The notes under the pieces were generated by a model. The model made no database searches. It saw only the letters and a program-made list of their open reading frames with translations, and had not been told where the DNA came from. This document shows, piece by piece, positions 1-48,493 of a DNA stretch of 48,493 nucleotides (within the stretch, counting starts at the first letter, position 1; each line of letters begins with the position of its first letter). Location of the stretch: sequence record KT367887.1; one strand, written 5' to 3'. Origin of the DNA: Klebsiella phage vB_Kp3. Both the position numbers and the translations under genes were made by a program.

Positions 1-11
1 GCTCGCGGCAC

Positions 12-752
12 ATGTTGCAGCCGTGGTTAAACGCTGGCTATGAGTGCTGGACGTTCGACGGTCAGCTGAAAAACGGCGTACATAACCCTGAGCCTGGCCT
101 TTTCGAGGTCGGCATGTGGTTCGACGCATCAGCTACCAGCGTGCATGCCAACGACGTAGCCAGAATCGTAGGTGGTGGCGTGAAGTTCATCGCCTCTTTC
201 GCGGAATGCACATATCTGACCACTACCGGCGCGCGCTGGCTGTATCACCCGGAAGATCGCGAACTTCCGATTGCTGAGCGCCGACCACACCCGGCATACC
301 CGAACCGCCGCCGGGATATGGAGGACGCTGTGAAGCTGGCGAAATTCGTTGAGCTGGTGGAGGCATATTGCCACATCGTCAACAGTGATTTTTCCACCGG
401 CCCGATCCCGTGGATGCTGGAGAATCCGGCTCGATCATTCCTGCCGAAGCTGTGGCGCAACTTCAATCACACCTTCAACCCGTGTGACTATGGCGGCTAT
501 ATCCCGGAGGGTGAAGAGATGCACCCGGACTACCCGGGGGTCATTCCTGACCGTGACGCCTATACCAAGCTGACCGGGATCTGGTGCAGTGAAGCGTTCG
601 TGATGCCCGAGCCGAAGCCGGTGGAGCCGGTAGGCAAGGACTTCAACCGGGCGATCAAGGTCGGCGGAAAGAGCACCCGCACCAAAAACATCCGCAGCGC
701 CACTCCGCGCGGCTTCGCGTTGGCCGTATTCGAGGCAAACCACCATGCATAA
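12..752 (+). CDS. Hypothetical protein. The frame is open to the window edge, so it may be 5'-partial. Weak resemblance to DNA-methyltransferase-like motifs (ENP, PC, C-terminal TPRGF), but order/identity not convincing
   Basis: 246-aa ORF; stop overlaps next start (ATGCATAA); no upstream stop before window start. Confidence 0.4.
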   Translation: MLQPWLNAGYECWTFDGQLKNGVHNPEPGLFEVGMWFDASATSVHANDVARIVGGGVKFIASFAECTYLTTTGARWLYHPEDRELPIAERRPHPAYPNRRRDMEDAVKLAKFVELVEAYCHIVNSDFSTGPIPWMLENPARSFLPKLWRNFNHTFNPCDYGGYIPEGEEMHPDYPGVIPDRDAYTKLTGIWCSEAFVMPEPKPVEPVGKDFNRAIKVGGKSTRTKNIRSATPRGFALAVFEANHHA

Positions 753-975
753 GTTCATCATGCCGCTGGAGGATTACCGGCTGTTCGCCTTGCGTGAAGA
801 GCATCGCGTGATCACCAACGAAGAGCCGCCGCTTGGTGATGCCTGTATATCGTGCGAGGGACGCCTTGATATTCACGTGCAGGTGATCTCCTGCCGTGAG
901 TGGACGTTAGGAGGGCAGCTGTTTTATGTGAGCAAAATCAAATATCGGTCAAATACCCCAAAGGAAACGAAATGA
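745..975 (+). CDS. Small hypothetical protein with CxxC...C motif, translationally coupled on both sides
   Basis: ATG overlaps upstream stop; its TGA overlaps ATG of the Dam gene (ATGA). Confidence 0.35.
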   Translation: MHKFIMPLEDYRLFALREEHRVITNEEPPLGDACISCEGRLDIHVQVISCREWTLGGQLFYVSKIKYRSNTPKETK

Positions 976-1700
976 AAGACGAAGCAGATAAGGTGACGAT
1001 CGACGCGTTCGAAGCAGACCACAACCCGGCGCTGCACGCGGAAGCCGCAGCAAAGGGACTTACGCCGTGGCAGCTGTTCAGCAATCGCGTATGGGCTACG
1101 AAGGGGCTGGTGACTGGCGGGCACTACCAGGCAGTTCGCCCGCAGAAAGTGACCGGCCGCCGGTTCAACGGGAGCAAGACCCCGGATAACGTCCGCCCAA
1201 ACTGGCGCACCCCTGAGCACGTGTTCGCGTGGCTGGATATGACCTACGGCCCGTTTGAGGTAGATCTTGCGGCCTGCGAGAAGTCGACGAAATGCGACTT
1301 CTACTTTTGCAAGGAAGAGAACAGCCTTGCGCAAGACTGGAGCCAGTTTGATGCGATGTTTCTGAACCCGCCTTATGACGACATCACGCCGTGGACGGAG
1401 AAGAGCCGCGAGATCAAGCCGGGCGCAGTGCTGGCGGTGGTGCTGCCGAACGACAACAGCACAGTGTGGTTCCGCAACATGGTGGATCAGGCCTACACCA
1501 TCATCAACATCGTCAGCAACGGCAAGAACTCTGGCCGCCTGTCGTTCGAACACGCTGGCACCGGGAAGCCAGGCAAGCAGAACAACAAAGGCACCGTGCT
1601 GTTCATCCTGCGCGGTCGTAAGCGTCGCGCCGGTGTGGAGACGCTCTACATCGATCAGGATCAAATGCTGCGCGAACTGGGGTTACTGGATGCACAGTAA
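972..1700 (+). CDS. Phage-type DNA N6-adenine methyltransferase (Dam family)
   Basis: Motifs WRTPEHVF, LAACE, FLNPPYDD (NPPY catalytic motif) typical of phage Dam MTases; SD AAGGAAA upstream of ATG 972. Confidence 0.88.
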   Translation: MKDEADKVTIDAFEADHNPALHAEAAAKGLTPWQLFSNRVWATKGLVTGGHYQAVRPQKVTGRRFNGSKTPDNVRPNWRTPEHVFAWLDMTYGPFEVDLAACEKSTKCDFYFCKEENSLAQDWSQFDAMFLNPPYDDITPWTEKSREIKPGAVLAVVLPNDNSTVWFRNMVDQAYTIINIVSNGKNSGRLSFEHAGTGKPGKQNNKGTVLFILRGRKRRAGVETLYIDQDQMLRELGLLDAQ

Positions 1701-1947
1701 GGCGCAAGTCTGGCAGGCCGCGAAGGAATGCGGCCTCGACGAATTCATTACCGCCGTGTCAAAAGCGTTTCCCGGCGCGATTGACGGCGTAGCGATATCT
1801 GCGAAAGGGATCGGTGTTCTGGCGACTGACGACCGCATGCTGCGCAGGCTGGTGAGGGTTAAACCGGGCGTGACGCTCACAAAGCAACAGGTCAAGGAGA
1901 TAAGGACGAAATCTGGTGTTACTATGCGATATAAAGGGGAAAATTGA
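1689..1947 (+). CDS. Hypothetical protein (86 aa)
   Basis: ATG 1689 in alternate frame overlapping Dam 3' end (MHSKAQVW...); coding-like composition. Confidence 0.4.
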
Positions 1948-1959
1948 GGAGTAGCACCG

Positions 1960-2154
1960 ATGGGCAAGACGTACCAGCGGCACAAGGCCCGCACTGTATC
2001 GCGGGCTGACAGGCTGCGCAGGATGAACCAAGATAAGAACACGCGAGTCATCACTAAATACATCGCCGGGACACTAGCCCGGCTACCGGAAGGAGAAGAT
2101 CATGACGTTAGCACAGGCAATCTTGAAGGCATCAACCGAAGGGCGAGATCTTAA
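1960..2154 (+). CDS. Small basic hypothetical protein (64 aa)
   Basis: SD GAGGAG 8 nt upstream; R/K-rich; overlaps next ORF in another frame. Confidence 0.3.
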   Translation: MGKTYQRHKARTVSRADRLRRMNQDKNTRVITKYIAGTLARLPEGEDHDVSTGNLEGINRRARS

Positions 2155-2356
2155 AGTAGGAAAGGGCGTAGATCGTGAGAACAAGCACATAGGCCCGCGG
2201 AACGGTAAGTTCTGGACTGACGAACGCATTCAGGAAGTGACCGACGACGTCACCGTTCGGCGGATGACGAAGGCGCAGATCATGGAGAAGCACAACATCA
2301 CTGAAAGCGGTTTTTACAACGCCTGCTACCGTTTTGGGATCCCGACAACAAAATGA
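2102..2356 (+). CDS. Small HTH-like DNA-binding protein (84 aa)
   Basis: Strong SD AAGGAG; C-terminal segment TKAQIMEKHNITESGFYNACYRFG resembles an HTH. Confidence 0.5.
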   Translation: MTLAQAILKASTEGRDLKVGKGVDRENKHIGPRNGKFWTDERIQEVTDDVTVRRMTKAQIMEKHNITESGFYNACYRFGIPTTK

Positions 2357-2880
2357 AAAAACATACCGTTATTCATATCGACACGGCTGAATTTCATAAT
2401 GCCGTCTACATCCTTGGTCGTGAAGAGAAGATCTATAACTGGAACCAGAACGTCGAGTTCCGCAAGCGCCTTGTTGGCTTACTGGGGGAGATTGCAGCAG
2501 CTAAGCACCTGAACAACATTCACGGCCGCCACCGGATCATCATCCCGATGGGAGTCAACGCGCGCACCGGCGTATCGGTTAATGCGTTCGGCCAGGGTGA
2601 CATCATGACCATCTCACGCACAGGGAAGCGCGAACGGCAAACGCACGTCTATGAGGTGAAATCCACCGAGGGCATCGGCAAGCAGTTGCCAACCATCCGG
2701 CAGGACAACGCTGAAAGCTACGTGATGAATGGCGTTGATGCAATCATTCTGGTGGCGGTGCAGATCAACAAGGCGAAGGCAGAGTGCCGGATCATGCAGC
2801 AGGTGTCGCCGGTGGAGGTGATCGAGAAGTGGAGGCCGATGGTTAACCGGTACGGTCAGGAGTGTTATGCTTTCAACTAA
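2353..2880 (+). CDS. Hypothetical protein (175 aa) with possible PD-(D/E)XK-like motif (GDIMTI...YEVKS); occupies the position of a late regulator just upstream of lysis genes
   Basis: ATGA overlap with upstream ORF; followed immediately by intrinsic terminator. Confidence 0.55.
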   Translation: MKKHTVIHIDTAEFHNAVYILGREEKIYNWNQNVEFRKRLVGLLGEIAAAKHLNNIHGRHRIIIPMGVNARTGVSVNAFGQGDIMTISRTGKRERQTHVYEVKSTEGIGKQLPTIRQDNAESYVMNGVDAIILVAVQINKAKAECRIMQQVSPVEVIEKWRPMVNRYGQECYAFN

Positions 2881-2901
2881 ATAGATTTTGCGCTTATCAT
2901 G

Positions 2902-2935
2902 GCCCCCGTTAACACTCACGGGGGCTTTTCTTTTG
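2902..2935 (+). terminator. Rho-independent terminator (stem GCCCCCGT/ACGGGGGC, T-run) preceded by GCTTATCATGG motif
   Basis: 8-bp GC stem, 8-nt loop, TTTTCTTTTG tail. Confidence 0.75.
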
Positions 2936-2971
2936 GGCGACTTCTTCCACGGCATCACCGACATCTATCGG

Positions 2972-3283
2972 ATGTATAAGACCGACTTAGATTACCCCAT
3001 CGCTGCGGCCGTCATGGCTACATTGCGTCACATCCAGCTCGGTCACGAAAGGCGACAGATCTGGACTAATGCGATCATGGCGGCAATGTTCGCGAAGGGC
3101 ATCACCTTCATCATCACCATCATCGGGGATTCCGTTCCGCGGATGCACTGGATCGCAAACCAGGATGCAGGCTGGATCGTTGCCTGCGTGCTTGGGTACG
3201 TTGGGATCGACAAGGTCATTCGCGTGGTTGAGCGGTATTTCCCGTCCATGAATCTCAGGGGGAAAAATGATCGGCAACCTTAA
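2972..3283 (+). CDS. Holin (class I-like, predicted 3 TMDs, charged C-terminus)
   Basis: Hydrophobic segments IAAAVMATL, IWTNAIMAAMFAKGITFIITIIG, AGWIVACVLGYVGI; position first in lysis cassette. Start uncertain (TTG 2888 or ATG 2972), no clear SD. Confidence 0.55.
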   Translation: MYKTDLDYPIAAAVMATLRHIQLGHERRQIWTNAIMAAMFAKGITFIITIIGDSVPRMHWIANQDAGWIVACVLGYVGIDKVIRVVERYFPSMNLRGKNDRQP

Positions 3284-3767
3284 AATTTACCTGCTGGCGG
3301 CACTTGCCGCCTTTTTGCTATGGCAGGGCGGCAGTTATGCACTGACCAGGTACGGCGAAAGCCGTTATGAAAGCGGCGTTACAGCTGGGATTAACAAGGA
3401 GGCTGAACGCAGAAACAAAATTGACCGTGATCTGGCCGAAATGCGCCAGAGGGAGAAAGACCAAGATGATCGCGACACGACTCGCCGGATTGACCAAGCA
3501 CGCGCTGACGCTGCTAGTGCTGCTTATGCTGCTGACCGGCTGCGCCAGCAACTCAACGCAGCCACTGCCATCGCAAAACAACACGCCTCCGCTGTCGGCG
3601 TTAGCAGTGATGCCGGAACGCTCGCCGATCTGCTCGCCGAGCTGTTCTATCAGTCAGTGCAAGCGGGTAACGAACTGGCAGCAGAAGCTGATCGATACTA
3701 CATCGCCGGGCAGCGCTGCAACACCCAGTACAACAGACTATTGCAAGCAACAAGGAGTAACAAATGA
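3267..3767 (+). CDS. Rz-like i-spanin (N-terminal TM, periplasmic coiled coil)
   Basis: N-terminal TM MIGNLKIYLLAALAAFLLW then charged helical region; contains embedded +1-frame lipoprotein ORF. Confidence 0.75.
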   Translation: MIGNLKIYLLAALAAFLLWQGGSYALTRYGESRYESGVTAGINKEAERRNKIDRDLAEMRQREKDQDDRDTTRRIDQARADAASAAYAADRLRQQLNAATAIAKQHASAVGVSSDAGTLADLLAELFYQSVQAGNELAAEADRYYIAGQRCNTQYNRLLQATRSNK

Positions 3768-3777
3768 GGATGAGTGA
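3466..3777 (+). CDS. Rz1-like o-spanin (outer-membrane lipoprotein) embedded in Rz, extending 10 nt beyond it
   Basis: Signal peptide + lipobox LLTGC, proline-rich mature part; +1 frame inside Rz. Confidence 0.55.
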   Translation: MIATRLAGLTKHALTLLVLLMLLTGCASNSTQPLPSQNNTPPLSALAVMPERSPICSPSCSISQCKRVTNWQQKLIDTTSPGSAATPSTTDYCKQQGVTNEDE

Positions 3778-4261
3778 CAACGGGCTGCAATTTACAGCAG
3801 CATGGGAGAAATTCCGCAGCGCGCCTTACTTCGCCACCGAAGACGAGCGCCGTCGCGGGATCTACACCTGGGGCTTCGGGCACACTGGCCGCAACCCTCC
3901 ACGCATCAACATCACGCGAGAAGCCGCGCTGGCGATCCTGCGTGAAGACGTAGCCTATGCTGAGAAGAAGGTGAACGAGTGGGCGCACAAGTCCATCACG
4001 CAACCCATCTTCGACGCACTGGTTGATCTGGTCATCAATGCCGGTGAAGAGCCAATCAAGCCGGACAAGAAGGCGGGAGACTTCGACGACCTGGTGACGC
4101 AAGGTCGCTGGGATGAGCTGATCGTACAGCTGGAGTTCTTCCGCAAGCAGGGCGGCAAGATCATTCCCGGGCTGGTTCGCCGGGCACTGGCGCGGCAGGC
4201 GCTGGCGAAGGGGATGAACTGGCGGGATGCTGAGGCCGTTGGCCGGAACGCGAAGGTGTAA
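3764..4261 (+). CDS. Endolysin, glycoside hydrolase family 24 (T4/P22-type lysozyme)
   Basis: N-terminal GLQFTAAWEKFRSAPYFATEDERRRGIYTWGFGHTG matches E-D-T catalytic region of GH24 lysozymes. Confidence 0.85.
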   Translation: MRMSDNGLQFTAAWEKFRSAPYFATEDERRRGIYTWGFGHTGRNPPRINITREAALAILREDVAYAEKKVNEWAHKSITQPIFDALVDLVINAGEEPIKPDKKAGDFDDLVTQGRWDELIVQLEFFRKQGGKIIPGLVRRALARQALAKGMNWRDAEAVGRNAKV

Positions 4262-4267
4262 AAAAAC

Positions 4268-4297
4268 AGGGGGCCATTTGGCCCCTTGTTATTTATT
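4268..4297. terminator. Bidirectional rho-independent terminator (GGGGCC-ATTT-GGCCCC flanked by A-run and T-run)
   Basis: Separates rightward lysis genes from leftward operon ending at 4293. Confidence 0.75.
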
Positions 4298-4532
4298 GCA
4301 GCAAAAAGAAACTTAACATCACATACCCGGGAGCGTATTCGCCGACGTCGCAGACGTGCGTGATCCTGGCGTCAACCACTCTTCCTGTGTAAGAGTCTTT
4401 CTCAGTCCATTCGCGGAGGTTGAGCGTATCGCCTACAGCAAAGTGACGATCAGCCTTGCGTAATTCCGCGCGCTTCTTCCCGAACTTAACGGCGTGGAAG
4501 TGAACCGGGAGGATTTTAAGATCGTGGATCAC
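4293..4532 (-). CDS. DUF3850 (ASCH/PUA-like) domain protein
   Basis: MIHDLKILPVHFHAVKFGKKRAELRKADRHFAVGDTLNLREW is the characteristic DUF3850 pattern. Confidence 0.65.
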   Translation of the reverse strand: MIHDLKILPVHFHAVKFGKKRAELRKADRHFAVGDTLNLREWTEKDSYTGRVVDARITHVCDVGEYAPGYVMLSFFLLQ

Positions 4533-5224
4533 TTCATCCCTCCCACGACCTCAGCGCCGATAGCCGCGTACCCAGCGAGGTCTTCGAACGAGTCGGTGTT
4601 GTCGTCAGTCTGAGCGCGGCAGATCTTTAAAATGGATTGTAGCGTCACCACGTCCAGGCCAGTCAGCGGCATGTTCTGGCGGTTCGCAGACGAACGCACG
4701 ATATTGAATGCGTCAGCTACGCGCTCGAACTGGCGCTCTTTGCCGTTCTCCGCGCCGTAGCGGCGACCGCGCTCCTCAAGGTGGCCCTTTACCTTCTCAA
4801 GAACCTGGGCGGCGTCAAGAGGCTCAGAGGAGCTTTTAGGGGCATCGGCCTTTTCGGCGACCATGTAGATCGCGGTTCCATCCGTGCGAGCACAATCGCG
4901 GTTCAGTGTCGCGATGTTGTCGTGAGTTAGCGCCGACTCATCAGCTACGCCGTGGTGGCGGAAGAAGTTGGTCGGGAATTCGATCACGTTAGGGATAGAA
5001 TATTCACCGTGATCTACCAGGCAATGCCAGCGGGCGATGATGGTTTCCTGCCCGGAAAGCTCACCGTAGGATAGGAACGTCACCAGCGAGTTGCGGCCCG
5101 GGATGTTGCTACCGCGCAGAGGATCGTTGCCTTCATCCACTTCGTACCAGAAGCGCAGAATGTCCCCGGCAGTGAAGCGGTCGGTAACGTCAGTTGTTTT
5201 TTTCTTCTTGGTGGTCATGTTCAT
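4529..5224 (-). CDS. Hypothetical protein (231 aa), lysine-rich N-terminus
   Basis: ORF with ATGA overlap to downstream gene; conserved-looking C-terminal helical domain. Confidence 0.55.
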   Translation of the reverse strand: MNMTTKKKKTTDVTDRFTAGDILRFWYEVDEGNDPLRGSNIPGRNSLVTFLSYGELSGQETIIARWHCLVDHGEYSIPNVIEFPTNFFRHHGVADESALTHDNIATLNRDCARTDGTAIYMVAEKADAPKSSSEPLDAAQVLEKVKGHLEERGRRYGAENGKERQFERVADAFNIVRSSANRQNMPLTGLDVVTLQSILKICRAQTDDNTDSFEDLAGYAAIGAEVVGGMK

Positions 5225-5228
5225 TTCC

Positions 5229-5477
5229 TCAGCATTGCATTAGTGTTTTGCGCCAGTCGGCGCTTTCAAGATCGACGTAGCCTAGCAGAACAGGCACGCC
5301 TTCTGAACTCCAAAATTCAGAACGGTAATTCACGAACGGCTCTATGTCGTAGGCATATAGCGCGCCATCCATATCCACCGCCACCCAATTCGCCCAGCGC
5401 GGCACGGTTATGACCATGCCGTTATAGTTGAATACCTTAAACAGCCCGTTAGTGATCAGCTTCATAATCATCCCCAA
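5229..5477 (-). CDS. Hypothetical protein (82 aa)
   Basis: ORF in operon context. Confidence 0.45.
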   Translation of the reverse strand: MGMIMKLITNGLFKVFNYNGMVITVPRWANWVAVDMDGALYAYDIEPFVNYRSEFWSSEGVPVLLGYVDLESADWRKTLMQC

Positions 5478-5835
5478 AGTATGGAACGCGCGGGTAGGTC
5501 ACTGGTGCATAGGCCTCGATCCTGAAATCGCGGTTGCGGTCGAGCGGCTGGTAGAACGAACTGAACTCAGGGTGAATGCCTTCCTGGCACCAGCCGACGA
5601 AGAAGAACGGTTCGCCGCCTTCATCGGTGCGGCCGTCCCAGCACGCCAGCTGTTCATCGGTGTACCCGCATTCGTCGAAATTAACGTACCAGAAGCGGCG
5701 GATCAGGCGGCAGTTGTTACGCAGGCGCACCACCACCCAAAACTCCATTTCATGCCCGTGCTCAATGTCCGGGGTGTCGCCCAAAGACCAGACTGACGGC
5801 AAGAATTGTTCGAATACTGGCTCTTTCTGTTTCAT
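5449..5835 (-). CDS. Hypothetical protein (128 aa)
   Basis: Start ATG overlapping upstream stop (ATGA at 5832-5835). Confidence 0.5.
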   Translation of the reverse strand: MKQKEPVFEQFLPSVWSLGDTPDIEHGHEMEFWVVVRLRNNCRLIRRFWYVNFDECGYTDEQLACWDGRTDEGGEPFFFVGWCQEGIHPEFSSFYQPLDRNRDFRIEAYAPVTYPRVPYFGDDYEADH

Positions 5836-6116
5836 TTGCAAAAATCCTCTACGTTGATGAAGTCGGGGGTCATAACCATGTTTCCCGCCCGTAGGAAGCT
5901 CAGGCCGAAGCGGTGGATCAGCGTGCTGCACTGGTCGATGTCGCTGTAGTGCATGCGACGCCAGAATCCTTTCAGTGTCCCGACGTCGTCCCAGCGCACT
6001 TGCGGGCGGTCGATGAACTCAGCGCGGACGAACCGGCCATAGTGCCAAACCCATTGCCCGGGCTTCACGTCGGCGACTTCCACGAGCTTAGTGGGGAATA
6101 CCGGGATCTTGCTCAT
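5832..6116 (-). CDS. Hypothetical protein (94 aa)
   Basis: ORF, start overlaps stop of upstream gene. Confidence 0.5.
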   Translation of the reverse strand: MSKIPVFPTKLVEVADVKPGQWVWHYGRFVRAEFIDRPQVRWDDVGTLKGFWRRMHYSDIDQCSTLIHRFGLSFLRAGNMVMTPDFINVEDFCK

Positions 6117-6475
6117 CGTGCTTTCACCTCGCCGTAGTAGCCAACGTCCATCAGGTCTGATACGACCGCGATGACCTGAGCCTTCGCCTCATCATCTGCC
6201 TTGTTGTTGGCAATGGCCTTCATCACTGCGCTGCGGGTGACGTCGAACATCGGTTCGGACACGTTACCCTTACGGTAGCGCTCACCCAGCTTGCAGGCGT
6301 CCTTCATGACCTTATCCATCTGCGCGTTATCAGGCAGGAGGTCGTATACACCCAGGTCGCGCTGGATATTGATGTTCTTGATGCCTACAGCGCAGCTAAC
6401 GGCGCTGGCGTCCCCGACGTATGAGCAGCCCAGCACGGCGGCTGCGGCGATGGCGATGGCGGTAATGCGTTTCAT
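6113..6475 (-). CDS. Lipoprotein (signal peptide + lipobox VLGC)
   Basis: MKRITAIAIAAAAVLGC... typical SPII signal; second gene from early leftward promoter. Confidence 0.6.
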   Translation of the reverse strand: MKRITAIAIAAAAVLGCSYVGDASAVSCAVGIKNINIQRDLGVYDLLPDNAQMDKVMKDACKLGERYRKGNVSEPMFDVTRSAVMKAIANNKADDEAKAQVIAVVSDLMDVGYYGEVKAR

Positions 6476-6478
6476 CGG

Positions 6479-6709
6479 TTACTCCTTGTTCCCACGGATG
6501 GCGGCGATGGTTTCAATGTGGCGGCGCTCTTCTATGCGGCGGCGCTCTTCTTCGGCGGCGATGTTGCGCATCACCAGCAGGAAAAGGATCGCCAGCAGCG
6601 GAGATATCAGCAGCGCCAGCAGCGACCAACCCAGGCCACTGCGTCCGCGACGATCGGCAGCAATACCCACCAGCACAGCCATGACACACCAAATAATTAA
6701 CACGCTCAT
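6479..6709 (-). CDS. Small inner-membrane protein (1-2 TM, charged C-terminus)
   Basis: SD AGGAGAG 5 nt upstream of ATG 6709; hydrophobic N-terminal 50 aa. Confidence 0.55.
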   Translation of the reverse strand: MSVLIIWCVMAVLVGIAADRRGRSGLGWSLLALLISPLLAILFLLVMRNIAAEEERRRIEERRHIETIAAIRGNKE

Positions 6710-6751
6710 GATTCTCTCTCCTGTTAGTCCCGGCACCCTGCCGGGATCTGC

Positions 6752-6781
6752 ATATTAGTACGGGATAATATCCCGTGTCAA
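6752..6781 (-). promoter_or_regulatory. Sigma70 promoter (leftward): -35 TTGACA (6776-6781), 18-nt spacer, -10 TAATAT (6752-6757), with perfect 8-1-8 palindrome ACGGGATAaTATCCCGT (6760-6776) in spacer
   Basis: Consensus hexamers read on minus strand; palindrome suggests an operator overlapping the promoter. Confidence 0.6.
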
Positions 6782-6783
6782 CA

Positions 6784-7116
6784 CTATAGAATGATTCCAG
6801 CGCCGTGAGTGTAAACGGTGGCGATCGTCAGCAACTCAACGCGGAGCGACTTCAACGCCCCGGCGGCGGTCTTTGCGTCGATCTCAGTGACATGGTTCTT
6901 CGAGTCGGTGTACGACGCTTTGAAGCGGTTGTGCCCGTAGGCGATGCAGCGAACGCGGCCGAACTCGACGACGACACGATAGGTCGTCTCCTTTGTCTTG
7001 TCGTTGACGGCTTCCAGTACAGCGAACTGCGCGCCGGGCATGAGCATGGCGCAGATATGAGCACCAAGCTCGCGGGCTTCGTCGCGGCTGGTGATCTTCT
7101 TCATCTGGTCAATCAT
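6784..7116 (-). CDS. Hypothetical protein (110 aa)
   Basis: ORF. Confidence 0.45.
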   Translation of the reverse strand: MIDQMKKITSRDEARELGAHICAMLMPGAQFAVLEAVNDKTKETTYRVVVEFGRVRCIAYGHNRFKASYTDSKNHVTEIDAKTAAGALKSLRVELLTIATVYTHGAGIIL

Positions 7117-7372
7117 TTCGGGCCTCCTCGCGGCCTGCGGGCGTGATCTCGCACGCCCCGGTAGTTATGTTCCATTTTGCCAGCCCGCGGCTGACAAGTC
7201 CGTTCAGCGCAGTGACGGTATGGGACTTGCTGTCATAGACCCAGTCGCCTGCGCGCCATTCTGAGACAGCAAGCCGCTTTAATACGGCCCGCTGTCTGAT
7301 ACGCAGCTTCACTCCGGGCGACCCCCGGCAGCCAGCCATGCGGCGTAAGCGATAGAACGCGTCAGATCGCAC
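7109..7372 (-). CDS. Hypothetical protein (87 aa), basic, possible winged-helix
   Basis: ORF; overlaps next ORF. Confidence 0.35.
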   Translation of the reverse strand: MRSDAFYRLRRMAGCRGSPGVKLRIRQRAVLKRLAVSEWRAGDWVYDSKSHTVTALNGLVSRGLAKWNITTGACEITPAGREEARND

Positions 7373-7635
7373 TTCATGGTGATCTTGCGGTCTTCATCGG
7401 CGTTGACCCACTGCGAGAACGTCAGATTCAGAGGCATAGGCTCACCCTCAGCGGCTGCGAGCGCATGGTGATAGCTGTTCAGCGACAGCAGCAGGGAGAC
7501 GCGCTGCCGGGCGGTCATTTCACGCATGATCGCCCGCACGCACATGGAGGCGCTACCCGCCCCTTCATGCTTGCGCTGGCGGCCGTCCCAAAACTTGAAC
7601 GTCATTGACAGCGGTGGTCTTTTACGTCCGTCCAT
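7309..7635 (-). CDS. Hypothetical protein (108 aa)
   Basis: ORF. Confidence 0.4.
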   Translation of the reverse strand: MDGRKRPPLSMTFKFWDGRQRKHEGAGSASMCVRAIMREMTARQRVSLLLSLNSYHHALAAAEGEPMPLNLTFSQWVNADEDRKITMKCDLTRSIAYAAWLAAGGRPE

Positions 7636-7647
7636 AATTTCCTCCTG

Positions 7648-7965
7648 TTATGAGATATATTCGACGGTTTCAGGAATGATCGCCGCATATTTGCAGCGTT
7701 TTAGCGCTGGTATGTACCAGAAAGAAAACATCCGCTCTTCGCCGGAGCTGTCGTCAATGTCAACGTGACACAAAGACGCCTCATAGACGATCCCGCTGGC
7801 TGCGGTGACGCGAACTCTTGGGTAGACGATCCCCTTCCATGCGCCATCAATGCCCTTCATGAATTCGTTGGCGGCTTCGTCTGCGCGAATGAACGACGGT
7901 TGGTCGTGGTAAGGGAAGAAAGCGACCTCAGCGCCATTAACGACGACGGTGACGCATTTACTCAT
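7648..7965 (-). CDS. Hypothetical protein (105 aa)
   Basis: ORF. Confidence 0.45.
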   Translation of the reverse strand: MSKCVTVVVNGAEVAFFPYHDQPSFIRADEAANEFMKGIDGAWKGIVYPRVRVTAASGIVYEASLCHVDIDDSSGEERMFSFWYIPALKRCKYAAIIPETVEYIS

Positions 7966-8004
7966 AGGCTCCTCCGGTTGTGGCCCCCGAAGGGGCCGGT
8001 TGGG

Positions 8005-8241
8005 TTAGAACGCAGCGTCCTGGGCGCGGATTGCGTAGTCATAGTTGGTCAGACCGATGGATCGCGCGTTGAGGGTATCGTGGAGGATAACCAGCGAGCC
8101 ATCTTTGAACGTGATCTCACAGTGGTGAATAGATACTTTCGACACTTCTGGCAGGGTAGCGTTGAGGATGACTTCCAACGCGGCTACTGCGGTCATGTTC
8201 ATTTTGCTGAATTTTGCGGCTACGGTCTGTGCAGTTGTCAT
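8005..8241 (-). CDS. Hypothetical protein (78 aa)
   Basis: ORF. Confidence 0.4.
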   Translation of the reverse strand: MTTAQTVAAKFSKMNMTAVAALEVILNATLPEVSKVSIHHCEITFKDGSLVILHDTLNARSIGLTNYDYAIRAQDAAF

Positions 8242-8311
8242 TTCGTTTTCCTCATTTCGTTGGGTGTATAAACACTATATACACCCATACGCATATGGTC
8301 AACAATATTTA

Positions 8312-8971
8312 TCAGAAAGGCAGCTCACTATCGATCCCCGTCACCCGCGGGCGGGCCATCATCTCAAGGTATTCCTTTTGGGCCTGCTCCTGCGCCAGTT
8401 TTGCGAGACGGCGAACGCTAACCATCATCTTGACGATGAAGCGGGCCGGGTAACGGTCGAGGGCAAGCAGATCCTGGCGAACGCGGTCAACGGCACGCTG
8501 CACGCCGATGTGCATCAGGTAGCCGTTGTGAGAGTAGTGGCGGGAACACTGAACGGCGCGGTCAACGATGGCGTTTACTTCCAGCGCTTCGGCGTGTGCT
8601 TCCTGGCGGGCTGCATAGGCGCGCTGGCCTTCAACGGCGTCCAGCAGTTTAGCCAGCAGCGCTTTCACGTCGCACAGGCTGGCGTTAGCTTTCCACTCTG
8701 CCTGGTTCCAGTCGTCGAGGTTGGCGGAGATGTAACCTTCTACAGCCTGCTGCATATCGTCGTACATCGTATCGTCAAGGGTGTCGACGTTTTCGCAGAT
8801 CAGCGCGTTCGCTGCGGAGTCGATGATCAGGCAGGCCAGCAGGTCGGCGTTCTTGAACTGGCCGCGGGCTTGCTCGTTGGTCATCCAGCTTGCCGGATTG
8901 CCGATGGTCAGATCCAGCGCGGCGAGAATTTCGTTAGCGGCGGTAAGATATTTGATAGCTGACTTAGACAT
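8312..8971 (-). CDS. Hypothetical protein (219 aa)
   Basis: ORF. Confidence 0.5.
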   Translation of the reverse strand: MSKSAIKYLTAANEILAALDLTIGNPASWMTNEQARGQFKNADLLACLIIDSAANALICENVDTLDDTMYDDMQQAVEGYISANLDDWNQAEWKANASLCDVKALLAKLLDAVEGQRAYAARQEAHAEALEVNAIVDRAVQCSRHYSHNGYLMHIGVQRAVDRVRQDLLALDRYPARFIVKMMVSVRRLAKLAQEQAQKEYLEMMARPRVTGIDSELPF

Positions 8972-9057
8972 TTTGCGACCCCTTGTGATTTATCGGTTAG
9001 TTACTGCCTGTTCGATAAATATATTATAGGGGCCGCATCATGTCAATAGTGCTTACA

Positions 9058-9270
9058 CTACTCCTTAATGAATTCTTTGAAATCTGCGGACGATGTCTCG
9101 CGCCAGGTCATCAGTCTGCCGTTGATGATCGCGTGACGCTCGCAGTTGTAATCGTCCCTGAATTTCAGAATGGTCATGGTGTTCAGGCCGGTCTTGGTGG
9201 TCAGCTTGCGCATGCTGCCCGCTTTAGCGAGAAGCGCGGGGATGCTTGTAACGTGGCAAATCAGGCTCAT
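9058..9270 (-). CDS. Putative Cro/YdaS-like HTH DNA-binding protein (70 aa)
   Basis: IPALLAKAGSMRKLTTKTGLNTMTI resembles Cro-type HTH. Confidence 0.35.
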   Translation of the reverse strand: MSLICHVTSIPALLAKAGSMRKLTTKTGLNTMTILKFRDDYNCERHAIINGRLMTWRETSSADFKEFIKE

Positions 9271-9280
9271 GTTGTTTTCC

Positions 9281-10942
9281 TCAGTGGTTATCACGGCAGC
9301 TACCCATCAGCGGGGGAACGGCATCTTTGATCGTGTAGTAAGGGTTACGGGCTTCGTGTGGGTTAGACTCTTTGCTCAGGTGTCCCAGCTCAGCCATTTT
9401 GTAAATTGCGTCGCGCACTGACTCCCGGGAATACGGCGAGCCGTCAGCCTTGAACACCGTGGAGCTGATACGGTGCAGGATCTCCTTGTATGGCGCGGTT
9501 CCGTGCGGCTCCGCCCTCAGCAGCGAATACACGGCCTCCTGCAATGGCGTGTACACGTGCGCCTGGCGCTTCTCCTCCGGTTCAAAGTGCTCCTCATCCG
9601 TTCCGGCGTCCATATCGTAAACGCGGTCTTCGAACAGCCAGACCTTCGTCGCGTCGTCGATGTAGATGAAGTCTGGCCGATCGACCTCCTGCCCTGGGGC
9701 AAGTTTCTTCTCATACGTGCTTTTCTTCTTCGCCTCAACGTCCTTCGCGAACACCGGCACCTGAAAGCCTTTGAGCTTAAAGCGCCCCTTCAAACCACCC
9801 TGGCGGCTCTTGCCGACGTTCAGGACAGTGTAGCCTGTCTCCTTCTGGCGGGCGTTCAATCCCTTGCCGGTCTGTGTCTTCTCGCGCACCAGGCTGAACG
9901 TTTTATACACCGCGCCCTTCGCTGCCGAGCCGCCACGAGACTCAAGATCATACTGGCCGGACATCAGGCTTCCCTTGCTGACATGCGGGATGAAGATCCC
10001 GGCGCAGTTGAGGGACTCAGCGAACCGGTGCCCGGCAGTGGTGATCAGCTGCTGGTCGGTGTTGCTATTTTCGTCCATGCTCACGCCGTTATTGTTGGCC
10101 GCCGCCAGGTGGAACATTTTGCTGTCGAAGATGACCAGATTCACCGGCCTGCCGTTGGCGAACTGCAACACGCGACTCTTCTGGATGCGCAACTTTCCTG
10201 GCTCCATCAGGTCGGCCGGGCGCTTGAACACCTTGATCCAGTCACGGAGATTGACGCCGGTGCGCAGCGACCAGGCGGCCACCTGCAACTCAACGCTGTC
10301 CGGGTCTTCGGTGAAGAACACGCTGACGCCCGGGTTACACACGCGGAAGCAGTTGAACAGCGGGCGACCCATGGCGAGGCTGACCGCCATTTGCACCAGC
10401 AGCGTCGTTTTCCCTGCGCCTGCATCACCGTTGATCTCGTTGATGGTGCGACGGTTCAGCAGGCCTTCGATCACCGGGTCATAGAAGTCCGGCGAGGTGT
10501 TCAGCACGTATTCGCCCGGGTCGTAATCTTTCAGCGCTGGATCTTCGACAAGTCCCTGCTCAACCTCTTCGGCGAGACGCTTTGCCACCTCAACGCGCTG
10601 GGCGGATAAGTCCATCCCGAGATTCTGCTTTTCATTCTCCTCGCGAACGATGCGTTGCAGCTCAAGGTGGCGCTGACCGGCGTCTTTCTTCTTCGGCTTA
10701 GGTGGTTCAGGTGGAACAGGTGGCGCTACTTCTTCCGCCTGTTCACGCTCCTCCACCTCAGCACGTGCTACCTGGTCGAAGTAAGCCTGCATGTCGGCCA
10801 TTTCCTGCGAATAGGCTTCGTCCTCTTCCTCGCGGGTCATTGGCTGGTTGAGGATGTCCGCCGCTTCGTGCTGTTTCTCCTGATCGCCCAGTAACGCCTT
10901 CCAGTCGTCGGGCGTCATCGGCCTTTTGTTCTCTTCGTTCAT
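9281..10942 (-). CDS. Replication protein with RecA-fold P-loop ATPase (AAA_25/DnaB-RepA-like) and acidic N-terminus
   Basis: Walker A GDAGAGKTTL; SD AGGAGG 5 nt before ATG 10942. Confidence 0.7.
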   Translation of the reverse strand: MNEENKRPMTPDDWKALLGDQEKQHEAADILNQPMTREEEDEAYSQEMADMQAYFDQVARAEVEEREQAEEVAPPVPPEPPKPKKKDAGQRHLELQRIVREENEKQNLGMDLSAQRVEVAKRLAEEVEQGLVEDPALKDYDPGEYVLNTSPDFYDPVIEGLLNRRTINEINGDAGAGKTTLLVQMAVSLAMGRPLFNCFRVCNPGVSVFFTEDPDSVELQVAAWSLRTGVNLRDWIKVFKRPADLMEPGKLRIQKSRVLQFANGRPVNLVIFDSKMFHLAAANNNGVSMDENSNTDQQLITTAGHRFAESLNCAGIFIPHVSKGSLMSGQYDLESRGGSAAKGAVYKTFSLVREKTQTGKGLNARQKETGYTVLNVGKSRQGGLKGRFKLKGFQVPVFAKDVEAKKKSTYEKKLAPGQEVDRPDFIYIDDATKVWLFEDRVYDMDAGTDEEHFEPEEKRQAHVYTPLQEAVYSLLRAEPHGTAPYKEILHRISSTVFKADGSPYSRESVRDAIYKMAELGHLSKESNPHEARNPYYTIKDAVPPLMGSCRDNH

Positions 10943-10967
10943 CGTTTCCTCCTGCTTTGGTTCGGAC

Positions 10968-10996
10968 ATTATTCACGGCAGGTAATACCGTGTCAA
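10968..10996 (-). promoter_or_regulatory. Sigma70 promoter (leftward) for replication gene: -35 TTGACA (10991-10996), 17-nt spacer, -10 AATAAT (10968-10973); inverted half-sites CACGG/CCGTG in spacer
   Basis: Hexamers on minus strand; shares TTGACACGG-ATTA with the 6776 promoter. Confidence 0.5.
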
Positions 10997-11290
10997 TATC
11001 AATTACTTTCCGCCTGAAAAACAGGCTAAAACCTGTAAACCAATACTATTTATAGACTGTAAATACCCGCTATTGGGATTTTCATCACGCCGTTAGTTTT
11101 CAATGGCTTACAGAGTACGTTTTTTGAGCAGCTGTAAACCAAAGCGATTCAAGCGGAGCCACTCACCACCTCAACGCCACCTGAACATCAGGCGGACTTC
11201 GCAAGTTATTGATAACAAAGGACTACCTGAAATTTTCAGGAGGAAAAGGGTCATACTACCGAACTTTTAAGTGTCTGATATTGAAGGGTT

Positions 11291-11312
11291 AATTTCAGGT
11301 GTTAGGTGGTAT
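11291..11312 (+). promoter_or_regulatory. 22-bp element AATTTCAGGTGTTAGGTGGTAT (copy A); 21 nt downstream lies -10 TATAAT (11334-11339), then an imperfect hairpin with T-run (11369-11417) before terS
   Basis: Identical 22-mer found inverted at 28411-28432. Confidence 0.55.
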
Positions 11313-11471
11313 CCCTATTATATATAAAACCCATATAATTACAGAAACACGTACACCCTTACGCACATGGGGGAAGAAAAAAGCGCTACGCAGTGGCTGC
11401 GCGTTTTTATTCTCCCCACCATGCCGTATAGGGGTAAACTGGGGCAGAGCCACTTGAAAGAGGAAACCAAC

Positions 11472-11969
11472 ATGACTGACAAGGTGAAGGTGACGACACC
11501 GCGGAACCCAGTCGGCAGACCAACCAGCTACACCGAGGACATGCCGGAAAAACTCCTTGAATATTTCCGTGTCGACGTTGATGACTATATCCAGCACTCA
11601 CACACGACAGCCGGGAAGAGCAACATTCGCATTAACCCAAAGCACATGCCGTCTATTCTCAACTTCTGCGAGAGCATCGGCATCACGACGACGACTTTTC
11701 ACGACTGGCGTTCGAAGCATAAGCAATTTGCTGTCGCTTACACGCAGGCGCGCGAGCTTTACGAGCAGATGATTCTGAATATTGGCTTCGCCACGAACAG
11801 CACTTTCGCGACCTTCATGCTGAAAGCGAACTTCGGCTACCGCGACAACACTGAGATCGTCGTGACCGGTGACGCCAATAAGCCGGTGCGGTTGAAGATC
11901 GTCAGCGAGCGGCCGAAGGATGAGAAGCCGCGCGAGGAGTCCGAGGCCGTCGACTGGGGTGACGACTAA
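11472..11969 (+). CDS. Terminase small subunit
   Basis: N-terminal PRNPVGRPTSYTEDMPEKLLEYF HTH motif and TFHDWRSKHKQFAVAYTQARE pattern typical of TerS; SD GAGGAAA. Confidence 0.75.
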   Translation: MTDKVKVTTPRNPVGRPTSYTEDMPEKLLEYFRVDVDDYIQHSHTTAGKSNIRINPKHMPSILNFCESIGITTTTFHDWRSKHKQFAVAYTQARELYEQMILNIGFATNSTFATFMLKANFGYRDNTEIVVTGDANKPVRLKIVSERPKDEKPREESEAVDWGDD

Positions 11970-11977
11970 ATACTGCT

Positions 11978-12007
11978 TGACATATATATGACTGCGCAGG
12001 AATATAG
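11978..12007 (+). promoter_or_regulatory. Candidate sigma70 promoter (TTGACA 11978-11983; weak -10 GAATAT/AATATA) followed by GC hairpin 11997-12025
   Basis: Perfect -35 hexamer between terS and next gene. Confidence 0.3.
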
Positions 12008-12046
12008 GGGCCGGGCAATCCTGCCCCTACTGCACAGGACATCAAA

Positions 12047-13645
12047 ATGACTGAATCACTGAAATTCACCTCCCCGGCACCGGCACCAGTTAGCGGCGTT
12101 CTCGCTTGCGCTTCCCGCGAGGTAGGCGCAGAAAACAATCTCAAGCTGGCGCGCGCCATCGTCGTCGAGGTCGCAGACCGTGGTGCTGAGCAGCACGTGA
12201 AAATCAAGGTTGGCACCCTGCTTGCCCTGGCGCTGGGCCTTGAGGGCGTCATGAAGGTTATGGCGTCGCTTGAGGCTGATCGCGACAGCAAGATCAAGGC
12301 GCTCAGCGAGTGGGAGGTGTTCGGCGTCGAAATGCTTGAGCAGAAGTTCAAGTGCCTGCCGGTGGTCAACATGAAGCCGGAAGAGAAGCGTAAGCGCATT
12401 GCCGCTGGCATAGAAACGATCGTGCAGCGCCTGGATGAGCGCTCAGAAGATCTTTCTGTAGCAGCTGGCAACCTGAACGACTGGCGCACGCACACCCGGC
12501 ACGTCCTGGATACCTACTTCGCCACCTACCCTACCAGCAACGCCAACGACCGCAATCTTCGCCTAATCATGACGGCGGCGATCGAAAGCGCACACAACAA
12601 AAACAAGCAGCTGAACAAGGACTATGACGCCATGCGCAACAGCGCCGACGCATCAGACCAGCTTCGGAAGGCCGCAGAGCGTGAGCGGGACGACGTGATC
12701 AACCTCAACCGCAACGCAGCGGAAGAGATCACCCACTTGCAAGAACGCGCCAAACACCTCGATCAAACCATCGTCGACCTGGTGCGCCAGCGCGACAAGA
12801 ACGGGCAGCAGGCTAACCAGCTGGCTAACGAACTGGTCGAGAAACGCAAGGAGATCAGCAAGCTGTTAGAAATCATTGACCGCCTGCACACAGAGATCGC
12901 AGAGAAGCGCGACATCATCGGCGCAGCAACGCAACGCTGCACTGCGCTCACCAATGACGCGAAGGCGATGAGCAAGAATAACAGCGAACTCGCAGCACGC
13001 CTGGCTAACGCTGGTCTGGAGATCGCCAACTATAAGCAGCTCGTGGAAGACCTGAAAGCAGGCACCGCCGTTGACCGTGACACCGTGAAGCGCCAGGCGG
13101 ACACCATTGATCGCCTGTATGGTCAGCTCAATGAGTGGCACGACTGGGCTACAGACGTCATTTGCAGCCCGTCATCACTGGGCGGGGAATCGCAGCGGAC
13201 TGCCATCACCGCAGCTATGCGCAAGCGCAAGGATCGCATTGAGTCACTGGAGCAGATCGTGAAGGATGTCGTTGCACAGCGTGACGCGTGGGTTATTTGG
13301 GCGCGCGGGTACACCAACGCACCGGCAGGCATTCACAGCACTGAACAACTTCTTTCGATGGTGAAGGCAAAGGTGAAGGCGACCGCAGAGGGCATCGACG
13401 GGCCAGCGGAGCACACCATGTGCGGCACACTGAAAGTCACCCAGCTGAAAGGGGATGTCGTTGCCAGCAATGGAAGCTGGGCCATGCTCAAACATGGCAA
13501 CGCGGTGATCGCCGGAAACATTCCCGCCAGCAAGCTGACCCTGGGCGAGGAGATGAAAGAGGCCATTCGCGAAGTCGTCCGGGAGGAGATGAGCAGCGCG
13601 TTAAAGCAAGCCATCAAGAACGAACTTGATAAGCTGACCATGTAA
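12047..13645 (+). CDS. Large coiled-coil protein of unknown function (532 aa) inserted between terS and terL
   Basis: About 200 aa continuous heptad-like helical region (QLNKDYDAMRNS...LYGQLNEWHDW); no recognizable enzymatic motif. Confidence 0.7.
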   Translation: MTESLKFTSPAPAPVSGVLACASREVGAENNLKLARAIVVEVADRGAEQHVKIKVGTLLALALGLEGVMKVMASLEADRDSKIKALSEWEVFGVEMLEQKFKCLPVVNMKPEEKRKRIAAGIETIVQRLDERSEDLSVAAGNLNDWRTHTRHVLDTYFATYPTSNANDRNLRLIMTAAIESAHNKNKQLNKDYDAMRNSADASDQLRKAAERERDDVINLNRNAAEEITHLQERAKHLDQTIVDLVRQRDKNGQQANQLANELVEKRKEISKLLEIIDRLHTEIAEKRDIIGAATQRCTALTNDAKAMSKNNSELAARLANAGLEIANYKQLVEDLKAGTAVDRDTVKRQADTIDRLYGQLNEWHDWATDVICSPSSLGGESQRTAITAAMRKRKDRIESLEQIVKDVVAQRDAWVIWARGYTNAPAGIHSTEQLLSMVKAKVKATAEGIDGPAEHTMCGTLKVTQLKGDVVASNGSWAMLKHGNAVIAGNIPASKLTLGEEMKEAIREVVREEMSSALKQAIKNELDKLTM

Positions 13646-13698
13646 CCCATCAAAATCATTAACCAGCGGCCCACGGCGGGCCGCAATGAGGTGAATCA

Positions 13699-13911
13699 AT
13701 GCAGACCTTCTACCCAGTCTTTAGCGCCATTCTGTGCATGTTTTGCTTTCTCTGCTGCAAAGGGTGGGCGACGGCCCTGGATATCGGAGCCGGGAACGAC
13801 AAGCGCATGATCAGGATGGCTCGCACCTTCGACATCGCTGGCGACGTGTTCCGCTGGGCGTGCTGGCTGTTCATCGTCGCAGGCTTCCTTCGCACCCTCG
13901 GATTGTTCTGA
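13699..13911 (+). CDS. Small membrane protein (70 aa, 2 TM, Cys-rich)
   Basis: SD TGAGGTGA; hydrophobic N- and C-terminal segments. Confidence 0.5.
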   Translation: MQTFYPVFSAILCMFCFLCCKGWATALDIGAGNDKRMIRMARTFDIAGDVFRWACWLFIVAGFLRTLGLF

Positions 13912-13995
13912 TTGCTTACACTTTGTACCATTTGCCCGGTTGATCACCGAAGTGACTGACTGATAGGCTTTAATGAGACTCGCAGCGAGGTGGAA

Positions 13996-14199
13996 ATGAT
14001 GGGGATCGTAATGGGTGTGTGGTTGGCGCTGGTGACAGCTATCGCGATGATCGCAATTCACATGGCCGCAATGGACAGGGAGCGGCTCAAGGTCAACCCG
14101 GTCAGCCAGATCACCAAGCTGGTGCTCGCGGTATTCCTCCTGGTCGGCGTAGCGCACATCGCCACCAGGTACACAGCTTTCCTCCGCGTGCTATCCTGA
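13996..14199 (+). CDS. Small membrane protein (67 aa, 2 TM)
   Basis: SD GAGGTGG; MMGIVMGVWLALVTAIAMIAI...LVLAVFLLVGVAHI. Confidence 0.5.
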   Translation: MMGIVMGVWLALVTAIAMIAIHMAAMDRERLKVNPVSQITKLVLAVFLLVGVAHIATRYTAFLRVLS

Positions 14200-14218
14200 C
14201 CTGACAACTGCTATCATG

Positions 14219-14245
14219 GCCCCGTTAACAAAACGGGGCTTTTTT
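14219..14245 (+). terminator. Rho-independent terminator (GCCCCGTT/AACGGGGC, 6 Ts) preceded by GCTATCATGG motif; T-run abuts terL ATG
   Basis: Near-identical to terminator at 2902-2935. Confidence 0.7.
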
Positions 14246-15607
14246 ATGTCTATCCAATCTGACGCCAGTCAATTCATTGACCTGACACTCACACCACCGC
14301 AGAACGACTTTCTGCAACTGTCGTGCAAACACCCGGCCTTCGTGGCTGGCTTCGGTACAGGCAAGAGTCAGACCATGGCCGTGTCGTCCGTGCTTGACGC
14401 CTCAGAGGGTGGCGCAGATGCCACGATCGCCATCCTTGAGCCAACGTTCGACCTGTGCAAGCTGATCGCCGTGCCGCGTATCGAACAGATCCTCTCTGAG
14501 CTGGGCATTCGCTTTAAGACCGTCGGCAACAAGGAGATCTACACCTCCCACGGCGGGATCGGCGACTTCCTCTTTCGCTCCATGGACAACCCGGCTCGCC
14601 TGGTCGGCTGGGAGGCGTTCCGCATCCACTGCGATGAGATCGACACCCTCAAGAAAGAGGCGGCCAAAGGGGTATGGCGCGCAGCAATCGCCCGCTGCCG
14701 TCAGTCACCGAAGGAGTATGAGCCGTTCGACTTCCTTCCGTCCGACCGCCCGCTGAACAGGGTTAGCGCCTACTGCACGCCCGAGGGGTTCAACTTCCTG
14801 TATGGCCGCTGGGCGAAGGACAAGGAGCGCAGCCGAAAGGCCGGTTATCTCATGATCCAGGCCGCCACCTCATCCAACCCATTCCTGCCTGCCGACTACC
14901 TGGACGCCCTGCGCGCCAGCTACGACCCGCAGCGCTTCGAAGCCTACGCGAAGGGACAATTCGTCAACCTGAAATCGGGCACGGTCTATAAGAACTTTAA
15001 GCGCGAGCTGAATGACACCGACGTGGAGATCATCCCGGGCGAGACGCTGATCGTCGGCCAGGACTTCAACGTTAACAAGATGGCGACCGTCGTCTACGTC
15101 GAGCGCTATGGCGAGGACGGGCTTGCCGAACTGCATGCAGTGGATGAGCGACACAACGGCATCGACACACCGGACGTCATCCGCTGGCTGGTCGAGAAGT
15201 ACCAGAATGCGGGAAATGGCTACATCCACCCGATCGAGGTCTACCCGGATGCGTCAGGCGGCAACACCAGCAGCAAGAACGCCAGCATGTCAGACCTGTC
15301 GATGCTCATGAGCGCAGGGTTCGACGTCTACTGTGGGCAGGCCAACCCTGCCGTGAAGGACAGGGTGATCAGTGCGAACACCCTGTTCTGTAACGCCAGC
15401 GGCCGCCGTCGGCTATTCGTGAGCAGCAAGCGGTGCCCGCAATTCGTCGAATGTCTGGAGCAGCAGATCTACGATGACAAGGGTAAGCCTGACAAGGAGG
15501 CCGGGAAGGATCACATGAACGACGCAGGCACCTACCCGGTGGTCTATAAGTTCCCTGTCGTGCATAATGGCACGATCTCAGCAAATAATATTGAATGGGT
15601 ACGATGA
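14246..15607 (+). CDS. Terminase large subunit
   Basis: Walker A AFVAGFGTGKSQ, Walker B IHCDEID, C-terminal nuclease-like region; start could alternatively be ATG 14216 inside the terminator stem. Confidence 0.82.
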   Translation: MSIQSDASQFIDLTLTPPQNDFLQLSCKHPAFVAGFGTGKSQTMAVSSVLDASEGGADATIAILEPTFDLCKLIAVPRIEQILSELGIRFKTVGNKEIYTSHGGIGDFLFRSMDNPARLVGWEAFRIHCDEIDTLKKEAAKGVWRAAIARCRQSPKEYEPFDFLPSDRPLNRVSAYCTPEGFNFLYGRWAKDKERSRKAGYLMIQAATSSNPFLPADYLDALRASYDPQRFEAYAKGQFVNLKSGTVYKNFKRELNDTDVEIIPGETLIVGQDFNVNKMATVVYVERYGEDGLAELHAVDERHNGIDTPDVIRWLVEKYQNAGNGYIHPIEVYPDASGGNTSSKNASMSDLSMLMSAGFDVYCGQANPAVKDRVISANTLFCNASGRRRLFVSSKRCPQFVECLEQQIYDDKGKPDKEAGKDHMNDAGTYPVVYKFPVVHNGTISANNIEWVR

Positions 15608-17177
15608 TATGACGATCACGACACTGCCGCAGGCGGGGACGGTATCCACCGAACACCCGCTTTACAAGCGGTTTAACCAGGAATACCGCACTATCGAGGA
15701 CTGCGTTGCAGGACAGACGGTCATCAAACGTGCCGGTGTTCTGTACCTGCCGAAGCCCGAAGCGTGGACAATGAAGCGTTACAACGCGTACAAGCGCCGC
15801 GCCCACTTCCTCAACGCCACCTATCGCACGCAGATGGGCATGGTCGGCATCGCGTTCGCCAAACCGGCCACCTACACCTTGCCGACGGCCATCGGCTACC
15901 TGTCGACCGACATCGACGGCGAGGGGCTGGACATGGATCAGCTCGTTCGAATGTGCGTAGCGCAGAACATCACCTTCGGGCGCGGTGGGCTGCTGGTTGA
16001 CTATGACGCCCCGGAGGACGTCGGGCAGGTGACGACGCTGGTCAATAGTGGCCGCGCGACTATCCGCATGTTCGACCACCGGCAGATCATCAACTGGCGC
16101 AAGAGCGGCGGCAAATATTCGCTCATCGTGCTGCGCTACCTGGACGACGTCGACTACGACGGCTTTGAGCACTATCAGGTGGTTCGCTACCTTGAACTGC
16201 GGCTGGTGGATGGCAAGGCATATTCCCGCCTGTGGACGGACGAACTACAGGGTGCCGCCGGGCTGCCTTCCTCGGTCATTCAGCAGAACGGGAACATGAA
16301 TCAGGAGCAGCCGGAACTGCGCCCGATCATGGCTCGCGGAAAGCAGCTCGACTATCTGCCTTTCTGCTGGTTCGGCAGCGAGAAGAACGACAGCGACATT
16401 GACCCGGCTCCGCTGTCCGACATCGCGAACACCAATATCGCCCACTACAACGCCGACGCCGACAACACCGACAGCTCGTTTATCTGCGGCCAGCCGACCT
16501 TCGTTATCGCCGGTGTACCGCAGAACTTTCAGAAGGACAATCCGAGCATTAAGGTCGGCGGTGACGAAGCGATCATTCTGCAATCCATGGGCACCGGCAC
16601 GCCTACCGCCAGTATGGTCGTTGCACCACCGAACACCCCGGCCGCCGCGCTGCTGGAGAAGCGTGAGAAGCAGCTTGCCATGCTGGGCGCGAAGCTGGTT
16701 GAGCGCAACGGGGCAACGAAGACCGCCACCCAGGCTGGCGCGGATGAGAAAACCGACAACTCGATCCTGTCCCAGTGCGTCGGCAACGTTGAGGCGGCGT
16801 TTAATCAGGCGATGGAGATGGTTAAAGACTTCACCGGCACCGAAGGCGCGAACGTCCACATCAACAAGCGATACGAAGATATCGTGCTGAACCCGACCGA
16901 ACTGACAGCCTACATGGCGGCGGTGCAGTCAGGGATGATGCGTATGATCGACTTCCTCGCGTGGCAGCAGCGCATCGGCCTGATCCCGAACGATGCAGAT
17001 CTGGAAGACGTTGAACAGGAGCTGAAAGACGGTGCCGAAGAAACGCAGCTGATCTTCAACGCTGCTGCTCGCCAGACCCAGCAGGGGCTGGACAATCCGC
17101 CGGAAGATAAAGACCCGGAGGAAGACAAGCCGATCTCTAAGAAGAAGGCCAGCGCGCCGAAGAAGGGGGCTAAATGA
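15567..17177 (+). CDS. Portal protein
   Basis: 536 aa, immediately after terL; alternative start ATG 15609 right after terL stop. Confidence 0.65.
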   Translation: MARSQQIILNGYDDMTITTLPQAGTVSTEHPLYKRFNQEYRTIEDCVAGQTVIKRAGVLYLPKPEAWTMKRYNAYKRRAHFLNATYRTQMGMVGIAFAKPATYTLPTAIGYLSTDIDGEGLDMDQLVRMCVAQNITFGRGGLLVDYDAPEDVGQVTTLVNSGRATIRMFDHRQIINWRKSGGKYSLIVLRYLDDVDYDGFEHYQVVRYLELRLVDGKAYSRLWTDELQGAAGLPSSVIQQNGNMNQEQPELRPIMARGKQLDYLPFCWFGSEKNDSDIDPAPLSDIANTNIAHYNADADNTDSSFICGQPTFVIAGVPQNFQKDNPSIKVGGDEAIILQSMGTGTPTASMVVAPPNTPAAALLEKREKQLAMLGAKLVERNGATKTATQAGADEKTDNSILSQCVGNVEAAFNQAMEMVKDFTGTEGANVHINKRYEDIVLNPTELTAYMAAVQSGMMRMIDFLAWQQRIGLIPNDADLEDVEQELKDGAEETQLIFNAAARQTQQGLDNPPEDKDPEEDKPISKKKASAPKKGAK

Positions 17178-18292
17178 CATCCGTTAACTCGCGGATGGCG
17201 TCGGAGGCGGTAAGGCACCGCCTCTACCTCTACCGCTACAGCGAAGGCCAGGCGAAGAAGATGACCCAGCTACTGCGCCGAATGGCCGTGGACGTGGTCG
17301 GCCGCCTGCTGTACGCGCTGGACGACTCAAAGATCTCCGCCGACAACTACACGGTGAAGCGTCTTGAGGCCATCAAAGCAGCCATTAACCCGACGATCAA
17401 CCGCATCTACAAAACCACCTACGGCCAGCTCAAAGCCGACCTTGAGGCGCTGAGTAACGGCGAGCTGGCGTACCAGTACCGCACGTGGCGAACGCTCATC
17501 CCTAACCCGGTGCTGGACTTCGTTGGCGGACTGGTGGAGATCCCGGAAACGCAGGTATGGGCAGCGGCGAACAGTCGCCCGTTCCAGGGCATGCTTCTTC
17601 GTGACATCCCGTCAGTGCTGGGCGATGCCATGACCGACTCGATCGGTCGGGCGGTGCAGCAGGGCATTCTACAGGGCGAGACGTATGACCAGATCATTCG
17701 CCGGGTCAAAGGCAGTGCGGCAGCGGCCTACAAAGACGGGGTGATCGGCACCAACGAGCGCCACCTTGCCACCGTCACCCGCAGCGCAGTGTCGCACGTC
17801 GCAGCTGAGGCGCGGGACAAGATCGGCGAGGCTAACGCCCCGCTCATCAAGTCCGAACAGTGGCTATCGACACTGGACAATAAGACGTCGAAGCTGTGCA
17901 TCATCCGCGATCAGCTGCTGTACATGCGGGACAAGAAGCACACGCCGATCGGCCATAGCGTGCCCTACGGCGCTGGCCCCGGGCGGCTGCACATGAACTG
18001 CCGAAGTACATCGACCTTCGTGTTCAAGAGCTGGGAGGAATTGGGCGTTCCGGGAGTCAAGATCAAGGGCGCGTCGCGCGCCAGCATGAACGGACAGGTG
18101 CCGATTTACATGGACTATTCGAGCTGGGTGGAGCGCCAGCCTATGAGCACGTTAACGCAGGTGTTCGGCGTGGAGCGGGCGCAGCTCATCCGCGACGGCA
18201 AGATCTCGCCGCCTGACCTGTTCAACGACAAGGGGGAGTATTTAACACTCTCCCAGCTTCGCGACCTTGACCGTATCCCGGCAGAAGACTAA
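17174..18292 (+). CDS. Head morphogenesis / minor head protein (Mu gpF-like)
   Basis: Position after portal, 372 aa, ATGA overlap with portal. Confidence 0.55.
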   Translation: MTSVNSRMASEAVRHRLYLYRYSEGQAKKMTQLLRRMAVDVVGRLLYALDDSKISADNYTVKRLEAIKAAINPTINRIYKTTYGQLKADLEALSNGELAYQYRTWRTLIPNPVLDFVGGLVEIPETQVWAAANSRPFQGMLLRDIPSVLGDAMTDSIGRAVQQGILQGETYDQIIRRVKGSAAAAYKDGVIGTNERHLATVTRSAVSHVAAEARDKIGEANAPLIKSEQWLSTLDNKTSKLCIIRDQLLYMRDKKHTPIGHSVPYGAGPGRLHMNCRSTSTFVFKSWEELGVPGVKIKGASRASMNGQVPIYMDYSSWVERQPMSTLTQVFGVERAQLIRDGKISPPDLFNDKGEYLTLSQLRDLDRIPAED

Positions 18293-18324
18293 CATCGTGC
18301 CGTTGACAACACAGGAGCTATCAC

Positions 18325-19026
18325 ATGTGGAAATACCTGATTAACAAAGAAGCATTCGACGCCCTCACCCCTGAACAGCAGGCTGCATACAAGGCAGTCG
18401 GTGATTCTGGCAACTATGTGATGAACATCGAAGGCATGCCTGACGTGCAGGCCATGCAGCAGCAGATGGCCGATCTTCAAACCCGCCTGGGCACCATCGA
18501 CGCAGAGAAGGCCGCCGAAGCAGAGAAGGCCCGACAGGCAGCGCTTGACCTGGCGAAGAAGAACGGCGACTTTAAGACCATCGAAGAGGACTATAAGCGC
18601 CAGATCGCCGACCTGAACAGCAAGATCGAGGGCTTCGGCAAGCAGCGCCGCGACGACTTCCTGAACGCGCAGATCGACAAGCTGGCCGCAGAGCTGGGTG
18701 GCAAGGAGTATGCCGCGCTGTTCAAACCGGCGTTGCAGCAGCGCCTGTCTGTCGAGGGTGGTGAAGATGGCTCCGACTTCATCCCTCGCGTGCTGAAAGA
18801 CGGCAAGCCGTCGGCGATGTCACTGAACGACCTGATCGGCGAGTTCCGAGCAGACCCAACTTACAAGCCGGTGTGCGTAGCGCCTGCATCCTCTGGCACC
18901 GGCCGCCATCAGGCACCGACCCCGACGCCTTCTGCTTCCGACAAGCTGCCGAGTTTTGAAGATGTACGCGGTAAGCAGCTGAGCCGCGCAGAACAGATCG
19001 CGGCAAGTATCAGCGACGCAGAGTAA
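18325..19026 (+). CDS. Scaffolding protein
   Basis: 233-aa highly helical, charged/coiled-coil ORF directly upstream of capsid gene. Confidence 0.55.
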   Translation: MWKYLINKEAFDALTPEQQAAYKAVGDSGNYVMNIEGMPDVQAMQQQMADLQTRLGTIDAEKAAEAEKARQAALDLAKKNGDFKTIEEDYKRQIADLNSKIEGFGKQRRDDFLNAQIDKLAAELGGKEYAALFKPALQQRLSVEGGEDGSDFIPRVLKDGKPSAMSLNDLIGEFRADPTYKPVCVAPASSGTGRHQAPTPTPSASDKLPSFEDVRGKQLSRAEQIAASISDAE

Positions 19027-19121
19027 GTAAGTACAGGCCCGGCAATGCCGGGCTTTTTCTTGCTTGTCCAGTAGTTGCCGGTTATCATCCAGACGTTTAA
19101 TAACTCAAAGGACATCGCGCG

Positions 19122-20231
19122 ATGAGCTTTACTATCTTCCAACGAAAACTGATCGGGACTACCGTTCAGCTTCTGACTGAAAACCTGAACGTGTTCAACG
19201 CGGCTTCCGGTGGCACCATGCTTATCGGCAGCGGCGAGGTCATCAAGGAAACCATGGAGAAAATGACCATTGGGATCATTGATGGCCTGGTGCAGGATCG
19301 CAACGAACACGCCCCCGTTAACACTGTGGTTCAGCCGAAGGTGCTTTCCCGCATCCTGGGCGGTTCCATCAACTCCGCTGGCCGCCTTGGGCCGGTAGCC
19401 ATCACCTCCGGCCAGCTGCGCCTGATCGAGACTGACGTGAACCGCGCGGCAGCCGAGATCGCCACCCTTGCGTCGGAAGCCATGCTGAAACGCTACGTGA
19501 CCGTAGCAATGGGTGCTGGCGTGGCTGCGATCGAAGCGTTCGGTCAGGGTATCTATACCCAAGACGCTTACATGACCAGCAAGGCCGGTGAGCTGTACCC
19601 GACCGTCGAAGACTTCCCGCTGGCGGCGTCCATCTTCGGCGACCAGGCTGACCTGATTCGCACCTGGTTCATGTCCGGCACCCAGTGGGCGAAGTTCTCC
19701 GCCCGTGAAGCGGTCAAGTCCGCCAAGCTGGTGTTTGAACTGGGCAACATGAAGATCTTCACTGACGGCTTCGGTCGTTCGTTCGTGGTATCCGACGCGG
19801 CAAGCGCTGGTATTTCCGCGGCGACCTCCGGCGGCTCAGCGATCTACGCACCTGATCATGCGATCGTCGGTCTGGCCGCCAACGCCATCCAGGTAACGAC
19901 CACCGGCCTCAAAATGGCTGCTGACCCGGCCAAGCTGGGCGGCGAGAACATTGAAAGCTGGTGGCAAGGTGAGTTTAACTACAGCATTGCTCTCAAAGGC
20001 ATGCGTCCTACCATGGCGTTCCGCACCGCCACCGAAGGCAAGAAAACTCCGACCATGGCCGACCTGGTCAAGAAAGAGAACTGGGAAGCCGAGAAGGGCG
20101 AAACCGACCGCAAGCCGGTTGGCAACGACGCCGATCCGGTGGTGCCGACTCGCAACGTGCGCGAGACGCTGGGGATCATTATGAAGCTGACCCCAACTAC
20201 CATCCCGGCAGCAGAACCAGCTGGTGTGTAA
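19122..20231 (+). CDS. Major capsid protein
   Basis: 369 aa following scaffold, followed by strong terminator; position-based call. Confidence 0.6.
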   Translation: MSFTIFQRKLIGTTVQLLTENLNVFNAASGGTMLIGSGEVIKETMEKMTIGIIDGLVQDRNEHAPVNTVVQPKVLSRILGGSINSAGRLGPVAITSGQLRLIETDVNRAAAEIATLASEAMLKRYVTVAMGAGVAAIEAFGQGIYTQDAYMTSKAGELYPTVEDFPLAASIFGDQADLIRTWFMSGTQWAKFSAREAVKSAKLVFELGNMKIFTDGFGRSFVVSDAASAGISAATSGGSAIYAPDHAIVGLAANAIQVTTTGLKMAADPAKLGGENIESWWQGEFNYSIALKGMRPTMAFRTATEGKKTPTMADLVKKENWEAEKGETDRKPVGNDADPVVPTRNVRETLGIIMKLTPTTIPAAEPAGV

Positions 20232-20250
20232 GCGAAGAAGTGAATAACAT

Positions 20251-20273
20251 GGGGGCCGATTGGCCCCCTTTTC
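20251..20273 (+). terminator. Rho-independent terminator (GGGGGCC-GATT-GGCCCCC + TTTT)
   Basis: After capsid gene. Confidence 0.75.
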
Positions 20274-20286
20274 ATTGGAGCAAAAT

Positions 20287-20739
20287 ATGATCGGCAATCT
20301 GGACGACCTGAAAGCATTCGCGGCGGCCAACGGCTACACGGGAATGACTGACGAAGAGCTGAGCACCGCGCTCCGCCAGGCTAACCTGTGGCTGTGGTCA
20401 CTGGCATGGAAGGGCGAGCAGGCTGAACCCGGACAGGCGGACATTTGGCCGCGCACTATCTGCGACGACTACAACTGTCTCGACTACGACACCCCGCCGG
20501 AAGTCCTCCGCTTTACTTACACTATCGTGTGCGACGCCGTCGACTCTGGAACGGAGTTCAACACCGCATCGGCTGGCGCGCATAAGAAACGCACCCGGAT
20601 CGAGGGCGCGATCGATGTCGAGTACAGCGAGCAGAGCCTATACAGCGCAGGCTTCGAGGCACCCTACATGATGGGCATGATCGGGCACTGGCTGGAAGGC
20701 AACGGGCGCGGCTGTAACGTCAAAATGGAGCGCGGATAA
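20287..20739 (+). CDS. Putative head-tail connector/adaptor protein
   Basis: 150 aa; N-terminus MIGNLDDLKAFAAANGYTGMTDEELSTALRQANLWL resembles gp6-like connectors; synteny. Confidence 0.4.
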   Translation: MIGNLDDLKAFAAANGYTGMTDEELSTALRQANLWLWSLAWKGEQAEPGQADIWPRTICDDYNCLDYDTPPEVLRFTYTIVCDAVDSGTEFNTASAGAHKKRTRIEGAIDVEYSEQSLYSAGFEAPYMMGMIGHWLEGNGRGCNVKMERG

Positions 20740-21122
20740 TGAACAAGCTCTATCGCGAACTGCGGGCAGAGGCCCGCAAGCTGTTCAAAGAGTACGGCGC
20801 AGTCATCACCATCAGCACCCCGGGCGGCATCAGCCGCGATCCAGTCACCGGCGAGGAAGTGGTGACGCCGCCGGGCGCGGTATGCAAGGTGCTGGGGGTG
20901 ATCACCGGCGTCGACCTCAAGTTTTGGGGGCTGGCGACCATCCCGCCGGGCGAGCAGCAGATCGTCATGGCATGGACGGACACCACCGGGAAGGAGTGGG
21001 AGCCGAAGATGAATATGACCGTCTCAGGTGGCGGCCGCGCTTACTCCATCACCGAGATTAAGCCGGTTATCCCCGACGGTGGCTACGGCATCGTGTACAA
21101 GCTGAGGATCAAGGGGCTGTAA
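20739..21122 (+). CDS. Putative head closure / head-tail joining protein
   Basis: 127 aa, ATGA overlap, synteny. Confidence 0.35.
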   Translation: MNKLYRELRAEARKLFKEYGAVITISTPGGISRDPVTGEEVVTPPGAVCKVLGVITGVDLKFWGLATIPPGEQQIVMAWTDTTGKEWEPKMNMTVSGGGRAYSITEIKPVIPDGGYGIVYKLRIKGL

Positions 21123-21805
21123 TGGCAAGCAAGCGGAACGGGACAATCTTTGCCAACAATGTCGCTCAGTGGGCTGGCGGGGTCGTCGAGCGTCACGAAG
21201 AGATCGTGCAGCTGGCGGCGATGAAGGTCTTCGCGATGATCATCCAGCGCTCGCCCGTCGGCAACCCTGACCTGTGGAACCGCAACCAGCAGGCCGTCAA
21301 GGAGCGCAACCGCATGAGCGACCTGCGAACGGCCATGCGCGAAAGCGACACCTTCGGCTACACGACCAAGCGCGGCACCCGCCGCCTCAAGCCGGGCGCG
21401 AACATCGTTGCAGCACCGGCGAAATTCTCTTCCCCTGTCGGGCCAGTCGGCCCGCGAATCCCCCGACTTCTCAAGAATGAGCAGGGCGTTAACCCTGTCG
21501 GCAAGGGCTACGTCGGCGGCCGGTTCCGGGCTAACTGGCAGGTGGGGATCGACTTTGTCCCTATTGAGTGGCTGGATGAACGGGACAAGTCAGGCACCCC
21601 GACCATCAACAAAATGGTGAACGCCGTCGAGCGCTTCCGCGTCGGGATGGCTGAGCATATTTATTTCGTTAACAATTCGCCGTATGGCTACCCGCTGGAA
21701 TATGAGGGGCACTCACGACAGGCTCCCGCCGGGATGGTCAGGATCTCATGCATCCAATTTGAGGAAGCATTCGCGGCAGCAACAGCAGAGGCACAAAAAT
21801 TATGA
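21122..21805 (+). CDS. HK97 gp10-family tail component protein (extended)
   Basis: IIQRSPVGNPDLW motif typical of HK97 gp10 family. Confidence 0.45.
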   Translation: MASKRNGTIFANNVAQWAGGVVERHEEIVQLAAMKVFAMIIQRSPVGNPDLWNRNQQAVKERNRMSDLRTAMRESDTFGYTTKRGTRRLKPGANIVAAPAKFSSPVGPVGPRIPRLLKNEQGVNPVGKGYVGGRFRANWQVGIDFVPIEWLDERDKSGTPTINKMVNAVERFRVGMAEHIYFVNNSPYGYPLEYEGHSRQAPAGMVRISCIQFEEAFAAATAEAQKL

Positions 21806-22254
21806 TCAGCACTTCACAGATTCAGGCGAAATTCGACCTAATCGCAATGCAGTGGGGCAACAACAACAATATCGCCCTCGTGTGGCGTAACAGCGCCGAT
21901 AACGACATGAACGAGCAGGCGGTGAGTCAGCTGGTCGGCTTCCCGCAGCACATCCCGGCCCCGTCTATCTCCATGGGCTTCCAGCAGTCAGACATCGCGA
22001 AGCGCGGGATCTATCAGGTGATGCTGCGTGCTCCGCGCCTGTCCGGCACCCGGCAGATCTACGATGCAGCCGATGCGCTGGTGGAGGCGTTCAATGAAGC
22101 GATGTTCTATGACGGTAATTATGTTAGCATCGGCGACGATGATCAGCAGCTATACCTTACGGCACCGGCTGAAATCGGCGCTGACTATGAAGACGACGCC
22201 GGGCTGCATGTGGCTGTCACGATGAACTACCGTATCAATAACGTAAGAGGCTAA
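21802..22254 (+). CDS. Tail terminator/completion protein (gpU-like)
   Basis: 150 aa immediately upstream of major tail protein; synteny. Confidence 0.4.
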   Translation: MISTSQIQAKFDLIAMQWGNNNNIALVWRNSADNDMNEQAVSQLVGFPQHIPAPSISMGFQQSDIAKRGIYQVMLRAPRLSGTRQIYDAADALVEAFNEAMFYDGNYVSIGDDDQQLYLTAPAEIGADYEDDAGLHVAVTMNYRINNVRG

Positions 22255-22255
22255 C

Positions 22256-22927
22256 ATGGCTACGAAACTCTCATACAACATCCCGAACGGCTCAACGCTG
22301 CAAATCGCTCAGACGATGGGTGCAAGCCTTGCCGTGTCGGGTATCTCCAACGCGAAAGAGGCAGTAGCCACCCTGTCGGCTGCTGATTCCAGTATCGCCG
22401 CTGGCGACTACGTTCAGCTGTTTACCAGCTGGGTCAATATGAATGGCCTGGTGTGTCGCGTGAAGTCCATCACCACCGACAAGGTGACACTGGAGAAGGT
22501 CGACACCTCCGACACCGAGATCTACCCGGAAGGCGGCGGCGCTGGCACTCTGGTCAAGATTCAGGCGTGGATCGACCTGCCGTTGACCCCGACTATCTCC
22601 AACTCCGGTAACGAGCAGCAGACCACCACGTTCCAGGCTATCCAGCACGAGCGCGCGGTGAACATCAACACTTACAAGTCGGCGGCAACGCAGACCTTCA
22701 CCATGGCGCACGACGCCAGCGCGCCAGTGCGTGAAGTGTTGAAGAAGCTGGATCGCTCGCAGGACGTGACGGCGTTCAAGTTCTACAACAAGCGCGCGAA
22801 AGAAACGCGCGTTTATGGCTGCCAGGTCTCCTTCAACGAGATCCCGGCATCCGAAGTGAACAACGTCGAAACGAACAGCCTTGTTCTGAGCCTGGTCAGT
22901 GAGATGGTGATCTATCCTGCCGCGTAA
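22256..22927 (+). CDS. Major tail (tube) protein
   Basis: 223 aa, followed by terminator then chaperone pair and tape measure. Confidence 0.6.
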   Translation: MATKLSYNIPNGSTLQIAQTMGASLAVSGISNAKEAVATLSAADSSIAAGDYVQLFTSWVNMNGLVCRVKSITTDKVTLEKVDTSDTEIYPEGGGAGTLVKIQAWIDLPLTPTISNSGNEQQTTTFQAIQHERAVNINTYKSAATQTFTMAHDASAPVREVLKKLDRSQDVTAFKFYNKRAKETRVYGCQVSFNEIPASEVNNVETNSLVLSLVSEMVIYPAA

Positions 22928-22943
22928 AGCGTGCTATCATCAT

Positions 22944-22964
22944 GGCGGCTTAGGCCGCCTTTTT
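22944..22964 (+). terminator. Rho-independent terminator (GGCGGC-TTAG-GCCGCC + TTTTT) preceded by GCTATCATCATGG
   Basis: After major tail gene. Confidence 0.65.
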
Positions 22965-22983
22965 CATATCTGGAGACAAGACA

Positions 22984-23373
22984 ATGGCTGCAAAATTCAA
23001 GTTAGTACCTGCTGGCACGTTCGAACTTCCGATCCTGATCACCACCGTAGGGCAGGATGAGCCTACAGAGCTGAAATTCACGTTCAAGCGCATGCCTCTG
23101 ACCGAGCTGAAAGAGAAGCAGGAAGCGATGGCGAAGCGCGTGCAGGAGATGGATGAGGAATACAAGGGCAAAAAGCTGTCCGTCGTCGAAGATAGCGTGC
23201 TGCAATATCCGTTGATGGCCGATTTTGTGCTGGATATCGCAACCGGCTGGGAGCTGTCCGACAAGTTCACGAAAGAGAACCTGATCACCCTGTTCGATAA
23301 CTACCCGACGGCGTTTATGTCGATCAGCGTTGGCTACCAGTCCGAGCTGTGGAAGCTGCGCCAAAAGCACTAA
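22984..23373 (+). CDS. Tail assembly chaperone (G-like)
   Basis: 129 aa acidic protein between major tail and tape measure genes. Confidence 0.6.
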   Translation: MAAKFKLVPAGTFELPILITTVGQDEPTELKFTFKRMPLTELKEKQEAMAKRVQEMDEEYKGKKLSVVEDSVLQYPLMADFVLDIATGWELSDKFTKENLITLFDNYPTAFMSISVGYQSELWKLRQKH

Positions 23374-23684
23374 CCGCCGCGATTGAGGGTCTGTATTTCC
23401 CCGATCCGCCGCAGCAGCTGGTCGATAATTTCGGGGGGGAGCTGGAAGACTACCGTCCAGAAGTGGAGCTATCAGCAGAGATTGTTGATAGCTTTTATTT
23501 TTACCAGCGTATTGATACCCAATGGCGCACGGGGCCGGGCGGTTTAATCGGCCTCGACTACAACGTGATCCCCGTCATGGCTGACCTGTATGGCGTCAAG
23601 TTCGATCGCCTGCTCATGGATGACCTGGCAATCATGGAGGGGGCCGCGATCAGAGTTCTCATGAGCAGGAGTGATACAGCATGA
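23301..23684 (+). CDS. Tail assembly chaperone -1 frame extension (T-like; expected G-T fusion by frameshift)
   Basis: -1 frame open from 23301, overlaps end of G ORF; candidate slip site CCAAAAG 23361-23367. Confidence 0.45.
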   Translation, partial: LPDGVYVDQRWLPVRAVEAAPKALTAAIEGLYFPDPPQQLVDNFGGELEDYRPEVELSAEIVDSFYFYQRIDTQWRTGPGGLIGLDYNVIPVMADLYGVKFDRLLMDDLAIMEGAAIRVLMSRSDTA

Positions 23685-26527
23685 GTGAAAACACAGAACG
23701 CTTGATCGTCGACGTCGACGCCAGCGGGGTCAACGCGGGGGCCAAATCCCTCGCAGACCTTGTTGACGCGGCGCAGGACGCAGGCAGGGCAGCGGACGGG
23801 CTGGGCGACAAGTTCGACCAGGTGAAGCCGTCAGCCGACTCAGCAGCCGCAGCGGTCGACAACTTCAACAACGAGGCGAAGCAGACGCAGGAGGCGGCCG
23901 GGGATGCTGCTGTGGGCCTGTACCGGCAGAATCAGGAGCTTCAAAACCTCCTCGACCGCATCCGACCAACGCGCGTTCAGCTTCGTGACCTGGCGCAGCA
24001 GCAGGAGGCACTGGCGAAGGCTCAGGCTAATGGCCTGCTGGGGGCGAAGGAGGCCGAGGAGTACAACGCTATCCTCGCCAACCGTGCCGGGATCATCGAC
24101 CGCAACGACGCTGCTATGCGCGGCCTGAATGTGACGTCTGAGAAGCAGAAGGCGCTACAGCAGGGATTAACCATCACTACCGGGCAATACCGCGCTGCTA
24201 TGGGTATGTTACCGGCGCAGATGACCGATATCGTCACCCAGCTGGCGGGTGGTCAGAATCCATTCCTGATCATGATCCAGCAGGGCGGGCAGATTAAAGA
24301 CTCGTTCGGCGGACTGGGCAACACCTTCCAGGCGCTTAAACAATTCATTTCCCCTTCCTTCCTCGGGCTGGCTGGCGCGACAGCAGCCATCGCTGCAATG
24401 GGTTATGCAGCCTACACCAGCGCAGACCAGGCCGATCGACTCGCGGCATCGGTGACGCTCATGGGTGGGGCAGGCTTTAAGTCAGCCGAAGAGCTGAACA
24501 GGGCCGCCGTCATGATCCAGAAGTCAACTGGCGACAGCATTAGCAGCATCACCGACCGGCTGATCGAGCTGAACAACAAGGGCACGATGACAGCCGACAT
24601 GATGGAGAAGGTGGCGATCTCAACGTCGAAGTTGTCAGATGCCGGGCTGGACGCTGGCGACGTCATGAAAGACTTCGATAACCTGGTGAAGAACCCGATC
24701 AAGTCTATCGCCGCGCTCAATGAGCAGTATGGTTTCATGACCGAAGCGCAGATGAAGCACCTAATCCAGACGCAGAAGGAGAAGGGTGAGCAGGCTGCTG
24801 CTGCCGAAGCGCTGGACATCTACACAACGGCCATGAATAAGCGGGCCGATGACGTGATCGAGAAGACTGATAACGTCGGTCAGGCATGGAAGACGCTGAA
24901 AACCGCCGCGTCGGATGTCTTTAACGATATGGGGATCGTGCTGCGCTCGTGGGGGAACCGCGCCGTCGATATTTTCAAGATGGTCAAGCTATCGATCGAC
25001 GACCTGCTGAACTATCTTGCGCAGATGGACAGCAAATTTACGCTGGGCGTTGCTGACCTGCTGGACAAGGTGCCGGGCGTTGATGGCCGTGGCGTTCTCC
25101 GGGCGATGGGGATCGACGTCGAAACCGTCGAGAAAAATGGCCGGGAGTCCATCGAGAAGGGCAAGCAGATCGCGAAGGAGTTCGCGGAGGTCAGCAAGCG
25201 GGCCTTTGAGAGTCAGGCAGACGCTGAGGCGCGGGCGCGCAACGCCAACGGTGCTACCGGCAGCGGTGCTACCGATGAGAAGAGCAGGGAAGCGGTCAGC
25301 AAGCTGGCGAATGAGTCAACGAAGCACAACAAGGAGAAGGCCGTCACCGTTGCGCAGGGTGATCGCATCCTTGAGCAGTATCAGGCGCAGGAGCTGGCAT
25401 TACGGGCGCAGATCAAGACGCTGAAAGACCGTAACGCCTTCGACGTCAACGCCTCCGAGCAGATGAAGAACTATCAGCTGTTGGTCGCGAAGATCTCCAT
25501 CCTTGAGGGCATCCGTGCTGACGCCAAAGGCCGGGCACTCACCAAGGACGAACAGTCACTTCTGGCGAGCAAAGAGGAGATTCTCGCGAAGGCCAAGACC
25601 GTCGGCCTGCTGGGCGATCAGGTCAAGCAGCTGGAGCGGCAGGCGCAGATCACCGATGAACTGACCCGCAGCGGCAATGACCTGTCTGTTCAGGTGGCGG
25701 CCATTAACGCCTCATGGGGTCTATCAGCCGATGAGGCTGCGCGGCTGCTGGAGAACATGCAGCGAGCGGCGGCCCTCCGGGACAAAGGCGCGACTCAGGA
25801 GCAAATCGACGAGGACGCACGCCAGCGTGAAGCGCTGCGGCAGGCTACCGACGCGAAAACGCAGGACTGGGCAGGCGGCGCACGCTCAGCGATCGAAGCG
25901 TGGGGTAAGGATGCCACCAACACCTCAGCCAACGTGCAGAAGGCCGTCACGGGCGCAATGGACGCCGGTCTGGACTCGATCAACTCCTTCGTGATGACCG
26001 GTAAGGCGTCGTTCGCCGACTTTACCAAGTCAATCCTTGGGATGATGGTTCAGATGATCAACAAATGGCTCATGTTCAAAGCCATCCAGGGGATCGGCGG
26101 CGCGATGGGCTTCGATATGTCCAGCATCGGATTCAATGCGAAGGGTGGCGTATACGACAGCCCGTCTCTGTCTGCGTACAGCAACCGCGTCTACACCACG
26201 CCGCAGCTGTTCACGTATGACAAGCCGAAGCCGTTTGCGAAGGGCGGGGTGTTCGCCGAAGCCGGGCCGGAAGCCATCATGCCACTGGCGAAGGATTCCA
26301 GCGGGCGTCTTGGTGTTCGTGCTCAGGGCGGCGCTGGTGGCGGCGTCTCCATCGGGTCGATGGAAGTGAATGTCGACCAGAACGGGCAGGCGACGGCCAA
26401 CGTGTCAGAGTCTGGCAAGCTGGGCCGAGCCTACGGTGATGCAATGGCCGCAGCCATTCAGGACGGCATCGCCCGGGCAAGCTCCCCGGGTGGACAGATC
26501 TGGATGCTTATTAACGGTCACGCGTGA
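23681..26527 (+). CDS. Tail tape measure protein (948 aa)
   Basis: Long helical Ala/Gln-rich protein in canonical position. Confidence 0.85.
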   Translation: MSENTERLIVDVDASGVNAGAKSLADLVDAAQDAGRAADGLGDKFDQVKPSADSAAAAVDNFNNEAKQTQEAAGDAAVGLYRQNQELQNLLDRIRPTRVQLRDLAQQQEALAKAQANGLLGAKEAEEYNAILANRAGIIDRNDAAMRGLNVTSEKQKALQQGLTITTGQYRAAMGMLPAQMTDIVTQLAGGQNPFLIMIQQGGQIKDSFGGLGNTFQALKQFISPSFLGLAGATAAIAAMGYAAYTSADQADRLAASVTLMGGAGFKSAEELNRAAVMIQKSTGDSISSITDRLIELNNKGTMTADMMEKVAISTSKLSDAGLDAGDVMKDFDNLVKNPIKSIAALNEQYGFMTEAQMKHLIQTQKEKGEQAAAAEALDIYTTAMNKRADDVIEKTDNVGQAWKTLKTAASDVFNDMGIVLRSWGNRAVDIFKMVKLSIDDLLNYLAQMDSKFTLGVADLLDKVPGVDGRGVLRAMGIDVETVEKNGRESIEKGKQIAKEFAEVSKRAFESQADAEARARNANGATGSGATDEKSREAVSKLANESTKHNKEKAVTVAQGDRILEQYQAQELALRAQIKTLKDRNAFDVNASEQMKNYQLLVAKISILEGIRADAKGRALTKDEQSLLASKEEILAKAKTVGLLGDQVKQLERQAQITDELTRSGNDLSVQVAAINASWGLSADEAARLLENMQRAAALRDKGATQEQIDEDARQREALRQATDAKTQDWAGGARSAIEAWGKDATNTSANVQKAVTGAMDAGLDSINSFVMTGKASFADFTKSILGMMVQMINKWLMFKAIQGIGGAMGFDMSSIGFNAKGGVYDSPSLSAYSNRVYTTPQLFTYDKPKPFAKGGVFAEAGPEAIMPLAKDSSGRLGVRAQGGAGGGVSIGSMEVNVDQNGQATANVSESGKLGRAYGDAMAAAIQDGIARASSPGGQIWMLINGHA

Positions 26528-26535
26528 TAACCTAC

Positions 26536-26561
26536 AGCCTCCCACACAGGAGGCTTTTTTT
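26536..26561 (+). terminator. Terminator-like hairpin AGCCTCC-CACACA-GGAGGCT + 7 Ts; descending stem contains the SD (GGAGG) of the next gene whose ATG follows the U-tract
   Basis: Seen directly in sequence. Confidence 0.5.
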
Positions 26562-26924
26562 ATGGCTACATTAGACGCGTGGATCTGGCCGCTGGCGGCA
26601 GGTCAACAGGTATCAGTGAAAGACCGCAGCCGGTCGAACAGCTTCGGCGACGGCTCGCAGCAAAGCGTTTTGGAAGGCATCAACCCGTTCATTATGGAGG
26701 TGCCCTGCTCGTGGACTGGCAACGCTAAGACCGGCAACCAGATCCTATCCTTCCTGAAAGCGCACATCACCAACCCGTTCCAGATGGTTCCGCCGCATGG
26801 CGAACTGGGCCTTTACACCGTGAAATCAGGCACGATCAAATATGTCGCGCTGGGACGTGCAACCATGAACATTACCTTCACAGCCGAGCAGGCCGTGGGC
26901 ATCTACACAGGGGTGAAAGGATGA
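26562..26924 (+). CDS. Minor tail protein M (lambda gpM-like)
   Basis: FGDGSQQS... resembles lambda M (FGDGYSQR); 120 aa; position. Confidence 0.7.
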   Translation: MATLDAWIWPLAAGQQVSVKDRSRSNSFGDGSQQSVLEGINPFIMEVPCSWTGNAKTGNQILSFLKAHITNPFQMVPPHGELGLYTVKSGTIKYVALGRATMNITFTAEQAVGIYTGVKG

Positions 26925-28186
26925 GCAACACCATTTTCGACGAAGCCACAAAGCTCGACCCGTCTGGCAAGATCATCCTCATGGAGATCGACGGAACCGA
27001 GTTCGGCGCGGGGATCATCCGGGGCCACTATTGCCAGCTCCCGCACACGAGCAAGGAGATCCTCGACAGTGCGAACAGCACGTTAACCCGCGATCAGCTG
27101 TTCAAGTGCTATGGCGGACGCGGGACGGTGACGAAGAACGAAGACCGGAACACAATCAACTTCAAATCGTCAGCAGCTGACGCGAACCTGCTGCTGCCTT
27201 CGTTCACCGGCGGCCTGACTGGTAGCAAATATCAGGTGATCGAGGTGGTGGGTCGCTGGATCACTCCTCCTTCCGGGTCGGATAACCTGTATACGATCTA
27301 TTACAAGACCGCAGCGCATGATTTTTCCCCCAGCTACAACAAGGGCGGGTCGTTGGCGAGCGTAACCGAAGATCTTGGTGATGGCTGGCTGAAATTCTCG
27401 TTCGACATGTCGAAGCTGAGCGCTGGCGGTTCAGACTGGGTAAACAGCCAGATTATCGGCATCCGCATTGACCTGTGGCAGCAGGCGGTCGGCGAGATCG
27501 AGATCAAGCGAATCAGCATCCTGAACAAGAACCCGCACGAGGTTGACGCGTCCAAGCTGGCACCGAAGTCAATCTGGTTCGACAACGTCGAATATGGCTA
27601 TTGGCCGTTTATGGCTGAGGGGATCGAGTTCAGCAGCGAGCAGCAGGGGACGCCTACCCTGTCCATTGGCAACCAGTCGGGGGTCGTCAGCGCCTACCTG
27701 CGCGCCTATCAGCAGATGGTAGGGGCAAAGGTCAAGATCATCCAGACCTACGCGAAGTTTCTCGATCCGCGCAACTTCACCGATGGAAACGAGTTCGCCG
27801 ACTCAATGCAGCAGTGGACGCAGCTTTACTACATCGATCGGCCAGACTATGAGAGTGAAGAGTATGTGCGGTTCGCGCTGTCGTCTCCGCTCGACTTACA
27901 GAACTTTCAGGTGCCAACGCGGCAGATCACGACGTTCTGTCAGTGGCAGGCCCGCGGGCTTTACGGAAAAGGCCTGGACGCCGGGGAAGAAAACGGGTGC
28001 AGCTGGAACCGCGGCACGGCCTCGAAGTGGTACGACAAGCACGGGAACCAGGTGGACGACATCACGAAGGATGAGTGCGGTGGGTGCATTCAGGATTGCC
28101 GCCTACGCTTTGGCCAGCTGGTGAGTGACCCAAAAGCGGCCGTTCTGGACTACGGCGGTTTTATCTCTGTGCGCCTGATTGATTAA
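26921..28186 (+). CDS. Minor tail protein L (lambda gpL-like) with roughly 190-aa internal insertion
   Basis: C-terminus DITKDECGGCIQDCRLRFGQ matches lambda L DITKDKCSKCLSGCKFRN (Fe-S cysteine cluster); 421 vs 232 aa. Confidence 0.75.
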   Translation: MSNTIFDEATKLDPSGKIILMEIDGTEFGAGIIRGHYCQLPHTSKEILDSANSTLTRDQLFKCYGGRGTVTKNEDRNTINFKSSAADANLLLPSFTGGLTGSKYQVIEVVGRWITPPSGSDNLYTIYYKTAAHDFSPSYNKGGSLASVTEDLGDGWLKFSFDMSKLSAGGSDWVNSQIIGIRIDLWQQAVGEIEIKRISILNKNPHEVDASKLAPKSIWFDNVEYGYWPFMAEGIEFSSEQQGTPTLSIGNQSGVVSAYLRAYQQMVGAKVKIIQTYAKFLDPRNFTDGNEFADSMQQWTQLYYIDRPDYESEEYVRFALSSPLDLQNFQVPTRQITTFCQWQARGLYGKGLDAGEENGCSWNRGTASKWYDKHGNQVDDITKDECGGCIQDCRLRFGQLVSDPKAAVLDYGGFISVRLID

Positions 28187-28330
28187 ACGCGCTGTATCGC
28201 GTTCTGCGGCGTTTTCTTGCGTAAGACGTCCGAACGTATGGCCTGACGGCGTTAAACGCGACAGCGTGCCGTTCAGGCCCGTAGTTTTCGATTCACGAAG
28301 ATAAGAATACATCCCATAGCCATATATAAT

Positions 28331-28360
28331 AAAAACCCTCCCAAGGGAGTTTTATTTATA
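28331..28360. terminator. Bidirectional terminator (A-run, CTCCC-AA-GGGAG, T-run) inside L-K intergenic region
   Basis: Seen in sequence. Confidence 0.55.
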
Positions 28361-28410
28361 TGGTCTTGGGTATGTCTTATATGTATTTATGGTAATAAAT
28401 ATATATACCC

Positions 28411-28432
28411 ATACCACCTAACACCTGAAATT
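28411..28432 (-). promoter_or_regulatory. 22-bp element copy B (reverse complement of 11291-11312), flanked by AT-rich TATATATA on its minus-strand downstream side
   Basis: 22/22 identity with copy A. Confidence 0.55.
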
Positions 28433-28486
28433 CAGCATTGTAAATCAATGGTTTAAAATTTCAGGTGGTGCCAAGTGGAGGCAAAA

Positions 28487-29236
28487 ATGATTGACGTAAA
28501 TGACATCCCGGAACAGCAATTAACCTATATTAAACAACACCTTACAGAGTGTTCGCCGCAAGAGGGCTGCGGGCTGCTGGTGAATTCAGGCGGAGGCCTC
28601 GAATACTGGCCTGTCATCAACTCAGCAGCCGACAAAATGAACAGTTTTCGCATTGCACCGCAGGACTTCGCTGAGGCTGAGGACGCAGGCAATATCGTTG
28701 CCGTCATCCATTCACACCCTGGCGCTGACGGTCTGGCTTATCCGTCCATCCTCGATCGCCAGCTCATGCAGGAAACTTGCTTACCGTGGTTCATCTACGC
28801 CCCGGACAAGGATGAGCTGGCCGTGTTCTTTGAGGAGCCGAAGGGGCTGCTGGGTCGTGACTTTGTGCTGGGCGCTACCGACTGCTATGGCCTGGTGATG
28901 GCGTGGCACCGTTCGCGAGGCATTCAGCTCCCTGACTTCCGCAAGCCGTACCCGTGGTGGGAGAAGGGTGAGGAGCTTTTCACGGATGAGAATTTTTCAG
29001 CAGCGGGATTTATCAAGAAGGCCGAGGCAGAGCCGGGCGACATGGTGGTGTTCCGTATCGCGTCCAGCGTAAGCAATCACTGCGGGATCTACACCGGCGA
29101 CGGGATGATTATGCACCACCTCATGAACCGCAAATCGACCATTGATAGGATGTATGGCACCTACCTTGAGCCGCGCATTACTGGTATTCTCCGACATGAG
29201 TTACTACCGGAGATCACACCATGGGAAACCAGCTAA
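28487..29236 (+). CDS. Tail tip assembly protein K (JAMM/MPN + NlpC/P60)
   Basis: HSHPGADGLAYPSILD JAMM-like motif and TDCYGLV NlpC/P60 Cys motif; SD GGAGG. Confidence 0.8.
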   Translation: MIDVNDIPEQQLTYIKQHLTECSPQEGCGLLVNSGGGLEYWPVINSAADKMNSFRIAPQDFAEAEDAGNIVAVIHSHPGADGLAYPSILDRQLMQETCLPWFIYAPDKDELAVFFEEPKGLLGRDFVLGATDCYGLVMAWHRSRGIQLPDFRKPYPWWEKGEELFTDENFSAAGFIKKAEAEPGDMVVFRIASSVSNHCGIYTGDGMIMHHLMNRKSTIDRMYGTYLEPRITGILRHELLPEITPWETS

Positions 29237-29820
29237 GCACCATCCGACTGTACGGCGAAATGGGGGCGCGCTTCGGGCGCGTCCATCACCTCGCGGTCGA
29301 CTCCTGCGCCGAAGCAATCAGCGCCCTTTCCGCCATCATCCCCGGATTCGATCAATACATGCGAGACAGCCAGTCTCGCGGCCTGACCTTCGCCCCTTTC
29401 ATCGGAAAGCGGAACATCGGCTTCAATGAGATGTCGCAGCCAATCCCTGACGGCGAAGAATTCCGCATTGCCCCGATCATCATCGGCAACAAGAAGGGCG
29501 GCCTGTTCCAGACCATCCTGGGCGCTGCGATGATTGTCGCGGGCGTCGTGGCGTCGTTCATCCCCGGCGGGCAGGCTGTCTCCCCTTACCTCGTTGCTGC
29601 TGGTATCTCCACGGCTGCTGGCGGGGTTATGCAGATGCTTTCCCCGCAGGCGACAGGCATGAAGATCCGGGAGAATGACGCCAACGCGCCGTCATACGCC
29701 TTCGGCCAGCCGGTTAACACGACAGCACAAGGTAACATCGTTGGCGTTTTGTATGGCGAGCGTGAGATCGGGGGTGCTATCATCAGCGCCGGAATTATCG
29801 CTAACGAGGTACGTTCTTAA
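29221..29820 (+). CDS. Tail tip assembly protein I
   Basis: N-terminus resembles lambda gpI (LYGEMGARFGRVHHLAVDSCAEAISALSAIIPGF). Confidence 0.7.
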   Translation: MGNQLSTIRLYGEMGARFGRVHHLAVDSCAEAISALSAIIPGFDQYMRDSQSRGLTFAPFIGKRNIGFNEMSQPIPDGEEFRIAPIIIGNKKGGLFQTILGAAMIVAGVVASFIPGGQAVSPYLVAAGISTAAGGVMQMLSPQATGMKIRENDANAPSYAFGQPVNTTAQGNIVGVLYGEREIGGAIISAGIIANEVRS

Positions 29821-32800
29821 TGGAAATCAAAGGATACAAGGGCGGGAGTAGCAACGTGCATACCCCCGTTGAAGATCCAGACTCCCTGATCAGCAACGCA
29901 ACGGTAAGGATGCTCCTGGCGTTGTCAGAGGGTGAAACCGTGCCGATTAGCGCGGAAGACCTGCCCAAGCGCGTTTACATGGACGGGACGCCCGTTCAGA
30001 ACGATGATGGGTCGGTAAACATTCCGGGCGTAACACTGGAATATCGCAACGGCACCCCGCAGCAGGAGCCGATCAACGGCTTCCCGGCGGTGGAAAGTGA
30101 AACACGAATCAATGTGGAGCTGAAAAAGTCTTCTGCATGGGTGCGTAACATCACCAACACCGAGATCGACGCCGTCCGCATCCGAATGAATTTCCGGCTG
30201 GTCATCCAGCAGAAGGACGGGGATCGCGTAGGCGGACGCATTGAGTACCGGATTGAATACCGCAAAGTCGGCGACAGCACCTACACCGTGGCCTTCAATG
30301 GTGCTGTCGACGGCAAGCAGAAAGACAACTATGAACGCGATCACCGCATCGACCTGCCGAAGAGCAGCACTGGCTGGCAAATCCGCGTGACCCGCCTAAC
30401 TGACGACAGCACGTCTGATACCACCGTGCTCAACTCCGGGATCGTGGCTGTCACCGAGATCGTCGACGCCCGCGTTCGTTACCCGTGGACGTCCCTTCTG
30501 TTCGTCAGCTTCGACGCCAAATCGTTCCAGAACATCCCGAAAATCAGCATCAAGATGGGCGGCCGTCTGGTACTGGTTCCGTCCAACTATGACCCTGTTA
30601 ACCACACCTACAGCGGGTCGTGGAACGGGACATTTAAACAGGCGTGGACGGATAACCCGGCGTGGATCGTCTACGACATCATTCTGCACAAGCGCTTCGG
30701 TATTGGCCGCCGTATCCCGTCCTCATTCCTGAACAAATGGACGATGTACAGCATCGCACAGCGCTGCGATGAGCTGGTGACGAACGCCGACGGCACGCAG
30801 AATCGCCGTTACACCTGTAACGTGTATATCCAGAAACGCGCGCATGCGTGGAGCGTCATTCGTGACCTGGCGTCGATCTTTAACGGAATGGTCAGCTACA
30901 GCAACATGCAGCTTCAATTTGCGCAGGATGCACCGGCAGAAGTCCGCCATGTTGTGACAAACGACGACGTCGTGAACGGAACGTTCGAGTATTCCTACGG
31001 CAGCATGGCTAACCGCCGCGGGATCGCGATGGTCACTTTTGACGACCCGAAGGCGCACTATAAGACGCAGACCACTGTGGCGCAGATCAAAGACCTCGTG
31101 GAGCGTTATGGCGTTGAGCCGCTGGAAGTGTCCGGCATCGGCTGCACGGACGAATACGAAGCGCAACGTCGTGGCCTGTGGGCGCTGCTGTCGAACACCA
31201 ACGACATGCAGATCAGCTACCGCGTCGGCCTGAACGGCATCAAGTACCTGATCGGCGACGTCGTCGGCATCGCTAACCGCTACGTGCAGGGCGGTCAGTT
31301 CGGCGGGCGTGTTGCTGGCGTATCCGGCACCACCATCACCACCGACCGCATGATCTCCGACCACGTGGCAATCGGCGACAGAGTGATCGTTCGTCAAGCT
31401 GGATCGGATGGAACCTACAACCGCGTGATCAATGCAATCGCGGCTGACCGGATGTCCTTCACCGTCGACGGCACTAACCTTGATATTCAGAGCGGTGAAG
31501 TGTTCCTGCTGGATACTAAGGTGCTGGCACCTGAACTAATCCGCATCACCAAGATCACCTACAACGAGCAGGACAATAATTTCACCGTTACCGGTCTGCA
31601 ATACAGCCACTCGAAGTATTTGCAGGTTGACACCGGCGCGCGAATTGAAGACCGCCCGACATCGCTGATCCCGACCGGGCAGGTACAGGCACCCGCTAAC
31701 GTGGTGGCCGAAGGCTACAGTATCGTTAACCAGGGGATTCGCTCAGCTAACGTAAACTGTTCATGGTTCACCGTAGATCAGGCCGTCAGCTACGACATTC
31801 AGGTGCGCCGAACCTCTCAGTCAAACGGCCAGTGGTCACAGGGGTGGACTAACCTTGCCAGCCAGTCAAGCACGTCCGTTGACCTGACAAACGTTCTGAC
31901 CGGCACCTATCAGTTCCGCGTTCGTTCCGTATCCCGTGACGGCGGTTCGTCTCAGTGGGTCGAGTCGAATCAGGTGTTCGTTGACGGCAAGCGTGGCAGC
32001 ATCCCGGCAGTAGCTGGCCTGAACGGCGTAGGCATCGTTAACGGCATTACCTGGCGTTGGGTGACTGGCACGGATGATCTGATCGATATGAAGTCGACAG
32101 AGCTACAGTTCCAGCGCATTGACGGCAATGGTGCTCCGGTTGGTGATTGGATCGATCTCAGCGTCGTGACCTACCCTACCGGGACGTTCACACAGTCCGG
32201 CCTGAAATTTGCCGAACGCGTGCAGGTGCGCGCCCGCTTTGTGTCGTCATATAGCGATGCTGGCGAGTGGAGCGCCCCGGTCATGGCGATGACGTCCGAC
32301 AACATGGACGACTATTACCAGAACATCGACGACGCGATCAAAGGCTCCGACACCTACGGCGAACTTACCAGCGGCATCAAAGACGTAAGCGACAGCGCAC
32401 AGGCAGCGAAAGACGCCGCGCAGGCCGCGCAGGTTACTGCTGACGGAGCAGTGACAACCAACCAGCAGCAGCAGCAGCAGCTGAACAACCAGCTGGCCGA
32501 GATCCAGAAGAACGCGCAGGACATCACCAACACCGCTAACGCGGGGGCGGCAAACGCCAGTGCAATCGCTCAGGAGATCCTTGATCGCAAGGCTGGCGAC
32601 ATCGCGAACGCCAACAAGGCAGCTCAGGACGTGGCCGACGCTATCGCGAAGGCTGAGACGGATGACGCACAGGTGGCAGCTGACGCAGCGGCCAACCTGC
32701 TGACAGCGAAGAACGAAGTAGAAGCGCAGATCAGCACCACCAATACCACAATGCAGGACGGCTTCGACAGCCTGGCGCAGCAGATGGCATCCATTTCCGC

Positions 32801-35800
32801 TGGCACCGGCGAGCAGTTCGACAGCCTCGCTATCTGGTACTTCGACAACGGCCCGGAAGGGTGGGCTTCTGACGACGCCAACACCAATCTGCTCCCCGTA
32901 GACCAAGATGGCTGGATTTACCCTGCTGGCGCAGCATCCACCATGCGCTCACCTAACCCGCTGGCAATCGACGCGCGCAGCTATAAGTACATGCGCCTGC
33001 GCATGAAGCGAGTCGGGAACCCGTCATGGTCTGGCAGGCTGTATTGGATCGGCGTGGATGAGACTGGCTGGACAAGTGGCCGCTCAATTGCCATTCCGGC
33101 ACCTGACTTTGACCCGGCCACCGGGATCACTGTCCTGTCGATCCCCGATCTTCTGTGGGCGACATCCGGCACCGTGCGCCGCCTGCGCTTTGACTTCTCA
33201 AACAATCAGGACGCCAATAACTACTACGCCGTCGACTGGATGGCAGTAGGACGACCGACCCCGGGCGCGTCACAGGCACAGGTTCAGGATCTTCGCACCG
33301 CCATGACCGCGGCGGACTCAGCCGAAGCCGCAGCGCGCAACACACTGGCCGTTCAGCTCCGCGGGAACTATGAGGGAACCGACCCTTCCAAGCTGGTGAC
33401 TGGCATCATCTTCAACGAGCGCCAGACCCGCGTCACCGCAGAGCAGGCGATCGCCAGCGACGTCAACACCCTGCGCACTGACTACAACGCGAACAAGGCC
33501 GCCGTGACCCAGCGTCTCGACACGCTGACCAGCGAGAACCAATCGCAGGCGCAAGCGCTTACCCAGCTTCAAAGCGGTCTGACTGACGCTAACGGAAAGA
33601 TCGGCGCTAACGCTACAGCCATCAGCCAGATCAAAACAGACGTGACGGCGCTGGATGGTCGAGTATCGGCAAATAGCGGTCTGATCACTAACCTGCGCAG
33701 TGACCTGAATAACATGCGCGTCGGCGGCACCAACCTGATCCCTAACTCTGGCACGCTAGCAGGCGTCAGCGGCGTTGTGCAGGGTCAGACGTACAAAGGC
33801 AATGCTATCCGTCGCATCGCGATTGCAGCAGCCTCAGCCGGCTCCTACGACCAATTTGAGTATGAGCTTGCGGCTCCGATCGACGGAACCGAAGTAGTCG
33901 TCAGCTTCTACGCGAAAGCGAACAACGCCGACAGCAAGCAAATTTTCGTCTACCTGTACAACCCGAACGCCACGCTTACGGCTTTAAGTAGTCAGGGTAA
34001 AACTGGTAGCTGGGCTACTGGTGGCGATGGTTCGATGACAATCGACCTTACGGAAGACTGGGCGCGCTACTGGGTGAAATACACTCGTAAAAGCGGACAA
34101 ACTGGAAGCACCCGGGTCATCTTAGGCCGACTGCTGAAAGGGTCTAAGGACAAAGAGGTTTACATCAGCTCGCCTAAATTCGAATACGGCACCATGCCTA
34201 CCGAATGGAGCGAAGCACCGGCTGACAATGCCAGCGCAAGCGCGTTGCAGGCACTGACCACGCGTGTCACTGCGGCGGAAGGCACCATCAGCACCAACAG
34301 CCAGGCGATCACCCAGCTCAAAGGCGACGTGAGCACCTTACAGGGTCAGGTGGCTACCAAGGCCGAAGCGAGCGCATTGCAGCAGCTGGCGACTACTGTC
34401 ACCCAGCAGGGGAACACCATCTCTTCGCAGGGTCAGGCCATCACCGACTTGCAGAACACCGCGCAGAACGGTAAAGCGAACTACTGGCTGACCAAGATCT
34501 TCGATATCAAAGGGGGCGGTAGCGGGTACATTCCTAAGCTGTCCGACCTGTCTGGCGTTCCTCCGCTGGCCGTGTCCGAGATGGCTGACGCTGCAAAGCT
34601 GGACTTCCTGACTTACGGCGACTACAAAATCGCGTATGCGAAGGCGCTGGTGTATGTCGCGGCTGACAAGACAATCGCTATCACCCCCGGCTCCCGCATC
34701 GTGGACGACACCGGCCGACTGTATGTCAATGGGGTGGAAACGGCATCCTTTGGCGCCAGCACTGGCAACTACAGCCTGTCGCTAAAAAAAGGCTGGAACA
34801 CGCTTGAGTTCGTGGTTGCGCAGATCACCGGTCAGTTCTATATCAACTTTGGACTCAAGCTGTCCGATAACGTCGATCAGATGTTCAGTGGTGCCGGTCA
34901 GCTGGCCGCTGCATCCGCCTCGCAGGTGCTCTCCTCTCAGGTTGAGCAGACCTCCGGGAAGGTTGACGCGAACAGTGCCGCGATCGTCACTCTGAACAAC
35001 TCGGTGAGGGACATCAACACCGCGCTGAACAACAAGGCTGACGCGAGCGCGTTGCAGTCGCTGACTACCCGTGTCACCACCGCAGAAGGGAAGATCACGG
35101 CTCAGGGCAATGCAATTACCCAGCTCACCAGCGACCTGTCGACAGCGAACGGGAAGATCTCCGCTAACTCAACGGCGATCAATAACCTGACGACCCGGGT
35201 CAGCGCAGCCGAAGGGAAGATTGACTCACAGGCTGAGTCCATCACCTCGATCAACTCATCTATCAAGGGCGTACTGACCCAAGCGGCCAACCTTATCCCT
35301 AACCCGACGGTAGACCCGGCCTATTCGCAAATGGGCATGACCGTTGTTTCCACAACGTCAGAAGGCGTTCCGGCTGGATGCCCTTACCCGTGGGCGATTA
35401 AATGCCAGTACCGCGATCACGTCCCGGGTATGAACAACATCCCTTGTCGCGAAGGTCAGGTGTTTGAGTTCTCTGTACTGGCCGCATGCGGCACCGGCTC
35501 CGCACCGTTCCAGCACTACATCGGTACGTCGACTCTGGTTTCTGGCAGCATCGGGTCGCCACAAGCGAACGGAGGCCAAATCTCAGCGGCTACCGGCGCG
35601 CAGTGGACGCGCACTACATGGCGCTGGACAGTAAACGCGGAGCATGGGGCGAAGGGTTACTTCCGTCCATTCCTGCAAATCGCGCAGGCAGGCCCGGGCT
35701 ACGGGACAGTATGGTATGCAACTGACTGGAGCGTTCGCGACGTCACCGCAGCGGCGAAGGCAGAAGGCAAGGCAGACGCCAACGCCACGGCGATCAGTCA

Positions 35801-38800
35801 GCTGACAACCCGCGTTACTTCTGCGGAAGGGTCGATCACGTCTCAGGGTCAGGCCATTACCAAACTGACCAGCGATCTGAGTACGCTGACCGGCGTCGTG
35901 AACAATAAGGCTGACGCTTCGGCGCTGAATGCGCTCACTACCCGCGTATCGACTGCCGAAGGCAAGATCGATTCACAGGGTCAGTCGATCACCCAGCTGA
36001 GCAATAGCCTGTCCGCAACTGACGCCTCAATCGACGCGCAGGGCAAGATCCCCGGGAACCTGCTGGCTAACTCATCGTTTGAGCGCGGCCCGGTTAACTT
36101 CACCGGCTGGAGCAGCCTTGCCACCATCATCACGGCAACACAGCCGCATTCTGGCACCAAAATTGTCAAGATGGCGGCAGGCGGAAGTGCTGGAATCAGT
36201 CAGGCCGTTGAAATCACGCAGGGCCGCCGGTATCGCTTCGGCGTGTTTGCCAAACAGGACGCCGGGACTACCATCAACGATCCGGGTAACACGAAATTCC
36301 GTATCGCTGAGGAATCAGGCAGTCTTCTTGTCGGCACGAATTACGGCCCGTTCACTGGCACATGGCAGCACGTCTTCATGGACTGGACGGCTACGAAGAC
36401 CACCACCGCGCTGTTCCAGCTGACTACATGGCTGAGCGCTGGCGCGATGTACTTCGACGATGTCTACGTTGTCGACATCACCAACGACACCAAGATTCAG
36501 GCGAACGCTGACGCGATCACCTCGCTGAACACGAAAGTGACCCAGCAGGGTAACGACATCACGTCGCAGGGTAGCGCGATCACCCAGCTGACCAACCGCG
36601 TGCGCACTGAGCAGTACAGCAACAGCAACCCGTGGGTAGATGGCTCGTTCGAGTCGTATGACAACCAGCAAGCCATCGGTGGATCTAATGGCCTGGTCAC
36701 TACTGACTTCTCATTCAGTGGTCAGAAGTCGCTTATGTGTCGCCGCGCCAACGGTGAAACCGGCAACTCTGACAAGACTTTAGGGTATGAAACAGCCATT
36801 CGCGAGTCTGCGGTTTACCGCTTCGAATGCTGGGCGATGATGCCGGAAGATGAGACGCCGCCGGAAGGGTGGAACTGTGTTGTGGGCTTGATGGTTCGCA
36901 CCGCAGCCAACCAGAACGCATGGCCTAGCGCATTCGTCATCACAGAGTCAGGGCTTGCTGCTGGTGGCGGTCGTGGTAAGTGGGTCAAGTTCTCCGGCAA
37001 AGTAGGCGTAGGCGGCGGACAGAAGACACGAGGCCGTCTGTGGATCTCCACTCGCGGCACATCCGGCGGCCCTGGATATAGCATCTATATCGACGATCTG
37101 GTGATCACCGACGTTACCGACGCTCATGCAGCACAGACCACCGCAGACGCTAACTCAAGCGCGATCAACAGCCTGACCAGCCGTGTGAGCACCGCAGAAG
37201 GGCAGATCACATCTCAGGCAGACGCGATCACCAAGCTGAACGGTGACGTTAGCACCATCAACGGCACGCTGAGCCAGAAGGCTGACGCCAGCGCAGTCAC
37301 CGCACTGCAAACGCGCGTGACCACCGCAGAAGGCCAAATCGCGAGCAATGGCACGGCCATCACCAACCTGAATAACGGCCTGGAAGCACAGCGACGCACC
37401 GGTGAAAACCTCGTGCAGAACTATGACTTCATGCAAGGCGACACCGCATTCAGCGTGCAGCGGGATAGTTTCAGCACAGTAACGTTCGGCGACTACGGAG
37501 ATGGCAAGCCAGGCGTGCGCATGGTGAAAGTCAACGCCACATCGCCCGGCCTGTTCGCGAACAACAAAAAGCCGGTGCCGCAGAACGGCCAGCGCCGCTA
37601 TCGCTATGTTGTGCGCGCGAAGTCCGTAAGCGGTGGGAATAACCTTCTTATGCGTCGCTGGAATTTCAACGGCTCCGTAGAAGGCTCTTATACAGACAGG
37701 AACAACGCGCTTACAACTGACTGGCAGACCCTGACGTGGGAAACCGATCTCACCCCGGCAAGCGGATTTGACGGTTCAGCGTTCGGCCTGTATTGCCACC
37801 CGTCTAACGCGGAAGTGTGGATCGACTCGTTCAAGGTGTACGACATCACCGAAGAGCTGACGATCAAGGCTAACAGCGCGGCGATCAACAGCCTGACCAC
37901 CACCGTCACCCAGCAGGGCCAGGACATCACCGCGCAGTCGAACGCGCTCACGCAGCTGAAATCCAGCCTGACTAATGACGCGGTAGCGCTGGCAGCGAAC
38001 CCGGATAACATGCTGACGAACACCGGCTTCGAGCGTGGAACGGACAACTGGGTAGGATGGAGTTCACGCGCCGACGTCTACGCAGCACAAGAACCGAAGT
38101 CAGGCGCAATGATCCTGCGTGGTAAATCCGGCGGTAACGCGTCAATCGGTCAGAATGTTCTGAGCGTGAAAGCTGGCCGCACCTACCGGTTCGGCGGATA
38201 TGTGAAACGCACAGCTGATATGGCGATCGGCCCAAACACCGTAGGGAACAACAAATTCCGCCTTGGTAACGCGACCACCGGCGCTGGCCCTATTTCTGAG
38301 CTGAACTTCTCAGAAGCGAATATCGGCACTAGCTGGACGCTGATCACTAAGGACTTTGTCCCGACGTCTGATATTGACGTTGCCTATTCGATCAACTGGA
38401 ACCTTGCTACCGGTGAGATCTACTTTGATGACGTGTTCTTTATCGACGTCACCGACGAGATCAATAACGCGGCCAATGCTACAGCCATCAGCAACTTGAC
38501 CACCCGAGTTACTACGGCAGAGGGCAAAATCACGTCGCAGGGAACGGCGATCACTCAGCTGACCGCAGACCTCAGCACCGCGAACGGGAAGATCACGGCG
38601 AACTCCAACGCGATCACCAGCCTGCAATCGACTGTCACCCAGCAGGGCAATACGCTGACCTCTCAGGGCCAGGCGATTACCAAGCTGAATAGCGACCTGT
38701 CTGACCTGTCTGGCGTGGTGGACACGAAGGCCAGCGCTTCGGCACTGAATTCCCTGACTACCCGCGTCACCAATGCGGAAGGCAAGATCACCGCGAACAG

Positions 38801-39896
38801 CAACGCGCTGACCAGCCTGACTTCTCGCGTCGGCAATGCAGAGTCAGCGATCGATGGCCTGAACGAGACGACGGCGGCTAACGGTCTGGCGATGGCGAAC
38901 GGCTTCCAGCAACTGCGTGCGCAGATCGGCGACAACCAGGCAGCCATCACGCAGACGAGCCAGGCAATGGTGGATCTTGAGTCTTCAACGGCGCAGCAGA
39001 TCGGCACAATCAAGGCGTCAGTGGATGGTATGAGTTCCACCGTTCAGCAGACTTCAACGGCTGTTGCGGATATCAACGGCAAGCTGTCGGCGCAGTGGGG
39101 CGTCAAAGTTCAGACTGACACCGGAGGCGGAAACCCGCGCATTGCTGGTATTCAGCTGGGCATCGACGCGAGTGGTTCTTCGCAGTTCCTGGTTCAGGCT
39201 GACACCTTCGCGGTGTACGCTGGAGGCAGTAACAAGACGTTCCCGTTCGTTGTGCAGAACGGCGTGGCGTACATGCAGGAAGCGCTGATCCGCGATGGCT
39301 CGATCACCAACGCGAAGATCGGAAACGAAATCAAGTCGAACAACTTTGTCGATGGCTCTCAGGGCTGGCGCATCGGTAAAGATGGCAGCTCGCAGTTCAA
39401 TAACGTGATCGTTCGCGGCAGGGTTGAGGCGAATAGCGGTATTTTCAAGGGAACGGTGCAAGCTGAATCTTTTATCGGCGATATTGCTACTTCTGCATCG
39501 TTCAACGGATTTACTGTCAAGGGCGGTGAAGGTTCTGGCACTATGAACGCATGGTATCAGAACCGCGGGTATCCGATGACCATCACGCTGAACTGCACTG
39601 TACGATGCAATTCATACTCTGGCGGGGTAGGCGACCAAAGCCGTGACTTCTATGTGGTTCTGACATTCAACATTAACGGAGTGCAGAGCACGAGGCGCGT
39701 CGTTGTTGATATGCGGGATAAAGCACACGGCCTTGTGGATGTTCCGCAGTCGTTCACTGTTAACATTCCAGCAAGTAACGACCGAATCGGCATCTCGCTG
39801 ACTGGTGCAAGTTATGGGCCGCAGCAGAGTGAAGTCACAGTAAGCAATATTGTTGTGACGGCATTCCGAAGCAATAACGGTTCTTTTGGACAATAA
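29820..39896 (+). CDS. Giant central tail fibre / host specificity protein J (3358 aa). Lambda-J-like N-terminal 850 aa and C-terminal 300 aa, interrupted by about 2000 aa of coiled-coil repeats plus six CBM4/9-like domains
   Basis: N-terminal VPSNYDPVNHTYSGSWNGTFKQAWTDNPAWIVYDIILHKRFG and C-terminal SQFLVQADTFAVYAGG...AESFIGDIA align to lambda J; internal repeats and N(L/M)L(A/T)N(S/T)(S/G)FE(R)G...YFDDV...DIT modules. Confidence 0.9.
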   Translation: MEIKGYKGGSSNVHTPVEDPDSLISNATVRMLLALSEGETVPISAEDLPKRVYMDGTPVQNDDGSVNIPGVTLEYRNGTPQQEPINGFPAVESETRINVELKKSSAWVRNITNTEIDAVRIRMNFRLVIQQKDGDRVGGRIEYRIEYRKVGDSTYTVAFNGAVDGKQKDNYERDHRIDLPKSSTGWQIRVTRLTDDSTSDTTVLNSGIVAVTEIVDARVRYPWTSLLFVSFDAKSFQNIPKISIKMGGRLVLVPSNYDPVNHTYSGSWNGTFKQAWTDNPAWIVYDIILHKRFGIGRRIPSSFLNKWTMYSIAQRCDELVTNADGTQNRRYTCNVYIQKRAHAWSVIRDLASIFNGMVSYSNMQLQFAQDAPAEVRHVVTNDDVVNGTFEYSYGSMANRRGIAMVTFDDPKAHYKTQTTVAQIKDLVERYGVEPLEVSGIGCTDEYEAQRRGLWALLSNTNDMQISYRVGLNGIKYLIGDVVGIANRYVQGGQFGGRVAGVSGTTITTDRMISDHVAIGDRVIVRQAGSDGTYNRVINAIAADRMSFTVDGTNLDIQSGEVFLLDTKVLAPELIRITKITYNEQDNNFTVTGLQYSHSKYLQVDTGARIEDRPTSLIPTGQVQAPANVVAEGYSIVNQGIRSANVNCSWFTVDQAVSYDIQVRRTSQSNGQWSQGWTNLASQSSTSVDLTNVLTGTYQFRVRSVSRDGGSSQWVESNQVFVDGKRGSIPAVAGLNGVGIVNGITWRWVTGTDDLIDMKSTELQFQRIDGNGAPVGDWIDLSVVTYPTGTFTQSGLKFAERVQVRARFVSSYSDAGEWSAPVMAMTSDNMDDYYQNIDDAIKGSDTYGELTSGIKDVSDSAQAAKDAAQAAQVTADGAVTTNQQQQQQLNNQLAEIQKNAQDITNTANAGAANASAIAQEILDRKAGDIANANKAAQDVADAIAKAETDDAQVAADAAANLLTAKNEVEAQISTTNTTMQDGFDSLAQQMASISAGTGEQFDSLAIWYFDNGPEGWASDDANTNLLPVDQDGWIYPAGAASTMRSPNPLAIDARSYKYMRLRMKRVGNPSWSGRLYWIGVDETGWTSGRSIAIPAPDFDPATGITVLSIPDLLWATSGTVRRLRFDFSNNQDANNYYAVDWMAVGRPTPGASQAQVQDLRTAMTAADSAEAAARNTLAVQLRGNYEGTDPSKLVTGIIFNERQTRVTAEQAIASDVNTLRTDYNANKAAVTQRLDTLTSENQSQAQALTQLQSGLTDANGKIGANATAISQIKTDVTALDGRVSANSGLITNLRSDLNNMRVGGTNLIPNSGTLAGVSGVVQGQTYKGNAIRRIAIAAASAGSYDQFEYELAAPIDGTEVVVSFYAKANNADSKQIFVYLYNPNATLTALSSQGKTGSWATGGDGSMTIDLTEDWARYWVKYTRKSGQTGSTRVILGRLLKGSKDKEVYISSPKFEYGTMPTEWSEAPADNASASALQALTTRVTAAEGTISTNSQAITQLKGDVSTLQGQVATKAEASALQQLATTVTQQGNTISSQGQAITDLQNTAQNGKANYWLTKIFDIKGGGSGYIPKLSDLSGVPPLAVSEMADAAKLDFLTYGDYKIAYAKALVYVAADKTIAITPGSRIVDDTGRLYVNGVETASFGASTGNYSLSLKKGWNTLEFVVAQITGQFYINFGLKLSDNVDQMFSGAGQLAAASASQVLSSQVEQTSGKVDANSAAIVTLNNSVRDINTALNNKADASALQSLTTRVTTAEGKITAQGNAITQLTSDLSTANGKISANSTAINNLTTRVSAAEGKIDSQAESITSINSSIKGVLTQAANLIPNPTVDPAYSQMGMTVVSTTSEGVPAGCPYPWAIKCQYRDHVPGMNNIPCREGQVFEFSVLAACGTGSAPFQHYIGTSTLVSGSIGSPQANGGQISAATGAQWTRTTWRWTVNAEHGAKGYFRPFLQIAQAGPGYGTVWYATDWSVRDVTAAAKAEGKADANATAISQLTTRVTSAEGSITSQGQAITKLTSDLSTLTGVVNNKADASALNALTTRVSTAEGKIDSQGQSITQLSNSLSATDASIDAQGKIPGNLLANSSFERGPVNFTGWSSLATIITATQPHSGTKIVKMAAGGSAGISQAVEITQGRRYRFGVFAKQDAGTTINDPGNTKFRIAEESGSLLVGTNYGPFTGTWQHVFMDWTATKTTTALFQLTTWLSAGAMYFDDVYVVDITNDTKIQANADAITSLNTKVTQQGNDITSQGSAITQLTNRVRTEQYSNSNPWVDGSFESYDNQQAIGGSNGLVTTDFSFSGQKSLMCRRANGETGNSDKTLGYETAIRESAVYRFECWAMMPEDETPPEGWNCVVGLMVRTAANQNAWPSAFVITESGLAAGGGRGKWVKFSGKVGVGGGQKTRGRLWISTRGTSGGPGYSIYIDDLVITDVTDAHAAQTTADANSSAINSLTSRVSTAEGQITSQADAITKLNGDVSTINGTLSQKADASAVTALQTRVTTAEGQIASNGTAITNLNNGLEAQRRTGENLVQNYDFMQGDTAFSVQRDSFSTVTFGDYGDGKPGVRMVKVNATSPGLFANNKKPVPQNGQRRYRYVVRAKSVSGGNNLLMRRWNFNGSVEGSYTDRNNALTTDWQTLTWETDLTPASGFDGSAFGLYCHPSNAEVWIDSFKVYDITEELTIKANSAAINSLTTTVTQQGQDITAQSNALTQLKSSLTNDAVALAANPDNMLTNTGFERGTDNWVGWSSRADVYAAQEPKSGAMILRGKSGGNASIGQNVLSVKAGRTYRFGGYVKRTADMAIGPNTVGNNKFRLGNATTGAGPISELNFSEANIGTSWTLITKDFVPTSDIDVAYSINWNLATGEIYFDDVFFIDVTDEINNAANATAISNLTTRVTTAEGKITSQGTAITQLTADLSTANGKITANSNAITSLQSTVTQQGNTLTSQGQAITKLNSDLSDLSGVVDTKASASALNSLTTRVTNAEGKITANSNALTSLTSRVGNAESAIDGLNETTAANGLAMANGFQQLRAQIGDNQAAITQTSQAMVDLESSTAQQIGTIKASVDGMSSTVQQTSTAVADINGKLSAQWGVKVQTDTGGGNPRIAGIQLGIDASGSSQFLVQADTFAVYAGGSNKTFPFVVQNGVAYMQEALIRDGSITNAKIGNEIKSNNFVDGSQGWRIGKDGSSQFNNVIVRGRVEANSGIFKGTVQAESFIGDIATSASFNGFTVKGGEGSGTMNAWYQNRGYPMTITLNCTVRCNSYSGGVGDQSRDFYVVLTFNINGVQSTRRVVVDMRDKAHGLVDVPQSFTVNIPASNDRIGISLTGASYGPQQSEVTVSNIVVTAFRSNNGSFGQ
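34230..38880 (+). repeat. Family of in-frame tandem/interspersed repeats (unit about 111 bp / 37 aa, consensus ..ASALQ(A)LTTRV(T)(T)AEGKI(T)SQGQAIT(Q)L(T)SDLST..) alternating with roughly 450-bp CBM-like modules
   Basis: At least 14 recognisable copies, e.g. starting near 34230, 34340, 35040, 35150, 35780, 35890, 36490, 37150, 37260, 37870, 38480, 38590, 38700, 38770. Confidence 0.7.
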
Positions 39897-39923
39897 GGAG
39901 CGGCCCTTCGGGGCCGATATTAA

Positions 39924-41192
39924 ATGGCAAATATTAGCGACCAACTCGCGGCTGATATTCACAACGCATTCAGCAAATACTACACAGACCTCGCCAATCA
40001 GGATCAGATCTTCTTTGGCGTTGGTGACGTGCAGATCACCAAGCAGGACGGAACCACCGCAACCGTGCGTTCATGGAACAAGGTGATCGGCTCAGTGGAT
40101 ACCGCAGCACAACGCGGAGCTGCAAACACCTTCACGGCCCTGCAAACGTTCAGCGCCGGGATCAATGTCTCTGCCGGAAACATCAACGTGATGAACGACA
40201 ACAGCATGGTGATCCTCGGGAAAAACAGCGATCTTGCACTGCTGAAAAAATATGGTCAGGGCGGCACCATTGCCGTCGGCAGCGGCACGCCATTCAAGAT
40301 CCAGCGCACGAATACAGCAACTGTCTCACCGGCTTCTACGGTCGAGGATATTTTGACCATCGGCACGGATAAGAAAACCACCGTTGCCGGAGCGCTTGCC
40401 ACTGGCGGCGACATTGACAATGCTGCCAGCGGTAAGATGTATTCCCAGGCGATGGAACTGTCATTTAGCACGCCATACATCGACTTTCATTTTAACTACA
40501 GCACCGACGACTTCACCGGTCGGATTATAGCCACCGCCGCCGATCAAATTAGTGTGCAAGGTAGTCATTTGCGAGTTGACAGGGATCTTCGTGTTTTTGG
40601 CATGGCAGATATTAAAGGGTGGACGCAATGCGGAGTCGATCTATCGTCCAATAGAACAGACTTCGGTTCTCCTGCCAATGGTGCGTTGGTTTCCGGCGGG
40701 CGTATTCGATCCAGAATGCTTGGGCGCGGCGGTAACGTTGACCCATCCGGGGCGTGGGGCGGCTTCTATGTTGAAGAGTACGTGGGAACCGAGCACAGGA
40801 TTATCATGTATATGGACGGCTTCGGGAGAACAGACGCATGGTCATTCCGCTCAGGGGGGACAATCTCCACACCCAAAGGCGACGTTCTCACTACCGGTTC
40901 AGACGTGCGACTGAAAACAGACTTCACCCAAGCGCCTGAGAACGCCTCAGAGCGCATTGAACGCTTGGGGGTATGTGAGTACCGGTTGAAGGGAGAAACG
41001 CGCGTGAGGCGTGGTTTTATCGCACAGCAGGCGGAGACTGTAGACGAGGTCTACACCTATCAGGACGTCGAGCAGGAGATCGACGGCGAGAGGTTCCGGG
41101 TGATGAACGTGGACTATGTGGCAATCATCGCTGACCTGGTGGCGTCGGTGCAGGAGCTTCGGAAGGAATTGAGAGAGCTGAAAGGGGAATAA
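39924..41192 (+). CDS. Side tail fibre protein with C-terminal intramolecular chaperone (peptidase S74) domain
   Basis: C-terminal GSDVRLKTDFT...ERIERLGVCEYRLKGE...GFIAQQ motif characteristic of S74 autoproteolytic chaperone. Confidence 0.75.
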   Translation: MANISDQLAADIHNAFSKYYTDLANQDQIFFGVGDVQITKQDGTTATVRSWNKVIGSVDTAAQRGAANTFTALQTFSAGINVSAGNINVMNDNSMVILGKNSDLALLKKYGQGGTIAVGSGTPFKIQRTNTATVSPASTVEDILTIGTDKKTTVAGALATGGDIDNAASGKMYSQAMELSFSTPYIDFHFNYSTDDFTGRIIATAADQISVQGSHLRVDRDLRVFGMADIKGWTQCGVDLSSNRTDFGSPANGALVSGGRIRSRMLGRGGNVDPSGAWGGFYVEEYVGTEHRIIMYMDGFGRTDAWSFRSGGTISTPKGDVLTTGSDVRLKTDFTQAPENASERIERLGVCEYRLKGETRVRRGFIAQQAETVDEVYTYQDVEQEIDGERFRVMNVDYVAIIADLVASVQELRKELRELKGE

Positions 41193-41221
41193 AAAAAAGG
41201 GGCCACCGGCCCCTTTCTTTA
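41190..41221. terminator. Bidirectional terminator (A8-GGGGCC-ACC-GGCCCC-TTTCTTT)
   Basis: Seen in sequence. Confidence 0.75.
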
Positions 41222-41296
41222 CAGCACGTGATAAAGCACGTTAATCACGAAGCCCAACACGAGGCCGATCGCTGCTGCCAGTAATGGCTGTTTCAT
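41219..41296 (-). CDS. Candidate 25-aa hydrophobic peptide MKQPLLAAAIGLVLGFVINVLYHVL
   Basis: Below ORF-track length cutoff; single TM; no clear SD. Confidence 0.25.
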   Translation of the reverse strand: MKQPLLAAAIGLVLGFVINVLYHVL

Positions 41297-41309
41297 TTTG
41301 TCAAACACG

Positions 41310-41513
41310 TTATTCACCCTCTACTTTAACGAGTTCATGCCATTCGATGCCCAGGGGCTTCGCAAGGCGGATCATGGTTTCAATGGTCGGGAACTCACGG
41401 CCATTGTCATAACGGCATACGCGGCACTGCGCAATGCCTGCTGCTTTCGCCAGACCACGCTGGGAAAACCCAGCGCGCTCGCGGTGCTCTTTCAAAATCA
41501 GTGTAATGGTCAT
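41310..41513 (-). CDS. XRE-family (Cro/CI-type) HTH transcriptional regulator
   Basis: FSQRGLAKAAGIAQCRVCRYDNG HTH_3 motif. Confidence 0.7.
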   Translation of the reverse strand: MTITLILKEHRERAGFSQRGLAKAAGIAQCRVCRYDNGREFPTIETMIRLAKPLGIEWHELVKVEGE

Positions 41514-41521
41514 CTTCTACC

Positions 41522-42004
41522 TCAAAACGGGATGTCGTCATCAAAGTCCATCGGCGGCTCGCTGGACTGCTGCTGTGGTTTTGACTGCTGGCGCGCTGGG
41601 CCGGAATGTGTCCGCGGCTGTCCCTGCGGCTGTCCCTGCTGTCCGCCTTCGCTCTTACCGCCTAACATTTGCATAACGGCGTTAGGCCCGTTCAGAACCA
41701 CTTCTGTCGTCCATTTCTCGACTCCGTTGCTGTCAGTCCATTTTCGTGTTTGCAGCTTTCCTTCGACGTAGATCTGAGAACCCTTTTTCACGTACTCGCC
41801 GACGATCTCAGCCAGCTTCCCGAAGACGACGACACGGTGCCATTCCGTTTGCTCCTTTACTTCGCCGGTCTGCTTGTCGCGCCATGATTCTGACGTCGCG
41901 ATCGTGAGGTTAGCCACCGCGCCGCCTGACGGCATGTATCGAATTTCTGGATCCTGACCGATGCGACCCACGAGGATCACCTTGTTAACTCCACGGCTTG
42001 CCAT
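41522..42004 (-). CDS. ssb: Single-stranded DNA-binding protein
   Basis: OB-fold N-terminus, Gly/Gln-rich linker, acidic tail DFDDDIPF. Confidence 0.9.
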
Positions 42005-42016
42005 TTATAACGCTCC

Positions 42017-42712
42017 TTAAAAATCTTCTTCGACGTCTGATTGCTGCGGCGGTACATCTTGCGGCTGAACGTCATCAGGTGCAACCTGGACGGTAGCCTT
42101 ACCGCGTTTAGCATTGGCTGGCTTGCCGGGGTTGAACGGTCTGGCCTCCGCGTTTTTCAGCTCGACGATCTTGCTGGCGCGGGCATCTTCGACGATGCGC
42201 AGTGATGCCTTGTCGCTGCGGAACAGCTCGCACGCGGCGCGGTAGATTGCATCCACCTCATCCTTGTCCTTCGCGGCTTCAATGGAGCGGCGGCAGTCGG
42301 CTGCGCTACGCACTGATTTGTTGCCGTCGTCGTCGTCCATGGTGAGGCCGAAGATCGAAACGCGGGCATAGCGGCGGGCGTAGGTCAGCGTTGAGCCGAA
42401 GCCTTGGGCGTCGTTCTTCGCCAGCGGGATCTGGCAGATATCGGACAGCCATTCGCCTGTGGCAACGTGGATGATGCGCGTCTCCATCAGCATCACGTTC
42501 GGAGCCTGTCCGGCCTCGTGCGTCGGAGACTGGATCATGATCAAACCGGCATCTTCCATTGCCGGGCCGATGGCGGCCGCAACGTCTCCGAGGGTCGCAT
42601 AGTGGTTTTTCAGGTGCTGGTTCTGCTTGGACTTCTTCGGCGATACGCACATATCCTGCGCGTGGGCAAACTGCTTAACGATGGTGCTGCATGGCTGAGA
42701 GAATTTCATCAT
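42017..42712 (-). CDS. ERF-family single-strand annealing protein
   Basis: GFGSTLTYARRYA motif typical of ERF. Confidence 0.75.
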   Translation of the reverse strand: MMKFSQPCSTIVKQFAHAQDMCVSPKKSKQNQHLKNHYATLGDVAAAIGPAMEDAGLIMIQSPTHEAGQAPNVMLMETRIIHVATGEWLSDICQIPLAKNDAQGFGSTLTYARRYARVSIFGLTMDDDDGNKSVRSAADCRRSIEAAKDKDEVDAIYRAACELFRSDKASLRIVEDARASKIVELKNAEARPFNPGKPANAKRGKATVQVAPDDVQPQDVPPQQSDVEEDF

Positions 42713-42767
42713 TTGGTCACTCCTTATATTGAGGGGGTAATATGTCAGTATATTACCCCGGAATCAA

Positions 42768-43811
42768 TTATTTTTTGGTTTTCACATCTTCCCACAAGTG
42801 GCGGAAGGCGCTTTCCAGGTAGTACGGAGGATCGAGGTCAATCACGCTTCCGCCGCCGTAGGTCGGCCACGTGTCATTGTCCCGGCACCATTTAAATGTG
42901 GCGATGGCTTCACGCAGCTGCGCATATCCAATCATCAGGGTTTTGTTTGACAAGGCGAAAGGAGCGACGACGAACGGGCTGCTCTTCTCCTGCGCCAGCA
43001 ACATCGTCCTTCTCGGTTTCTGGCCGAAAGCCGCCTTAAACCCCTCGCGCTGCAACGCCATTTTCAGCGGATACCCGAGATCGAAGCACTTACGCATGAA
43101 TCTTTCAGGGTTGGCCGTGTCCGTGGTCTTATAGTCCACCATGTCGGCGAACTTGCTGATCCAGTCGAGGCGCACCTTGCAGCGCAAACCCTGATAGCTG
43201 AAAAAGATCGAGACTTCCGACATTCCGTCGACGAAATATTCCTTAAATGATTCGTTATTAAACAGAACGGCGCGCATCTCCTGAATGATGTCATAATCCT
43301 GTCCGCGAATGCCTTCACGTTCACCGCGCTCTTCATTGGCCTTTTTCACGATGTCGTGCCAGAAAACAACGTCAGTTATCCCAAGAGCTGCGGCGGTGTT
43401 GGTGACTGTCTCAATTAATTCCGGCTCTTTCATTTTCGAATAACCGGCAACCCCGTGTTCTTTCAGAAATGCCTTCGCGGCCTCAAGCGAGGTAATAAAG
43501 TTCGGCTGCGGAATAATATCGCCGTTATCGTCACGCTTAATAAAGTCCTCTTTCTCAGGCATGCGGAAATATTCACGGGCAAATAATTCCGGTTCGAGGT
43601 GGTTAGCGTGGGCAGCAGTTCCGAATACCAGTGCGCGGGATTGCTTTTTCTTTTCCTCTGCGAACTTCCAGTTAGCCGGGCATGTTGAGAACAGCTCCCA
43701 CAAGCCGGAGCCGTTCATGTGGTCTGTCTCAGCGTGATAGTCTTCGTTCGACAGATCGTTATTAGTAAAGAACAGCACTTCATCATCTTTTAGCGATTTA
43801 ATATCTGACAT
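42768..43811 (-). CDS. PD-(D/E)XK (RecB/YqaJ-like) exonuclease, recombination partner of ERF
   Basis: D...DMVDYKT motif; position next to annealase. Confidence 0.55.
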   Translation of the reverse strand: MSDIKSLKDDEVLFFTNNDLSNEDYHAETDHMNGSGLWELFSTCPANWKFAEEKKKQSRALVFGTAAHANHLEPELFAREYFRMPEKEDFIKRDDNGDIIPQPNFITSLEAAKAFLKEHGVAGYSKMKEPELIETVTNTAAALGITDVVFWHDIVKKANEERGEREGIRGQDYDIIQEMRAVLFNNESFKEYFVDGMSEVSIFFSYQGLRCKVRLDWISKFADMVDYKTTDTANPERFMRKCFDLGYPLKMALQREGFKAAFGQKPRRTMLLAQEKSSPFVVAPFALSNKTLMIGYAQLREAIATFKWCRDNDTWPTYGGGSVIDLDPPYYLESAFRHLWEDVKTKK

Positions 43812-44173
43812 TACATGATCCCCTTATTCATATCTAACCGAAGTTTTCGCTCGATATCTTCCTGCCTGACAAAGCGGCGTGAATCGCCCTTGCAATTAAC
43901 TTTCAATAGCCATTTGCTTTTATTCTCAATAGCCGGATACTTCACGGCAGGATCGCGGAATAGAATCTGACCAAGCATCAACTCGGTTCCAGTGGGTACG
44001 CCACAAAATAAAACCTCCCATAGCACGTCCCTGATAAGATTATTTCCCGGCGCTCTATATGTGAGCACCACTTTCTTTAATGATCGCATAAGGCCGTAAG
44101 CCTCTTTGAATGTTTTGCGGTCAGTGTTGCGAATGCCGCCGTGCAATATTCTGTGTAACTCTGCATGTGTCAT
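43811..44173 (-). CDS. Hypothetical protein (120 aa)
   Basis: ORF. Confidence 0.45.
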   Translation of the reverse strand: MTHAELHRILHGGIRNTDRKTFKEAYGLMRSLKKVVLTYRAPGNNLIRDVLWEVLFCGVPTGTELMLGQILFRDPAVKYPAIENKSKWLLKVNCKGDSRRFVRQEDIERKLRLDMNKGIM

Positions 44174-44231
44174 GATGACCTCCTGTGTGGTGTTCGGGCA
44201 TATTACTTCCGCATAATATGCCCTGTCAAGG

Positions 44232-44651
44232 CTATTTAATTGAGATGGTCGATGGCCCGAGGAAGTCGATCACTGCCAGCTTCGCGCAGTGGAAGCCATA
44301 CGCCACCGCGGCGAATCCTCCTTGTGCTGACACAGCTGACAGGCATTCGATCTGCTCCTTGCTGACTGGCGACGACAGCTTTTTAGTCTCTCGCTTCATC
44401 TCGATCACCCCGAACGGCTCCCCGTTGCGGCCACGATGCAGGATCACAATGTCAGCGACACCCTTGCGTAGTCCCTTCGCCTGCTGGCGCATGAAATACT
44501 GCTTCCCGGCCTTCCCGCCGTTCTCGTTCGGCACATGGAACCAGTACACGTCTGGATACCAATGATTAAACCAGGTGGTAAAGTTAACCAGGTGATCATC
44601 CTCAAGCGCTTTCGTCGGTTCATCTGGTGGGTAAAGATATTCTTTAATCAC
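44232..44651 (-). CDS. VRR-NUC domain nuclease
   Basis: GVADIVILH...GVIEMKRE (D...ExK) pattern of VRR-NUC. Confidence 0.65.
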   Translation of the reverse strand: MIKEYLYPPDEPTKALEDDHLVNFTTWFNHWYPDVYWFHVPNENGGKAGKQYFMRQQAKGLRKGVADIVILHRGRNGEPFGVIEMKRETKKLSSPVSKEQIECLSAVSAQGGFAAVAYGFHCAKLAVIDFLGPSTISIK

Positions 44652-46696
44652 AGGTCATCACCTCCTTCGAAAATTTTACGGGCTATGACGTCGCGAGACT
44701 TTCTGCCGCCTATACGTCGGTGCGTCACACGCTTAGGCGCTGCAATCAGGTGAGCGGACGGCAGGATCTTCGTTTTTACACCTTTCCGCATCTTGCCCCG
44801 GGTGTTCGGTGATGCAACGTGCTTATCCAGTGCCGCCTTCCACTGCTGTTTTGCTGGCATGCTGTCACTGTCCGGCCAAAACACCTCATAGGCTACGAAG
44901 TCAGGATCCCCCTCATTACCGAGCACATAGCGGAACACCACGCCGTTTCCGCATTTCGTCGGTTCAACGTTGAAGGATCGCACGTCCACAAAGTCATCCC
45001 GGGTATAGCTCTTTTTCTCAAGGCTCCTGTTGGGGTCGATCAACGTGTTCCCGCAGTGGGCGCACTGCCGGGCGGTGATGTCGTTCTCTGCGCCGCATCC
45101 GCGACTGACAACCACCCCACGATCGTTCTTAAAGTCATCGCATGTGCGCGAGATGAACCAGTAGTGACAGCGGTCGTCCTTGCGGTATGGCGTGCCGTCT
45201 TCCTCGATCCCGTCGTGGTCGTACACATGGCGGCACCGGCGCGCGTGCTTGCCGTTCGTGTGTCCATATGGGCATTCCTTCGTCTGGCCGGTGCTGGTAT
45301 CCGTCTCATAGCGGTACTGCTCAAGGAATGGCGAGAAGTACAGCTCCGCCAGGTCGTCCAGTGCTCCACCGTAGTCGAGAACAAGGTTGTCCTCTTTGAC
45401 CATCCCCAGCTCTTCTATATGGAATTTTTTGAGGATGCGCATCCCGCGACCGATGAGCTGAACCAACAGAGTGAGGCTGCCGATCTTGCGCAGGATAACG
45501 ATCGTGTCCCACGGTGGAACGTTGTATCCGGTAGTGAGGCACCCGATCTGAAAGATAAATTTGCAGCGGTTGTTAAATGCGTCTTCCAGTATCCGATCGC
45601 GCTCCTTCTGTGGCGTGTCGTCGGTGATGATCCCGTAAGTCACGCCGGGCGGTAACGCGCTGGCCGCCTCCTTACAGTGCTTCTTACCGGCGCAGGTAAC
45701 GAGTACGCAGTTACGGTTAGCGGTACGCTTCACGACGTCGAGCATGATGTTTTGCGTGATGGTTCCCTGGGCCAGGATCTGCTTCTCCATCTCGATCAGG
45801 TCGGCATCACTGAATTCGTCGTCACCCTCTTCGCCGCGACTCACGAAAGAATCAAGCTGGTAGGTCAGCTCATCATCGATCGCGCCGTAATGGGTAGGCA
45901 CCACCGCGCCAACTTCAACCAGGTACTCAGTGGAGATGTCACACACCGCACGCCGCCAGAATCCGGGGGTGTTCCTGTCTTCGTTGATGATCGGCTGCGT
46001 GCCTCGGTAGTCGGTGCCGGTATACCCGATAACAACCAGATCCCGACCGTGCATCTCCCGGCAACGGCGCTGCATCTCCCGGATGATAAGCGTGTACCCT
46101 GTGCGGCCAGCAGCGATCATCTGCGCCAACGTGCGTTCTGCGTTGCGCTGCAACCTCTCGTTTTCAGGATTTTGATCCGCAAGCGTGCAGGTCATCTCGC
46201 TTTCAACGATGTCGTCTACGTTGACGTGCTGGCATTCGTCGATCAGCAGGAAGCGCGGCACGAAGTTAGCCAGCTGCTTTTCAAGGGCGTTGACCACCGT
46301 CTTCTCGCTGCCGCAAATGATAGGGAAGGTCGTGGACTTCATGCGCAGGCCAGCGCTGAACACGCTGTTCTCCACCCCGAAGTTCCGTATCTCCATGGCG
46401 TTCTGCTTGATGATCCCGCCCTGACGTGACAACACGAGCGCGGGCTTGTTGAGCTGGGTCAGGCGGCGGGCCACCAGGCTGATCAGCGTGGTCTTCCCTG
46501 CCGACACGGCGGCCTTGACGACGAACGGGCCGATCTCCTTGTAGTTGTTGATGGCCTGCGACGTCGCAAAGTGTGCCGCGAACTGGAACGGGTAGGGGTC
46601 GTATGGCATGCCGCGAAGTCCTCGCAGTAGCTGGCCGCGAACCGCCTCTATGTCCGTCTCCTCAATCATTTGCTTGATGCTTTTCACCTTTTCCAT
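44648..46696 (-). CDS. Superfamily 2 DEAD/DEAH-box DNA helicase with C-terminal Cys-rich (zinc ribbon) region
   Basis: Walker A SAGKTT, DECQH, TGT motifs; multiple CxxC pairs near C-terminus; start taken as MEKVKS (46696). Confidence 0.8.
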   Translation of the reverse strand: MEKVKSIKQMIEETDIEAVRGQLLRGLRGMPYDPYPFQFAAHFATSQAINNYKEIGPFVVKAAVSAGKTTLISLVARRLTQLNKPALVLSRQGGIIKQNAMEIRNFGVENSVFSAGLRMKSTTFPIICGSEKTVVNALEKQLANFVPRFLLIDECQHVNVDDIVESEMTCTLADQNPENERLQRNAERTLAQMIAAGRTGYTLIIREMQRRCREMHGRDLVVIGYTGTDYRGTQPIINEDRNTPGFWRRAVCDISTEYLVEVGAVVPTHYGAIDDELTYQLDSFVSRGEEGDDEFSDADLIEMEKQILAQGTITQNIMLDVVKRTANRNCVLVTCAGKKHCKEAASALPPGVTYGIITDDTPQKERDRILEDAFNNRCKFIFQIGCLTTGYNVPPWDTIVILRKIGSLTLLVQLIGRGMRILKKFHIEELGMVKEDNLVLDYGGALDDLAELYFSPFLEQYRYETDTSTGQTKECPYGHTNGKHARRCRHVYDHDGIEEDGTPYRKDDRCHYWFISRTCDDFKNDRGVVVSRGCGAENDITARQCAHCGNTLIDPNRSLEKKSYTRDDFVDVRSFNVEPTKCGNGVVFRYVLGNEGDPDFVAYEVFWPDSDSMPAKQQWKAALDKHVASPNTRGKMRKGVKTKILPSAHLIAAPKRVTHRRIGGRKSRDVIARKIFEGGDDL

Positions 46697-46768
46697 TGTT
46701 GCCTCGTTGACGTGGTAAACATTGCAATATATTCTGCACAACGAATACCAAAACACAAGGACTTTAAA

Positions 46769-47335
46769 ATGATGAATATTGGCAAACTACCCGAACCAGA
46801 AATTCACGAGGGCGCGATACAGCGGGCTTTTGTGCGTTCTATGGGCAACTCATTCCAGATCATGATCCCGAACTACTACACCCCGGACAACCTGGGCTAT
46901 GAGGCTGATATGTTCTGCATCCGCAAGAGCCGCTACACGGTGGAGGTGGAGGTGAAGATCTCCATCTCTGACATGAAGGCCGACTTCCGCAAGGCCCACA
47001 CGATCTACCCGAAGACGGCGGAGGAGGCTGAGAAATATTGGCGGCGAGTTGACGGCGAGCGCATCCCGTACCCGGTGAAGATGAAGCACGACTGTCTGAA
47101 AGCTGGTGAGCTGATAGCCAATCGCTTCTACTTCCTGGTGCCGTGGACTATCGCCGACAGGGCGCGGGAGATCCTGCCGGACTATGCCGGGCTTTACGTG
47201 TACAACCAGCGAGGACTGGTACACGAGGAAAAGATGGGGCCGATGCTGCACAAGCGTAAGCTCGATCCGAAATATGACCAGGGGATCATGGCAAACCTCA
47301 ACGCCCGCTACCTGAATCTGTGGGGGAGGCCATGA
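46769..47335 (+). CDS. Hypothetical protein (188 aa) with possible PD-(D/E)XK motif (EADMFC...EVEVK)
   Basis: Divergent from helicase gene; ATGA overlap with next gene. Confidence 0.5.
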   Translation: MMNIGKLPEPEIHEGAIQRAFVRSMGNSFQIMIPNYYTPDNLGYEADMFCIRKSRYTVEVEVKISISDMKADFRKAHTIYPKTAEEAEKYWRRVDGERIPYPVKMKHDCLKAGELIANRFYFLVPWTIADRAREILPDYAGLYVYNQRGLVHEEKMGPMLHKRKLDPKYDQGIMANLNARYLNLWGRP

Positions 47336-47826
47336 AGTTCTACCCCATTGAGCAGATAGAACGACTCATGGTCGGGCGCTGGGAAGTGCTGCTATCCCAG
47401 TATTGGGATAAGCGCGCATTCAACGGCAGGCATCAGGCCTGCCCGCTGTGCGGAGGGAACGACCGGTTCCGCTGGGGCGAATCGAAGCAGGACGTCACGA
47501 TGAAGGGTCGCGGTGCTGCAATTTGCAATCAGTGCGGATCACACCTGGGCCTGTGGTGGTTCATGCAAACTACCGGCTACGAATTCCCGGTGGCGCTGCA
47601 TGAGATAGGGGCCAACTTCCTCAAGGTCGAGCCTGACCAGGAAATGACGACCGAGCCGGTGATCGCCCGCGACGCATTCCCGAAGGCTCCGCGCGTCAGG
47701 CTGGAAGAGAAAAACTTATCAGCCTCTCAGAAGTACATCCGCAAGCAGCAGGCCGCGCCTGACTATGATCGCCGGTTCTGGATGGCCTACGACCTGATCG
47801 AGACGATGCGCAAATATCACATGTGA
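47332..47826 (+). CDS. Stand-alone primase-type zinc-ribbon (Prim_Zn_Ribbon-like) protein
   Basis: CPLCGGNDRFRW...CNQCG matches zinc-binding domain of T7 gp4/P4 alpha primases; no TOPRIM domain. Confidence 0.6.
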   Translation: MKFYPIEQIERLMVGRWEVLLSQYWDKRAFNGRHQACPLCGGNDRFRWGESKQDVTMKGRGAAICNQCGSHLGLWWFMQTTGYEFPVALHEIGANFLKVEPDQEMTTEPVIARDAFPKAPRVRLEEKNLSASQKYIRKQQAAPDYDRRFWMAYDLIETMRKYHM

Positions 47827-47833
47827 AATACAG

Positions 47834-47862
47834 TTGACAGGTATATGGTGCCCAAGTAATAT
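47834..47862 (+). promoter_or_regulatory. Consensus sigma70 promoter TTGACA-17-TAATAT
   Basis: Perfect -35 and near-perfect -10, followed by SD AAGGAG and ATG 47893. Confidence 0.6.
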
Positions 47863-47892
47863 GCCCGAACACCCAACAGAAGGAGCAGCAAA

Positions 47893-48285
47893 ATGTCAGA
47901 ACAAACCACCGCGTCACCGAAGACCGCCAGCGCAGTAGCCGAAGAAATCAAAAAAGCTATTGGCCGCCGCCGTATCCCGGTAATTGTCGCAGACCAGCCG
48001 GCCATCGCGTTCATGATCGCCAAAGAGGCCAGCAAAACAGGCTACGGCGAAGATGAGCAGCTGGGAGTGAACGCCGGATTCACCGAGAAGGACGTGGTGA
48101 ACCAGATCGCTAACGCCGCGCTGTTCAGAAAGTCATATAACCGCGTCCAGCACGTCGTCGTCATCAAGTCGAGCAAGGCGGCGGCGGCTGGCAACTTTGA
48201 TGGCCGCTACTTCGTGAAGATCATGTGCAATCGCCTGTATGTCACCATGGGGAGCCTGGCTAACTATCTTGCGGGGGCGGAATAG
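47893..48285 (+). CDS. Hypothetical protein (130 aa)
   Basis: ORF with strong SD and promoter. Confidence 0.55.
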   Translation: MSEQTTASPKTASAVAEEIKKAIGRRRIPVIVADQPAIAFMIAKEASKTGYGEDEQLGVNAGFTEKDVVNQIANAALFRKSYNRVQHVVVIKSSKAAAAGNFDGRYFVKIMCNRLYVTMGSLANYLAGAE

Positions 48286-48491
48286 TGAGCGGGGCAAAGC
48301 CGGGGGTTATCGGCTGTCGGAAGATGATCAAAGGCAGCGAGCGCGGAAAGATGGTCGGCTGTGGGACATACTTCCACGCTGGCGGGCGCAGCGGACGCTG
48401 GCACGTGATCGACAATGTCGTGGTGTGTAAGCGTTGTTTCAAAGAATGGAAAAAGGAGCACAAGAATGAAGAAGGCGATATTCCTGTTTAA
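48285..48491 (+). CDS. Small Cys-rich (zinc-ribbon-like) protein (68 aa)
   Basis: Four Cys in two pairs (GC...GC / CKRC); ATGA-type overlap with upstream gene. Confidence 0.45.
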   Translation: MSGAKPGVIGCRKMIKGSERGKMVGCGTYFHAGGRSGRWHVIDNVVVCKRCFKEWKKEHKNEEGDIPV

Positions 48492-48493
48492 CC

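Follow-up and report, generated by a model that had tools for sequence, protein, structure and literature searches.

Three sites in the genome of Klebsiella phage vB_Kp3 (KT367887.1), located before the holin gene (site 1, S1), before the large terminase gene terL (site 2, S2) and after the tail tube gene (site 3, S3), are best read, with moderate confidence on our side, as composite cassettes in which a putative promoter, a terminator and a ribosome-binding site (RBS) are combined. In the 5′ to 3′ direction, such a cassette would begin with a -10 hexamer (with TGn before it at S2 and S3), after which come a G+C-rich hairpin, a U-tract and the codon with which the next gene starts. For the terminator and the embedded Shine-Dalgarno (SD) sequence taken alone, our confidence is considerably higher than for the composite reading. 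The claims on promoters and terminators are sequence-based throughout; when the literature was searched, no transcript map for a phage of this group came up.

The window, i.e., the whole analysed stretch of 48,493 nt, represents a complete or near-complete siphovirus genome of ~48.5 kb. Klebsiella phage vB_KpnS-MUC-5 is 99.5% identical to it over the stretch tested, and the group to which the window belongs comprises 32 closely related unclassified Klebsiella phages, with HSE3 and EKq1 among its members (PMC10793312). A search by way of terL gave 51 relatives. We compared the window with six lineages: the EKq1 group (~80% nucleotide identity), JVSB2/ATCEA85, K70PH128C1 (K70) and KLB22/KW1E (86%, 78% and 66% amino-acid identity in terL, respectively), Dickeya phage Setonix, and Serratia phage Smarc2, which served as the held-out genome. 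In the Jersey-like phages (~50% terL identity), terS overlaps terL and the cassette is absent, hence they yielded no comparative information. The Pfam assignments agree with the flanking genes that an earlier note on this DNA had named, i.e., a holin gene, terL and a tail gene, and they identify a tail tube protein upstream and a tail assembly chaperone downstream of S3. A small ASCH/DUF3850 protein with a predicted RNA-binding fold is encoded beside the lysis genes.

Features of the three sites and of related units in the window (promoter, terminator and SD assignments are predictions)
Feature	Position	Strand	Evidence and remarks
S1 -10-like hexamer TATCAT, abutting the stem	2895..2900	+	without TG (GCT-TATCAT); weak -35 TTTCAA, 18-nt spacer
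S1 terminator hairpin GGCCCCCGT/ACGGGGGCT, loop TAACACTC	2901..2926	+	folding, covariation; G-run 2920-2924 as SD for holin
S1 U-tract TTTTCTTTT	2926..2935	+	overlaps holin start TTG 2933-2935
Holin gene, lambda S family	2933..3283	+	Pfam Phage_holin_3_1, E 7e-8; relatives' annotations
S2 extended -10-like element TGC-TATCAT, abutting the stem	14209..14217	+	relatives
S2 terminator hairpin GGCCCCGTT/AACGGGGCT	14218..14240	+	folding; G-run 14235-14238 as SD for terL
S2 U-tract T6 (TTTTTT), then directly terL ATG 14246	14240..14248	+	sequence
Large terminase gene (terL)	14246..15607	+	Pfam Terminase_6N and Terminase_6C; tblastn
Pre-capsid unit: terminator hairpin 19036-19054, TTGCTT 19060-19065, 17-nt spacer, TATCAT 19083-19088	19036..19088	+	
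Post-capsid unit: TAACAT abutting hairpin GGGGGCC-GATT-GGCCCCC	20245..20268	+	
S3 extended -10-like element TGC-TATCAT, 3 nt before the stem	22932..22940	+	relatives
S3 terminator, hairpin GGCGGC-TTAG-GCCGCC and T5, after the tail tube gene	22944..22964	+	folding
Post-tape-measure unit: stop TGA and TAACCT, 2 nt, hairpin AGCCTCC...GGAGGCT, T6, ATG 26562	26525..26564	+	

All three sites were found where the earlier note had located them. The sequence of S1 is cgcTTATCATGGCCCCCGTTAACACTCACGGGGGCTTTTCTTTTG (2891-2935) and that of S2 is cTGCTATCATGGCCCCGTTAACAAAACGGGGCTTTTTTATG (14208-14248). A gapped local alignment of 2895-2935 with 14209-14248 gave 34 identical columns out of 41, with four one-base gaps and three mismatches, and S1 and S2 are mutual best non-self matches in the window. 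Both carry GTTAAC (2908-2913 and 14224-14229), and so the near-identity described for them, including this central motif, was confirmed. S3 (22932-22964) has only TGCTATCAT in common with S2 and only ATCATGGC with S1, in line with the description that it keeps the prefix in front of a different stem; TGCTATCAT occurs three times on the plus strand of the window and not at all on the minus strand. S1 and S2, which exist in all Klebsiella-group lineages examined, are ancient paralogues, and their near-identity would reflect shared functional constraints as well as common ancestry.

Regarding the hairpins, S1 folds into a stem of 9 bp with an 8-nt loop (-17.9 kcal/mol, z -3.1), S2 reaches -15.7 kcal/mol (z -3.45) and S3 (22944-22959) -13.5 kcal/mol (z -1.85). 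Two features of an intrinsic terminator, a stable G+C-rich hairpin and a U-tract directly after it, are present at S1, S2 and S3; read from their structure, the three stem-loops with their U-tracts are intrinsic terminators. Compensatory changes affect 3 of the 6 consensus stem pairs, e.g., a G-C pair replaced by U-A or A-U beside the C-run. At S2 they occur in JVSB2 and KLB22. The loop varies from 5 to ~14 nt among relatives. Varying loop length together with compensatory changes points to a hairpin acting as RNA and not to a protein operator on DNA, and a DNA operator for a dimeric protein was rejected since the spacing of its arms would vary over the same range. With a hairpin of 6-9 bp, high G+C content, a U-tract and a position after genes, the sites resemble ordinary Rho-independent terminators. 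They differ from these in two additions that generic terminators do not need, an abutting TAnnnT and an SD in the 3′ arm, and the terminators of control phages are without the hexamer.

The second component became apparent from the gene starts. The holin gene starts with TTG 2933, as the N terminus MGDFFHG is conserved from that codon in a protein alignment; the downstream ATG 2972 (Met14) is a Leu codon in JVSB2. Gene terL starts with ATG 14246, followed by a conserved N terminus (MSIQSDA). The earlier note had observed that the next gene begins right after the U-tract, and the U-tract indeed touches the start codon at both sites, with the start lying after or within it. It had also described these genes as lacking an SD, which does not hold. 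At S1 and S2, a distance of 7-8 nt separates the start codon from the G-run of the descending arm, which is the sole purine-rich stretch upstream and pairs with the anti-SD with -8.6 kcal/mol (S1) and -5.0 kcal/mol (S2), comparable to the GGAG sites of neighbouring genes. Judged by position and pairing energy, the descending-arm G-run is the SD at S1 and S2, and the hairpin masks it: the SD is predicted to be 0% unpaired in read-through RNA vs 20-37% unpaired in RNA from the predicted start site. The location of the SD within the 3′ arm accounts for the fact that the stems of S1 and S2 always have the C-run first and the G-run second, and the U-tract would serve as the spacer between SD and start codon. 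The tail assembly chaperone gene after S3 (ATG 22984) has its own SD, GGAGA at 22972-22976. Before the minor tail gene (26562), the hairpin of the post-tape-measure unit carries a canonical, AGGAGG-type SD in its 3′ arm, and this design recurs in all lineages examined; the layout was found in EKq1, K70, KLB22, Setonix and Smarc2. These results correct two gene starts, placing that of the holin gene at TTG 2933 and that of terL at ATG 14246 instead of ATG 14216, as given in some GenBank records. An N-terminally extended terL product beginning at ATG 14216 was rejected, because EKq1 and JVSB2 do not have this codon in the terL frame.

The ATG at 14216 belongs to a pair of codons which the earlier note had placed inside the ascending stem and from which it had derived a possible coupling device. 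In fact, the stem takes in only the G, with A and T forming the end of TATCAT. By translational coupling, ribosomes would re-initiate at this ATG at the stem foot, melt the hairpin and so reach the next gene. The ATG follows the upstream stop codon by 17-19 nt at S1 and S2, and in the window it is in frame with terL, whose start some GenBank annotations put there, though out of frame with the holin gene. Among relatives, it is absent at S1 of JVSB2, K70, KLB22 and Setonix and at S3 of 5/5 relatives examined (CAGGG, CGGGG and others instead), and its frame relative to terL is altered in EKq1 (by one extra T) and in JVSB2. The codon has no SD, and it arises wherever AT at the end of a hexamer is followed by G as the first base of a stem. 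The comparison thus largely refutes coupling through this codon, and we give it hardly any credence; what stands of the suggestion is that translation is involved, by way of the SD in the stem. A leader-peptide attenuator was likewise rejected, as ATG and frame both vary among relatives and an alternative pairing was not seen in the flanks.

The third component is the hexamer that precedes the stem. Thirteen cassettes, drawn from 7 lineages and representing 4 classes of site, were aligned. All of them share T1, A2 and T6 in the hexamer, CCC and GGG, a portion of the T-tract and, in the start codon, TG. The inner bases of the hexamer vary across the 7 lineages, giving forms such as TATCAT, TATTAT, TATCCT, TATATT, TACTAT, TAGAAT, TAAGAT, TAATAT, TAACAT and TATGAT among relatives. 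The orthologues of the S1 hexamer read TATTAT, TATCCT, TATATT, TACTAT, TAACCT and TATTAT; at S2, TGnTATCAT is kept in EKq1, K70, JVSB2 and ATCEA85 and replaced by TAGAAT in KLB22 and KW1E; the S3 element appears as TGCTATCAT, TGCTATTAT, TGATAAGAT (KLB22) and TGTTAATCT (Smarc2). GTTAAC was lost at both sites in EKq1 and at S1 in K70. Of the motif that was to be sought in related phages, hexamer, stem, U-tract and start codon are therefore kept, whereas GTTAAC and the hairpin ATG are not. The similarity is not confined to the GC stem and the U-tract, which the earlier note had named as the outcome that would speak against it, since the relatives also keep T1, A2 and T6. Its view that conservation exceeds the needs of a generic terminator is supported by the TAnnnT abutting the stem, the C-run/G-run polarity and the retained start codon. 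As for the specific recognition element which it had postulated, there is an additional element beyond the terminator, though the best reading of it is a promoter element at the DNA level together with an RBS within the terminator. In our reading, the TAnnnT prefix is probably a -10-type promoter element of the sigma70 class. The proposal of an RNase processing site finds no backing here, as the conserved positions are those of the putative -10 element and the RBS; on inspection, they fit neither an RNase E site (RN|WUU) nor an IHF site (WATCAANNNNTTR). A seed for a small RNA, with the prefix complementary to a start region, was also dismissed because the phage contains no CCATGATAGC-like target.

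A simpler explanation would be that the sites are plain intrinsic terminators, paralogous by duplication or gene conversion, in which the prefix was kept by descent, the downstream genes being expressed via partial read-through; the Erf/ExoVIII recombination genes of the phage possibly help the copying. This would agree with the textbook character of the terminators at all sites, with the weak -35 regions in the window and with a likeness of S1 and S2 that resembles concerted evolution (CCCC(C)GTTAACA at both window sites, CCCCCGTGT at both K70 sites). We nevertheless regard it as unlikely. Descent leaves unexplained why T1, A2 and T6 are fixed in 7 lineages amid varying inner bases, loops and upstream flanks, and the same layout exists at stems that are not paralogous (post-capsid, post-tape-measure, Smarc2, Setonix). 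Moreover, read-through of 5-6 strong terminators combined with masked RBSs would leave terL and the tail genes barely expressed. Nor does it account for the enrichment of TG and -35 matches or for the complete promoters in KLB22 and Smarc2, to which we now turn.

Searching six genomes of this phage group, we found TAnnnT ending 0-3 nt before the stem at 27 of 80 terminator-like hairpins (34%; orthologous sites are included and not independent), with a peak at distance 0 (15 cases), compared to a background frequency of 0.005-0.013 per position. In unrelated phage contigs used as a control, the hexamer preceded 12 of 171 hairpins (7%), which is about chance; the difference gives p = 2.5e-7 (Fisher), with orthologous, non-independent sites counted. 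A second control, a scan of IMG/VR for the pattern ATGGCCCC N7-16 GGGGCTTTT, found TAnnAT in 6% of the 81 unrelated matches listed, i.e., at chance level. Within the window, the hexamer occurs at 5 of 6 internal terminators and at neither of the two bidirectional ones at operon ends, and 5 of the 6 plus-strand copies of TATCAT sit 29-44 nt before the starts of late genes. The hexamers are also enriched in other promoter features: TG occupies -15/-14 in 15 of 29 cases vs 8.4% (p = 2e-9; five of the 15 TGs derive from a stop codon), the best -35 match is 3.07 vs 2.41 (p = 3e-4), and the inner -10 matches are 4.38 vs 3.72 (p = 2e-6). A purine is found 7-8 nt past the hexamer at S1, S2 and S3.

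TG at -15/-14, A2 and T6, the defining positions of an extended -10 element, are all present in TGCTATCAT at S2 and S3 and incomplete at S1; TGCTATCAT matches 7 of the 8 specified positions of TGnTATAAT, and a usable -35 is absent at both sites. The -35 regions of S1, S2 and S3 have 2-3 matches out of 6, compared to 5 out of 6 in the orthologues or analogues of KLB22, Smarc2 and Setonix. In a consensus scan, KLB22 showed TTGACC-17-TACTAT ending at 15014 and a stem from 15013, behind which come T7 and the ATG of the holin gene, and Smarc2 showed TTGCCA-18-TATTAT ending at 33006 with the pre-holin hairpin from 33007; in both, the putative promoter stops one base short of the hairpin. The hexamer/hairpin layout was thus seen again in the held-out genome. 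The conservation pattern and Smarc2 are stronger arguments than the enrichment statistics.

Three further units in the window are related to the cassettes. In the pre-capsid unit, the terminator precedes a putative promoter TTGCTT-17-TATCAT, of which hexamers and spacing are kept in EKq1, JVSB2 and K70 although the spacer sequence varies. In the post-capsid unit, the gene that follows has its own SD, and the hexamer reads TAATAT in JVSB2 and K70 and TAAGAT in Setonix. The hexamers of the post-tape-measure unit have C at position 5, a TG that stems from the stop codon and no purine at the expected start. For comparison, the early promoters of vB_Kp3 are canonical (TTGACA-17-TAnnnT), and the moron-like unit upstream of S2 has its own promoter, TTGACA-17-GAATAT at 11977.

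A different role of the hexamer in transcription was considered as well. Region 2/3 of sigma70 recognises the -10 hexamer and TG in pausing as in initiation, and the loading of lambdoid Q uses a sigma70-dependent pause element. TAnnnT could accordingly be such a pause element, modulating termination at the adjacent hairpin, and both the presence of the region 2/3 targets, hexamer and TG, and their position directly upstream of a terminator would suit this function. We hold it to be very improbable, since a Q homologue did not turn up among the proteins tested, many kilobases separate the sites from any promoter, a distance at which the retention of sigma is low, and neither the enrichment of correctly spaced -35 matches nor the complete promoters of KLB22 and Smarc2 would be predicted. 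The abutment at distance 0 fits a start within the stem and not pausing.

In the composite reading, the cassettes would act as follows. Incoming RNA would be stopped at the hairpin, coming from the replication/methylase genes at S1, from the moron-like unit at S2 and from the tail tube gene at S3. At S1 and S2, any RNA reading through would carry a masked RBS and hence represent an untranslatable leak. RNA polymerase starting ~7 nt past the hexamer, in the ascending arm or at the loop, would produce RNA without the 5′ arm, which would escape termination, have a partly free RBS and allow expression of holin or terL together with the following genes. In this way the lysis genes would be insulated from the early/middle operon, and terL and the head genes from the terS-terL interval, which is variable and of which S2 is the boundary. 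As the start must fall inside the stem, a tight abutment of hexamer and stem is expected, matching the peak at distance 0, and because the U-tracts touch the starts of holin and terL, there is no room for another promoter. We infer promoter activity, start position, termination efficiency and temporal (late) regulation from the arrangement of these elements.

Against the model stand the poor -35 regions of S1, S2 and S3, the missing TG at S1 and the features described above for the post-tape-measure hexamers. A very G+C-rich discriminator or start region, here GGCCCCG, disfavours open-complex formation. If unregulated, the pre-holin promoter needs additional timing control. The model also leaves the recurrence of UAAC in the loops unexplained, which by inspection is found in ~10 of 19 cassettes. 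This loop motif may bind a factor, or it may serve some purpose in the leader, given its place shortly before the SD.

The recurring UAAC is also a feature in favour of a regulator acting on the RNA. According to this idea, close to what the earlier note had proposed, a phage antiterminator or other RNA-binding protein binds the hairpin through the UAAC loop, perhaps with the prefix, and causes read-through while freeing the SD. In most lineages, hairpins of the S1 and S2 types have unusually large loops with UAAC in them, a series of strong terminators, of which there are 5 or 6 within the structural operon, calls for antitermination or re-initiation, and the ASCH/DUF3850 protein could supply an RNA-binding fold. 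The motif is absent, however, in EKq1 (both sites), at S1 of K70 and in Setonix, and the loop itself ranges from 5 to ~14 nt. The conservation of the prefix is spaced as T-A-n-n-n-T, which is the pattern of a DNA -10 element and not that of a contiguous RNA motif. Neither Pfam nor PHROGs matched an N- or Q-family protein near the sites among the proteins tested, a subset of the ORFs of the window. Inspection of the upstream flanks by eye revealed no alternative antiterminator fold. Rfam gave no match over the whole window at gathering thresholds, and permissive searches of S1 and S2 returned sub-threshold matches to terminator-bearing sRNAs only. With no homologue in the families searched, no Rfam match and GTTAAC not conserved, we consider the proposed RNA site for an antiterminator or RNA-binding protein quite doubtful. 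Specifically, a nut/qut antitermination site was rejected, as Rfam indicated no boxA/boxB, a U-tract follows the hairpin and the sites are not promoter-proximal to another promoter. Hairpin promoters of the N4 type, served by a virion RNA polymerase within the 3358-aa protein, were rejected too, because this protein is GpJ-like (FNIII-A_GpJ, Phage_Tail_Tip) and shows no polymerase domain.

Returning to the composite reading, the closest described counterpart of the cassettes is the PeSL (promoter-early stem-loop) of T4-like myoviruses, in which a sigma70 promoter and a terminating stem-loop are joined (Arbiol et al. 2010, PMC2839356; Comeau et al. 2014, PMC4122927). Both activities were shown experimentally (PMC2839356; PMC4122927), and PeSL subclasses have the stem-loop either overlapping the -10 or just downstream of it, before the start site (PMC2839356). 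The cassettes of vB_Kp3 likewise are small repeated intergenic units with a sigma70-type promoter (here a predicted one), a stem-loop of G/C-runs beginning 0-3 nt past the hexamer, and, at the 3′ end, an SD with the start codon. PeSLs are located on either side of variable ORFan regions, and S2 similarly bounds the variable terS-terL interval. In contrast to PeSLs, the cassettes occur in siphoviruses of ~48 kb, namely phages of Klebsiella, E. coli, Serratia and Pectobacterium, and at lysis, packaging and structural genes instead of early ORFans. Most copies in the window are without a good -35 or an AT-rich upstream region and have TGn instead, they possess a full U-tract, and the 3′ arm contains the SD in the case of S1, S2 and the post-tape-measure site. 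Each genome has 2-3 copies that are similar in sequence, compared to dozens of PeSLs, and the many ORFan-flanking copies that mediate recombination and mini-circles in T4-like hyperplastic regions have no equivalent here. The cassettes are thus a PeSL-like variant that falls outside the definition of the PeSL family.

Two other phage systems offer partial parallels. In the late region of lambda, Q acts with pR′ and tR′ ahead of S, with pR′ and tR′ ~200 nt apart, and the sdi stem-loop lies upstream of S. In vB_Kp3, too, a terminator is found directly upstream of a holin gene of the lambda S family and a stem-loop at its translation-initiation region. Differences are the absence of a Q homologue among the proteins tested, the overlap of putative promoter and terminator, and the lack of a conserved dual-start motif, Met14 being Leu in JVSB2. 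Thermus phage P23-45 shifts to extended -10 promoters and encodes gp39, an RNA polymerase-binding protein that has antitermination activity as well (PMC3351154). Similarly, two promoter classes appear to coexist in vB_Kp3, the canonical early one and the extended -10-like one of S2 and S3; unlike in P23-45, no gp39- or AsiA-like factor was identified here.

Finally, the close neighbourhood of terminator and promoter recalls recycling termination, or facilitated re-initiation, by E. coli RNA polymerase, described from in vitro and genome-wide work (Kang 2020, Harden 2020; as summarised in PMC11347151). Going by that summary, a polymerase terminated beside a promoter could re-initiate nearby; it is presented there as a general phenomenon and not as a defined sequence element, and for S1-S3 it is a proposal only. 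By analogy, the terminated polymerase might stay on the DNA and re-initiate at the -10 less than 35 bp behind it, a "transcript reset" that we rate as improbable. If true, an RNA with a masked RBS would be swapped for a fresh, stem-started RNA with an open RBS, and the serial terminators of the late operon would be relay stations and not stops. The loop UUAAC, placed directly before the SD, might contribute a role like that of a translational enhancer.

If the promoter half of the cassettes is confirmed, units of ~50 bp would explain how lysis, packaging and structural genes are expressed despite strong terminators adjacent to their starts in a group of enterobacterial siphoviruses that includes Klebsiella phages considered for therapy. 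The PeSL idea would then reach beyond the early genes of T4-like phages, with the RBS in the terminator stem as a twist, such that only locally initiated RNA would be translatable. Cassettes of this kind could possibly be used as compact insulator-promoter-RBS parts in synthetic biology.

The 175-aa gene upstream of the holin gene was tried as a candidate for a Q-like antiterminator and rejected. It is without Pfam match and belongs to a PHROG of unknown function; with its aligned GDI...YEVKS motif, which is PD-(D/E)xK-like, it resembles a PD-(D/E)xK nuclease.

The interval between terS and terL is moron-like. It contains a canonical promoter and, directly after it, a hairpin that lacks a U-tract (AGGGGCCGGGCAATCCTGCCCCT); further downstream lie a 532-aa ORF, which had no match in Pfam or PHROG, and two small ORFs. 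Its gene content differs in each related lineage: the corresponding interval encodes a protein of 489 aa in EKq1 and proteins of 620 and 144 aa in JVSB2; K70 has a 390-aa protein plus three ORFs there, and in KLB22 the number of ORFs is about 17.

For the starts of terL and holin, the GenBank records of close relatives conflict. Translation of terL begins in the Mingus record at the ATG located at the stem foot of the pre-terL terminator (14216 in window coordinates), while the holin start was placed at ATG 2972 in the MUC-5 and Mingus records and at TTG 2933 in that of K34PH164. Comparison of the relatives favours ATG 14246 over 14216 as the terL start, and TTG 2933 over 2972 for holin. In the relative Dickeya phage Setonix, terL (~9348-11513) was recovered by tblastn as two pieces about 865 nt apart, which suggests an insertion in the form of an intron, an intein or a homing endonuclease.

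Additionally, the motif AATTTCAGGTG(K)T forms two convergent inverted pairs in the window, one of them followed after ~31 nt by a perfect TATAAT and the other lying in an AT-rich gap of 290 nt. Allowing up to two mismatches, seven matches were found vs 1.08 expected, a number reached in none of 100 shuffles. These copies are candidate sites for binding by a regulator or the terminase.

Features of the window discussed in the text
Feature	Position	Remarks
175-aa protein gene	2353-2880	immediately precedes holin; PHROG 10558 (unknown function), with few homologues
Hairpin GGCGGCACTTGCCGCCTTTTTGC + T-tract	3296-3311	inside first codons of spanin gene
Small ASCH/DUF3850 protein	4293-4532 (-)	predicted RNA-binding fold; adjoins lysis cassette
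AATTTCAGGTG(K)T, pair 1	11222-11234 (-), 11291-11303 (+)	upstream of terS
TATAAT	11334	
Promoter TTGACA-17-GAATAT, hairpin	11970-12046	between terS and terL
532-aa ORF, two small ORFs	12047-14199	between terS and terL
Tail assembly chaperone ORFs	22984-23373, 23349-23684	
Hairpin + T-tract GAGCTATCAGCAGAGATTGTTGATAGCTT TTATTTTT	23466-23494	strong; chaperone overlap region
Non-coding gap	28187-28474	amid tail genes
AATTTCAGGTG(K)T, pair 2	28420-28432 (-), 28457-28469 (+)	in this gap
GpJ-like tail tip protein, 3358 aa	29820-39896	FNIII-A_GpJ N-terminal, Phage_Tail_Tip C-terminal
XRE-family HTH protein	41310-41513 (-)	directly after late operon end

Among the proteins tested, only the ASCH/DUF3850 and the XRE-family HTH proteins were recognised as regulator-like. 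In the 175-aa protein, GDI...YEVKS is conserved, a motif characteristic of PD-(D/E)xK nucleases. The hairpin and T-tract in the spanin gene, which code for the transmembrane segment of the protein, resemble the terminator hairpin after the tail tube gene (22944-22959) and are kept in JVSB2, where they are annotated as a terminator.

The hairpin and T-tract in the tail assembly chaperone region, kept in both JVSB2 and EKq1, may be connected with a programmed frameshift of the chaperone. Further downstream, the tail tip gene contains at least five degenerate repeat copies of ~100-137 nt (~33.6-39 kb), and the size of its product varies widely among relatives, from 1164 to 3396 aa.

Follow-up and report, generated by a model that had tools for sequence, protein, structure and literature searches.

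Two facing modules of repeated sites, AT tract and hairpin in Klebsiella phage vB_Kp3, possibly replication origins served by a RepA-like helicase

Known systems and the two loci

Bacteriophage SPP1: Two origins of one design, each composed of repeats and an AT-rich unwinding element, are present in the genome, one at the initiator gene and the other in an intergenic segment within the late genes that is bracketed by transcription signals (PMC6316719). The binder (gp38), the loader (gp39) and the DnaB-type helicase (gp40) are separate proteins, oriL is located inside gene 38, and initiator bound to the second copy was proposed to stall the fork and to start the recombination-dependent switch to concatemers (PMC6316719).

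SaPI Rep: This helicase is self-loading, and its winged-helix C-terminal domain reads lineage-specific iterons that are arranged around an AT region by rep (PMC9371898).

Klebsiella phage vB_Kp3: The window (the whole stretch of DNA that was analysed; 48,493 nt, record KT367887.1) is the circularly permuted genome of a lytic Klebsiella siphovirus of an unclassified group; P85_2, phiKp_14 and MUC-5 are among its close relatives, and EKq1, HSE3, PMBT64, JVSB2, Diencephalon and K70PH128C1 are more distant ones. To our knowledge, replication and late-gene control are undescribed for this group of about 40 phages, which are therapy candidates; publications on EKq1, HSE3 and PMBT64 gave no transcript, terminus or origin data. 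A perfect 22-mer had been noticed at two positions by a sequence-only reading, and both copies (22/22) were confirmed by exact search. They are given below together with the gene that adjoins the first of them.

11291–11312, + strand: 22-mer copy A, proximal site of module A; exact AATTTCAGGTGTTAGGTGGTAT
28411–28432, − strand: 22-mer copy B, proximal site of module B, leftward; exact reverse complement of AATTTCAGGTGTTAGGTGGTAT
9281–10942, − strand: gene of a 553-aa RepA-like (AAA_25) helicase, candidate binder of the sites

Copy A was found in the 530-nt divergent region between the leftward helicase gene and terS (11472–11969), copy B in the 300-nt gap between the L-like (26921–28186) and K-like (28487–29236) tail genes; module B thus faces module A from a distance of 17 kb. 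The leftward orientation of copy B, antisense to L, agrees with the earlier reading and was seen in every relative; the L–K gap itself is missing in the more distant phage L020.

Comparison with SPP1: Like oriL and oriR, the window has two distant copies of repeats plus AT tract, A at the helicase gene and B in the L–K gap; the AT islands are again the strongest compositional bias of the genome, and a recombination set of the RecE/Erf/SSB/resolvase type for a theta-to-sigma switch is encoded (here RecE-like, Erf, SSB and VRR-NUC proteins). Unlike in SPP1, the candidate binder is fused to the helicase, the modules are intergenic, the host is Gram-negative, IHF sites are present and there is no sequence similarity; no gp38- or gp39-like protein was found among 30 proteins scanned.

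Comparison with SaPI Rep: The order N-terminal domain, ATPase, winged-helix C-terminal domain (predicted here), the opposite orientations of the sites and the differing specificity between related elements are shared. SaPI Rep is an SF3/AAA+ protein, whereas the core of the present helicase is of the AAA_25 / RSF1010 RepA-like type (RecA fold); being outside the SF3 family, it would work like SaPI Rep without membership. In SaPIs the iterons are downstream of rep and stand to either side of the AT region; here all sites are on one side, with IHF in between and a second, distant copy.

Other systems: The alpha protein of P4 combines a primase with an SF3 helicase, and its C-terminal winged helix binds repeated octamers at ori and crr, several kb apart, crr being composed of direct 120-bp repeats. 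The candidate sites of a winged-helix helicase at two separate cis regions are in common with P4; we know of no report of a comparable layout of IHF sites, AT block and hairpin in that element. RSF1010/IncQ oriV contains iterons, an AT-rich region and hairpin ssi sites; there the iterons are bound by RepC, a protein distinct from the helicase, and the primase RepB' enters at the hairpins. The family of the helicase core and the order repeats, AT tract, hairpin palindrome are like those of RSF1010/IncQ. The lambdoid late promoter pR' is composed of a Q-binding element, the 6S RNA and tR', and has a sigma-dependent pause. Like pR', the modules have a phage-specific element upstream of a −10-like hexamer and a terminator within about 90 nt, and copy A is ahead of late genes; the second −10-like hexamer of copy A may correspond to the pause element of pR'. 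Unlike pR', they have no −35, no Q-family protein was found among 30 proteins scanned, the second copy is antisense to late genes, and there are distal sites, IHF sites and an AT tract of considerable length.

Anatomy of modules A and B

Core sites: No further match to the 22-mer at up to three mismatches was found in the window (expected from 100 shuffles: 0). Copy A consists of a core, AATTTCAGGTG, at 11291–11301 and a second AGGTG box. Related sites and the helicase promoter are as follows.

28457–28467, + strand: distal core site of module B; exact 11-mer AATTTCAGGTG
11224–11242: head-to-head pair of degenerate core sites, TACCTGAAATTTTCAGGAG, in the distal part of module A
11178–11188, − strand: degenerate core site, CACCTGAACAT on the + strand; two mismatches
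11011–11021, − strand: degenerate core site 14 nt upstream of the helicase-promoter −35; candidate autoregulatory site
10968–10996, − strand: sigma-70 promoter of the helicase gene, TTGACA-17-AATAAT; 11/12 of consensus

The distal and proximal sites of module B are inverted with respect to each other (centre-to-centre 35 bp). At up to one mismatch the core was found six times in the window (expected: 0.5); four of these matches, including all three exact copies, are inside the two loci, the other two are within the L gene, and the two loci hold additional copies with two mismatches. The core sites are mostly single and of monomer type, with mixed orientation and spacing, an arrangement that suits a multimer (a hexamer with six winged helices, for instance) and not a dimeric HTH repressor. 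In IMG/VR the exact 22-mer was present in two near-identical contigs only, and the K protein in close relatives and one distant locus only.

AT blocks, hairpins and IHF sites: The remaining elements of the two modules are listed below.

11316–11355, + strand: AT-rich block of module A (TATTAT 11316–11321; TATAAT 11334–11339)
28375–28407, − strand: AT-rich block of module B, candidate DNA unwinding element (TATATA 28407–28402)
11369–11417: long hairpin with A-run and T-run arms between module A and terS; from the fold
28310–28374: 65-nt palindrome, the core being a bidirectional terminator-like hairpin (CTCCC..GGGAG) with flanking A/T runs
28443–28455, + strand: IHF consensus AATCAATGGTTTA between distal and proximal sites of module B; perfect match to WATCAANNNNTTR
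11202–11214, − strand: IHF consensus of locus A; perfect match to WATCAANNNNTTR

The AT blocks of modules B and A rank first and second, respectively, of the 48.5-kb window for both AT content and duplex instability (above 4 SD); 28375–28414 is the highest-AT 40-mer, and 28374–28414, some 4.9 SD off the mean, has the lowest stability of all 41-mers. A −10-like hexamer is situated at +4 to +9 after both 22-mers (TATTAT in A, TATATA in B), and TTATATATA is invariant across all A modules. Most A modules keep TATAAT, 13–18 nt past the first −10-like hexamer; nothing in copy B corresponds well to it.

Fold of the hairpins: RNA of 11322–11430, which contains the module A hairpin, gave −30.5 kcal/mol (z −3.0); 15 pairs of the hairpin are conserved among seven divergent relatives, four of them with compensatory changes. 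The palindrome of module B gave −25.4 kcal/mol (z −3.7; core 28335–28348), and its arms are retained with other sequence in JVSB2, L021 and K70. Hairpins with T-runs on the reading strand are at 11389–11410 and 28335–28326, 60–90 nt downstream of the sites. Three details of the earlier description were thereby reproduced: TATAAT at 11334–11339, 21 nt past copy A; the TATATAT run after copy B, found as TATATATAT at 28407–28399 on the minus strand; and hairpins with T-runs after both copies (A, 11369–11417; B, core 28335–28348).

IHF and other signals: Perfect matches to WATCAANNNNTTR occur only twice in the window, one per locus, and a one-mismatch IHF-like site (11268–11280) occupies the locus A spacer position that is equivalent to the IHF site of module B. 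A perfect match in the module B spacer was found in 10 of 13 B loci scanned (exceptions: EKq1, HSE3 and Diencephalon). DnaA boxes were not found in the window; they are present in locus A of several relatives.

Site types and the candidate binder

Comparative layout: Both loci were extracted from nine full genomes and several metagenomic contigs (15 or more relatives overall). The common order at both loci is: distal site or sites; IHF spacer, carrying TAAGnnATTGAT, the reverse complement of the IHF consensus; proximal site starting with AATTTC; AT tract; hairpin with T-run. AATTTC is followed by about 10 variable bases, 3–5 G/C and then (T)TATATAT within an AT tract of 30–35 nt; the phage-specific, variable part of the site amounts to 5–8 nt. 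This layout is kept at syntenic positions though the flanking proteins are only 56–58% identical. The search of related phages for the 22-mer, which the sequence-only reading had called for, thus gave a conserved or lineage-specific equivalent at the site in all relatives. The site types are:

AGGTG: the window, MUC-5, KPLY1, K49
AGGCG variant: KPJD2 (AGGCG/AGGTG sites; distal half-sites of AGGTG type)
AGGGG: KPAJ1, Op1, and the L021 contig on a JVSB2-like backbone
GCGGAA: EKq1, HSE3
GGAAGTC: JVSB2, Diencephalon
GCGTAAAA: K70PH128C1, L017
GCGTGTAGC: L018, L019
GAGGG: L024

Concerted change: Loci A and B carry the same type in all five types for which both loci were available (AGGTG, AGGGG, GCGGAA, GGAAGTC and GCGTAAAA); two more types are known at A only. 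The distal site of module B co-varies with the proximal one (CACCTGAAATT, CCCCTGAA and TTCCGCGAA, by lineage), distal sites of matching type are present at module A of relatives, and the helicase-promoter site is also lineage-typed: CACCTGAAAT (MUC-5), CCCCTGAAAA (KPAJ1), TTCCGCGAAA (EKq1), AATTTCGGAAGTC (JVSB2). All five exact 13-mers of the JVSB2 genome are within the two loci. The comparison shows, at the level of sequence, that one phage-specific DNA-binding factor would read A, B and the helicase-promoter site. The element is clearly functional, as the earlier reading had supposed. Chance or a recent neutral duplication, to which the presence of just two full copies might point, is extremely improbable: no match is expected in shuffled sequence, the layout is syntenic, and the concerted change of sites at A, B and the helicase promoter practically rules it out.

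Other proteins considered as binder: The three regulators named earlier (the HTH protein of 2102–2356, the protein of 2353–2880 and the XRE protein of 41310–41513) are not supported, none of them tracking the lineage-specific site changes. The XRE protein is identical in KPJD2 (AGGCG/AGGTG) and KPAJ1 (AGGGG), and its recognition helix is near-identical in AGGTG and GGAAGTC phages; the HTH of the 84-aa protein (2102–2356), like that of the NinH-like protein (9058–9294), is almost unchanged between AGGTG and GCGGAA phages; the 175-aa protein (2353–2880) is without a DNA-binding signature. Nothing useful came from NCBIfam or from searching PDB sequences with the 175-aa and 84-aa proteins. By eye, a nuclease-like D..EVK motif was noted in the 175-aa protein. 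TerS was rejected since it is identical in K49 (AGGTG) and Op1 (AGGGG), the sites of which differ; the window and K49 share the site with terS proteins of 83% identity. Proteins of 130 and 219 aa were also discarded (site types not tracked, or HTH unchanged). A genome-wide count of diagnostic SNPs was uninformative for picking the binder because the AGGTG and AGGGG groups differ everywhere (1420 diagnostic nucleotide positions); site types track the overall phylogeny.

RepA-like helicase: A DNA-binding domain is predicted in the helicase, whose gene adjoins module A; it is a C-terminal winged helix coded at about 9320–9550, and the C-terminal domain spans aa 441–553, approximately. PDB entry 1g8y, an RSF1010 RepA structure, was the best sequence match of the protein, a weak one (E 0.067). 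A primase is encoded at 47320–47826. The helicase core is invariant, and substitutions gather in the C-terminal winged helix. Within a site type (window vs K49 or KPJD2) this domain shows 9–11 synonymous changes and one amino-acid change (dS 0.18–0.23); between types its dN is 0.065 (AGGGG) and 0.35 (GCGGAA), that is, 10–12 times that of the core. The residues that vary belong to the second helix, the wing and a single face of the third helix. Each of seven domain variants has its own counterpart among seven site variants, a pairing that is confounded with phylogeny. The C-terminal winged helix of the helicase is thus apparently the only DNA-binding domain that tracks the site switches, a matter of correlation and not of proof. 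Recombinants that split the helicase domain from the XRE protein or from the rest of the genome were not found among the GenBank phages searched, so the assignment of the binder rests on the substitution pattern, from which we infer that the helicase domain probably reads the sites.

Readings of the modules

Late promoter and operator: It is possible, though doubtful, that the modules are late promoters which have no −35 and depend on a regulator. The 22-mer would bind an activator or a Q-like antiterminator and a short leader would end at the hairpin; A would drive terS and the morphogenesis genes, and B would give an antisense or small RNA of about 70 nt. Of the promoter/leader/terminator arrangement proposed earlier, the AT block, the −10-like hexamers and the terminator-like hairpin stand and are conserved; a −35 is missing, and no Q-type factor was found in the 30 proteins scanned. 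The equal spacing of the first −10-like hexamer after both 22-mers, the conservation of TATAAT 11334–11339 in most A modules and the terminator-like hairpins with T-runs 60–90 nt downstream agree with such a promoter. Seven near-consensus sigma-70 promoters were found in the early regions; 11–41 kb has three weak 9/12 matches vs 8.0 expected (shuffles), none plausibly placed to drive the late operon, and this want of a sigma-70 consensus promoter of its own in the late region makes a late promoter in locus A plausible. Control by antitermination is suggested by several terminators inside the late region and another ahead of the holin, and the site variants could be a counterpart of the Q-binding elements that differ among lambdoid phages. 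Against it, a −35 and a TG extension are both lacking, and neither module was called as a promoter by the consensus scan; 30 early, middle and unknown proteins gave no Pfam match to Q, sigma or RNAP (a novel family being possible), the previously named regulators do not track the site types, and Rfam gave no match in the whole window. Copy B points at no gene. It is antisense to tail genes in every relative, so that an antiterminated transcript from B would run head-on into the late operon. A promoter of this kind leaves unexplained the distal sites, the IHF sites, the helicase-promoter site and an AT tract of 30–35 nt, far longer than a −10 needs. One site adjoins the −35 of the helicase promoter and the head-to-head half-sites at 11224–11242 look like a classical operator, as would be expected if the sites were operators of a phage transcription factor (XRE or an unrecognised one) without a replication role, repressing or blocking at the helicase promoter, at the entry to the late operon and in the L–K gap; the recognition helix of the XRE protein also differs between AGGTG-type and GCGGAA-type phages. 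This is quite unlikely: the XRE protein is the same in KPJD2 and KPAJ1 and its helix nearly so in AGGTG and GGAAGTC phages, the half-sites mostly stand alone, without a fixed orientation or spacing, and neither the AT extremes nor the IHF sites are accounted for.

Terminase site and other elements: Recognition sites of the terminase (pac or cos type) with an IHF bend, as in lambda cosB, are a very improbable identity of the repeats. Copy A is just upstream of terS, and inverted sites flanking an IHF site resemble the R3-I1-R2 arrangement of lambda cosB; terS does not track the site type (K49 and Op1: same terS, different sites), and the second copy lies among tail genes without packaging logic. 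TerS is moreover P22 gp3-like, and three GenBank records begin inside terS, which suggests a pac site within that gene. A sigma-54 promoter (no GC at −12, by eye), a DNA-invertase crossover site (no recombinase; relatives all collinear) and a mobile repeat of MITE type (positions syntenic in all relatives) were also considered and rejected.

Origin modules: Twin origins like those of SPP1, or an origin and a fork barrier, served by a self-loading RepA-like helicase, are given about an even chance from the sequence evidence. The 22-mers would be the proximal sites of two copies of an origin-type nucleoprotein module; the winged helix of the helicase would recognise the sites, the helicase being its own initiator; IHF would fold distal and proximal sites together, the AT tract would open and the helicase would load. 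The weaker site beside the helicase promoter would provide autoregulation; a site at the promoter of the initiator itself is typical of iteron replicons. Module B would be a second origin or an initiator-bound barrier of the kind proposed for SPP1 oriR; as a barrier it would stall the fork and lead to a recombination-dependent switch to concatemer synthesis. We infer that replication would start or stall at the modules. The distal sites, the IHF sites, the helicase-promoter site and the covariation of the winged helix fit an origin module better than a promoter, and the AT extremes beside the two 22-mers also point to an origin. Several observations run counter to it: two facing modules exceed the needs of a simple bidirectional origin, the hairpin at A is most sensible if rightward transcription arrives there, no other promoter is recognisable for the late operon, the TATAAT kept in most A modules recalls lambdoid late promoters, and DnaA boxes are absent from the window.

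Coexistence and dual role: Origin and promoter may coexist; a short terminated transcript from the TATATA block may exist and could aid opening, and an origin-embedded promoter with a short terminated RNA resembles the arrangements of T4, T7 and lambda oop. It is rather unlikely that the helicase plays a dual role, opening the AT tract and controlling an embedded promoter without a −35, with late transcription coupled to replication and copy B making a short antisense RNA or a programmed fork barrier in the tail operon. If it did, a replication-coupled late switch and a theta-to-sigma trigger, undescribed for Gram-negative siphoviruses, would be at hand, and the helicase would be the first of the SF4 class to serve as its own sequence-specific initiator.

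Bearing of the origin modules: Self-loading of the helicase via the winged helix would extend the principle past the SF3 helicases of SaPIs, P4 and eukaryotic viruses, and with a fork barrier at module B the SPP1 model would apply to Gram-negative phages as well. Origins and/or late promoters can be tested for at the exact coordinates of the modules, and the matched variants of site and winged helix (at least seven) are a natural specificity-swap set for the co-evolution of initiator and site.

GC skew and distant homologues: About 0.6 kb to the right of module B there is a positive-to-negative turn of the cumulative GC skew, with gene orientation unchanged; the turn, a weak sign of an origin, was also seen near module B in EKq1, KPAJ1, K49 and Op1 and is absent in JVSB2. 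Distant homologues of the helicase (L025 and L026; 32% identity) also point to an origin, their genes having behind them an IHF consensus, an AT tract and tandem repeats of the ACTCGC type.

The segment between the 22-mer and terS

The 160-nt segment between the 22-mer and the start codon of terS (11313-11471) is near-invariant across phages with the AGGTG-type (as in the window) and AGGGG-type versions of the proximal site; the terS protein encoded directly downstream differs by 16%, and the DNA directly upstream exists in unrelated versions. This contrast indicates either a sharp recombination boundary or very strong constraint. The left half of the helicase-terS intergenic region (locus A) occurs in two unrelated versions in phages otherwise 97-99% identical. 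The long ORF start placed at 11367 in many GenBank records is unsupported, since EKq1 (GCGGAA-type) has stop codons there.

Other motifs in locus A and beside the helicase gene of distant phages

A second repeated motif, TGTAAAC / TGTAAAT, was located in locus A:

11034-11040, first copy
11058-11064, second copy
11133-11139, third copy

It was found in all site types (EKq1 examples: CTTGTAAAC, GGTGTAAAT, CCTGTAAAC) and is thus not lineage-specific. Several relatives (L007, L013, L015, L024 and L029) have a perfect DnaA box (TTATCCACA) between helicase gene and terS; the DnaA-box pattern TTWTNCACA had zero matches anywhere in the window.

Two distant phages encode a helicase 32% identical to that of the window. 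Downstream of its gene (L025, 7560-7860; L026, 7480-7760) come a match to the IHF consensus, a palindrome rich in A and T (ATATATATCTATATAGATATATAT) and ACTCGC-type repeats in tandem. Direct and inverted copies of another, 24-nt element (GTTTAGCAAAAAGTGCTATT) also occur there, ca. 3 kb apart.

Packaging and lysis genes

Features of the two gene groups:

2901-2926, strong terminator-like hairpin between the gene of the 175-aa protein and the holin gene
12047-13645, gene located between terS and terL, product of 532 aa

TerS is P22 gp3-like (PF16677). Three GenBank records (KPAJ1, KPJD2 and KPLY1) have both of their ends within terS, near residue 84 (window ~11720), and the pac site may lie within the gene. 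The 532-aa protein gave no Pfam match, and its identity is as low as 36-54% between phages that share ~95% elsewhere; its gene is a hypervariable member of the packaging module.

Because the 2901-2926 hairpin stands ahead of the holin gene, the lysis genes, too, are placed behind a terminator-like structure. The D...E-V-K motif of the 175-aa protein suggests a PD-(D/E)XK nuclease.

Surroundings of module B

Conserved hairpins were observed in the non-coding stretch 28189-28300, 3' of the L gene. One of them (28240-28279; GGCCTGACGGC...GCCGTTCAGGCC) is retained even in JVSB2 (GGAAGTC-type), whose L protein has just 58% identity, and shows a compensatory change (G>A / C>T); this hairpin may act as an additional terminator or belong to a structured RNA. 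A 69-aa minus-strand ORF overlapping the stretch (28103-28312) showed no conservation.

Cumulative GC skew turns from rise to fall at ~29100, ca. 0.6 kb right of module B (in the L-K gap) and within a co-oriented gene block; the same turn was found in EKq1, KPAJ1, K49 and Op1, and was absent in JVSB2. The J-like central tail protein (29820-39896) is very large: 3358 aa; elsewhere 3381 aa (EKq1), 3187 aa (L021, a contig with a JVSB2-like backbone, and L028) and 2328 aa (JVSB2).

What the first reader, a model, noticed from the sequence alone, without database searches (positions are those of the whole stretch)
11978..14245. Self-contained moron between terS and terL: promoter, 532-aa coiled-coil protein, two tiny membrane proteins, terminator
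terS and terL are normally adjacent. Here 2.3 kb is inserted between them. It contains a perfect -35 TTGACA (11978-11983), then a 532-aa protein with an unknown N-terminal domain, a roughly 200-aa coiled coil and a C-terminal domain. Two SD-preceded ORFs follow, encoding 70- and 67-aa double-TM peptides. A strong terminator (14219-14245) directly abuts the terL start codon. This layout is that of an independently transcribed accessory cassette. Cassettes like this are often expressed from a prophage and frequently encode superinfection-exclusion, abortive-infection or other defence functions. Alternatively it could be a novel packaging or DNA-end-protecting accessory given its location. None of the three proteins shows a motif I can recognise, so this is a strong candidate for an undescribed system.
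Basis: partly seen in the sequence, partly recalled or inferred. Interest (0 to 1): 0.75.

Follow-up and report, generated by a model that had tools for sequence, protein, structure and literature searches.

The report
Dispensable hypervariable cassette between terminase genes
A virulent Klebsiella phage carries, between its two DNA-packaging genes, a separately punctuated three-gene cassette (a fast-evolving coiled-coil protein and two tiny membrane proteins) that related phages repeatedly lose, so it is an optional host- or competitor-interaction module of unknown function, not packaging machinery.

Summary
TTGACA lies at 11977-11982. The -10 (GAATAT, 12000-12005) is weak, but both hexamers are conserved in distant relatives. 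ORF532, a 70-aa and a 67-aa two-TM ORF, and a hairpin plus T-run abutting the terL ATG (14246) are all present.

The window is the whole genome of a virulent, unclassified Klebsiella siphophage (vB_Kp3/HSE3 group). No homologue was found in 185,579 bacterial and archaeal genomes, so "prophage-expressed moron" is not supported.

terS and terL are adjacent in outgroups, and in this clade the junction is an accessory hot spot. ORF532 is an orphan:
- It has no Pfam, PHROG, PADLOC, NCBIfam, PDB or fold match, only coiled-coil noise.
- It is 31-49% identical where terL is 96-99% identical.
- Its dN/dS is about ten times that of terL, and it is mosaic.
- It is deleted or broken in several independent relatives (Holland_MM2, HSE3, a metagenomic genome, MUC-5), twice together with ORF70.

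It is therefore dispensable and not a core packaging or structural protein.

The "terminator" is one of four copies of a composite "-10-like hexamer + hairpin + T-run" element that punctuates the late genes.

Best reading: a separately transcribed conflict or accessory module. A dispensable virion fibre is the main rival. Function is unresolved.

The parts
11472..11969 (+). terS (left boundary). The real start is probably ATG 11472 with a strong Shine-Dalgarno sequence, not ATG 11367. It belongs to the same recombination block as the cassette.
   Evidence: PF16677 GP3_package, E 2.7e-11; phrog_3064 terminase, E 4.6e-48. In HBM00 terS is 84% identical while the flanking primase is 98% and terL 99%.
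11977..12005 (+). Predicted sigma70-type promoter: -35 TTGACA (11977-11982), 17-nt spacer, -10 GAATAT (12000-12005), preceded by AAATAC.
   Evidence: The sequence is. Both hexamers are conserved in all relatives, including ATCEA85 and K70PH128C1, while the spacers differ. The style matches the promoters of the early regions. The generic scanner did not call it. No transcript data exist.
12005..12029 (+). GC-rich hairpin directly after the -10. It has no T-run in this phage, but in HJK1/PMBT64/EKq1-type relatives the equivalent hairpin is followed by T5.
   Evidence: Fold of 11995-12050: -19.9 kcal/mol, z = -2.4. The HJK1 version: -18.6 kcal/mol, z = -3.3.
12047..13645 (+). ORF532, an orphan, mostly alpha-helical coiled-coil protein. 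It has a conserved N-terminal domain of about 60 aa, a mosaic shaft of variable length, and a mosaic C-terminal region (two helical blocks, a variable non-helical stretch at residues 447-500, and a terminal helix).
   Evidence: ORF and translation. Alignment A1. AF2 model, pLDDT 57, long helix 165-339. Only sub-threshold hits of coiled-coil or chance type in the family libraries, and nothing significant in the PDB sequence, fold or profile searches. It is 31-49% identical where terL is 96-99%. dN/dS is 0.27-0.47. 35 combinations of segment types occur in 62 sequences.
13699..13911 (+). ORF70, a 70-aa protein with two hydrophobic segments. It is variable (51-100% identity) and was lost or truncated together with ORF532 in two independent deletions.
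   Evidence: Hydropathy. tblastn finds it only in the 30 phages of this cluster. Holland_MM2 and HSE3 deletions. dN/dS is 0.26-0.39 in diverged pairs.
13996..14199 (+). ORF67 (listed as a 69-aa GTG ORF), a two-TM protein. It is the conserved member of the trio and is retained in all deletion variants.
   Evidence: Hydropathy. It is 83-99% identical in all 31 cluster phages, including Holland_MM2 and HSE3. dN/dS is 0.03-0.16 in diverged pairs. Small TM ORFs occupy the same position in K70PH128C1, ATCEA85 and Serratia Smarc2.
14209..14217 (+). Conserved TGCTATCAT, which resembles an extended -10 (TGn + TATCAT), directly abutting the hairpin.
   Evidence: It is conserved as TATCAT, TAGAAT or TAGCAT, always directly before the hairpin, in ATCEA85, K70PH128C1, KW1E_UTAR and Ymer. 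Three further copies of the hexamer + hairpin + T-run occur in the window at 2895, 20245 and 22935.
14218..14245 (+). Intrinsic-terminator-like hairpin (9-bp stem, 5-nt loop) plus T6. Its 3' arm holds the only Shine-Dalgarno-like sequence of terL (GGGG, 14235-14238).
   Evidence: -17.4 kcal/mol, z = -3.1. Compensatory changes in relatives.
14246..15607 (+). terL (right boundary). The start is ATG 14246.
   Evidence: Terminase_6N and Terminase_6C domains; phrog_2. The upstream ATG at 14216 is out of frame with this ATG in ATCEA85 and HJK1-type relatives.

Best explanation
The segment is a lineage-specific, non-essential accessory cassette lodged in a recombination and cargo hot spot between terS and terL of a virulent Klebsiella siphophage.

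Inferred steps:
- Host RNA polymerase transcribes it from its own sigma70-type promoter (11977-12005), independently of the late morphogenesis genes.
- Transcripts that come from upstream stop at the hairpin and T-run at 14218-14245.
- terL and the genes after it are expressed from a restart or antitermination element that overlaps that hairpin.

Shown steps:
- ORF532 is a long, largely alpha-helical protein with a conserved N-terminal domain of about 60 aa and a mosaic, rapidly diversifying shaft and C-terminal region.
- ORF70 is a small protein with two hydrophobic segments that varies with ORF532 and is deleted with it.
- ORF67 is a conserved small protein with two hydrophobic segments that is always retained.

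Proposed mechanism (inference, not shown): ORF532 acts inside the infected cell as an elongated oligomeric adaptor or sensor. Its conserved N-terminus would dock onto a constant partner, possibly the membrane protein ORF70. Its variable C-terminal modules would engage a variable target of the host or of competing phages. This would be a conflict function: counter-defence, or exclusion of superinfecting phages at the inner membrane. Such a function pays only in some hosts and is easily lost elsewhere. It is not part of the packaging motor or of the essential virion.
For: Separate punctuation:
- The promoter hexamers are conserved across relatives whose ORF532 is barely alignable, and they match the style of the early promoters.
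- The hairpin and T-run are conserved with compensatory changes.

Hot spot:
- terS and terL are adjacent in outgroups.
- Serratia Smarc2 has only a 50-aa TM ORF between them.
- Pectobacterium phage Ymer has six unrelated small ORFs.
- K70PH128C1 has two additional soluble ORFs.
- ATCEA85 has a 612-aa homologue and a four-TM protein.

Dispensability:
- Holland_MM2 lacks window 12103-13922, that is ORF532 from codon 19 onward and all of ORF70.
- HSE3 lacks most of ORF532 and the first 16 codons of ORF70.
- Metagenomic genome L021 has ORF532 reduced to 55-aa and 68-aa fragments.
- MUC-5 has GAG changed to TAG at codon 286.
- Further short N-terminal products of 55-136 aa are called on phage contigs of up to about 48 kb, consistent with truncated alleles.

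Fast but constrained evolution:
- ORF532 is 31-49% identical where terL is 96-99%.
- dN/dS is 0.27-0.47 against 0.02-0.04 for terL.
- Intragenic module shuffling is evident.

Other points:
- No prophage copies were found.
- ORF70 is the next most variable gene and is co-deleted.
- Six phages isolated on the same strain, ATCC 700603, carry alleles 31-94% identical to the window's, so the allele does not track the isolation host as a primary receptor-binding protein would.
Against: - No transcript, protein or phenotype data exist.
- The -10 is weak, and a generic scanner does not call the promoter.
- In this phage the hairpin after the promoter has no T-run, so terS transcripts may read into the cassette and it may also be expressed late.
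- ORF532 has no TM segment, signal peptide or recognisable enzymatic or binding domain.
- Nothing links it physically to ORF70 except co-variation and co-deletion, which physical linkage alone could produce.
- A conserved N-terminus, a variable coiled-coil shaft and a mosaic C-terminus are also the anatomy of phage fibres. Frequent loss in culture is typical of dispensable fibres too.
- No hit to any known anti-defence or exclusion family.
Confidence: 0.45

Rival explanations
1. ORF532 is a dispensable virion appendage: a head fibre, neck whisker or side fibre. The conserved N-terminus would attach to the particle, the coiled coil would be the shaft, and the mosaic C-terminal region would bind variable surface structures. 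The gene would be lost in culture much as other non-essential fibres are (own knowledge: lambda stf, T4 hoc/wac, phi29 gp8.5).
For: - The architecture fits: a conserved 60-aa N-terminus, a proline-free helix of about 200 aa whose length varies by block indels, and a shuffled C-terminal region with a non-helical variable stretch.
- The gene sits in the morphogenesis block on the late strand.
- It is repeatedly lost in isolates.
- There is a weak, non-significant resemblance of KVTQLKGDVVASNG to the AITQLxxDLSTxxG repeats of the 3358-aa central fibre (E 0.2-1.2).
Against: - It has its own consensus -35 promoter of the early type.
- It is followed by, and co-deleted with, membrane proteins rather than a soluble fibre chaperone.
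- There is no hit to any fibre family in Pfam or PHROGs.
- Electron microscopy of relative PMBT64 reported no appendages (PMC13435897).
- Phages isolated on one host strain carry alleles 31-94% identical to the window's.
- One deletion variant comes from an uncultured metagenome, so loss is not only a laboratory effect.
Confidence: 0.25
2. The cassette is a packaging accessory. ORF532 and/or the membrane proteins would assist terminase, for example in pac recognition, DNA-end protection, or tethering packaging to the membrane.
For: - It lies between terS and terL.
- terS belongs to the same swapped block as ORF532 and ORF70.
- A small TM ORF directly upstream of terL is kept across the clade, even in Serratia Smarc2 and in all deletion variants.
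Against: - ORF532 and ORF70 are deleted or broken in several plaque-forming relatives.
- Outgroups package DNA with adjacent terS and terL and no such genes.
- ORF532 varies enormously while terL is 96-99% identical.
- At most ORF67 could play such a role.
Confidence: 0.07
3. The cassette is a classical moron: a recently acquired foreign cassette expressed from a prophage to benefit the lysogen.
For: It has the promoter-gene-terminator layout and lies between genes that are adjacent in outgroups.
Against: - The phage group is virulent (PMC10793312; PMC13435897).
- All homologues lie on contigs of about 48 kb, and none was found in 185,579 genomes.
- Composition is identical to the rest of the genome.
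- The family is present across the whole clade, including distant members.
Confidence: 0.03
4. ORF532 is a decaying gene without current function, and its variability is simply relaxed constraint.
For: dN/dS is about ten times that of terL, and many alleles are truncated.
Against: - dN/dS stays well below 1, at 0.27-0.47.
- Most of about 60 alleles are intact at 480-590 aa.
- The N-terminal and C-terminal motifs are conserved at the protein level even in ATCEA85 and K70PH128C1, where terL is only 78-85% identical.
Confidence: 0.08

Closest known systems
Morons of lambdoid and HK97-like phages, in the sense of Hendrix and colleagues (own knowledge)
   Same: Extra genes with their own promoter and terminator sit between two genes that are adjacent in related phages. 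They are non-essential for lytic growth.
   Different: The host phage here is virulent and has no prophage state. Composition is not foreign. The cassette is old within the lineage and hypervariable rather than a recent single acquisition. Its terminator is shared phage punctuation.
T4 Imm and Sp, small inner-membrane superinfection-exclusion proteins of a virulent phage (own knowledge)
   Same: They are small membrane proteins encoded by a virulent phage, dispensable, and presumably made from host-type promoters. ORF70 and ORF67 have the same size class and two hydrophobic segments.
   Different: There is no sequence similarity to any PHROG or Pfam family. The cassette here includes a 532-aa cytoplasmic coiled-coil protein that has no counterpart in Imm/Sp.
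Lambda RexA/RexB-type two-component exclusion, with a cytoplasmic component and a membrane component (own knowledge)
   Same: A soluble protein is paired with a small membrane protein in one operon, is dispensable for the phage, and has a conflict function.
   Different: There is no homology. Rex is expressed from a prophage. ORF70 has two hydrophobic segments, not four.
Dispensable phage fibres: T4 fibritin (wac), lambda Stf, phi29 head fibre gp8.5 (own knowledge)
   Same: They have an N-terminal anchor, an alpha-helical coiled-coil shaft whose length varies by block indels, and a variable C-terminus. They are non-essential and often lost on laboratory hosts.
   Different: No fibre family hit was found, and there is no evidence of virion association. 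ORF532 has an early-type promoter and membrane-protein neighbours.
SMC/MukB/JetC-like proteins and methyl-accepting chemotaxis proteins, the names given to homologues in some GenBank records
   Same: They share long coiled-coil composition, which produces weak hits (TIGR02168 at 25.8 bits, JetC at 18 bits).
   Different: The scores are far below the cut-offs (567 bits for TIGR02168). There are no ATPase head domains and no MCP signalling domain. These annotations are composition artefacts.

Membership tests
Moron (accessory cassette between adjacent conserved phage genes) | It lies between two genes that are adjacent in related phages. | tested here: met
   terS and terL annotations overlap or abut in Jerseyvirus, Kagunavirus and other outgroups. 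Serratia Smarc2 has terS, a 50-aa ORF and terL with overlapping ends.
Moron (accessory cassette between adjacent conserved phage genes) | It has its own promoter and its own terminator. | tested here: inconclusive
   The sequence elements are present and phylogenetically conserved, but no transcript data exist. The -10 is weak. The terminator belongs to a four-copy family of phage punctuation elements.
Moron (accessory cassette between adjacent conserved phage genes) | It is expressed from a repressed prophage for the benefit of the lysogen. | tested here: not met
   The lineage is virulent and carries no integrase (PMC10793312; PMC13435897). No copy was found in 185,579 bacterial and archaeal genomes. 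All homologues lie on contigs of about 48 kb.
Moron (accessory cassette between adjacent conserved phage genes) | Its nucleotide composition differs from that of the surrounding genome. | tested here: not met
   The cassette has GC 0.573 against 0.571 for the genome. GC3 is 0.73-0.81, like terL at 0.78.
Terminase or packaging accessory protein | It is required for DNA packaging and conserved together with the terminase. | tested here: not met
   Viable relatives lack ORF532 and ORF70. ORF532 is 31-49% identical where terL is 96-99%. This remains untested for ORF67, which is always retained.
SMC/JetC/Rad50-like coiled-coil ATPases, and methyl-accepting chemotaxis proteins (GenBank names of homologues) | ATPase head domains or an MCP signalling domain, scoring above the family cut-off. 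| tested here: not met
   The best hits are TIGR02168 at 25.8 bits (cut-off 567) and JetC at 18 bits, covering the coiled-coil stretch only. There is no MCPsignal hit in Pfam.
Phage fibre, whisker or decoration protein | Homology to a known fibre family, or a recognisable fibre fold. | tested here: not met
   There are no Pfam or PHROG fibre hits. The AF2 models have low confidence (pLDDT 57 and 50). Foldseek against the PDB found nothing with E < 0.001. Resemblance to the central-fibre repeat is not significant.
Phage fibre, whisker or decoration protein | The protein is present in purified virions. | not testable with these tools
   No proteomic data were found for this phage group in the papers searched.
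Small-membrane-protein superinfection exclusion (T4 Imm/Sp-like) | A small inner-membrane protein, expressed early, that blocks entry of superinfecting DNA. | tested here: inconclusive
   Size and two hydrophobic segments are met, and the promoter is of the early type. There is no homology to any family. The function cannot be tested here.
Class II holin or pinholin | A two-TM protein of about 70 aa, encoded next to the endolysin and spanin genes. | tested here: not met
   Topology and size fit, but the lysis cassette lies elsewhere (holin at about 2972, lysin up to 4261). There is no holin PHROG hit.
Known anti-phage defence proteins (PADLOC) | A significant match to a defence-system HMM. | tested here: not met
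   Only coiled-coil noise was found: JetC, PbeC and LmuB at E 1e-4 to 1e-2 and at most 18.6 bits.

The most novel reading that the evidence does not exclude
ORF532 and ORF70 form a previously undescribed two-component conflict system of a virulent phage. A mosaic cytoplasmic coiled-coil adaptor or sensor would use interchangeable C-terminal modules to recognise variable host-defence or rival-phage components. It would be coupled to a small inner-membrane partner. The pair would be expressed from an early host-type promoter and insulated from the late operon by a compact overlapping terminator/promoter element, which is itself an undescribed type of late-gene punctuation.
Probability: 0.25. Interest if true: 0.7.

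Novelty: new variant of a known kind. Interest (0 to 1): 0.45.

Why it matters
These 48-kb siphophages are being collected worldwide as therapy candidates against Klebsiella. Every intact member carries this unannotated or misannotated cassette. If it is a counter-defence or exclusion module, it would influence host range, cocktail compatibility (mutual exclusion between cocktail members) and genome stability during production.

Nature has already provided deletion variants (Holland_MM2, HSE3) alongside intact relatives from the same isolation host, which makes the question directly testable.

The orphan coiled-coil family, with its shuffled modules, is also a clean case for studying how phage accessory genes diversify by intragenic recombination. 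The four-copy "-10-like hexamer + hairpin + T-run" element may reveal how late transcription is organised in a phage group with no known late regulator.

Tried and rejected
- **Family libraries.** Pfam, PHROGs, NCBIfam and PADLOC scans of the three proteins and of the equivalents in ATCEA85, K70PH128C1 and Ymer gave only coiled-coil or other sub-threshold noise.
- **Solved structures by sequence.** Profiles of the N- and C-terminal domains against all PDB sequences gave nothing, or only a GCN4/M-protein coiled coil at E 0.2.
- **Remote homologues.** The C-terminal profile searched against 1.84 billion representative proteins found only the family itself, plus fragments and one spurious Ig-repeat protein. 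The N-terminal profile searched against 5.8 billion proteins found only truncated alleles of the same gene.
- **Structure prediction.** AlphaFold2 on the full length (pLDDT 57) and on the C-terminal domain (pLDDT 50) gave no confident tertiary fold. Foldseek against the PDB with the full model gave no match with E < 0.001. I ran no further search on low-confidence models.
- **Lipoprotein idea.** I considered a lipoprotein signal peptide because of the invariant L19/C21 (VLAC). I rejected it because there is no hydrophobic h-region and some alleles have Asp at -1 (LLDC).
- **TM segment in ORF532.** I considered residues 55-75 and rejected them, because the hydrophobicity is borderline and not conserved.
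- **Similarity to other proteins of the same phage.** Only a non-significant resemblance to a repeat of the giant central fibre was found.
- **RNA families.** Rfam gave no match anywhere in the window.
- **Literature.** I found no functional, transcriptomic or proteomic data on this gene in papers on HSE3, EKq1, PMBT64, the phiKp series or K34PH164.
- **IMG/VR scan.** It yielded only four loci.
- **dN/dS against MUC-5.** I discarded this pair because of the in-frame stop.


Full report
**What the window is.** The 48,493-bp window is a complete, circularly permuted genome of a Klebsiella siphophage. Megablast of 11300-14300 finds 31 Klebsiella phages of about 48 kb, at up to 96-97% identity (phiKp_14, vB_KpnS-MUC-5, vB_Kp3 and others). 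The fully annotated relative MUC-5 has:
- a rightward morphogenesis block: terS, terL, portal, MuF-like protein, scaffold, capsid, tail genes, and a 3358-aa central fibre;
- leftward and rightward replication and recombination blocks;
- a lysis cassette;
- no integrase.

Published relatives are described or predicted as lytic and are unclassified (PMC10793312, PMC7232175, PMC13435897, PMC10581060).

**The observation.** The listed features are all present.
- TTGACA is at 11977-11982. After 17 nt comes GAATAT (12000-12005).
- ORF532 is 12047-13645, with AGGA 7 nt upstream of the ATG.
- ORF70 is 13699-13911.
- The third ORF most plausibly starts at ATG 13996 (67 aa), because GTG 13990 lies inside its Shine-Dalgarno sequence.
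- Both small proteins have two hydrophobic segments.
- The hairpin at 14218-14240 plus T6 folds at -17.4 kcal/mol with z = -3.1. The next triplet, 14246, is the terL ATG.
- The in-frame ATG at 14216 that several GenBank records use is out of frame with the downstream ATG in ATCEA85 and in the HJK1, PMBT64, VLCpiS8c and EKq1 type (31 nt instead of 30). The real terL start is therefore 14246.
- terS (PF16677, phrog_3064) and terL (Terminase_6N and 6C) are confirmed.

**Is the promoter more than chance?** A bare TTGACA is not: 18 copies occur on both strands, with about 17 expected. The generic scanner rejects the site because the -10 matches only 3 of 6 positions. Conservation argues otherwise.
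- In all relatives the blocks AAATACTGCTTGACA and GAATAT(A/G)GGG are kept while the spacer changes completely.
- The arrangement recurs in ATCEA85 (TTGACA-16-AATAAT) and in K70PH128C1 (TTGACT-18-GAATAT). In those phages terL is only 85% and 78% identical and the ORF532 homologue is barely alignable.
- It is one of only six TTGACA sites in the genome that have a properly spaced A2/T6 -10. The other five (6781-, 9046-, 10996-, 44229-, 47834+) sit in front of replication, recombination and other early gene clusters, and two of them share the upstream AAATA.

I therefore treat it as a probable host-type, early-style promoter. There are no transcript data.

**Is the 2.3 kb an insertion?** Relative to the outgroups, yes.
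- In Jerseyvirus, Kagunavirus and other phages with 35-50% identical terL, the terS and terL annotations overlap or abut.
- Serratia phage Smarc2 (terL 65%, terS 45% identical) has only an overlapping 50-aa two-TM ORF between them.
- Pectobacterium phage Ymer (terS 53%) has six unrelated small ORFs.
- K70PH128C1 has a 390-aa homologue, two soluble ORFs and a 66-aa two-TM ORF.
- ATCEA85 has a 612-aa homologue and a four-TM protein.

The terS-terL junction is thus a cargo hot spot in this clade. The cassette is not recent. Its GC (0.573) and GC3 match the genome, and the ORF532 family spans the whole clade.

**ORF532 is an orphan.**
- It has no match in Pfam, PHROGs, NCBIfam or PADLOC beyond sub-threshold hits of coiled-coil or chance type. 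Examples are SMC at 25.8 bits against a cut-off of 567, and JetC, PbeC and tape-measure hits.
- N- and C-terminal profiles find nothing in PDB sequences.
- The C-terminal profile finds only the family itself among 1.84 billion representative proteins.
- The N-terminal profile finds only truncated alleles of the same gene among 5.8 billion proteins.
- All 64 homologues lie on phage-sized contigs, and none was found in 185,579 bacterial and archaeal genomes.
- AlphaFold2 gives a nearly all-helical, low-confidence model (pLDDT 57). It has one helix spanning residues 165-339 and an unmodelled stretch at 447-500. The C-terminal domain alone is no better (pLDDT 50).
- Foldseek finds nothing.
- The GenBank names given to homologues ("methyl-accepting chemotaxis protein I", "chromosome partition protein") are composition artefacts.

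**How ORF532 evolves.** Alignment of 22 homologues shows three regions:
- a conserved N-terminal domain of about 60 aa (MT..L.FTS.A.APV...LAC ... QHVKIKVGTL);
- a shaft whose length varies by block insertions and deletions;
- a C-terminal region with conserved Trp-rich helices, a variable non-helical stretch, and a terminal helix.

The N- and C-terminal motifs are recognisable even in ATCEA85 and K70PH128C1.

Where terL is 96-99% and the primase 86-98% identical, ORF532 is 31-49%, ORF70 51-83%, ORF67 83-94% and terS 84% identical. Pairwise dN/dS is 0.27-0.47 for ORF532, against 0.02-0.04 for terL. ORF532 therefore evolves fast but is still constrained.

When the protein is cut into seven segments, 62 sequences give 35 combinations of segment types. 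Many pairs of segments show all four type combinations, which indicates intragenic recombination, especially among the C-terminal modules.

**The cassette is dispensable.**
- Holland_MM2 has a clean deletion of window 12103-13922. It removes ORF532 from codon 19 onward and all of ORF70, and keeps the promoter, ORF67 and the hairpin.
- HSE3 independently lost most of ORF532 and the first 16 codons of ORF70.
- An uncultured IMG/VR genome (L021) has ORF532 reduced to 55-aa and 68-aa fragments, with ORF70 and ORF67 intact.
- MUC-5 has GAG changed to TAG at codon 286.
- Haden_MM8 aligns in two pieces.
- Further short N-terminal products of 55-136 aa are called on phage contigs of up to about 48 kb, consistent with truncated alleles.

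ORF67 is present in all 31 cluster phages. An essential packaging or structural role for ORF532 and ORF70 is therefore excluded. ORF67 may be different.

**The "terminator".** The hairpin before terL is directly preceded by a conserved TGCTATCAT. The hexamer keeps the T1, A2, A5 and T6 positions of a sigma70 -10 in relatives: TATCAT, TAGAAT, TAGCAT. It always abuts the hairpin, and the hairpin arms change with compensation.

Three more copies of "TA(T/A)CAT + 0-3 nt + GC hairpin + T-run" lie on the late strand:
- 2895, upstream of the holin;
- 20245, between the capsid and connector genes;
- 22935, between the major tail and chaperone genes.

ATCEA85 keeps at least two of them. The ORF532 promoter has the same layout, with GAATAT followed by a hairpin. 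In HJK1-type phages that hairpin is followed by T5. The ORF532 promoter additionally has a consensus -35.

My inference is that these are compact terminator/restart units. Transcripts from upstream would end at the T-run. A transcript that starts about 7 nt after the hexamer would begin inside the 5' arm, so it would lack the hairpin. At terL it would also have the Shine-Dalgarno-like GGGG (14235-14238) free. This is untested. It means the hairpin is phage-wide punctuation that also closes the cassette, not a private moron terminator.

**Interpretation.** These facts fit an optional module whose value depends on host or competitors:
- separate early-type promoter;
- insulation from the late operon;
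- hot-spot location;
- orphan status;
- rapid mosaic evolution;
- frequent loss;
- co-variation and co-deletion of ORF532 with a small membrane protein;
- absence from prophages.

I favour an intracellular conflict function, either counter-defence or exclusion acting at the inner membrane. In this reading the conserved N-terminus of ORF532 docks to a constant partner and the shuffled C-terminal modules recognise a variable target (confidence 0.45 for the general statement; the specific mechanism is inferred).

The main rival is a dispensable virion fibre or whisker (0.25), because the anatomy and the tendency to be lost fit equally well. Against that rival:
- the early-type promoter;
- the membrane-protein neighbours;
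- the lack of any fibre homology;
- electron microscopy of PMBT64 without visible appendages (PMC13435897);
- alleles 31-94% identical to the window's among six phages isolated on the same strain, ATCC 700603.

The remaining readings rate lower. A packaging accessory (0.07) could only apply to ORF67. A prophage moron (0.03) is contradicted by the lifestyle and by the absence of genomic copies. A functionless decaying gene (0.08) is contradicted by dN/dS below 1 and by motif conservation across the clade.

**Verdict.** The cassette is a new variant of a known kind: a moron-like accessory cassette, but in a virulent phage, old within its lineage, hypervariable, and bounded by shared phage punctuation. 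It encodes an orphan protein family of unknown function. Interest is moderate (0.45). Natural deletion variants from the same isolation host make the decisive experiments easy.

Noticed in passing
window 2895-2930, 14212-14245, 20245-20275, 22935-22970 (+ strand): There are four copies of a composite element: a -10-like hexamer TA(T/A)CAT, 0-3 nt, a GC-rich hairpin and a T-run. They lie upstream of the holin, terL, the head-tail connector genes and the tail chaperone genes. The hexamer positions T1, A2, A5 and T6 and the hairpin (with compensatory changes) are conserved in ATCEA85, K70PH128C1, KW1E_UTAR and Ymer. They may be overlapping terminator/late-promoter restart units. No Rfam family matches.
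   Followed up: partly
window 13996-14199; L014 2404-2604; L016 652-804; L006 6257-6691: A small membrane protein sits immediately upstream of terL across the whole clade. It is a 67-aa two-TM protein here, 66 aa in K70PH128C1, 50 aa in Serratia Smarc2 (where it is the only gene between terS and terL), and a 144-aa four-TM protein in ATCEA85. It survives every natural deletion. It may be older than, and functionally separate from, ORF532 and ORF70.
   Followed up: partly
window 11300-11471: The leader of terS has a perfect TATAAT (11334-11339) without a recognisable -35. About 50 nt downstream is a small hairpin plus T-run (11389-11410), flanked by an A-run. The 200-aa ORF starting at 11367, which many GenBank records use as genome position 1, probably overextends terS. 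ATG 11472 has a strong Shine-Dalgarno sequence. A promoter followed by an early terminator before the first packaging gene suggests antitermination-type control.
   Followed up: no
window 11472-14199 versus L008 (HBM00): In HBM00 the flanking primase (98%) and terL (99%) are almost identical to the window, but terS (84%), ORF532 (49%), ORF70 (83%) and ORF67 (94%) are not. The exchanged recombination block therefore includes terS, and terS alleles travel with ORF532 alleles.
   Followed up: partly
window 29820-39896: The central fibre, or tip attachment protein, is 3358 aa long. Its distal half carries at least eight copies of an AIT(Q/K)Lxx(D)LSTxxG repeat. ORF532 residues 463-476 (KVTQLKGDVVASNG) resemble one unit, but not significantly (E 0.2-1.2).
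   Followed up: partly
L017 2451-4715 (Pectobacterium phage Ymer): The terL of Ymer is 754 aa long. It has a weak intein-splicing-domain hit (PF14890, E 7e-5, below the cut-off) inserted ahead of the Terminase_6N domain.
   Followed up: no
GenBank records of relatives: Several misannotations were seen. ORF532 homologues are named "methyl-accepting chemotaxis protein I" or "chromosome partition protein". An out-of-frame ORF overlapping ORF70 and ORF67 is named "DUF1799 domain-containing protein" in HJK1. terL is named "membrane-bound lytic murein transglycosylase F" in P85_2.
   Followed up: no
window 18267-18295: A second promoter-like site lies inside the late block (TTGACC-17-TAACAT, 9 of 12 matches), directly upstream of the scaffold gene at 18325. 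An intrinsic-terminator-like hairpin follows that gene at 19035-19055.
   Followed up: no

Follow-up and report, generated by a model that had tools for sequence, protein, structure and literature searches.

A giant J-like central tail fibre of Klebsiella phage vB_Kp3 with eight lectin-type modules predicted along a coiled-coil-like stalk

The open reading frame at 29820..39896 (+) of Klebsiella phage vB_Kp3 (record KT367887.1; the window analysed is the whole stretch of 48,493 nt) raises the question of what kind of tail protein reaches a length of 3358 aa, and what its additional sequence may do. As proposed in an earlier sequence-only reading, the frame was uninterrupted, with zero internal stops, and amounted to a roughly threefold expansion, because lambda J measures 1132 aa. 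Its ATG shares one base with the stop codon that ends the gpI-like gene upstream (TAATG). The whole protein matched phrog_2589 (3674 bits), a family that already covers it, as well as phrog_31 ('central tail fiber J'), and the closest relative's gene was the 'tail fiber protein' (ORF025) of vB_KpnS-MUC-5 (97.6% nucleotide identity). This single-gene state was kept in all eight related Klebsiella siphophages examined.

The genes preceding it encode a gpM-like minor tail protein (26370..26924, +; Pfam Phage_min_tail), a 421-aa gpL-like hub protein (26921..28186, +; Phage_tail_L at 214-419), a gpK-like protein (28475..29236, +; JAB and NlpC/P60 by domain search) and a gpI-like tail assembly protein (29221..29820, +; Lambda_tail_I), so that the gene order is M-L-K-I-J, as in lambda. 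The gpL-like protein carries the N-terminal expansion that had been suspected, of about 200 aa; PDB hub proteins aligned to its residues 209-420 only, and its N-terminal part matched phrog_18. Downstream lies the separate S74-type fibre that had also been noticed (39924..41192, +), with 422 aa, a C-terminal Peptidase_S74 intramolecular chaperone (PF13884 at 326-373) and a match to phrog_1980 (tail fiber); no solved homologue of it was found in the PDB.

Both ends of the giant protein proved to be lambda-J-like. The hub region (aa 1-849; 29820..32366, +), comprising a tail-tip hub and FNIII domains, contains Pfam FNIII-A_GpJ at residues 91-217 and matches the F2-pyocin fibre (25vf_A). Residues 9-708 aligned to lambda J 4-699 (PDB 8iyk_J; E = 7.6e-84), and residues 2-998 to the solved 1148-aa J-like tip protein gp24 (23gd_D; E = 3.9e-203). 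At the other end, a terminal shaft segment (L8; 38463..39089, +; heptad z = 9.8) precedes the tail-tip fibre domain and matched residues 908-1197 of the F2-pyocin fibre (E = 1e-24), P22 gp26 (E = 1.6e-4), reovirus sigma-1 and the phrog_1219 tail needle; this segment also holds the DNA repeat families D2, D4 and D6. The tail-tip fibre domain itself (aa 3091-3215, the SQFLV...AESFIGDI region; 39090..39464, +) was recognised by Pfam Phage_Tail_Tip/DUF1983 (residues 3074-3207; 127 bits), aligned to the F2-pyocin fibre, gp24 and a C-terminal fragment of lambda J, and was 87-99% conserved among relatives. Together with the lambda-like gene cassette, these J-like ends support the prediction that the product is the central tail fibre (a gpJ/TipJ homologue) in a lambda-type tail tip of a Klebsiella siphophage.

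The protein ends in 143 aa (aa 3216-3358; 39465..39893, +) that form the distal domain where lambda J has its receptor-binding end. This domain is unrelated in sequence to the LamB-binding end of lambda J, to whose C-terminal fragment only aa 3071-3227 align. It was 99-100% identical in MUC-5, Carter and Haden and only 19-34% identical in EKq1, NewHawk, phiKp_14, K49PH164C2 and HJK1, so that sequence comparison points to two or more unrelated alleles in the closely related phages. The short, solved J-like fibres (lambda gpJ; gp24; 9l9p_S; the F2-pyocin fibre, 1204 aa) have hub/FNIII, alpha-helical terminal shaft and tip-fibre parts homologous to those of the vB_Kp3 fibre, in which an insert of about 2000 aa, made up of eight modules and eight additional coiled-coil segments, comes between hub and shaft.

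As had been anticipated, this insert lies between the J-like ends and alternates repeat linkers with beta-rich modules. Instead of the six modules counted earlier, however, eight globular modules of about 150-175 aa each (M0 to M7) were delimited, set apart by nine heptad-periodic linkers (L0 to L8); M0 and M2 had been overlooked. Homology and models suggest that all eight are beta-sandwich, lectin-type domains from at least four families: Megatron CBM11-like (M0), CBM-type jelly roll (M1), PA14-like (M2) and the CBM4/9 superfamily (M3-M7). The lectin or CBM-type nature assigned to the modules is thereby supported by fold or homology (Pfam, hhalign, PDB profiles, AF2 with Foldseek), while the CBM4/9 label applies to M3-M7 and not to M0, M1 and M2. 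The start and end motifs once thought common to all modules were seen in five modules and in four (M4-M7), respectively.

The M0 (aa 990-1150; 32787..33269, +) profile (A1) matched residues 489-617 of the roseophage R4C Megatron (PDB 8gtc_M; E = 2.7e-10), within its CBM11-like 'carbohydrate-binding domain' (defined as residues 482-629; PMC10276861). Megatron, related to the hubs of RcGTA-type tails, and the vB_Kp3 fibre are both tail-tip hub proteins, but the Megatron domain is an excursion from a peripheral hub domain, whereas the place of M0 would be on the stalk, behind 140 aa of coiled-coil sequence. M1 (aa 1298-1470; 33711..34229, +), ending in KFEYGTMPTEWSEAP, was modelled by AF2 as a CBM-type beta-jelly roll (pLDDT 77), for which Foldseek returned CBM16, CBM4, CBM22, BppA and the Douge central fibre (E = 3e-4 to 5e-3; TMq 0.45-0.53); a weak match to the sugar-binding protein 3see was also obtained (E = 0.006). 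M2 (aa 1548-1695; 34461..34904, +) is modelled as a PA14-like lectin fold and has an invariant Asp-Asp pair (aa 1629-1630), as in PA14 lectins. Confidence in these two models, M1 and M2, is no more than moderate (pLDDT 77-79; TM about 0.5).

In the remaining group, Pfam CBM_4_9 (PF02018; cutoff 25.9 bits) was passed directly by M4 (aa 2072-2224; 36033..36491, +; 33.7 bits, E = 5.7e-8) and M7 (aa 2724-2881; 37989..38462, +; 36.7 bits) only, the other six of the eight modules falling under the Pfam thresholds. M7 also resembles BppA domain 1 and scored 23.5 bits on CBM_4_9_1, under that family's cutoff. M4 and M7 (35% identity) were the only paralogue pair detectable by single-sequence comparison, and profile comparison grouped M3-M7 only: hhalign linked M5 (aa 2262-2436; 36603..37127, +) to M4 (97.8%) and M7 (96.7%), and M6 (aa 2524-2680; 37389..37859, +) to M4 (97.5%) and M7 (95.7%). 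A homologue of M6 exceeded the CBM_4_9 cutoff (26.3 bits), and a divergent M5 homologue remained slightly below it (25.1 bits). M3 (aa 1818-1980; 35271..35759, +) appears to be a divergent superfamily member, placed by profile comparison only (92.1% with M4, 86.8% with M7), and neither M3 itself nor two divergent homologues of it gave a Pfam match.

The linkers total about 950 residues in nine segments without Pro or aromatics. Heptad periodicity was found in all nine (z = 4-10, reached by 0/300 shuffles) and was absent from the modules, suggesting that the linkers are coiled-coil-like. These values far above shuffled controls, along with the P22 gp26, reovirus sigma-1 and pyocin shaft matches of L8, support the coiled-coil stalk that had been proposed. 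The Ala/Gln-rich L0 (aa 850-989; 32367..32786, +; z = 5.2, 0/300 shuffles) corresponds to a segment that short J-like proteins (1148 aa) also possess, the gp24 alignment reaching residue 998. L1 (aa 1151-1297; 33270..33710, +; z = 4.9) displays the SxSxxMxxLxS motif, which occurs 11 times versus 1.4 expected. Pairs of repeat units make up L2 (aa 1471-1547; 34230..34460, +; units of about 42 aa; z = 5.7; DNA repeats D1/D2), L3 (aa 1696-1817; 34905..35270, +; 42 aa, ..ALQSLTTRVTTAEGKITAQGNAITQLTSDLST..; z = 8.0; D1, D3, D6), L4 (aa 1981-2071; 35760..36032, +; 44 aa; z = 6.4; D3, D4) and L6 (aa 2437-2523; 37128..37388, +; 44 aa; z = 6.6; DNA repeat analysis), and single units L5 (aa 2225-2261; 36492..36602, +; z = 4.0; the D2 reference copy) and L7 (aa 2681-2723; 37860..37988, +; z = 4.4; D2). 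The repeat period was thus 42-44 aa (126/132 nt) rather than about 37 aa. The F7 pyocin, with its fold-switching central fibre (preprint PMC12874032), offers a parallel, as the C-terminal ~290 aa of the vB_Kp3 fibre, including L8, are homologous to an F-type fibre (that of F2, E = 1e-24) and its shaft is likewise rich in small residues, with SxSxxMxxLxS-type strings. The F7 fibre contains a single switchable coil of 163 residues and lacks inserted modules, whereas vB_Kp3 has L8 plus eight paralogous internal linkers.

Near relatives of this fibre, as well as its very large size, sugar-binding domains and lack of a capsule-degrading enzyme, are already known from databases and literature. Beamud et al. 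2023 (Cell Rep, PMC9989827) described broad-range S8 siphophages (VLCpiS8a/b/c) of the same unclassified ~48-kb group as vB_Kp3. These have a giant first RBP (2309 or 3201 aa) bearing CBMs and a second, S74-type fibre that carries an endosialidase-chaperone domain, and they lack a depolymerase fold. In agreement with this, and with the sequence-only reading, Pfam and PHROG profile searches detected no catalytic or depolymerase domain in the 3358-aa protein. EKq1, reported to be >98% identical to VLCpiS8c, carries a gene (CDS0024) that is 81% nucleotide identical to the vB_Kp3 fibre gene. That paper counted 2-3 CBMs where we predict eight lectin-type modules from four families and, unlike its description, our analysis presents the fibre as a J in two separated parts with a heptad-periodic stalk, and maps cassette exchange. 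Its authors also raised, prompted by size alone, the idea of a polyprotein cleaved into a standard-size J and separate soluble or virion-associated carbohydrate-binding proteins, and a gpK-like JAB/NlpC-P60 protease-type protein is indeed encoded directly upstream. We consider such cleavage very improbable: the J-like sequence is split, with the hub N-terminal and the tip-fibre domain C-terminal of the insert, and excising the insert would therefore separate tip from hub. Moreover, heptad sequence reaches directly to the border of each module, Pfam found no peptidase or autocleavage domain inside the protein, and giant J-like proteins from Klebsiella and Acinetobacter keep the same end-to-end plan.

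Among the best 150 J-hub cluster representatives, 22 (about 15%) were at least 2500 aa long, with a maximum of 4797 aa, and these giants follow the plan of the vB_Kp3 fibre. The 'unusually elaborate' apparatus noted earlier is hence so only in a relative sense, the RBP pair also having been published already. In relatives, where the J-like protein measures 2644-3391 aa, module number varies, as had been suggested for checking, and modules are swapped, deleted or replaced with linkers as boundaries. Replacement at 9-34% identity affected the slots of M1, M6 and M7 as well as the C-terminal 143 aa, while the hub stayed 92-99% identical across the eight relatives; the M1 slot received a non-homologous replacement in five of these. 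NewHawk lacks M3-M5, with its 5′ breakpoint in L3 and its 3′ breakpoint in L6, and the same modules were found shuffled in prophage J proteins.

This mosaicism also bears on whether the modules might be mainly architectural, either offering the 422-aa S74 side fibres or further tip proteins a place to dock or stabilising the long shaft as knobs, with hosts recognised by the C-terminal domain and side fibre only. M0, the most widespread module (101/120 homologues), comes first among the recognised modules in most relatives carrying it, as a structural adaptor might be; the side fibre has no recognisable attachment partner, and both it and the C-terminal domain vary among relatives. We nevertheless regard an architectural role as unlikely. 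Eight modules drawn from four lectin-type families, exchanged freely and present in different numbers in near-identical phages, better fit diversifying ligand recognition; M4 and M7 are genuine CBM_4_9 domains, and the invariant pair in M2 resembles PA14 lectins. Comparable tail-tip CBM/BppA jelly rolls occur in Gram-positive siphophages ('evolved' Dit/Tal, Tuc2009 BppA, streptococcal Tal extensions), where non-catalytic jelly rolls bind cell-surface saccharides and modules are exchanged in a LEGO-like manner (Goulet et al. 2020, PMC7291167). M7 weakly matches domain 1 of BppA, and the M1 model matches BppA and the mycobacteriophage Douge central fibre, gp20. Those systems have one or two CBMs in Dit/Tal loops or short extensions, whereas vB_Kp3 would array eight along a lambda-type J coiled-coil shaft, for a Gram-negative host.

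A CBM-like fold does not by itself prove sugar binding, and published phenotypes are mixed. The phages of PMC9989827 formed no haloes, had little depolymerase activity and a host range weakly tied to capsule type, and gave clearer spots on acapsular mutants in 4/6 combinations, from which the authors concluded that entry may not need capsular carbohydrate binding. Other relatives have a narrow host range: PMBT64 is restricted to K3 strains, and HSE3 infected 1/4 K. pneumoniae strains. Environmental glycans (gut mucins, biofilm matrix) could conceivably be the ligands, enriching phages near their hosts in the style of 'bacteriophage adherence to mucus'. Sewage and gut-associated hosts are the sources of these phages, and such a role is discussed for a carbohydrate-binding decoration of another Klebsiella phage, the Hoc-like protein of PMBT63. 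We hold this to be the most improbable of the readings, given that the modules lie on the host-recognition organelle rather than the capsid, change together with host-range determinants and are traded with J genes of prophages in the same host genus.

The shaft thus bears eight sugar-binding-type domains, with glycan binding predicted and, we infer, capsule or O-antigen as ligand. Overall, we favour as the probable explanation a glycan-contacting modular J stalk with a variable receptor-binding tip and cassette exchange, whose trimeric stalk, capped by that tip, most likely serves multivalent glycan adhesion without enzymatic activity. By likeness to lambda J and pyocin fibres, the protein would be a trimer in parallel register and, with eight modules per chain, would place about 24 sugar-binding-type domains per virion along a parallel coiled-coil shaft of about 140 nm if fully extended (953 aa x 0.148 nm). 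Negative-stain EM descriptions of relatives report no long distal fibre, which could mean that the stalk is folded or just escapes detection. Through contacts that are weak, multivalent and non-catalytic, the modules would bind surface polysaccharide (capsule and/or O-antigen), holding the virion and steering it through the glycan layer, after which the variable C-terminal domain would bind a terminal outer-membrane receptor and trigger ejection, as in lambda. Host range would diversify by cassette exchange, the conserved linkers being the sites at which modules and the C-terminal domain are exchanged, lost or substituted, with Klebsiella prophages among the likely partners.

The J gene of vB_Kp3, which encodes the central tail fibre, is an uninterrupted ORF of 3358 codons on the plus strand (29820–39896). 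Its ATG shares one base with the stop codon of the preceding gpI-like gene (TAATG at 29818–29822), suggesting translational coupling of these two tip genes. Genes resembling gpM, gpL, gpK and gpI, all four with Pfam matches, directly precede J, which closes a gpM-gpL-gpK-gpI-gpJ tail-tip cassette that follows the tape measure gene (a 948-aa ORF at 23681–26527, identified via the annotation in the MUC-5 relative). The gene downstream of J encodes a fibre of 422 aa that bears a Peptidase_S74 chaperone domain. Within the cassette, the gpL-like protein (gene 26921–28186) measures 421 aa, compared to 232 aa for lambda L, and aligns to solved L/hub proteins in its residues 209–420 only. Its N-terminal extension of ~200 aa (aa 1–213; 26921–27559) matched phrog_18 ('minor tail protein') and neither a Pfam family nor a solved structure, and could constitute a further adhesion or fibre-docking domain. 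Many ORFs of 80–220 aa also run antisense to the J gene (29925–39962, minus strand).

A megablast search with the J gene retrieved 56 phage records; every one is from a Klebsiella or Enterobacter siphophage of ~48 kb, and at least 80% of the gene was covered in 22 of these. The best match, vB_KpnS-MUC-5 (97.6% identity at 100% coverage of the gene), carries the annotation 'tail fiber protein'. In all eight relatives that were fetched, the J homologue is one intact ORF (2644–3391 aa), which excludes a sequencing artefact or split gene; the stop codons or frameshift that the sequence-only reading had named as fatal to its interpretation are absent. Searching for related loci with the hub of the protein (aa 1–849) yielded only three near-identical IMG/VR loci. 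Membership of Webervirus, first assumed from the KP 1513 host among the matches and from a 2026 mBio paper on Webervirus receptor-binding proteins (in which the central fibre is unmentioned), was dropped, because the relatives are unclassified Caudoviricetes that published cocktail tables set apart from Webervirus.

Both ends of the protein resemble lambda J. Pfam detected FNIII-A_GpJ at residues 91–217 (121.8 bits), and alignment to PDB sequences paired residues 9–708 with residues 4–699 of lambda J (8iyk_J, E = 7.6e-84), residues 2–998 with a solved 1148-aa 'J-like tail tip protein gp24' (E = 3.9e-203) and residues 3–837 with the F2-pyocin fibre. Towards the other end, Pfam Phage_Tail_Tip/DUF1983 (PF09327) matched residues 3074–3207 (127.1 bits), and the last 480 residues aligned to C-terminal parts of the F2 pyocin (908–1197, E = 1e-24) and gp24 as well as to a C-terminal fragment of lambda J (8xcj_Z), with their shaft part matching the trimeric coiled coils of P22 gp26 and reovirus sigma-1. 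The protein also matched phrog_31 ('central tail fiber J') at E = 1.9e-280. The initial claim that a J protein has been split by an insert of ~2000 aa is thereby confirmed, and the gene product is almost certainly a lambda gpJ/TipJ-type central fibre, an identification that we hold far more firmly than any function proposed for it below. Judging from the solved homologues, it presumably assembles into a homotrimer forming the virion tail tip and the distal fibre. That the product would instead be a processed polyprotein is very improbable because J ends flank the insert on both sides.

Setting module borders by aromatic content and motif mapping divided the insert into eight globular modules, located at aa 990–1150 (M0), 1298–1470 (M1), 1548–1695 (M2), 1818–1980 (M3), 2072–2224 (M4), 2262–2436 (M5), 2524–2680 (M6) and 2724–2881 (M7). 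A Pfam scan of the whole protein detected no carbohydrate-binding modules (CBMs). Separate scans of the individual modules placed M4 (33.7 bits) and M7 (36.7 bits) above the CBM_4_9 (PF02018) gathering cutoff of 25.9 bits, with M0, M1, M2, M3, M5 and M6 themselves below it. Divergent homologues of the M6 type scored 26.3 bits and those of the M5 type 25.1 bits against this same cutoff, and no CBM_4_9 match was present among M3 homologues. M4 and M7, which are 35% identical, were the sole pair of modules found by single-sequence BLASTP and hhalign. Module profiles were then built from 120 homologues (a set with no protein above ~1750 aa and many partial ones, in which full-length giants are therefore invisible), and their comparison by hhalign gave 100% for M4-M7, 97.8% for M4-M5, 97.5% for M4-M6, 96.7% for M5-M7, 95.7% for M6-M7, 92.1% for M3-M4 and 86.8% for M3-M7; against M4 and M7, M1 reached at most 11%, and M0 and M2 ~0%. 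By profile comparison, M3 to M7 are predicted to form one superfamily.

The M0 profile matched residues 489–617 of the Megatron protein of roseophage R4C (8gtc_M, E = 2.7e-10), a stretch that falls within the domain (482–629) named 'carbohydrate-binding' by the R4C authors because of its CtCBM11-like topology (PMC10276861). For M1, the only jelly-roll candidate modelled, an AF2 model with a pLDDT of 77 returned Foldseek matches (E = 3e-4 to 5e-3, TMq 0.45–0.53) to CBM16, CBM4, CBM22, BppA of Tuc2009, the fibres of Pa193 and E217, and the central fibre of mycobacteriophage Douge. M2 displayed the PA14 beta-sandwich fold and matched none of the Pfam PA14 models (a weak Cadherin-like match being the only one at E <= 10), and is therefore predicted to be PA14-like in fold only; some of its homologues carry precomputed PF15711 (ILEI) matches. 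In the alignment of M2 homologues, the Asp pair D82-D83 (aa 1629–1630; 34704–34709) is invariant and appears reminiscent of DcisD, the Ca2+/sugar-binding Asp-Asp motif of PA14/Flo/Epa lectins. A lectin-type assignment is made for all eight modules with unequal support: M4 and M7 are strongly supported, M0, M2, M5 and M6 well supported, and M1 and M3 moderately supported. The sequence-only reading had described six CBM4/9-like modules; the lectin-type nature of the insert stands, but the modules number eight and represent four or more families, and the start and end motifs ascribed to each of them occur in five and four modules, respectively, and are missing from the rest.

The modules are embedded in nine linkers (L0 to L8, with L8 constituting the terminal shaft) that total 953 aa. 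L2–L7 and L8 are nearly devoid of Pro and aromatics, and L1 contains two Pro and three aromatics. Heptad periodicity, scored as a/d occupancy, was found in all nine linkers (z = 4.0–9.8, highest in L8; the observed value was reached in 0 of 300 composition-matched shuffles) and in none of the modules by the same shuffle test (z = –2.9 to 1.1). Together with the shaft matches to P22 gp26 and sigma-1, this upholds the coiled-coil stalk that had been proposed, with a correction to its repeat: instead of ~37 aa, the unit ..A[DN]A[ST]A[IL]xxLTTRVTxAEGKITSQGxAITxL.. has a period of 42–44 aa (126/132 nt). The proximal half of L8 and the internal linkers are paralogous sequences. Frequent intragenic recombination via near-identical repeats in one genome was considered and dropped, as the linker DNA repeats inside the J gene are just 60–80% identical. 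Such identity should limit self-recombination, yet leave conserved in-frame junctions at which different genomes may exchange segments.

Segment-by-segment comparison with the J proteins of the eight relatives revealed linkers that are mostly 78–100% identical and a module number that varies, as the sequence-only reading had suggested checking. More specifically, NewHawk J (2644 aa) is devoid of M3–M5, with breakpoints located within L3 and L6. The M1 slot has been non-homologously replaced in five of the eight relatives (16–20% identity), in four of these five, EKq1 being one with an M1-to-M7' swap, by an M7-like CBM, and the M6 and M7 slots are occupied by other module types in three relatives. 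Despite hubs that are 92–99% identical across all eight, the last 143 aa (aa 3216–3358; 39465–39893) exist as at least two unrelated alleles (19–34% identity). The true terminal receptor-binding domain probably corresponds to this distal segment, which has probably been swapped independently of the CBM cassettes. Prophages of Klebsiella, Leclercia, Citrobacter and Stenotrophomonas encode J-like proteins in which the same modules are arranged in a different order. Moreover, the carbohydrate-binding and tail-fibre genes of the relative EKq1 share 78–89% nt identity with K. variicola prophage genes (PMC10793312), which points to lytic phages and prophages exchanging genes. Three or more additional module types, absent from the window, were seen in relatives (aa 1295–1455 and 2515–2680 of Haden_MM8 J, and a 'GDNLVPNPGML...SLYNPVVTRR' module in three relatives), so that the cassette pool exceeds the eight modules of vB_Kp3 J. 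For vB_KleS-HSE3, lysis of one Yersinia pseudotuberculosis strain has been reported in addition to that of K. pneumoniae (PMC7232175).

In size and plan, vB_Kp3 J is not exceptional. PHROG 2589 ('tail protein', 3686 profile positions) matched it at 3674 bits, and an exhaustive HMMER search with the hub returned 5852 cluster representatives. Among the best 150 of these 5852, the median length is 1696 aa, with 22 proteins of at least 2500 aa, 16 of at least 3000 aa and eight of at least 3358 aa, the longest (4797 aa) having eleven recognised modules. Giant members stem from prophages of K. pasteurii, K. oxytoca and K. variicola (3617–3744 aa) and of Acinetobacter baumannii and A. haemolyticus (3409–3425 aa), and from another Klebsiella phage; giant J proteins with this layout are common among the phages and prophages of the encapsulated genera Klebsiella and Acinetobacter.

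Neither is this a new kind of protein, its class and main features having been published in 2023 and near-identical genes deposited. Beamud et al. (2023; PMC9989827) described broad-range 'S8' Klebsiella siphophages with a first receptor-binding protein of 2309 or 3201 aa that carries 2–3 CBMs and a second one with an endosialidase-chaperone domain, a depolymerase fold being absent. These phages produce no haloes, display low depolymerising activity and have a tropism that is weakly tied to capsule type. Since the EKq1 gene is 81% nt identical to the vB_Kp3 J gene, and EKq1 was reported to be >98% identical to VLCpiS8c, vB_Kp3 belongs to the S8 group. Like the giant first receptor-binding protein of that group, vB_Kp3 J exceeds 1500 aa, carries CBMs, neighbours an S74 fibre gene, has no depolymerase domain and stems from the same lineage. 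The earlier idea of CBMs in place of a depolymerase is in keeping with the Pfam and PHROG scans, which detected no catalytic domain anywhere in the J protein, but was already in print. New are the full module map, the finding that a heptad stalk separates the two parts of a split J, and the pattern of cassette exchange. An experimental-evolution preprint that includes K34PH164 contains nothing on the J gene, as this phage was lost in all lineages.

On the basis of these sequence comparisons, we lean towards a trimeric central fibre in which multivalent, non-catalytic glycan adhesion would precede contact with a terminal receptor. The trimer stalk would display ~24 lectin-type domains that adhere multivalently, and without catalysis, to surface polysaccharide, after which the variable distal domain would engage the terminal receptor and trigger ejection in a lambda-like manner. 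If fully extended, the 953 coil residues would span ~140 nm, close to the tail-tube length predicted from the 948-aa tape measure; the extended fibre would then be about as long as the tail, which may be coincidence. Negative-stain EM of relatives did not report a long fibre, and supports neither its presence nor its absence. Some relatives plate better on acapsular mutants (PMC9989827), and others are narrow-range. Overall, adhesion to capsule or O-antigen is plausible but unproven. The modules might instead be architectural or dock side fibres, in line with the attachment of F2-pyocin side fibres to the central shaft, a role that we deem unlikely, and it is extremely improbable that they serve to bind environmental glycans.

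The stalk itself might be dynamic. A 2026 preprint (PMC12874032) reports that a coiled coil of 163 residues in the F7 pyocin central fibre becomes a beta-prism upon receptor binding, and predicts the same switch for many siphophage fibres, with SxSxxMxxLxS as its signature. The C-terminal homology of ~400 aa and the high-propensity coiled coil of fold-switching F-pyocin fibres are found here as well (F2-pyocin fibre 908–1197, E = 1e-24; L8 z = 9.8). Given the homology of L8 to the pyocin shaft and the paralogy between L8 and the internal linkers, the nine linkers could be envisaged as serial copies of this switch that form a contractile, lectin-studded tether. The signature occurs 39 times in the 953 linker residues, with a 27:12 bias to the forward orientation. 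Since it is enriched over shuffles only in L1, L2, L7 and L8 (four of the nine linkers), such serial switching is kept as a speculative and decidedly unlikely scenario. The ~140-nm fibre would then act as a spring-loaded tether whose CBMs grip capsule or O-antigen; once the tip binds its receptor, the stalk would switch step by step and contract about threefold. If true, the tail tip would be drawn across the glycan layer until it reaches the outer membrane, with no depolymerase required.

Klebsiella phage therapy is limited by a capsule-type specificity that rests on depolymerases. With multivalent, non-catalytic adhesion as the favoured reading, the vB_Kp3 lineage would follow another strategy that does not depend on enzymes, and its fibre of conserved linkers bearing exchangeable lectin cassettes would provide a natural scaffold for host-range engineering. 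The module map, with its eight modules, four families, linker breakpoints and allelic C-terminus, resolves what was vaguely annotated as a 'tail protein' into parts that can be tested.

What the first reader, a model, noticed from the sequence alone, without database searches (positions are those of the whole stretch)
34230..38880. Near-identical DNA repeats within J could drive module gain and loss
At least 14 copies of a roughly 111-bp coding repeat are spread over 4.6 kb. They share long stretches of DNA identity (e.g. gcgatcaacagcctgacc, cagcagggc.acgacatcac, ctgac(c/t)acccg(c/t)gt). The CBM-like blocks between them are more divergent. Direct repeats of this kind are substrates for RecA- or ERF-mediated recombination. 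The phage encodes its own ERF and exonuclease. This could expand or contract the fibre and shuffle binding modules to vary host range.
Basis: seen in the sequence. Interest (0 to 1): 0.55.

Follow-up and report, generated by a model that had tools for sequence, protein, structure and literature searches.

The report
Coiled-coil repeats shuffle tail-fibre modules
The giant tail-tip protein of this Klebsiella phage is a coiled-coil stalk of 42-residue repeats strung with sugar-binding-type modules; the repeats are not near-identical in DNA, but related phages and prophages have repeatedly lost, duplicated or moved modules by in-register recombination at short conserved stretches inside them.

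Summary
The repeat family is real, but "near-identical" is wrong. Gene J (29820-39896, 3358 aa) holds 16 copies of a 42-44-codon unit, not 111 bp. Fourteen copies lie in 34224-38849. Copies are 41-66% identical in DNA, and the longest exact direct repeat is 19 nt. Synonymous sites are almost randomised: 51% identical codons against 41.7% expected.

The unit has heptad periodicity and matches the trimeric coiled-coil shaft of P22 needle gp26. It separates seven 148-176-aa beta modules. Two of these (D, G) pass Pfam CBM_4_9, and three more (C, E, F) are linked to them by profile comparison.

The proposed consequence is borne out in relatives. Complete J proteins of related phage isolates range from 2328 to 3391 aa with 4-7 modules. 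Database relatives that keep the J N-terminus have 3-7.

I mapped six junctions at DNA level, and all are in frame and in register inside repeats. Two deletions map onto this window's own sites, r10|r13 and r13|r15. A prophage carries a perfect 603-nt tandem duplication of one module, joined in a 17-nt motif. Crossovers use 8-17-nt islands, and one shows no microhomology. This points to short-homology recombination rather than RecA on long repeats.

ERF, exonuclease and SSB genes are present. Which enzyme acts, how often, and any host-range effect remain untested. This is a new example of a known kind of tail-fibre modular evolution.

The parts
29820..39896 (+). Gene J: central tail fibre / tip attachment protein, 3358 aa. 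An ordinary J N-terminus (about aa 1-860) and C-terminus (about aa 3010-3358) are separated by a roughly 2150-aa insertion of coiled coil and globular modules.
   Evidence: ORF. Pfam FNIII-A_GpJ at aa 91-217 and Phage_Tail_Tip at aa 3074-3207. PDB sequence hits to J-like gp24 (23gd_D), F2-pyocin fibre (25vf_A) and lambda J (8iyk_J) over aa 2-844.
33543..33725 (+). Repeats r1 (partial, 33543-33599) and r2 (33600-33725), upstream of module A. These are weaker members of the family.
   Evidence: hmmsearch domains at aa 1242-1260 and 1262-1299.
33717..34226 (+). Module A (aa 1300-1469), predicted all-beta. Relatives carry non-homologous modules (G-like or M) at this position.
   Evidence: AF2 pLDDT 70-83, all strands. 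Foldseek hits to CBM22/CBM4/CBM16 and phage Tuc2009 BppA somewhere in the r2-A-r3-r4-B-r5-r7 model (aa 1262-1819); which module matched was not established. Cassette variation.
34224..34481 (+). Repeats r3 (34224-34349) and r4 (34356-34481).
34461..34904 (+). Module B (aa 1548-1695), beta-rich. It has no sequence link to the other modules.
   Evidence: low-confidence model.
34899..35282 (+). Repeats r5 (weak, 34899-35024), r6 (35031-35156) and r7 (35157-35282). r6 carries CTGACTACCCGTGT at 35061. The 5' half of r6 is fused to the 3' half of r11 in phage NewHawk.
35277..35774 (+). Module C (aa 1820-1985), a distant member of the CBM_4_9-like set. Absent in NewHawk and in several prophage versions.
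   Evidence: hhalign C-G 82%, C-D 74%. Architectures.
35772..36029 (+). Repeats r8 (35772-35897) and r9 (35904-36029).
36024..36494 (+). Module D (aa 2069-2225), CBM_4_9.
   Evidence: Pfam PF02018, 33.5 bits against a cut-off of 25.9.
36495..36620 (+). Repeat r10. The island ACCCAGCAGGGTAACGACATCAC at 36540-36562 is the left site of the r10|r13 deletion seen in contig L022.
36618..37145 (+). Module E (aa 2267-2442), CBM_4_9-like by profile comparison.
   Evidence: hhalign D-E 94.9%, E-G 96.2%.
37143..37400 (+). Repeats r11 (37143-37268) and r12 (37275-37400). r11 shares the window's longest exact repeat with r13: 19 nt at 37161 and 37881.
37398..37862 (+). Module F (aa 2527-2681), CBM_4_9-like by profile comparison.
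   Evidence: hhalign D-F 95.4%, F-G 96.5%.
37863..37988 (+). Repeat r13. It holds the right site of the r10|r13 deletion (37908-37930) and the left site of the r13|r15 deletion (GTCACCCAGCAGGGC, 37905-37919).
37983..38465 (+). Module G (aa 2722-2882), CBM_4_9. It is tandemly duplicated in prophage L021. A G-like module sits at position 1 in other phages.
   Evidence: Pfam 36.6 bits. PDB CBM16 3oea_A, E 6e-5..
38466..38849 (+). Repeats r14 (38466-38591), r15 (38592-38717) and r16 (38724-38849). r15 holds the right site of the r13|r15 deletion (38634-38648). r16 carries CTGACTACCCGCGT at 38754.
   Evidence: This stretch matches P22-type needle gp26 (4lin_A).
38847..39893 (+). C-terminal tip region H (aa 3010-3358), with the Phage_Tail_Tip domain. 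The last roughly 150 aa are swapped among relatives (types H, J, O, V, P) and are shared with Webervirus phages.
41522..43811 (-). Phage recombination genes: SSB (41522-42004), ERF-family annealing protein (42017-42712) and PDDEXK exonuclease (42768-43811). These are candidate catalysts; they have not been shown to act on J.
   Evidence: Pfam PF00436, PF04404, PF12684. Annotations in relatives.

Best explanation
J is a lambda-type central tail fibre that carries a roughly 2150-aa insertion. [quoted passage not shown] It is built from 42-44-residue (six-heptad) repeats, interrupted seven times by 148-176-aa beta-sandwich modules that are mostly CBM_4_9-like.

The repeats are old duplications kept at the protein level, so their DNA has drifted to about 54% identity. 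Strongly constrained codons leave short identical islands of 8-19 nt, for example at LTTRVT, TQQG and AI(N/T)SL.

Over evolutionary time, non-allelic recombination between two different repeats, aligned in the same register, has removed, duplicated or moved whole repeat-plus-module units. Because the join falls in the same heptad phase, the product is an in-frame, shorter or longer stalk. Ordinary allelic recombination between co-infecting relatives adds cassette swaps whose boundaries also fall in the repeats.

Shown: the repeat anatomy, the coiled-coil and CBM affinities, the length variants and the junction positions.

Inferred: that the islands guide the exchange through short-homology annealing or template switching, possibly by the phage ERF/exonuclease/SSB rather than RecA. 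Also inferred: that changing the module set alters what the fibre binds.
For: ANATOMY
- 16 repeat units alternate with 7 modules.
- Hydrophobic residues fall at heptad positions a (91%) and d (55%).
- The repeat profile hits the three-stranded coiled-coil shaft of P22 needle gp26 (2poh_A residues 91-135, E 3e-8). The shaft structure is described in PMC3741392.
- AF2 models the repeats as long helices and module A as all-beta.
- Modules D and G pass Pfam CBM_4_9. C, E and F link to them by hhalign at 74-96%.

LENGTH VARIANTS
- 18 complete J genes of isolates span 2328-3391 aa with 4-7 modules. The two other fetched loci, HSE3 and VLCpiS8c, hold only partial or fragmented J.
- Among the 120 best of 1958 database homologues, 2-10 modules and 6-27 repeats are seen, though many entries are fragments.

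JUNCTIONS (all in frame and in register inside a repeat)
- NewHawk: -2112 nt, r6|r11.
- Carter against Haden: -753 nt. The same junction appears in three independent contigs.
- L022: -1368 nt, r10|r13.
- L023: -729 nt, r13|r15, in the longest island those two repeats share (15 nt).
- L024: -1977 nt.
- L021: exact 603-nt tandem duplication with a 17-nt crossover.

OTHER NON-ALLELIC TRANSFER
- The 5' half of r2 in Haden, Chambers and K34PH164 is 98-100% identical to r15.
- Carter has a 53-nt exact match between r10 and r13.
- K34PH164 has 30+26+33 exact nt between sites 4968 nt apart.

ERF, exonuclease and SSB are encoded nearby.
Against: - Homology at the crossovers is only 0-17 nt. The Carter junction has none, so selection for in-register products among random deletions could explain part of the pattern.
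- A crude count of BLAST segment ends shows no enrichment in repeats: 32% of ends against 28% of sequence.
- For NewHawk the sampled 'parents' are only 80-92% identical, so its crossover is not pinned.
- Three junctions come from metagenome assemblies.
- No event has been observed in this phage itself.
- No experiment links module content to host range. Phages with five different architectures were isolated on one strain.
- The trimeric state and sugar binding are inferred, not shown.
Confidence: 0.78

Rival explanations
1. The repeats matter only structurally. All module variation comes from ordinary allelic homologous recombination between co-infecting phages or prophages that already carry different cassettes. 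Crossovers would then fall in orthologous flanking sequence, not between different repeats of one gene.
For: Many differences are same-position replacements: A, G-like or M at position 1; F-G, K-L or N-L at positions 6-7; and tip types H, J, O, V, P. Identity to different relatives changes along the gene. For example, L022 is 98% identical to Haden up to J nt 6751 and is window-like after that. The tip swap points lie outside the repeats.
Against: This cannot produce hybrid repeats made of halves from two different positions (r6|r11, r10|r13, r13|r15). It cannot produce a perfect tandem duplication, or an r15-type sequence at the r2 position.
Confidence: 0.1
2. Deletions and duplications arise by homology-independent illegitimate recombination anywhere in J. 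Only in-frame products that keep the heptad phase survive, so junctions appear to sit in register in repeats without the DNA islands having any guiding role.
For: The Carter/Haden junction has 0-3 nt of shared sequence, and the two repeats involved are 44% identical. Synonymous sites show almost no extra conservation.
Against: Four of six mapped crossovers sit in an exact island of 8-17 nt. In two cases (L021, L023) this is the longest island the two repeats share. In L022 and L024 a longer shared island lies nearby (11 and 15 nt). A fifth crossover, NewHawk, is not pinned. Random breakage would seldom do this.
Confidence: 0.15
3. The stronger form of the first reader's idea: J behaves as a high-frequency variation locus. 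RecA or ERF recombination between its repeats would generate length variants in every lysate, as a host-range bet-hedging device.
For: Some relatives do carry long near-identical repeats: 53 nt in Carter, and about 108 nt at roughly 97% in K34PH164. A more distant prophage family has 3-6 near-identical tandem 44-aa units, with copy number varying between strains. The phage encodes ERF, exonuclease and SSB.
Against: In this window the longest exact repeat is 19 nt, no more than a codon-shuffle null gives. Nine isolates share the full seven-module arrangement A-G, and another four carry a G-like module in place of A, at 81-98% DNA identity to the window. This indicates stability. The Q6 microsatellite in J is invariant.
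Confidence: 0.08
4. The length variants are assembly artefacts caused by repeats.
For: Most records are short-read assemblies, and three junction loci are metagenomic contigs.
Against: Repeats within one gene share at most 19-53 exact nt, which is shorter than typical assembly k-mers. The same junctions recur in independent samples: the Carter type in P0008, P0009 and P0020. All variants keep an open 2300-3400-codon frame. L021 lies on a 5.44-Mb contig.
Confidence: 0.03

Closest known systems
Lambda gpJ / TipJ central tail fibre, including F-type pyocin fibres and the 'J-like tail tip protein gp24' of PDB 23gd
   Same: The N-terminal roughly 845 aa align with 23gd_D (E 2e-222), 25vf_A and 8iyk_J. 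FNIII-A_GpJ and Phage_Tail_Tip domains are present. The gene follows the tail assembly genes K and I.
   Different: Solved J proteins are 1130-1200 aa. This one carries an extra roughly 2150 aa of coiled-coil repeats and seven globular modules between the hub part and the tip.
Recombination at conserved motifs in T-even tail-fibre adhesin genes. This covers gp37 'His boxes' and the gp38 glycine-rich motifs that separate hypervariable segments (Trojet et al. 2011, PMC3157838; Tetart et al. 1998, from my own knowledge).
   Same: Short conserved sequence elements alternate with variable binding segments, and the architecture allows specificity determinants to be interchanged.
   Different: In the T-even case the elements are short structural motifs within one small domain, and the exchange is mainly between phages. 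Here the conserved elements are six-heptad coiled-coil repeats. Whole 150-aa domains are lost, duplicated or relocated within one gene by unequal, in-register events.
P22-family tail needle gp26 coiled-coil shaft
   Same: The repeat profile matches gp26 residues 91-139 (ITANTKAITALNVRVTTAEGEIAS...) with E 3e-8. According to PMC3741392, needles in that family also differ in the number of heptads (11-16).
   Different: gp26 is a short plug protein of podophages with an uninterrupted shaft. It has no inserted CBM modules.
S8-group Klebsiella siphophages (VLCpiS8a-c) described by Beamud et al. 2023 (PMC9989827)
   Same: This is the same phage lineage (VLCpiS8c and VLCpiS8a are hits). The paper reports a first receptor-binding protein of 2309 or 3201 aa with 2-3 CBMs. 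It reports a second one with an endosialidase-chaperone domain, broad host range and little depolymerase activity.
   Different: The passages of that paper I read (term search) do not mention the 42-aa repeat, the 7-module count or repeat-mediated rearrangements. It suggests the long protein might be a polyprotein.
CBM-decorated adhesion devices of siphophages of Gram-positive bacteria (e.g. Tuc2009 BppA), and the mycobacteriophage Douge central fibre gp20
   Same: The model of r2-A-r3-r4-B-r5-r7 (aa 1262-1819) gives Foldseek hits to 8zdp_v (E 5e-5), 5e7t_B and CBM22/4/16 domains.
   Different: The matches are weak and come from a model with mean pLDDT 49. Those proteins carry one or a few CBMs, not a string of seven on a coiled coil.

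Membership tests
Lambda-type tip attachment protein J (TipJ) | Homology of the N-terminal hub/FNIII region to solved J proteins | tested here: met
   PF24801, E 2.5e-35. 8iyk_J E 4.9e-89 over aa 9-708, and 23gd_D E 2e-222.
Lambda-type tip attachment protein J (TipJ) | Position directly after the tail assembly genes (K- and I-like) and before a side-fibre gene | tested here: met
   The 199-aa ORF at 29221-29820 abuts J. Relatives annotate tail assembly protein and tail tip assembly protein I upstream. The downstream ORF 39924-41192 has Peptidase_S74.
Lambda-type tip attachment protein J (TipJ) | C-terminal tail-tip fibre domain | tested here: met
   PF09327 at aa 3074-3207, E 5.6e-37.
CBM_4_9 carbohydrate-binding modules | Score above the Pfam gathering threshold | tested here: met
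   Module D scores 33.5 bits and module G 36.6 bits against a cut-off of 25.9. Modules A, B, C, E and F give no Pfam hit.
CBM_4_9 carbohydrate-binding modules | Profile-level homology of the remaining modules to D/G | tested here: inconclusive
   E and F are linked at 95-96% hhalign probability and C at 74-82%. A and B are unlinked. At least one of A and B resembles CBM folds in a low-confidence model.
CBM_4_9 carbohydrate-binding modules | Actual carbohydrate binding | not testable with these tools
   Needs glycan arrays or binding assays with the isolated modules.
Trimeric alpha-helical coiled coil (P22 gp26-type shaft) | Heptad a/d periodicity | tested here: met
   Hydrophobic fraction is 0.91 at position a, 0.55 at d and at most 0.36 elsewhere. 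42 aa equals 6 heptads.
Trimeric alpha-helical coiled coil (P22 gp26-type shaft) | Sequence similarity to a solved coiled-coil shaft | tested here: met
   The repeat profile against PDB gives 2poh_A and 3c9i_A at E 3e-8, and 4lin_A at E 2e-16.
Trimeric alpha-helical coiled coil (P22 gp26-type shaft) | Three-stranded assembly of the repeats in the virion | not testable with these tools
   Only monomer prediction was available. It gave helices with low pLDDT.
Tail-fibre genes that evolve by recombination at conserved internal motifs | Conserved elements alternate with variable binding segments | tested here: met
Tail-fibre genes that evolve by recombination at conserved internal motifs | Natural recombinants whose junctions lie in the conserved elements | tested here: met
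   Six junctions mapped at DNA level, plus further hybrid repeats at protein level.
Tail-fibre genes that evolve by recombination at conserved internal motifs | Recombinants have altered host specificity | not tested
   Only isolation hosts are known. Different architectures share one host.
High-frequency repeat-driven variation locus (contingency-type) | Long near-identical direct or tandem repeats in the gene | tested here: not met
   Longest exact repeat 19 nt, identity 41-66%, no TRF array. The feature is met in some relatives.
Diversity-generating retroelement or invertase shufflon acting on a tail fibre | Reverse transcriptase with template/variable repeat pair, or a site-specific invertase next to the fibre gene | tested here: not met
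   No such gene is annotated in the 48.5-kb genome of the closest relative, which is 97.6% identical over J. The neighbours of J are a side fibre, SSB, ERF and an exonuclease. This rests on annotation only, not an exhaustive search.

The most novel reading that the evidence does not exclude
The coiled-coil repeats may do more than act as passive spacers and accidental recombination joints. All 13 strong repeats carry, at a fixed register, the SxSxxMxxLxS-type pattern; 7 of the 13 carry it a second time, 21 residues on. A 2026 preprint on the F7 pyocin (PMC12874032) links this pattern to a coiled-coil-to-beta-prism fold switch in central tail fibres. In the modular segment of J there are 32 matches against 10.8 +/- 3.1 in shuffles.

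If these repeats switch fold on receptor binding, the roughly 2000-aa stalk would be a segmented, contractile 'spring'. It would reel the virion through the Klebsiella capsule, and its stroke length would be tuned by the module and repeat gain and loss documented here. A related strong reading is that phage ERF/exonuclease generates J length variants at measurable frequency in every burst.
Probability: 0.12. Interest if true: 0.8.

Novelty: new member of a known kind. Interest (0 to 1): 0.45.

Why it matters
These S8-type Klebsiella siphophages are reported to be broad-range and largely capsule-independent (PMC9989827). Their giant J protein is the obvious candidate determinant of that behaviour.

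Nature has repeatedly cut and rejoined this protein, in register, inside the 42-residue repeats. That gives a ready rule for engineering. Modules can probably be deleted, duplicated or swapped at these joints without breaking the fibre, and specific sites in this genome are named here.

The finding also gives a clean, junction-level natural example of how a multi-domain receptor-binding protein grows and shrinks by short-homology unequal recombination. The same architecture is present in 523 Klebsiella and 144 Acinetobacter plasmid records and in most of the 1958 database homologues, which are mostly annotated as Klebsiella. The process therefore probably shapes host recognition across a large pool of temperate and virulent phages.

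Tried and rejected
- Tandem Repeats Finder on 31000-41000 found only trivial 3-9-nt arrays. The repeats are too diverged and interspersed.
- I tested whether BLAST segment ends between 17 full-length J genes are enriched in repeats. They are not (32% of ends against 28% of sequence). Many ends simply reflect patchy divergence inside modules, so the test cannot separate allelic from non-allelic events and I dropped it (one search timed out).
- An exact search of IMG/VR for the r10|r13 hybrid junction found nothing. IMG/VR holds only three relatives: two have full seven-module J proteins and one is cut short by a stop after 887 aa.
- The directed-evolution paper that mentions phage EKq1 (PMC12347782) concerns Jiaodavirus fibres, not this J. 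The Texas Klebsiella phage preprint did not cover these phages.
- AlphaFold2 on aa 1262-1819 with an 8-row alignment gave mean pLDDT 49. Only module A and the helical nature of the repeats are usable, and module B stays uncertain. I did not run a second prediction.
- A DGR or invertase mechanism was considered and rejected. No RT, invertase or integrase is annotated in the nearest relative.
- The (CAG)6 run in J (32463-32481) was considered as a slippage site. It is Q6 in every relative that has it.
Full report
WHAT THE WINDOW IS

The 48.5-kb window is a Klebsiella siphophage genome of the unclassified group that includes vB_KpnS-MUC-5, EKq1, HSE3 and the VLCpiS8 phages. Gene J is 97.6% identical to that of MUC-5, and 56 phage records match it.

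The finding lies inside one ORF, 29820-39896 (+), which encodes 3358 aa. Its first roughly 845 residues align with solved J-type tail-tip proteins: 23gd_D at E 2e-222, the F2-pyocin fibre, and lambda J 8iyk_J at E 5e-89. It has the FNIII-A_GpJ domain near the start and the Phage_Tail_Tip domain at aa 3074-3207. Solved J proteins are 1130-1200 aa long. This one therefore carries about 2150 extra residues between hub and tip.

CHECKING THE OBSERVATION

A profile built from the repeat finds 16 units in J. Thirteen are strong, and 14 lie at 34224-38849, which matches the stated interval.

The period is 126 or 132 nt (42 or 44 codons) rather than 111 nt. The quoted strings are present, each in two copies. 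The core motif CTGACYACCCGYGT occurs 11 times in J at up to 2 mismatches, against 1.1 expected by chance in the whole window.

The copies are far from near-identical:
- Pairwise DNA identity is 41-66% (mean 54%) and protein identity is 24-79%.
- The longest exact direct repeat in the gene is 19 nt (37161/37881). That is within what shuffling synonymous codons gives (mean 17.2, maximum 27).
- The number of exact matches of >=14 nt is raised, at 15 against 5.4 +/- 2.2.
- At aligned positions with the same amino acid, 51.0% of codon pairs are identical against 41.7% expected from the gene's codon usage.

That criterion is nearly met, but not quite.

WHAT THE PARTS ARE

The repeat has clean heptad periodicity. 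Hydrophobic residues occupy position a in 91% of cases and position d in 55%, and 42 residues equal six heptads. Its profile matches residues 91-139 of the P22 tail needle gp26 at E 3e-8. That stretch lies in the three-stranded coiled-coil shaft of gp26 (PMC3741392). AlphaFold2 models the repeats as long helices.

The repeats come in groups of one to three, separating seven globular blocks that I call A-G, each 148-176 aa:
- D and G pass Pfam's threshold for CBM_4_9.
- E and F are linked to D/G at 95-96% hhalign probability, and C at 74-82%.
- A and B are unlinked by sequence.
- Module A is modelled as an all-beta domain with pLDDT 70-83. The model containing A and B gives Foldseek hits to CBM22, CBM4 and CBM16, to Tuc2009 BppA and to the mycobacteriophage Douge central fibre. 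These scores are weak.

"CBM-like blocks, more divergent than the repeats" is therefore a fair description.

TESTING THE INTERPRETATION WITH RELATIVES

I fetched J from 20 related phage records and annotated each with the repeat profile and a module clustering. Eighteen of these J genes are complete; HSE3 is fragmented and VLCpiS8c is cut at the record end.

Complete J proteins range from 2328 to 3391 aa. The window's arrangement is N-rr-A-rr-B-rrr-C-rr-D-r-E-rr-F-r-G-rrr-H. Eight other isolates share the full module order A-G, and four more carry a G-like module in place of A. Other arrangements are:
- NewHawk lacks C, D and E.
- Wooten has K and L in place of F and G.
- Haden has M at position 1, and N and L at positions 6-7.
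- Carter has six modules.
- JVSB2 and Diencephalon have four unrelated ones.

A database search with the modular part returned 1958 homologues, most of them annotated as Klebsiella. The 120 best carry 2-10 modules and 6-27 repeats, though many are fragments. Close relatives that keep the J N-terminus have 3 to 7 modules.

WHERE THE JUNCTIONS LIE

I compared each half of every repeat with the window's repeats (for DNA, for protein). Short forms carry hybrid repeats whose two halves come from different positions.

Six events were mapped at DNA level:
1. NewHawk lacks 2112 nt. The junction repeat is r6-like on the left (89%) and r11-like on the right (84%).
2. Carter equals a Haden-like gene (97-99% identical flanks) minus 753 nt. 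The same junction occurs in three independent contigs.
3. Contig L022 equals a window-like gene minus 1368 nt, with 9 mismatches in 271 nt to the composite. The crossover lies in ACCCAGCAGGG..GACATCAC, which corresponds to window 36540-36562 and 37908-37930.
4. Contig L023 lacks 729 nt. Its crossover is in GTCACCCAGCAGGGC, corresponding to window 37905 and 38634. This is the longest island that r13 and r15 share.
5. Contig L024 lacks 1977 nt relative to phiKp_14, joined at CAGCAGGG.
6. A K. pneumoniae chromosomal prophage (L021) carries an exact 603-nt tandem duplication of half-repeat + module G + half-repeat. The crossover lies within the 17 nt CTGACCACCCGTGTCAC. A sister protein has the single-copy form.

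All six are in frame and in the same repeat register.

There are also signs of non-allelic sequence transfer. The 5' half of r2 in Haden, Chambers and K34PH164 is 98-100% identical to r15. Carter has 53 exact nt shared by r10 and r13. K34PH164 has 30+26+33 exact nt shared by sites 4968 nt apart.

MOST LIKELY MECHANISM

The repeats are ancient, protein-constrained coiled-coil segments. Their most constrained codons leave identical islands of 8-19 nt. Rare unequal exchanges between two repeats, aligned in register, delete, duplicate or relocate repeat-plus-module units while keeping the reading frame and heptad phase.

From my own knowledge, RecA-dependent recombination in E. coli falls off sharply below about 20-30 bp of perfect identity and with sequence divergence. 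Annealing-type or template-switch mechanisms that need only short homology therefore fit better. The phage does encode SSB, an ERF-family annealing protein and a PDDEXK exonuclease at 41522-43811. Their involvement is inference.

One junction (Carter) has no microhomology. Homology-independent breakage followed by selection for in-register products must therefore contribute. Same-position cassette swaps and swaps of the tip domain show that ordinary allelic recombination between related phages is also at work.

WHAT IS NOT SHOWN

- No rearrangement has been seen in this phage itself, and the seven-module form is shared by many isolates. The locus is not obviously unstable.
- A crude test for enrichment of alignment ends in repeats was negative and uninformative.
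- The host-range effect is untested. Mingus, Wooten, Haden, Chambers and Carter have five different architectures, and all were isolated on K. pneumoniae ATCC BAA-2342. The four-module NewHawk shares its host with full-length relatives.
- The C-terminal tip, not the internal modules, may carry the primary receptor specificity. It is swapped among relatives, and its last roughly 460 nt are 81-85% identical to Webervirus fibre genes.

COMPARISON WITH WHAT IS KNOWN

The protein is a member of the J/TipJ family by every feature I could test. The idea that conserved internal motifs in tail-fibre genes act as exchange points for specificity segments is established for T-even gp37/gp38 (PMC3157838; Tetart et al. 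1998, from my own knowledge). Variation in heptad number is known for P22-type needles (PMC3741392).

Beamud et al. 2023 (PMC9989827) already reported that S8 phages have a 2309- or 3201-aa first receptor-binding protein with 2-3 CBMs, broad host range and little depolymerase activity. The passages of that paper I read do not mention the repeat or the rearrangements.

This is therefore a new, well-documented member of a known kind of system. What is added here is the repeat anatomy, the seven-module count, and junction-level evidence for unequal in-register recombination, including sites in this genome.

A LEAD NOT PURSUED

All 13 strong repeats carry, at a fixed register, a pattern resembling the SxSxxMxxLxS motif; 7 of the 13 carry it a second time. 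A 2026 preprint associates this motif with a coiled-coil to beta-prism fold switch in central tail fibres (PMC12874032). The pattern is loose and partly implied by any heptad repeat rich in small residues, so I treat this only as a hypothesis.

VERDICT

I rate interest as moderate.

Noticed in passing
window 39438-39896 (last ~150 codons of J): The 3' end of J is 81-85% identical in DNA to the central tail fibre genes of about 19 Webervirus-type (Drexlerviridae) Klebsiella phages, such as phage 1513, which share nothing else with J. Among close relatives the tip exists in at least five types (H, J, O, V, P), with swap points around J nt 9599-9669 (window 39418-39488). This suggests exchange of the receptor-binding tip between genera.
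   Followed up: partly
L016 (K34PH164) J nt 3763-3870 vs 8731-8838; also Haden and Chambers; L007 (Carter) J nt 6676-6728 vs 7981-8033: Some close relatives carry long, nearly exact direct repeats inside J. K34PH164 has 30+26+33 exact nt at sites 4968 nt apart, and Carter has 53 exact nt. This looks like recent copying of one repeat onto another position. Unlike anything in the window, these would be good substrates for further deletion.
   Followed up: partly
Proteins P0023, P0025, P0028, P0042 (Klebsiella prophage / plasmid-like contigs): A more distant branch of the family has runs of 3 to 6 almost identical tandem 44-aa repeats (KKADATALQSLQNTVEQHGKDLTTQSGALTSLQNSLNTTNSN). Copy number differs between strains. 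This is true tandem copy-number variation.
   Followed up: partly
Plasmid records, e.g. CP067582.1, NZ_CP104928.1, NZ_CP141853.1: The repeat-plus-CBM segment (aa 2682-3010) has tblastn matches at about 42-44% identity in 682 plasmid records. Of these, 523 are Klebsiella, mostly about 54-kb or 110-kb non-mobilizable replicons that look like phage-plasmids, and 144 are Acinetobacter.
   Followed up: no
window 34224-38849, register positions 3 and 24 of the 42-aa repeat: The repeats match a loose version of the SxSxxMxxLxS pattern that a 2026 preprint ties to coiled-coil-to-beta-prism fold switching in central tail fibres. There are 32 matches in aa 1241-3075 against 10.8 +/- 3.1 in shuffles.
   Followed up: partly
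window 39924-41192 (+): The 422-aa ORF directly after J has a C-terminal Peptidase_S74 (endosialidase chaperone) domain. It is probably a self-cleaving side fibre. Its length also varies among relatives (1218-1287 nt among the S8-type isolates).
   Followed up: no
window 32463-32481: A (CAG)6 run encodes Q6 at aa 882-887 of J. It is invariant in every relative that has this region, so it does not behave as a slippage hotspot.
   Followed up: yes
window 32790-33545 (aa ~990-1240 of J): A further globular region (WYFDNGPEGW...) lies between the first coiled-coil stretch and repeat r1. It has no Pfam match and no profile link to modules A-G. Its function is unknown.
   Followed up: partly
L008 (HSE3, MT075871.1) 2094-11885: In phage HSE3 the J region is annotated as four overlapping 'tail fiber' CDSs. 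Its longest open frame is only 1475 aa. This is most likely frameshift sequencing errors or a disrupted gene.
   Followed up: no
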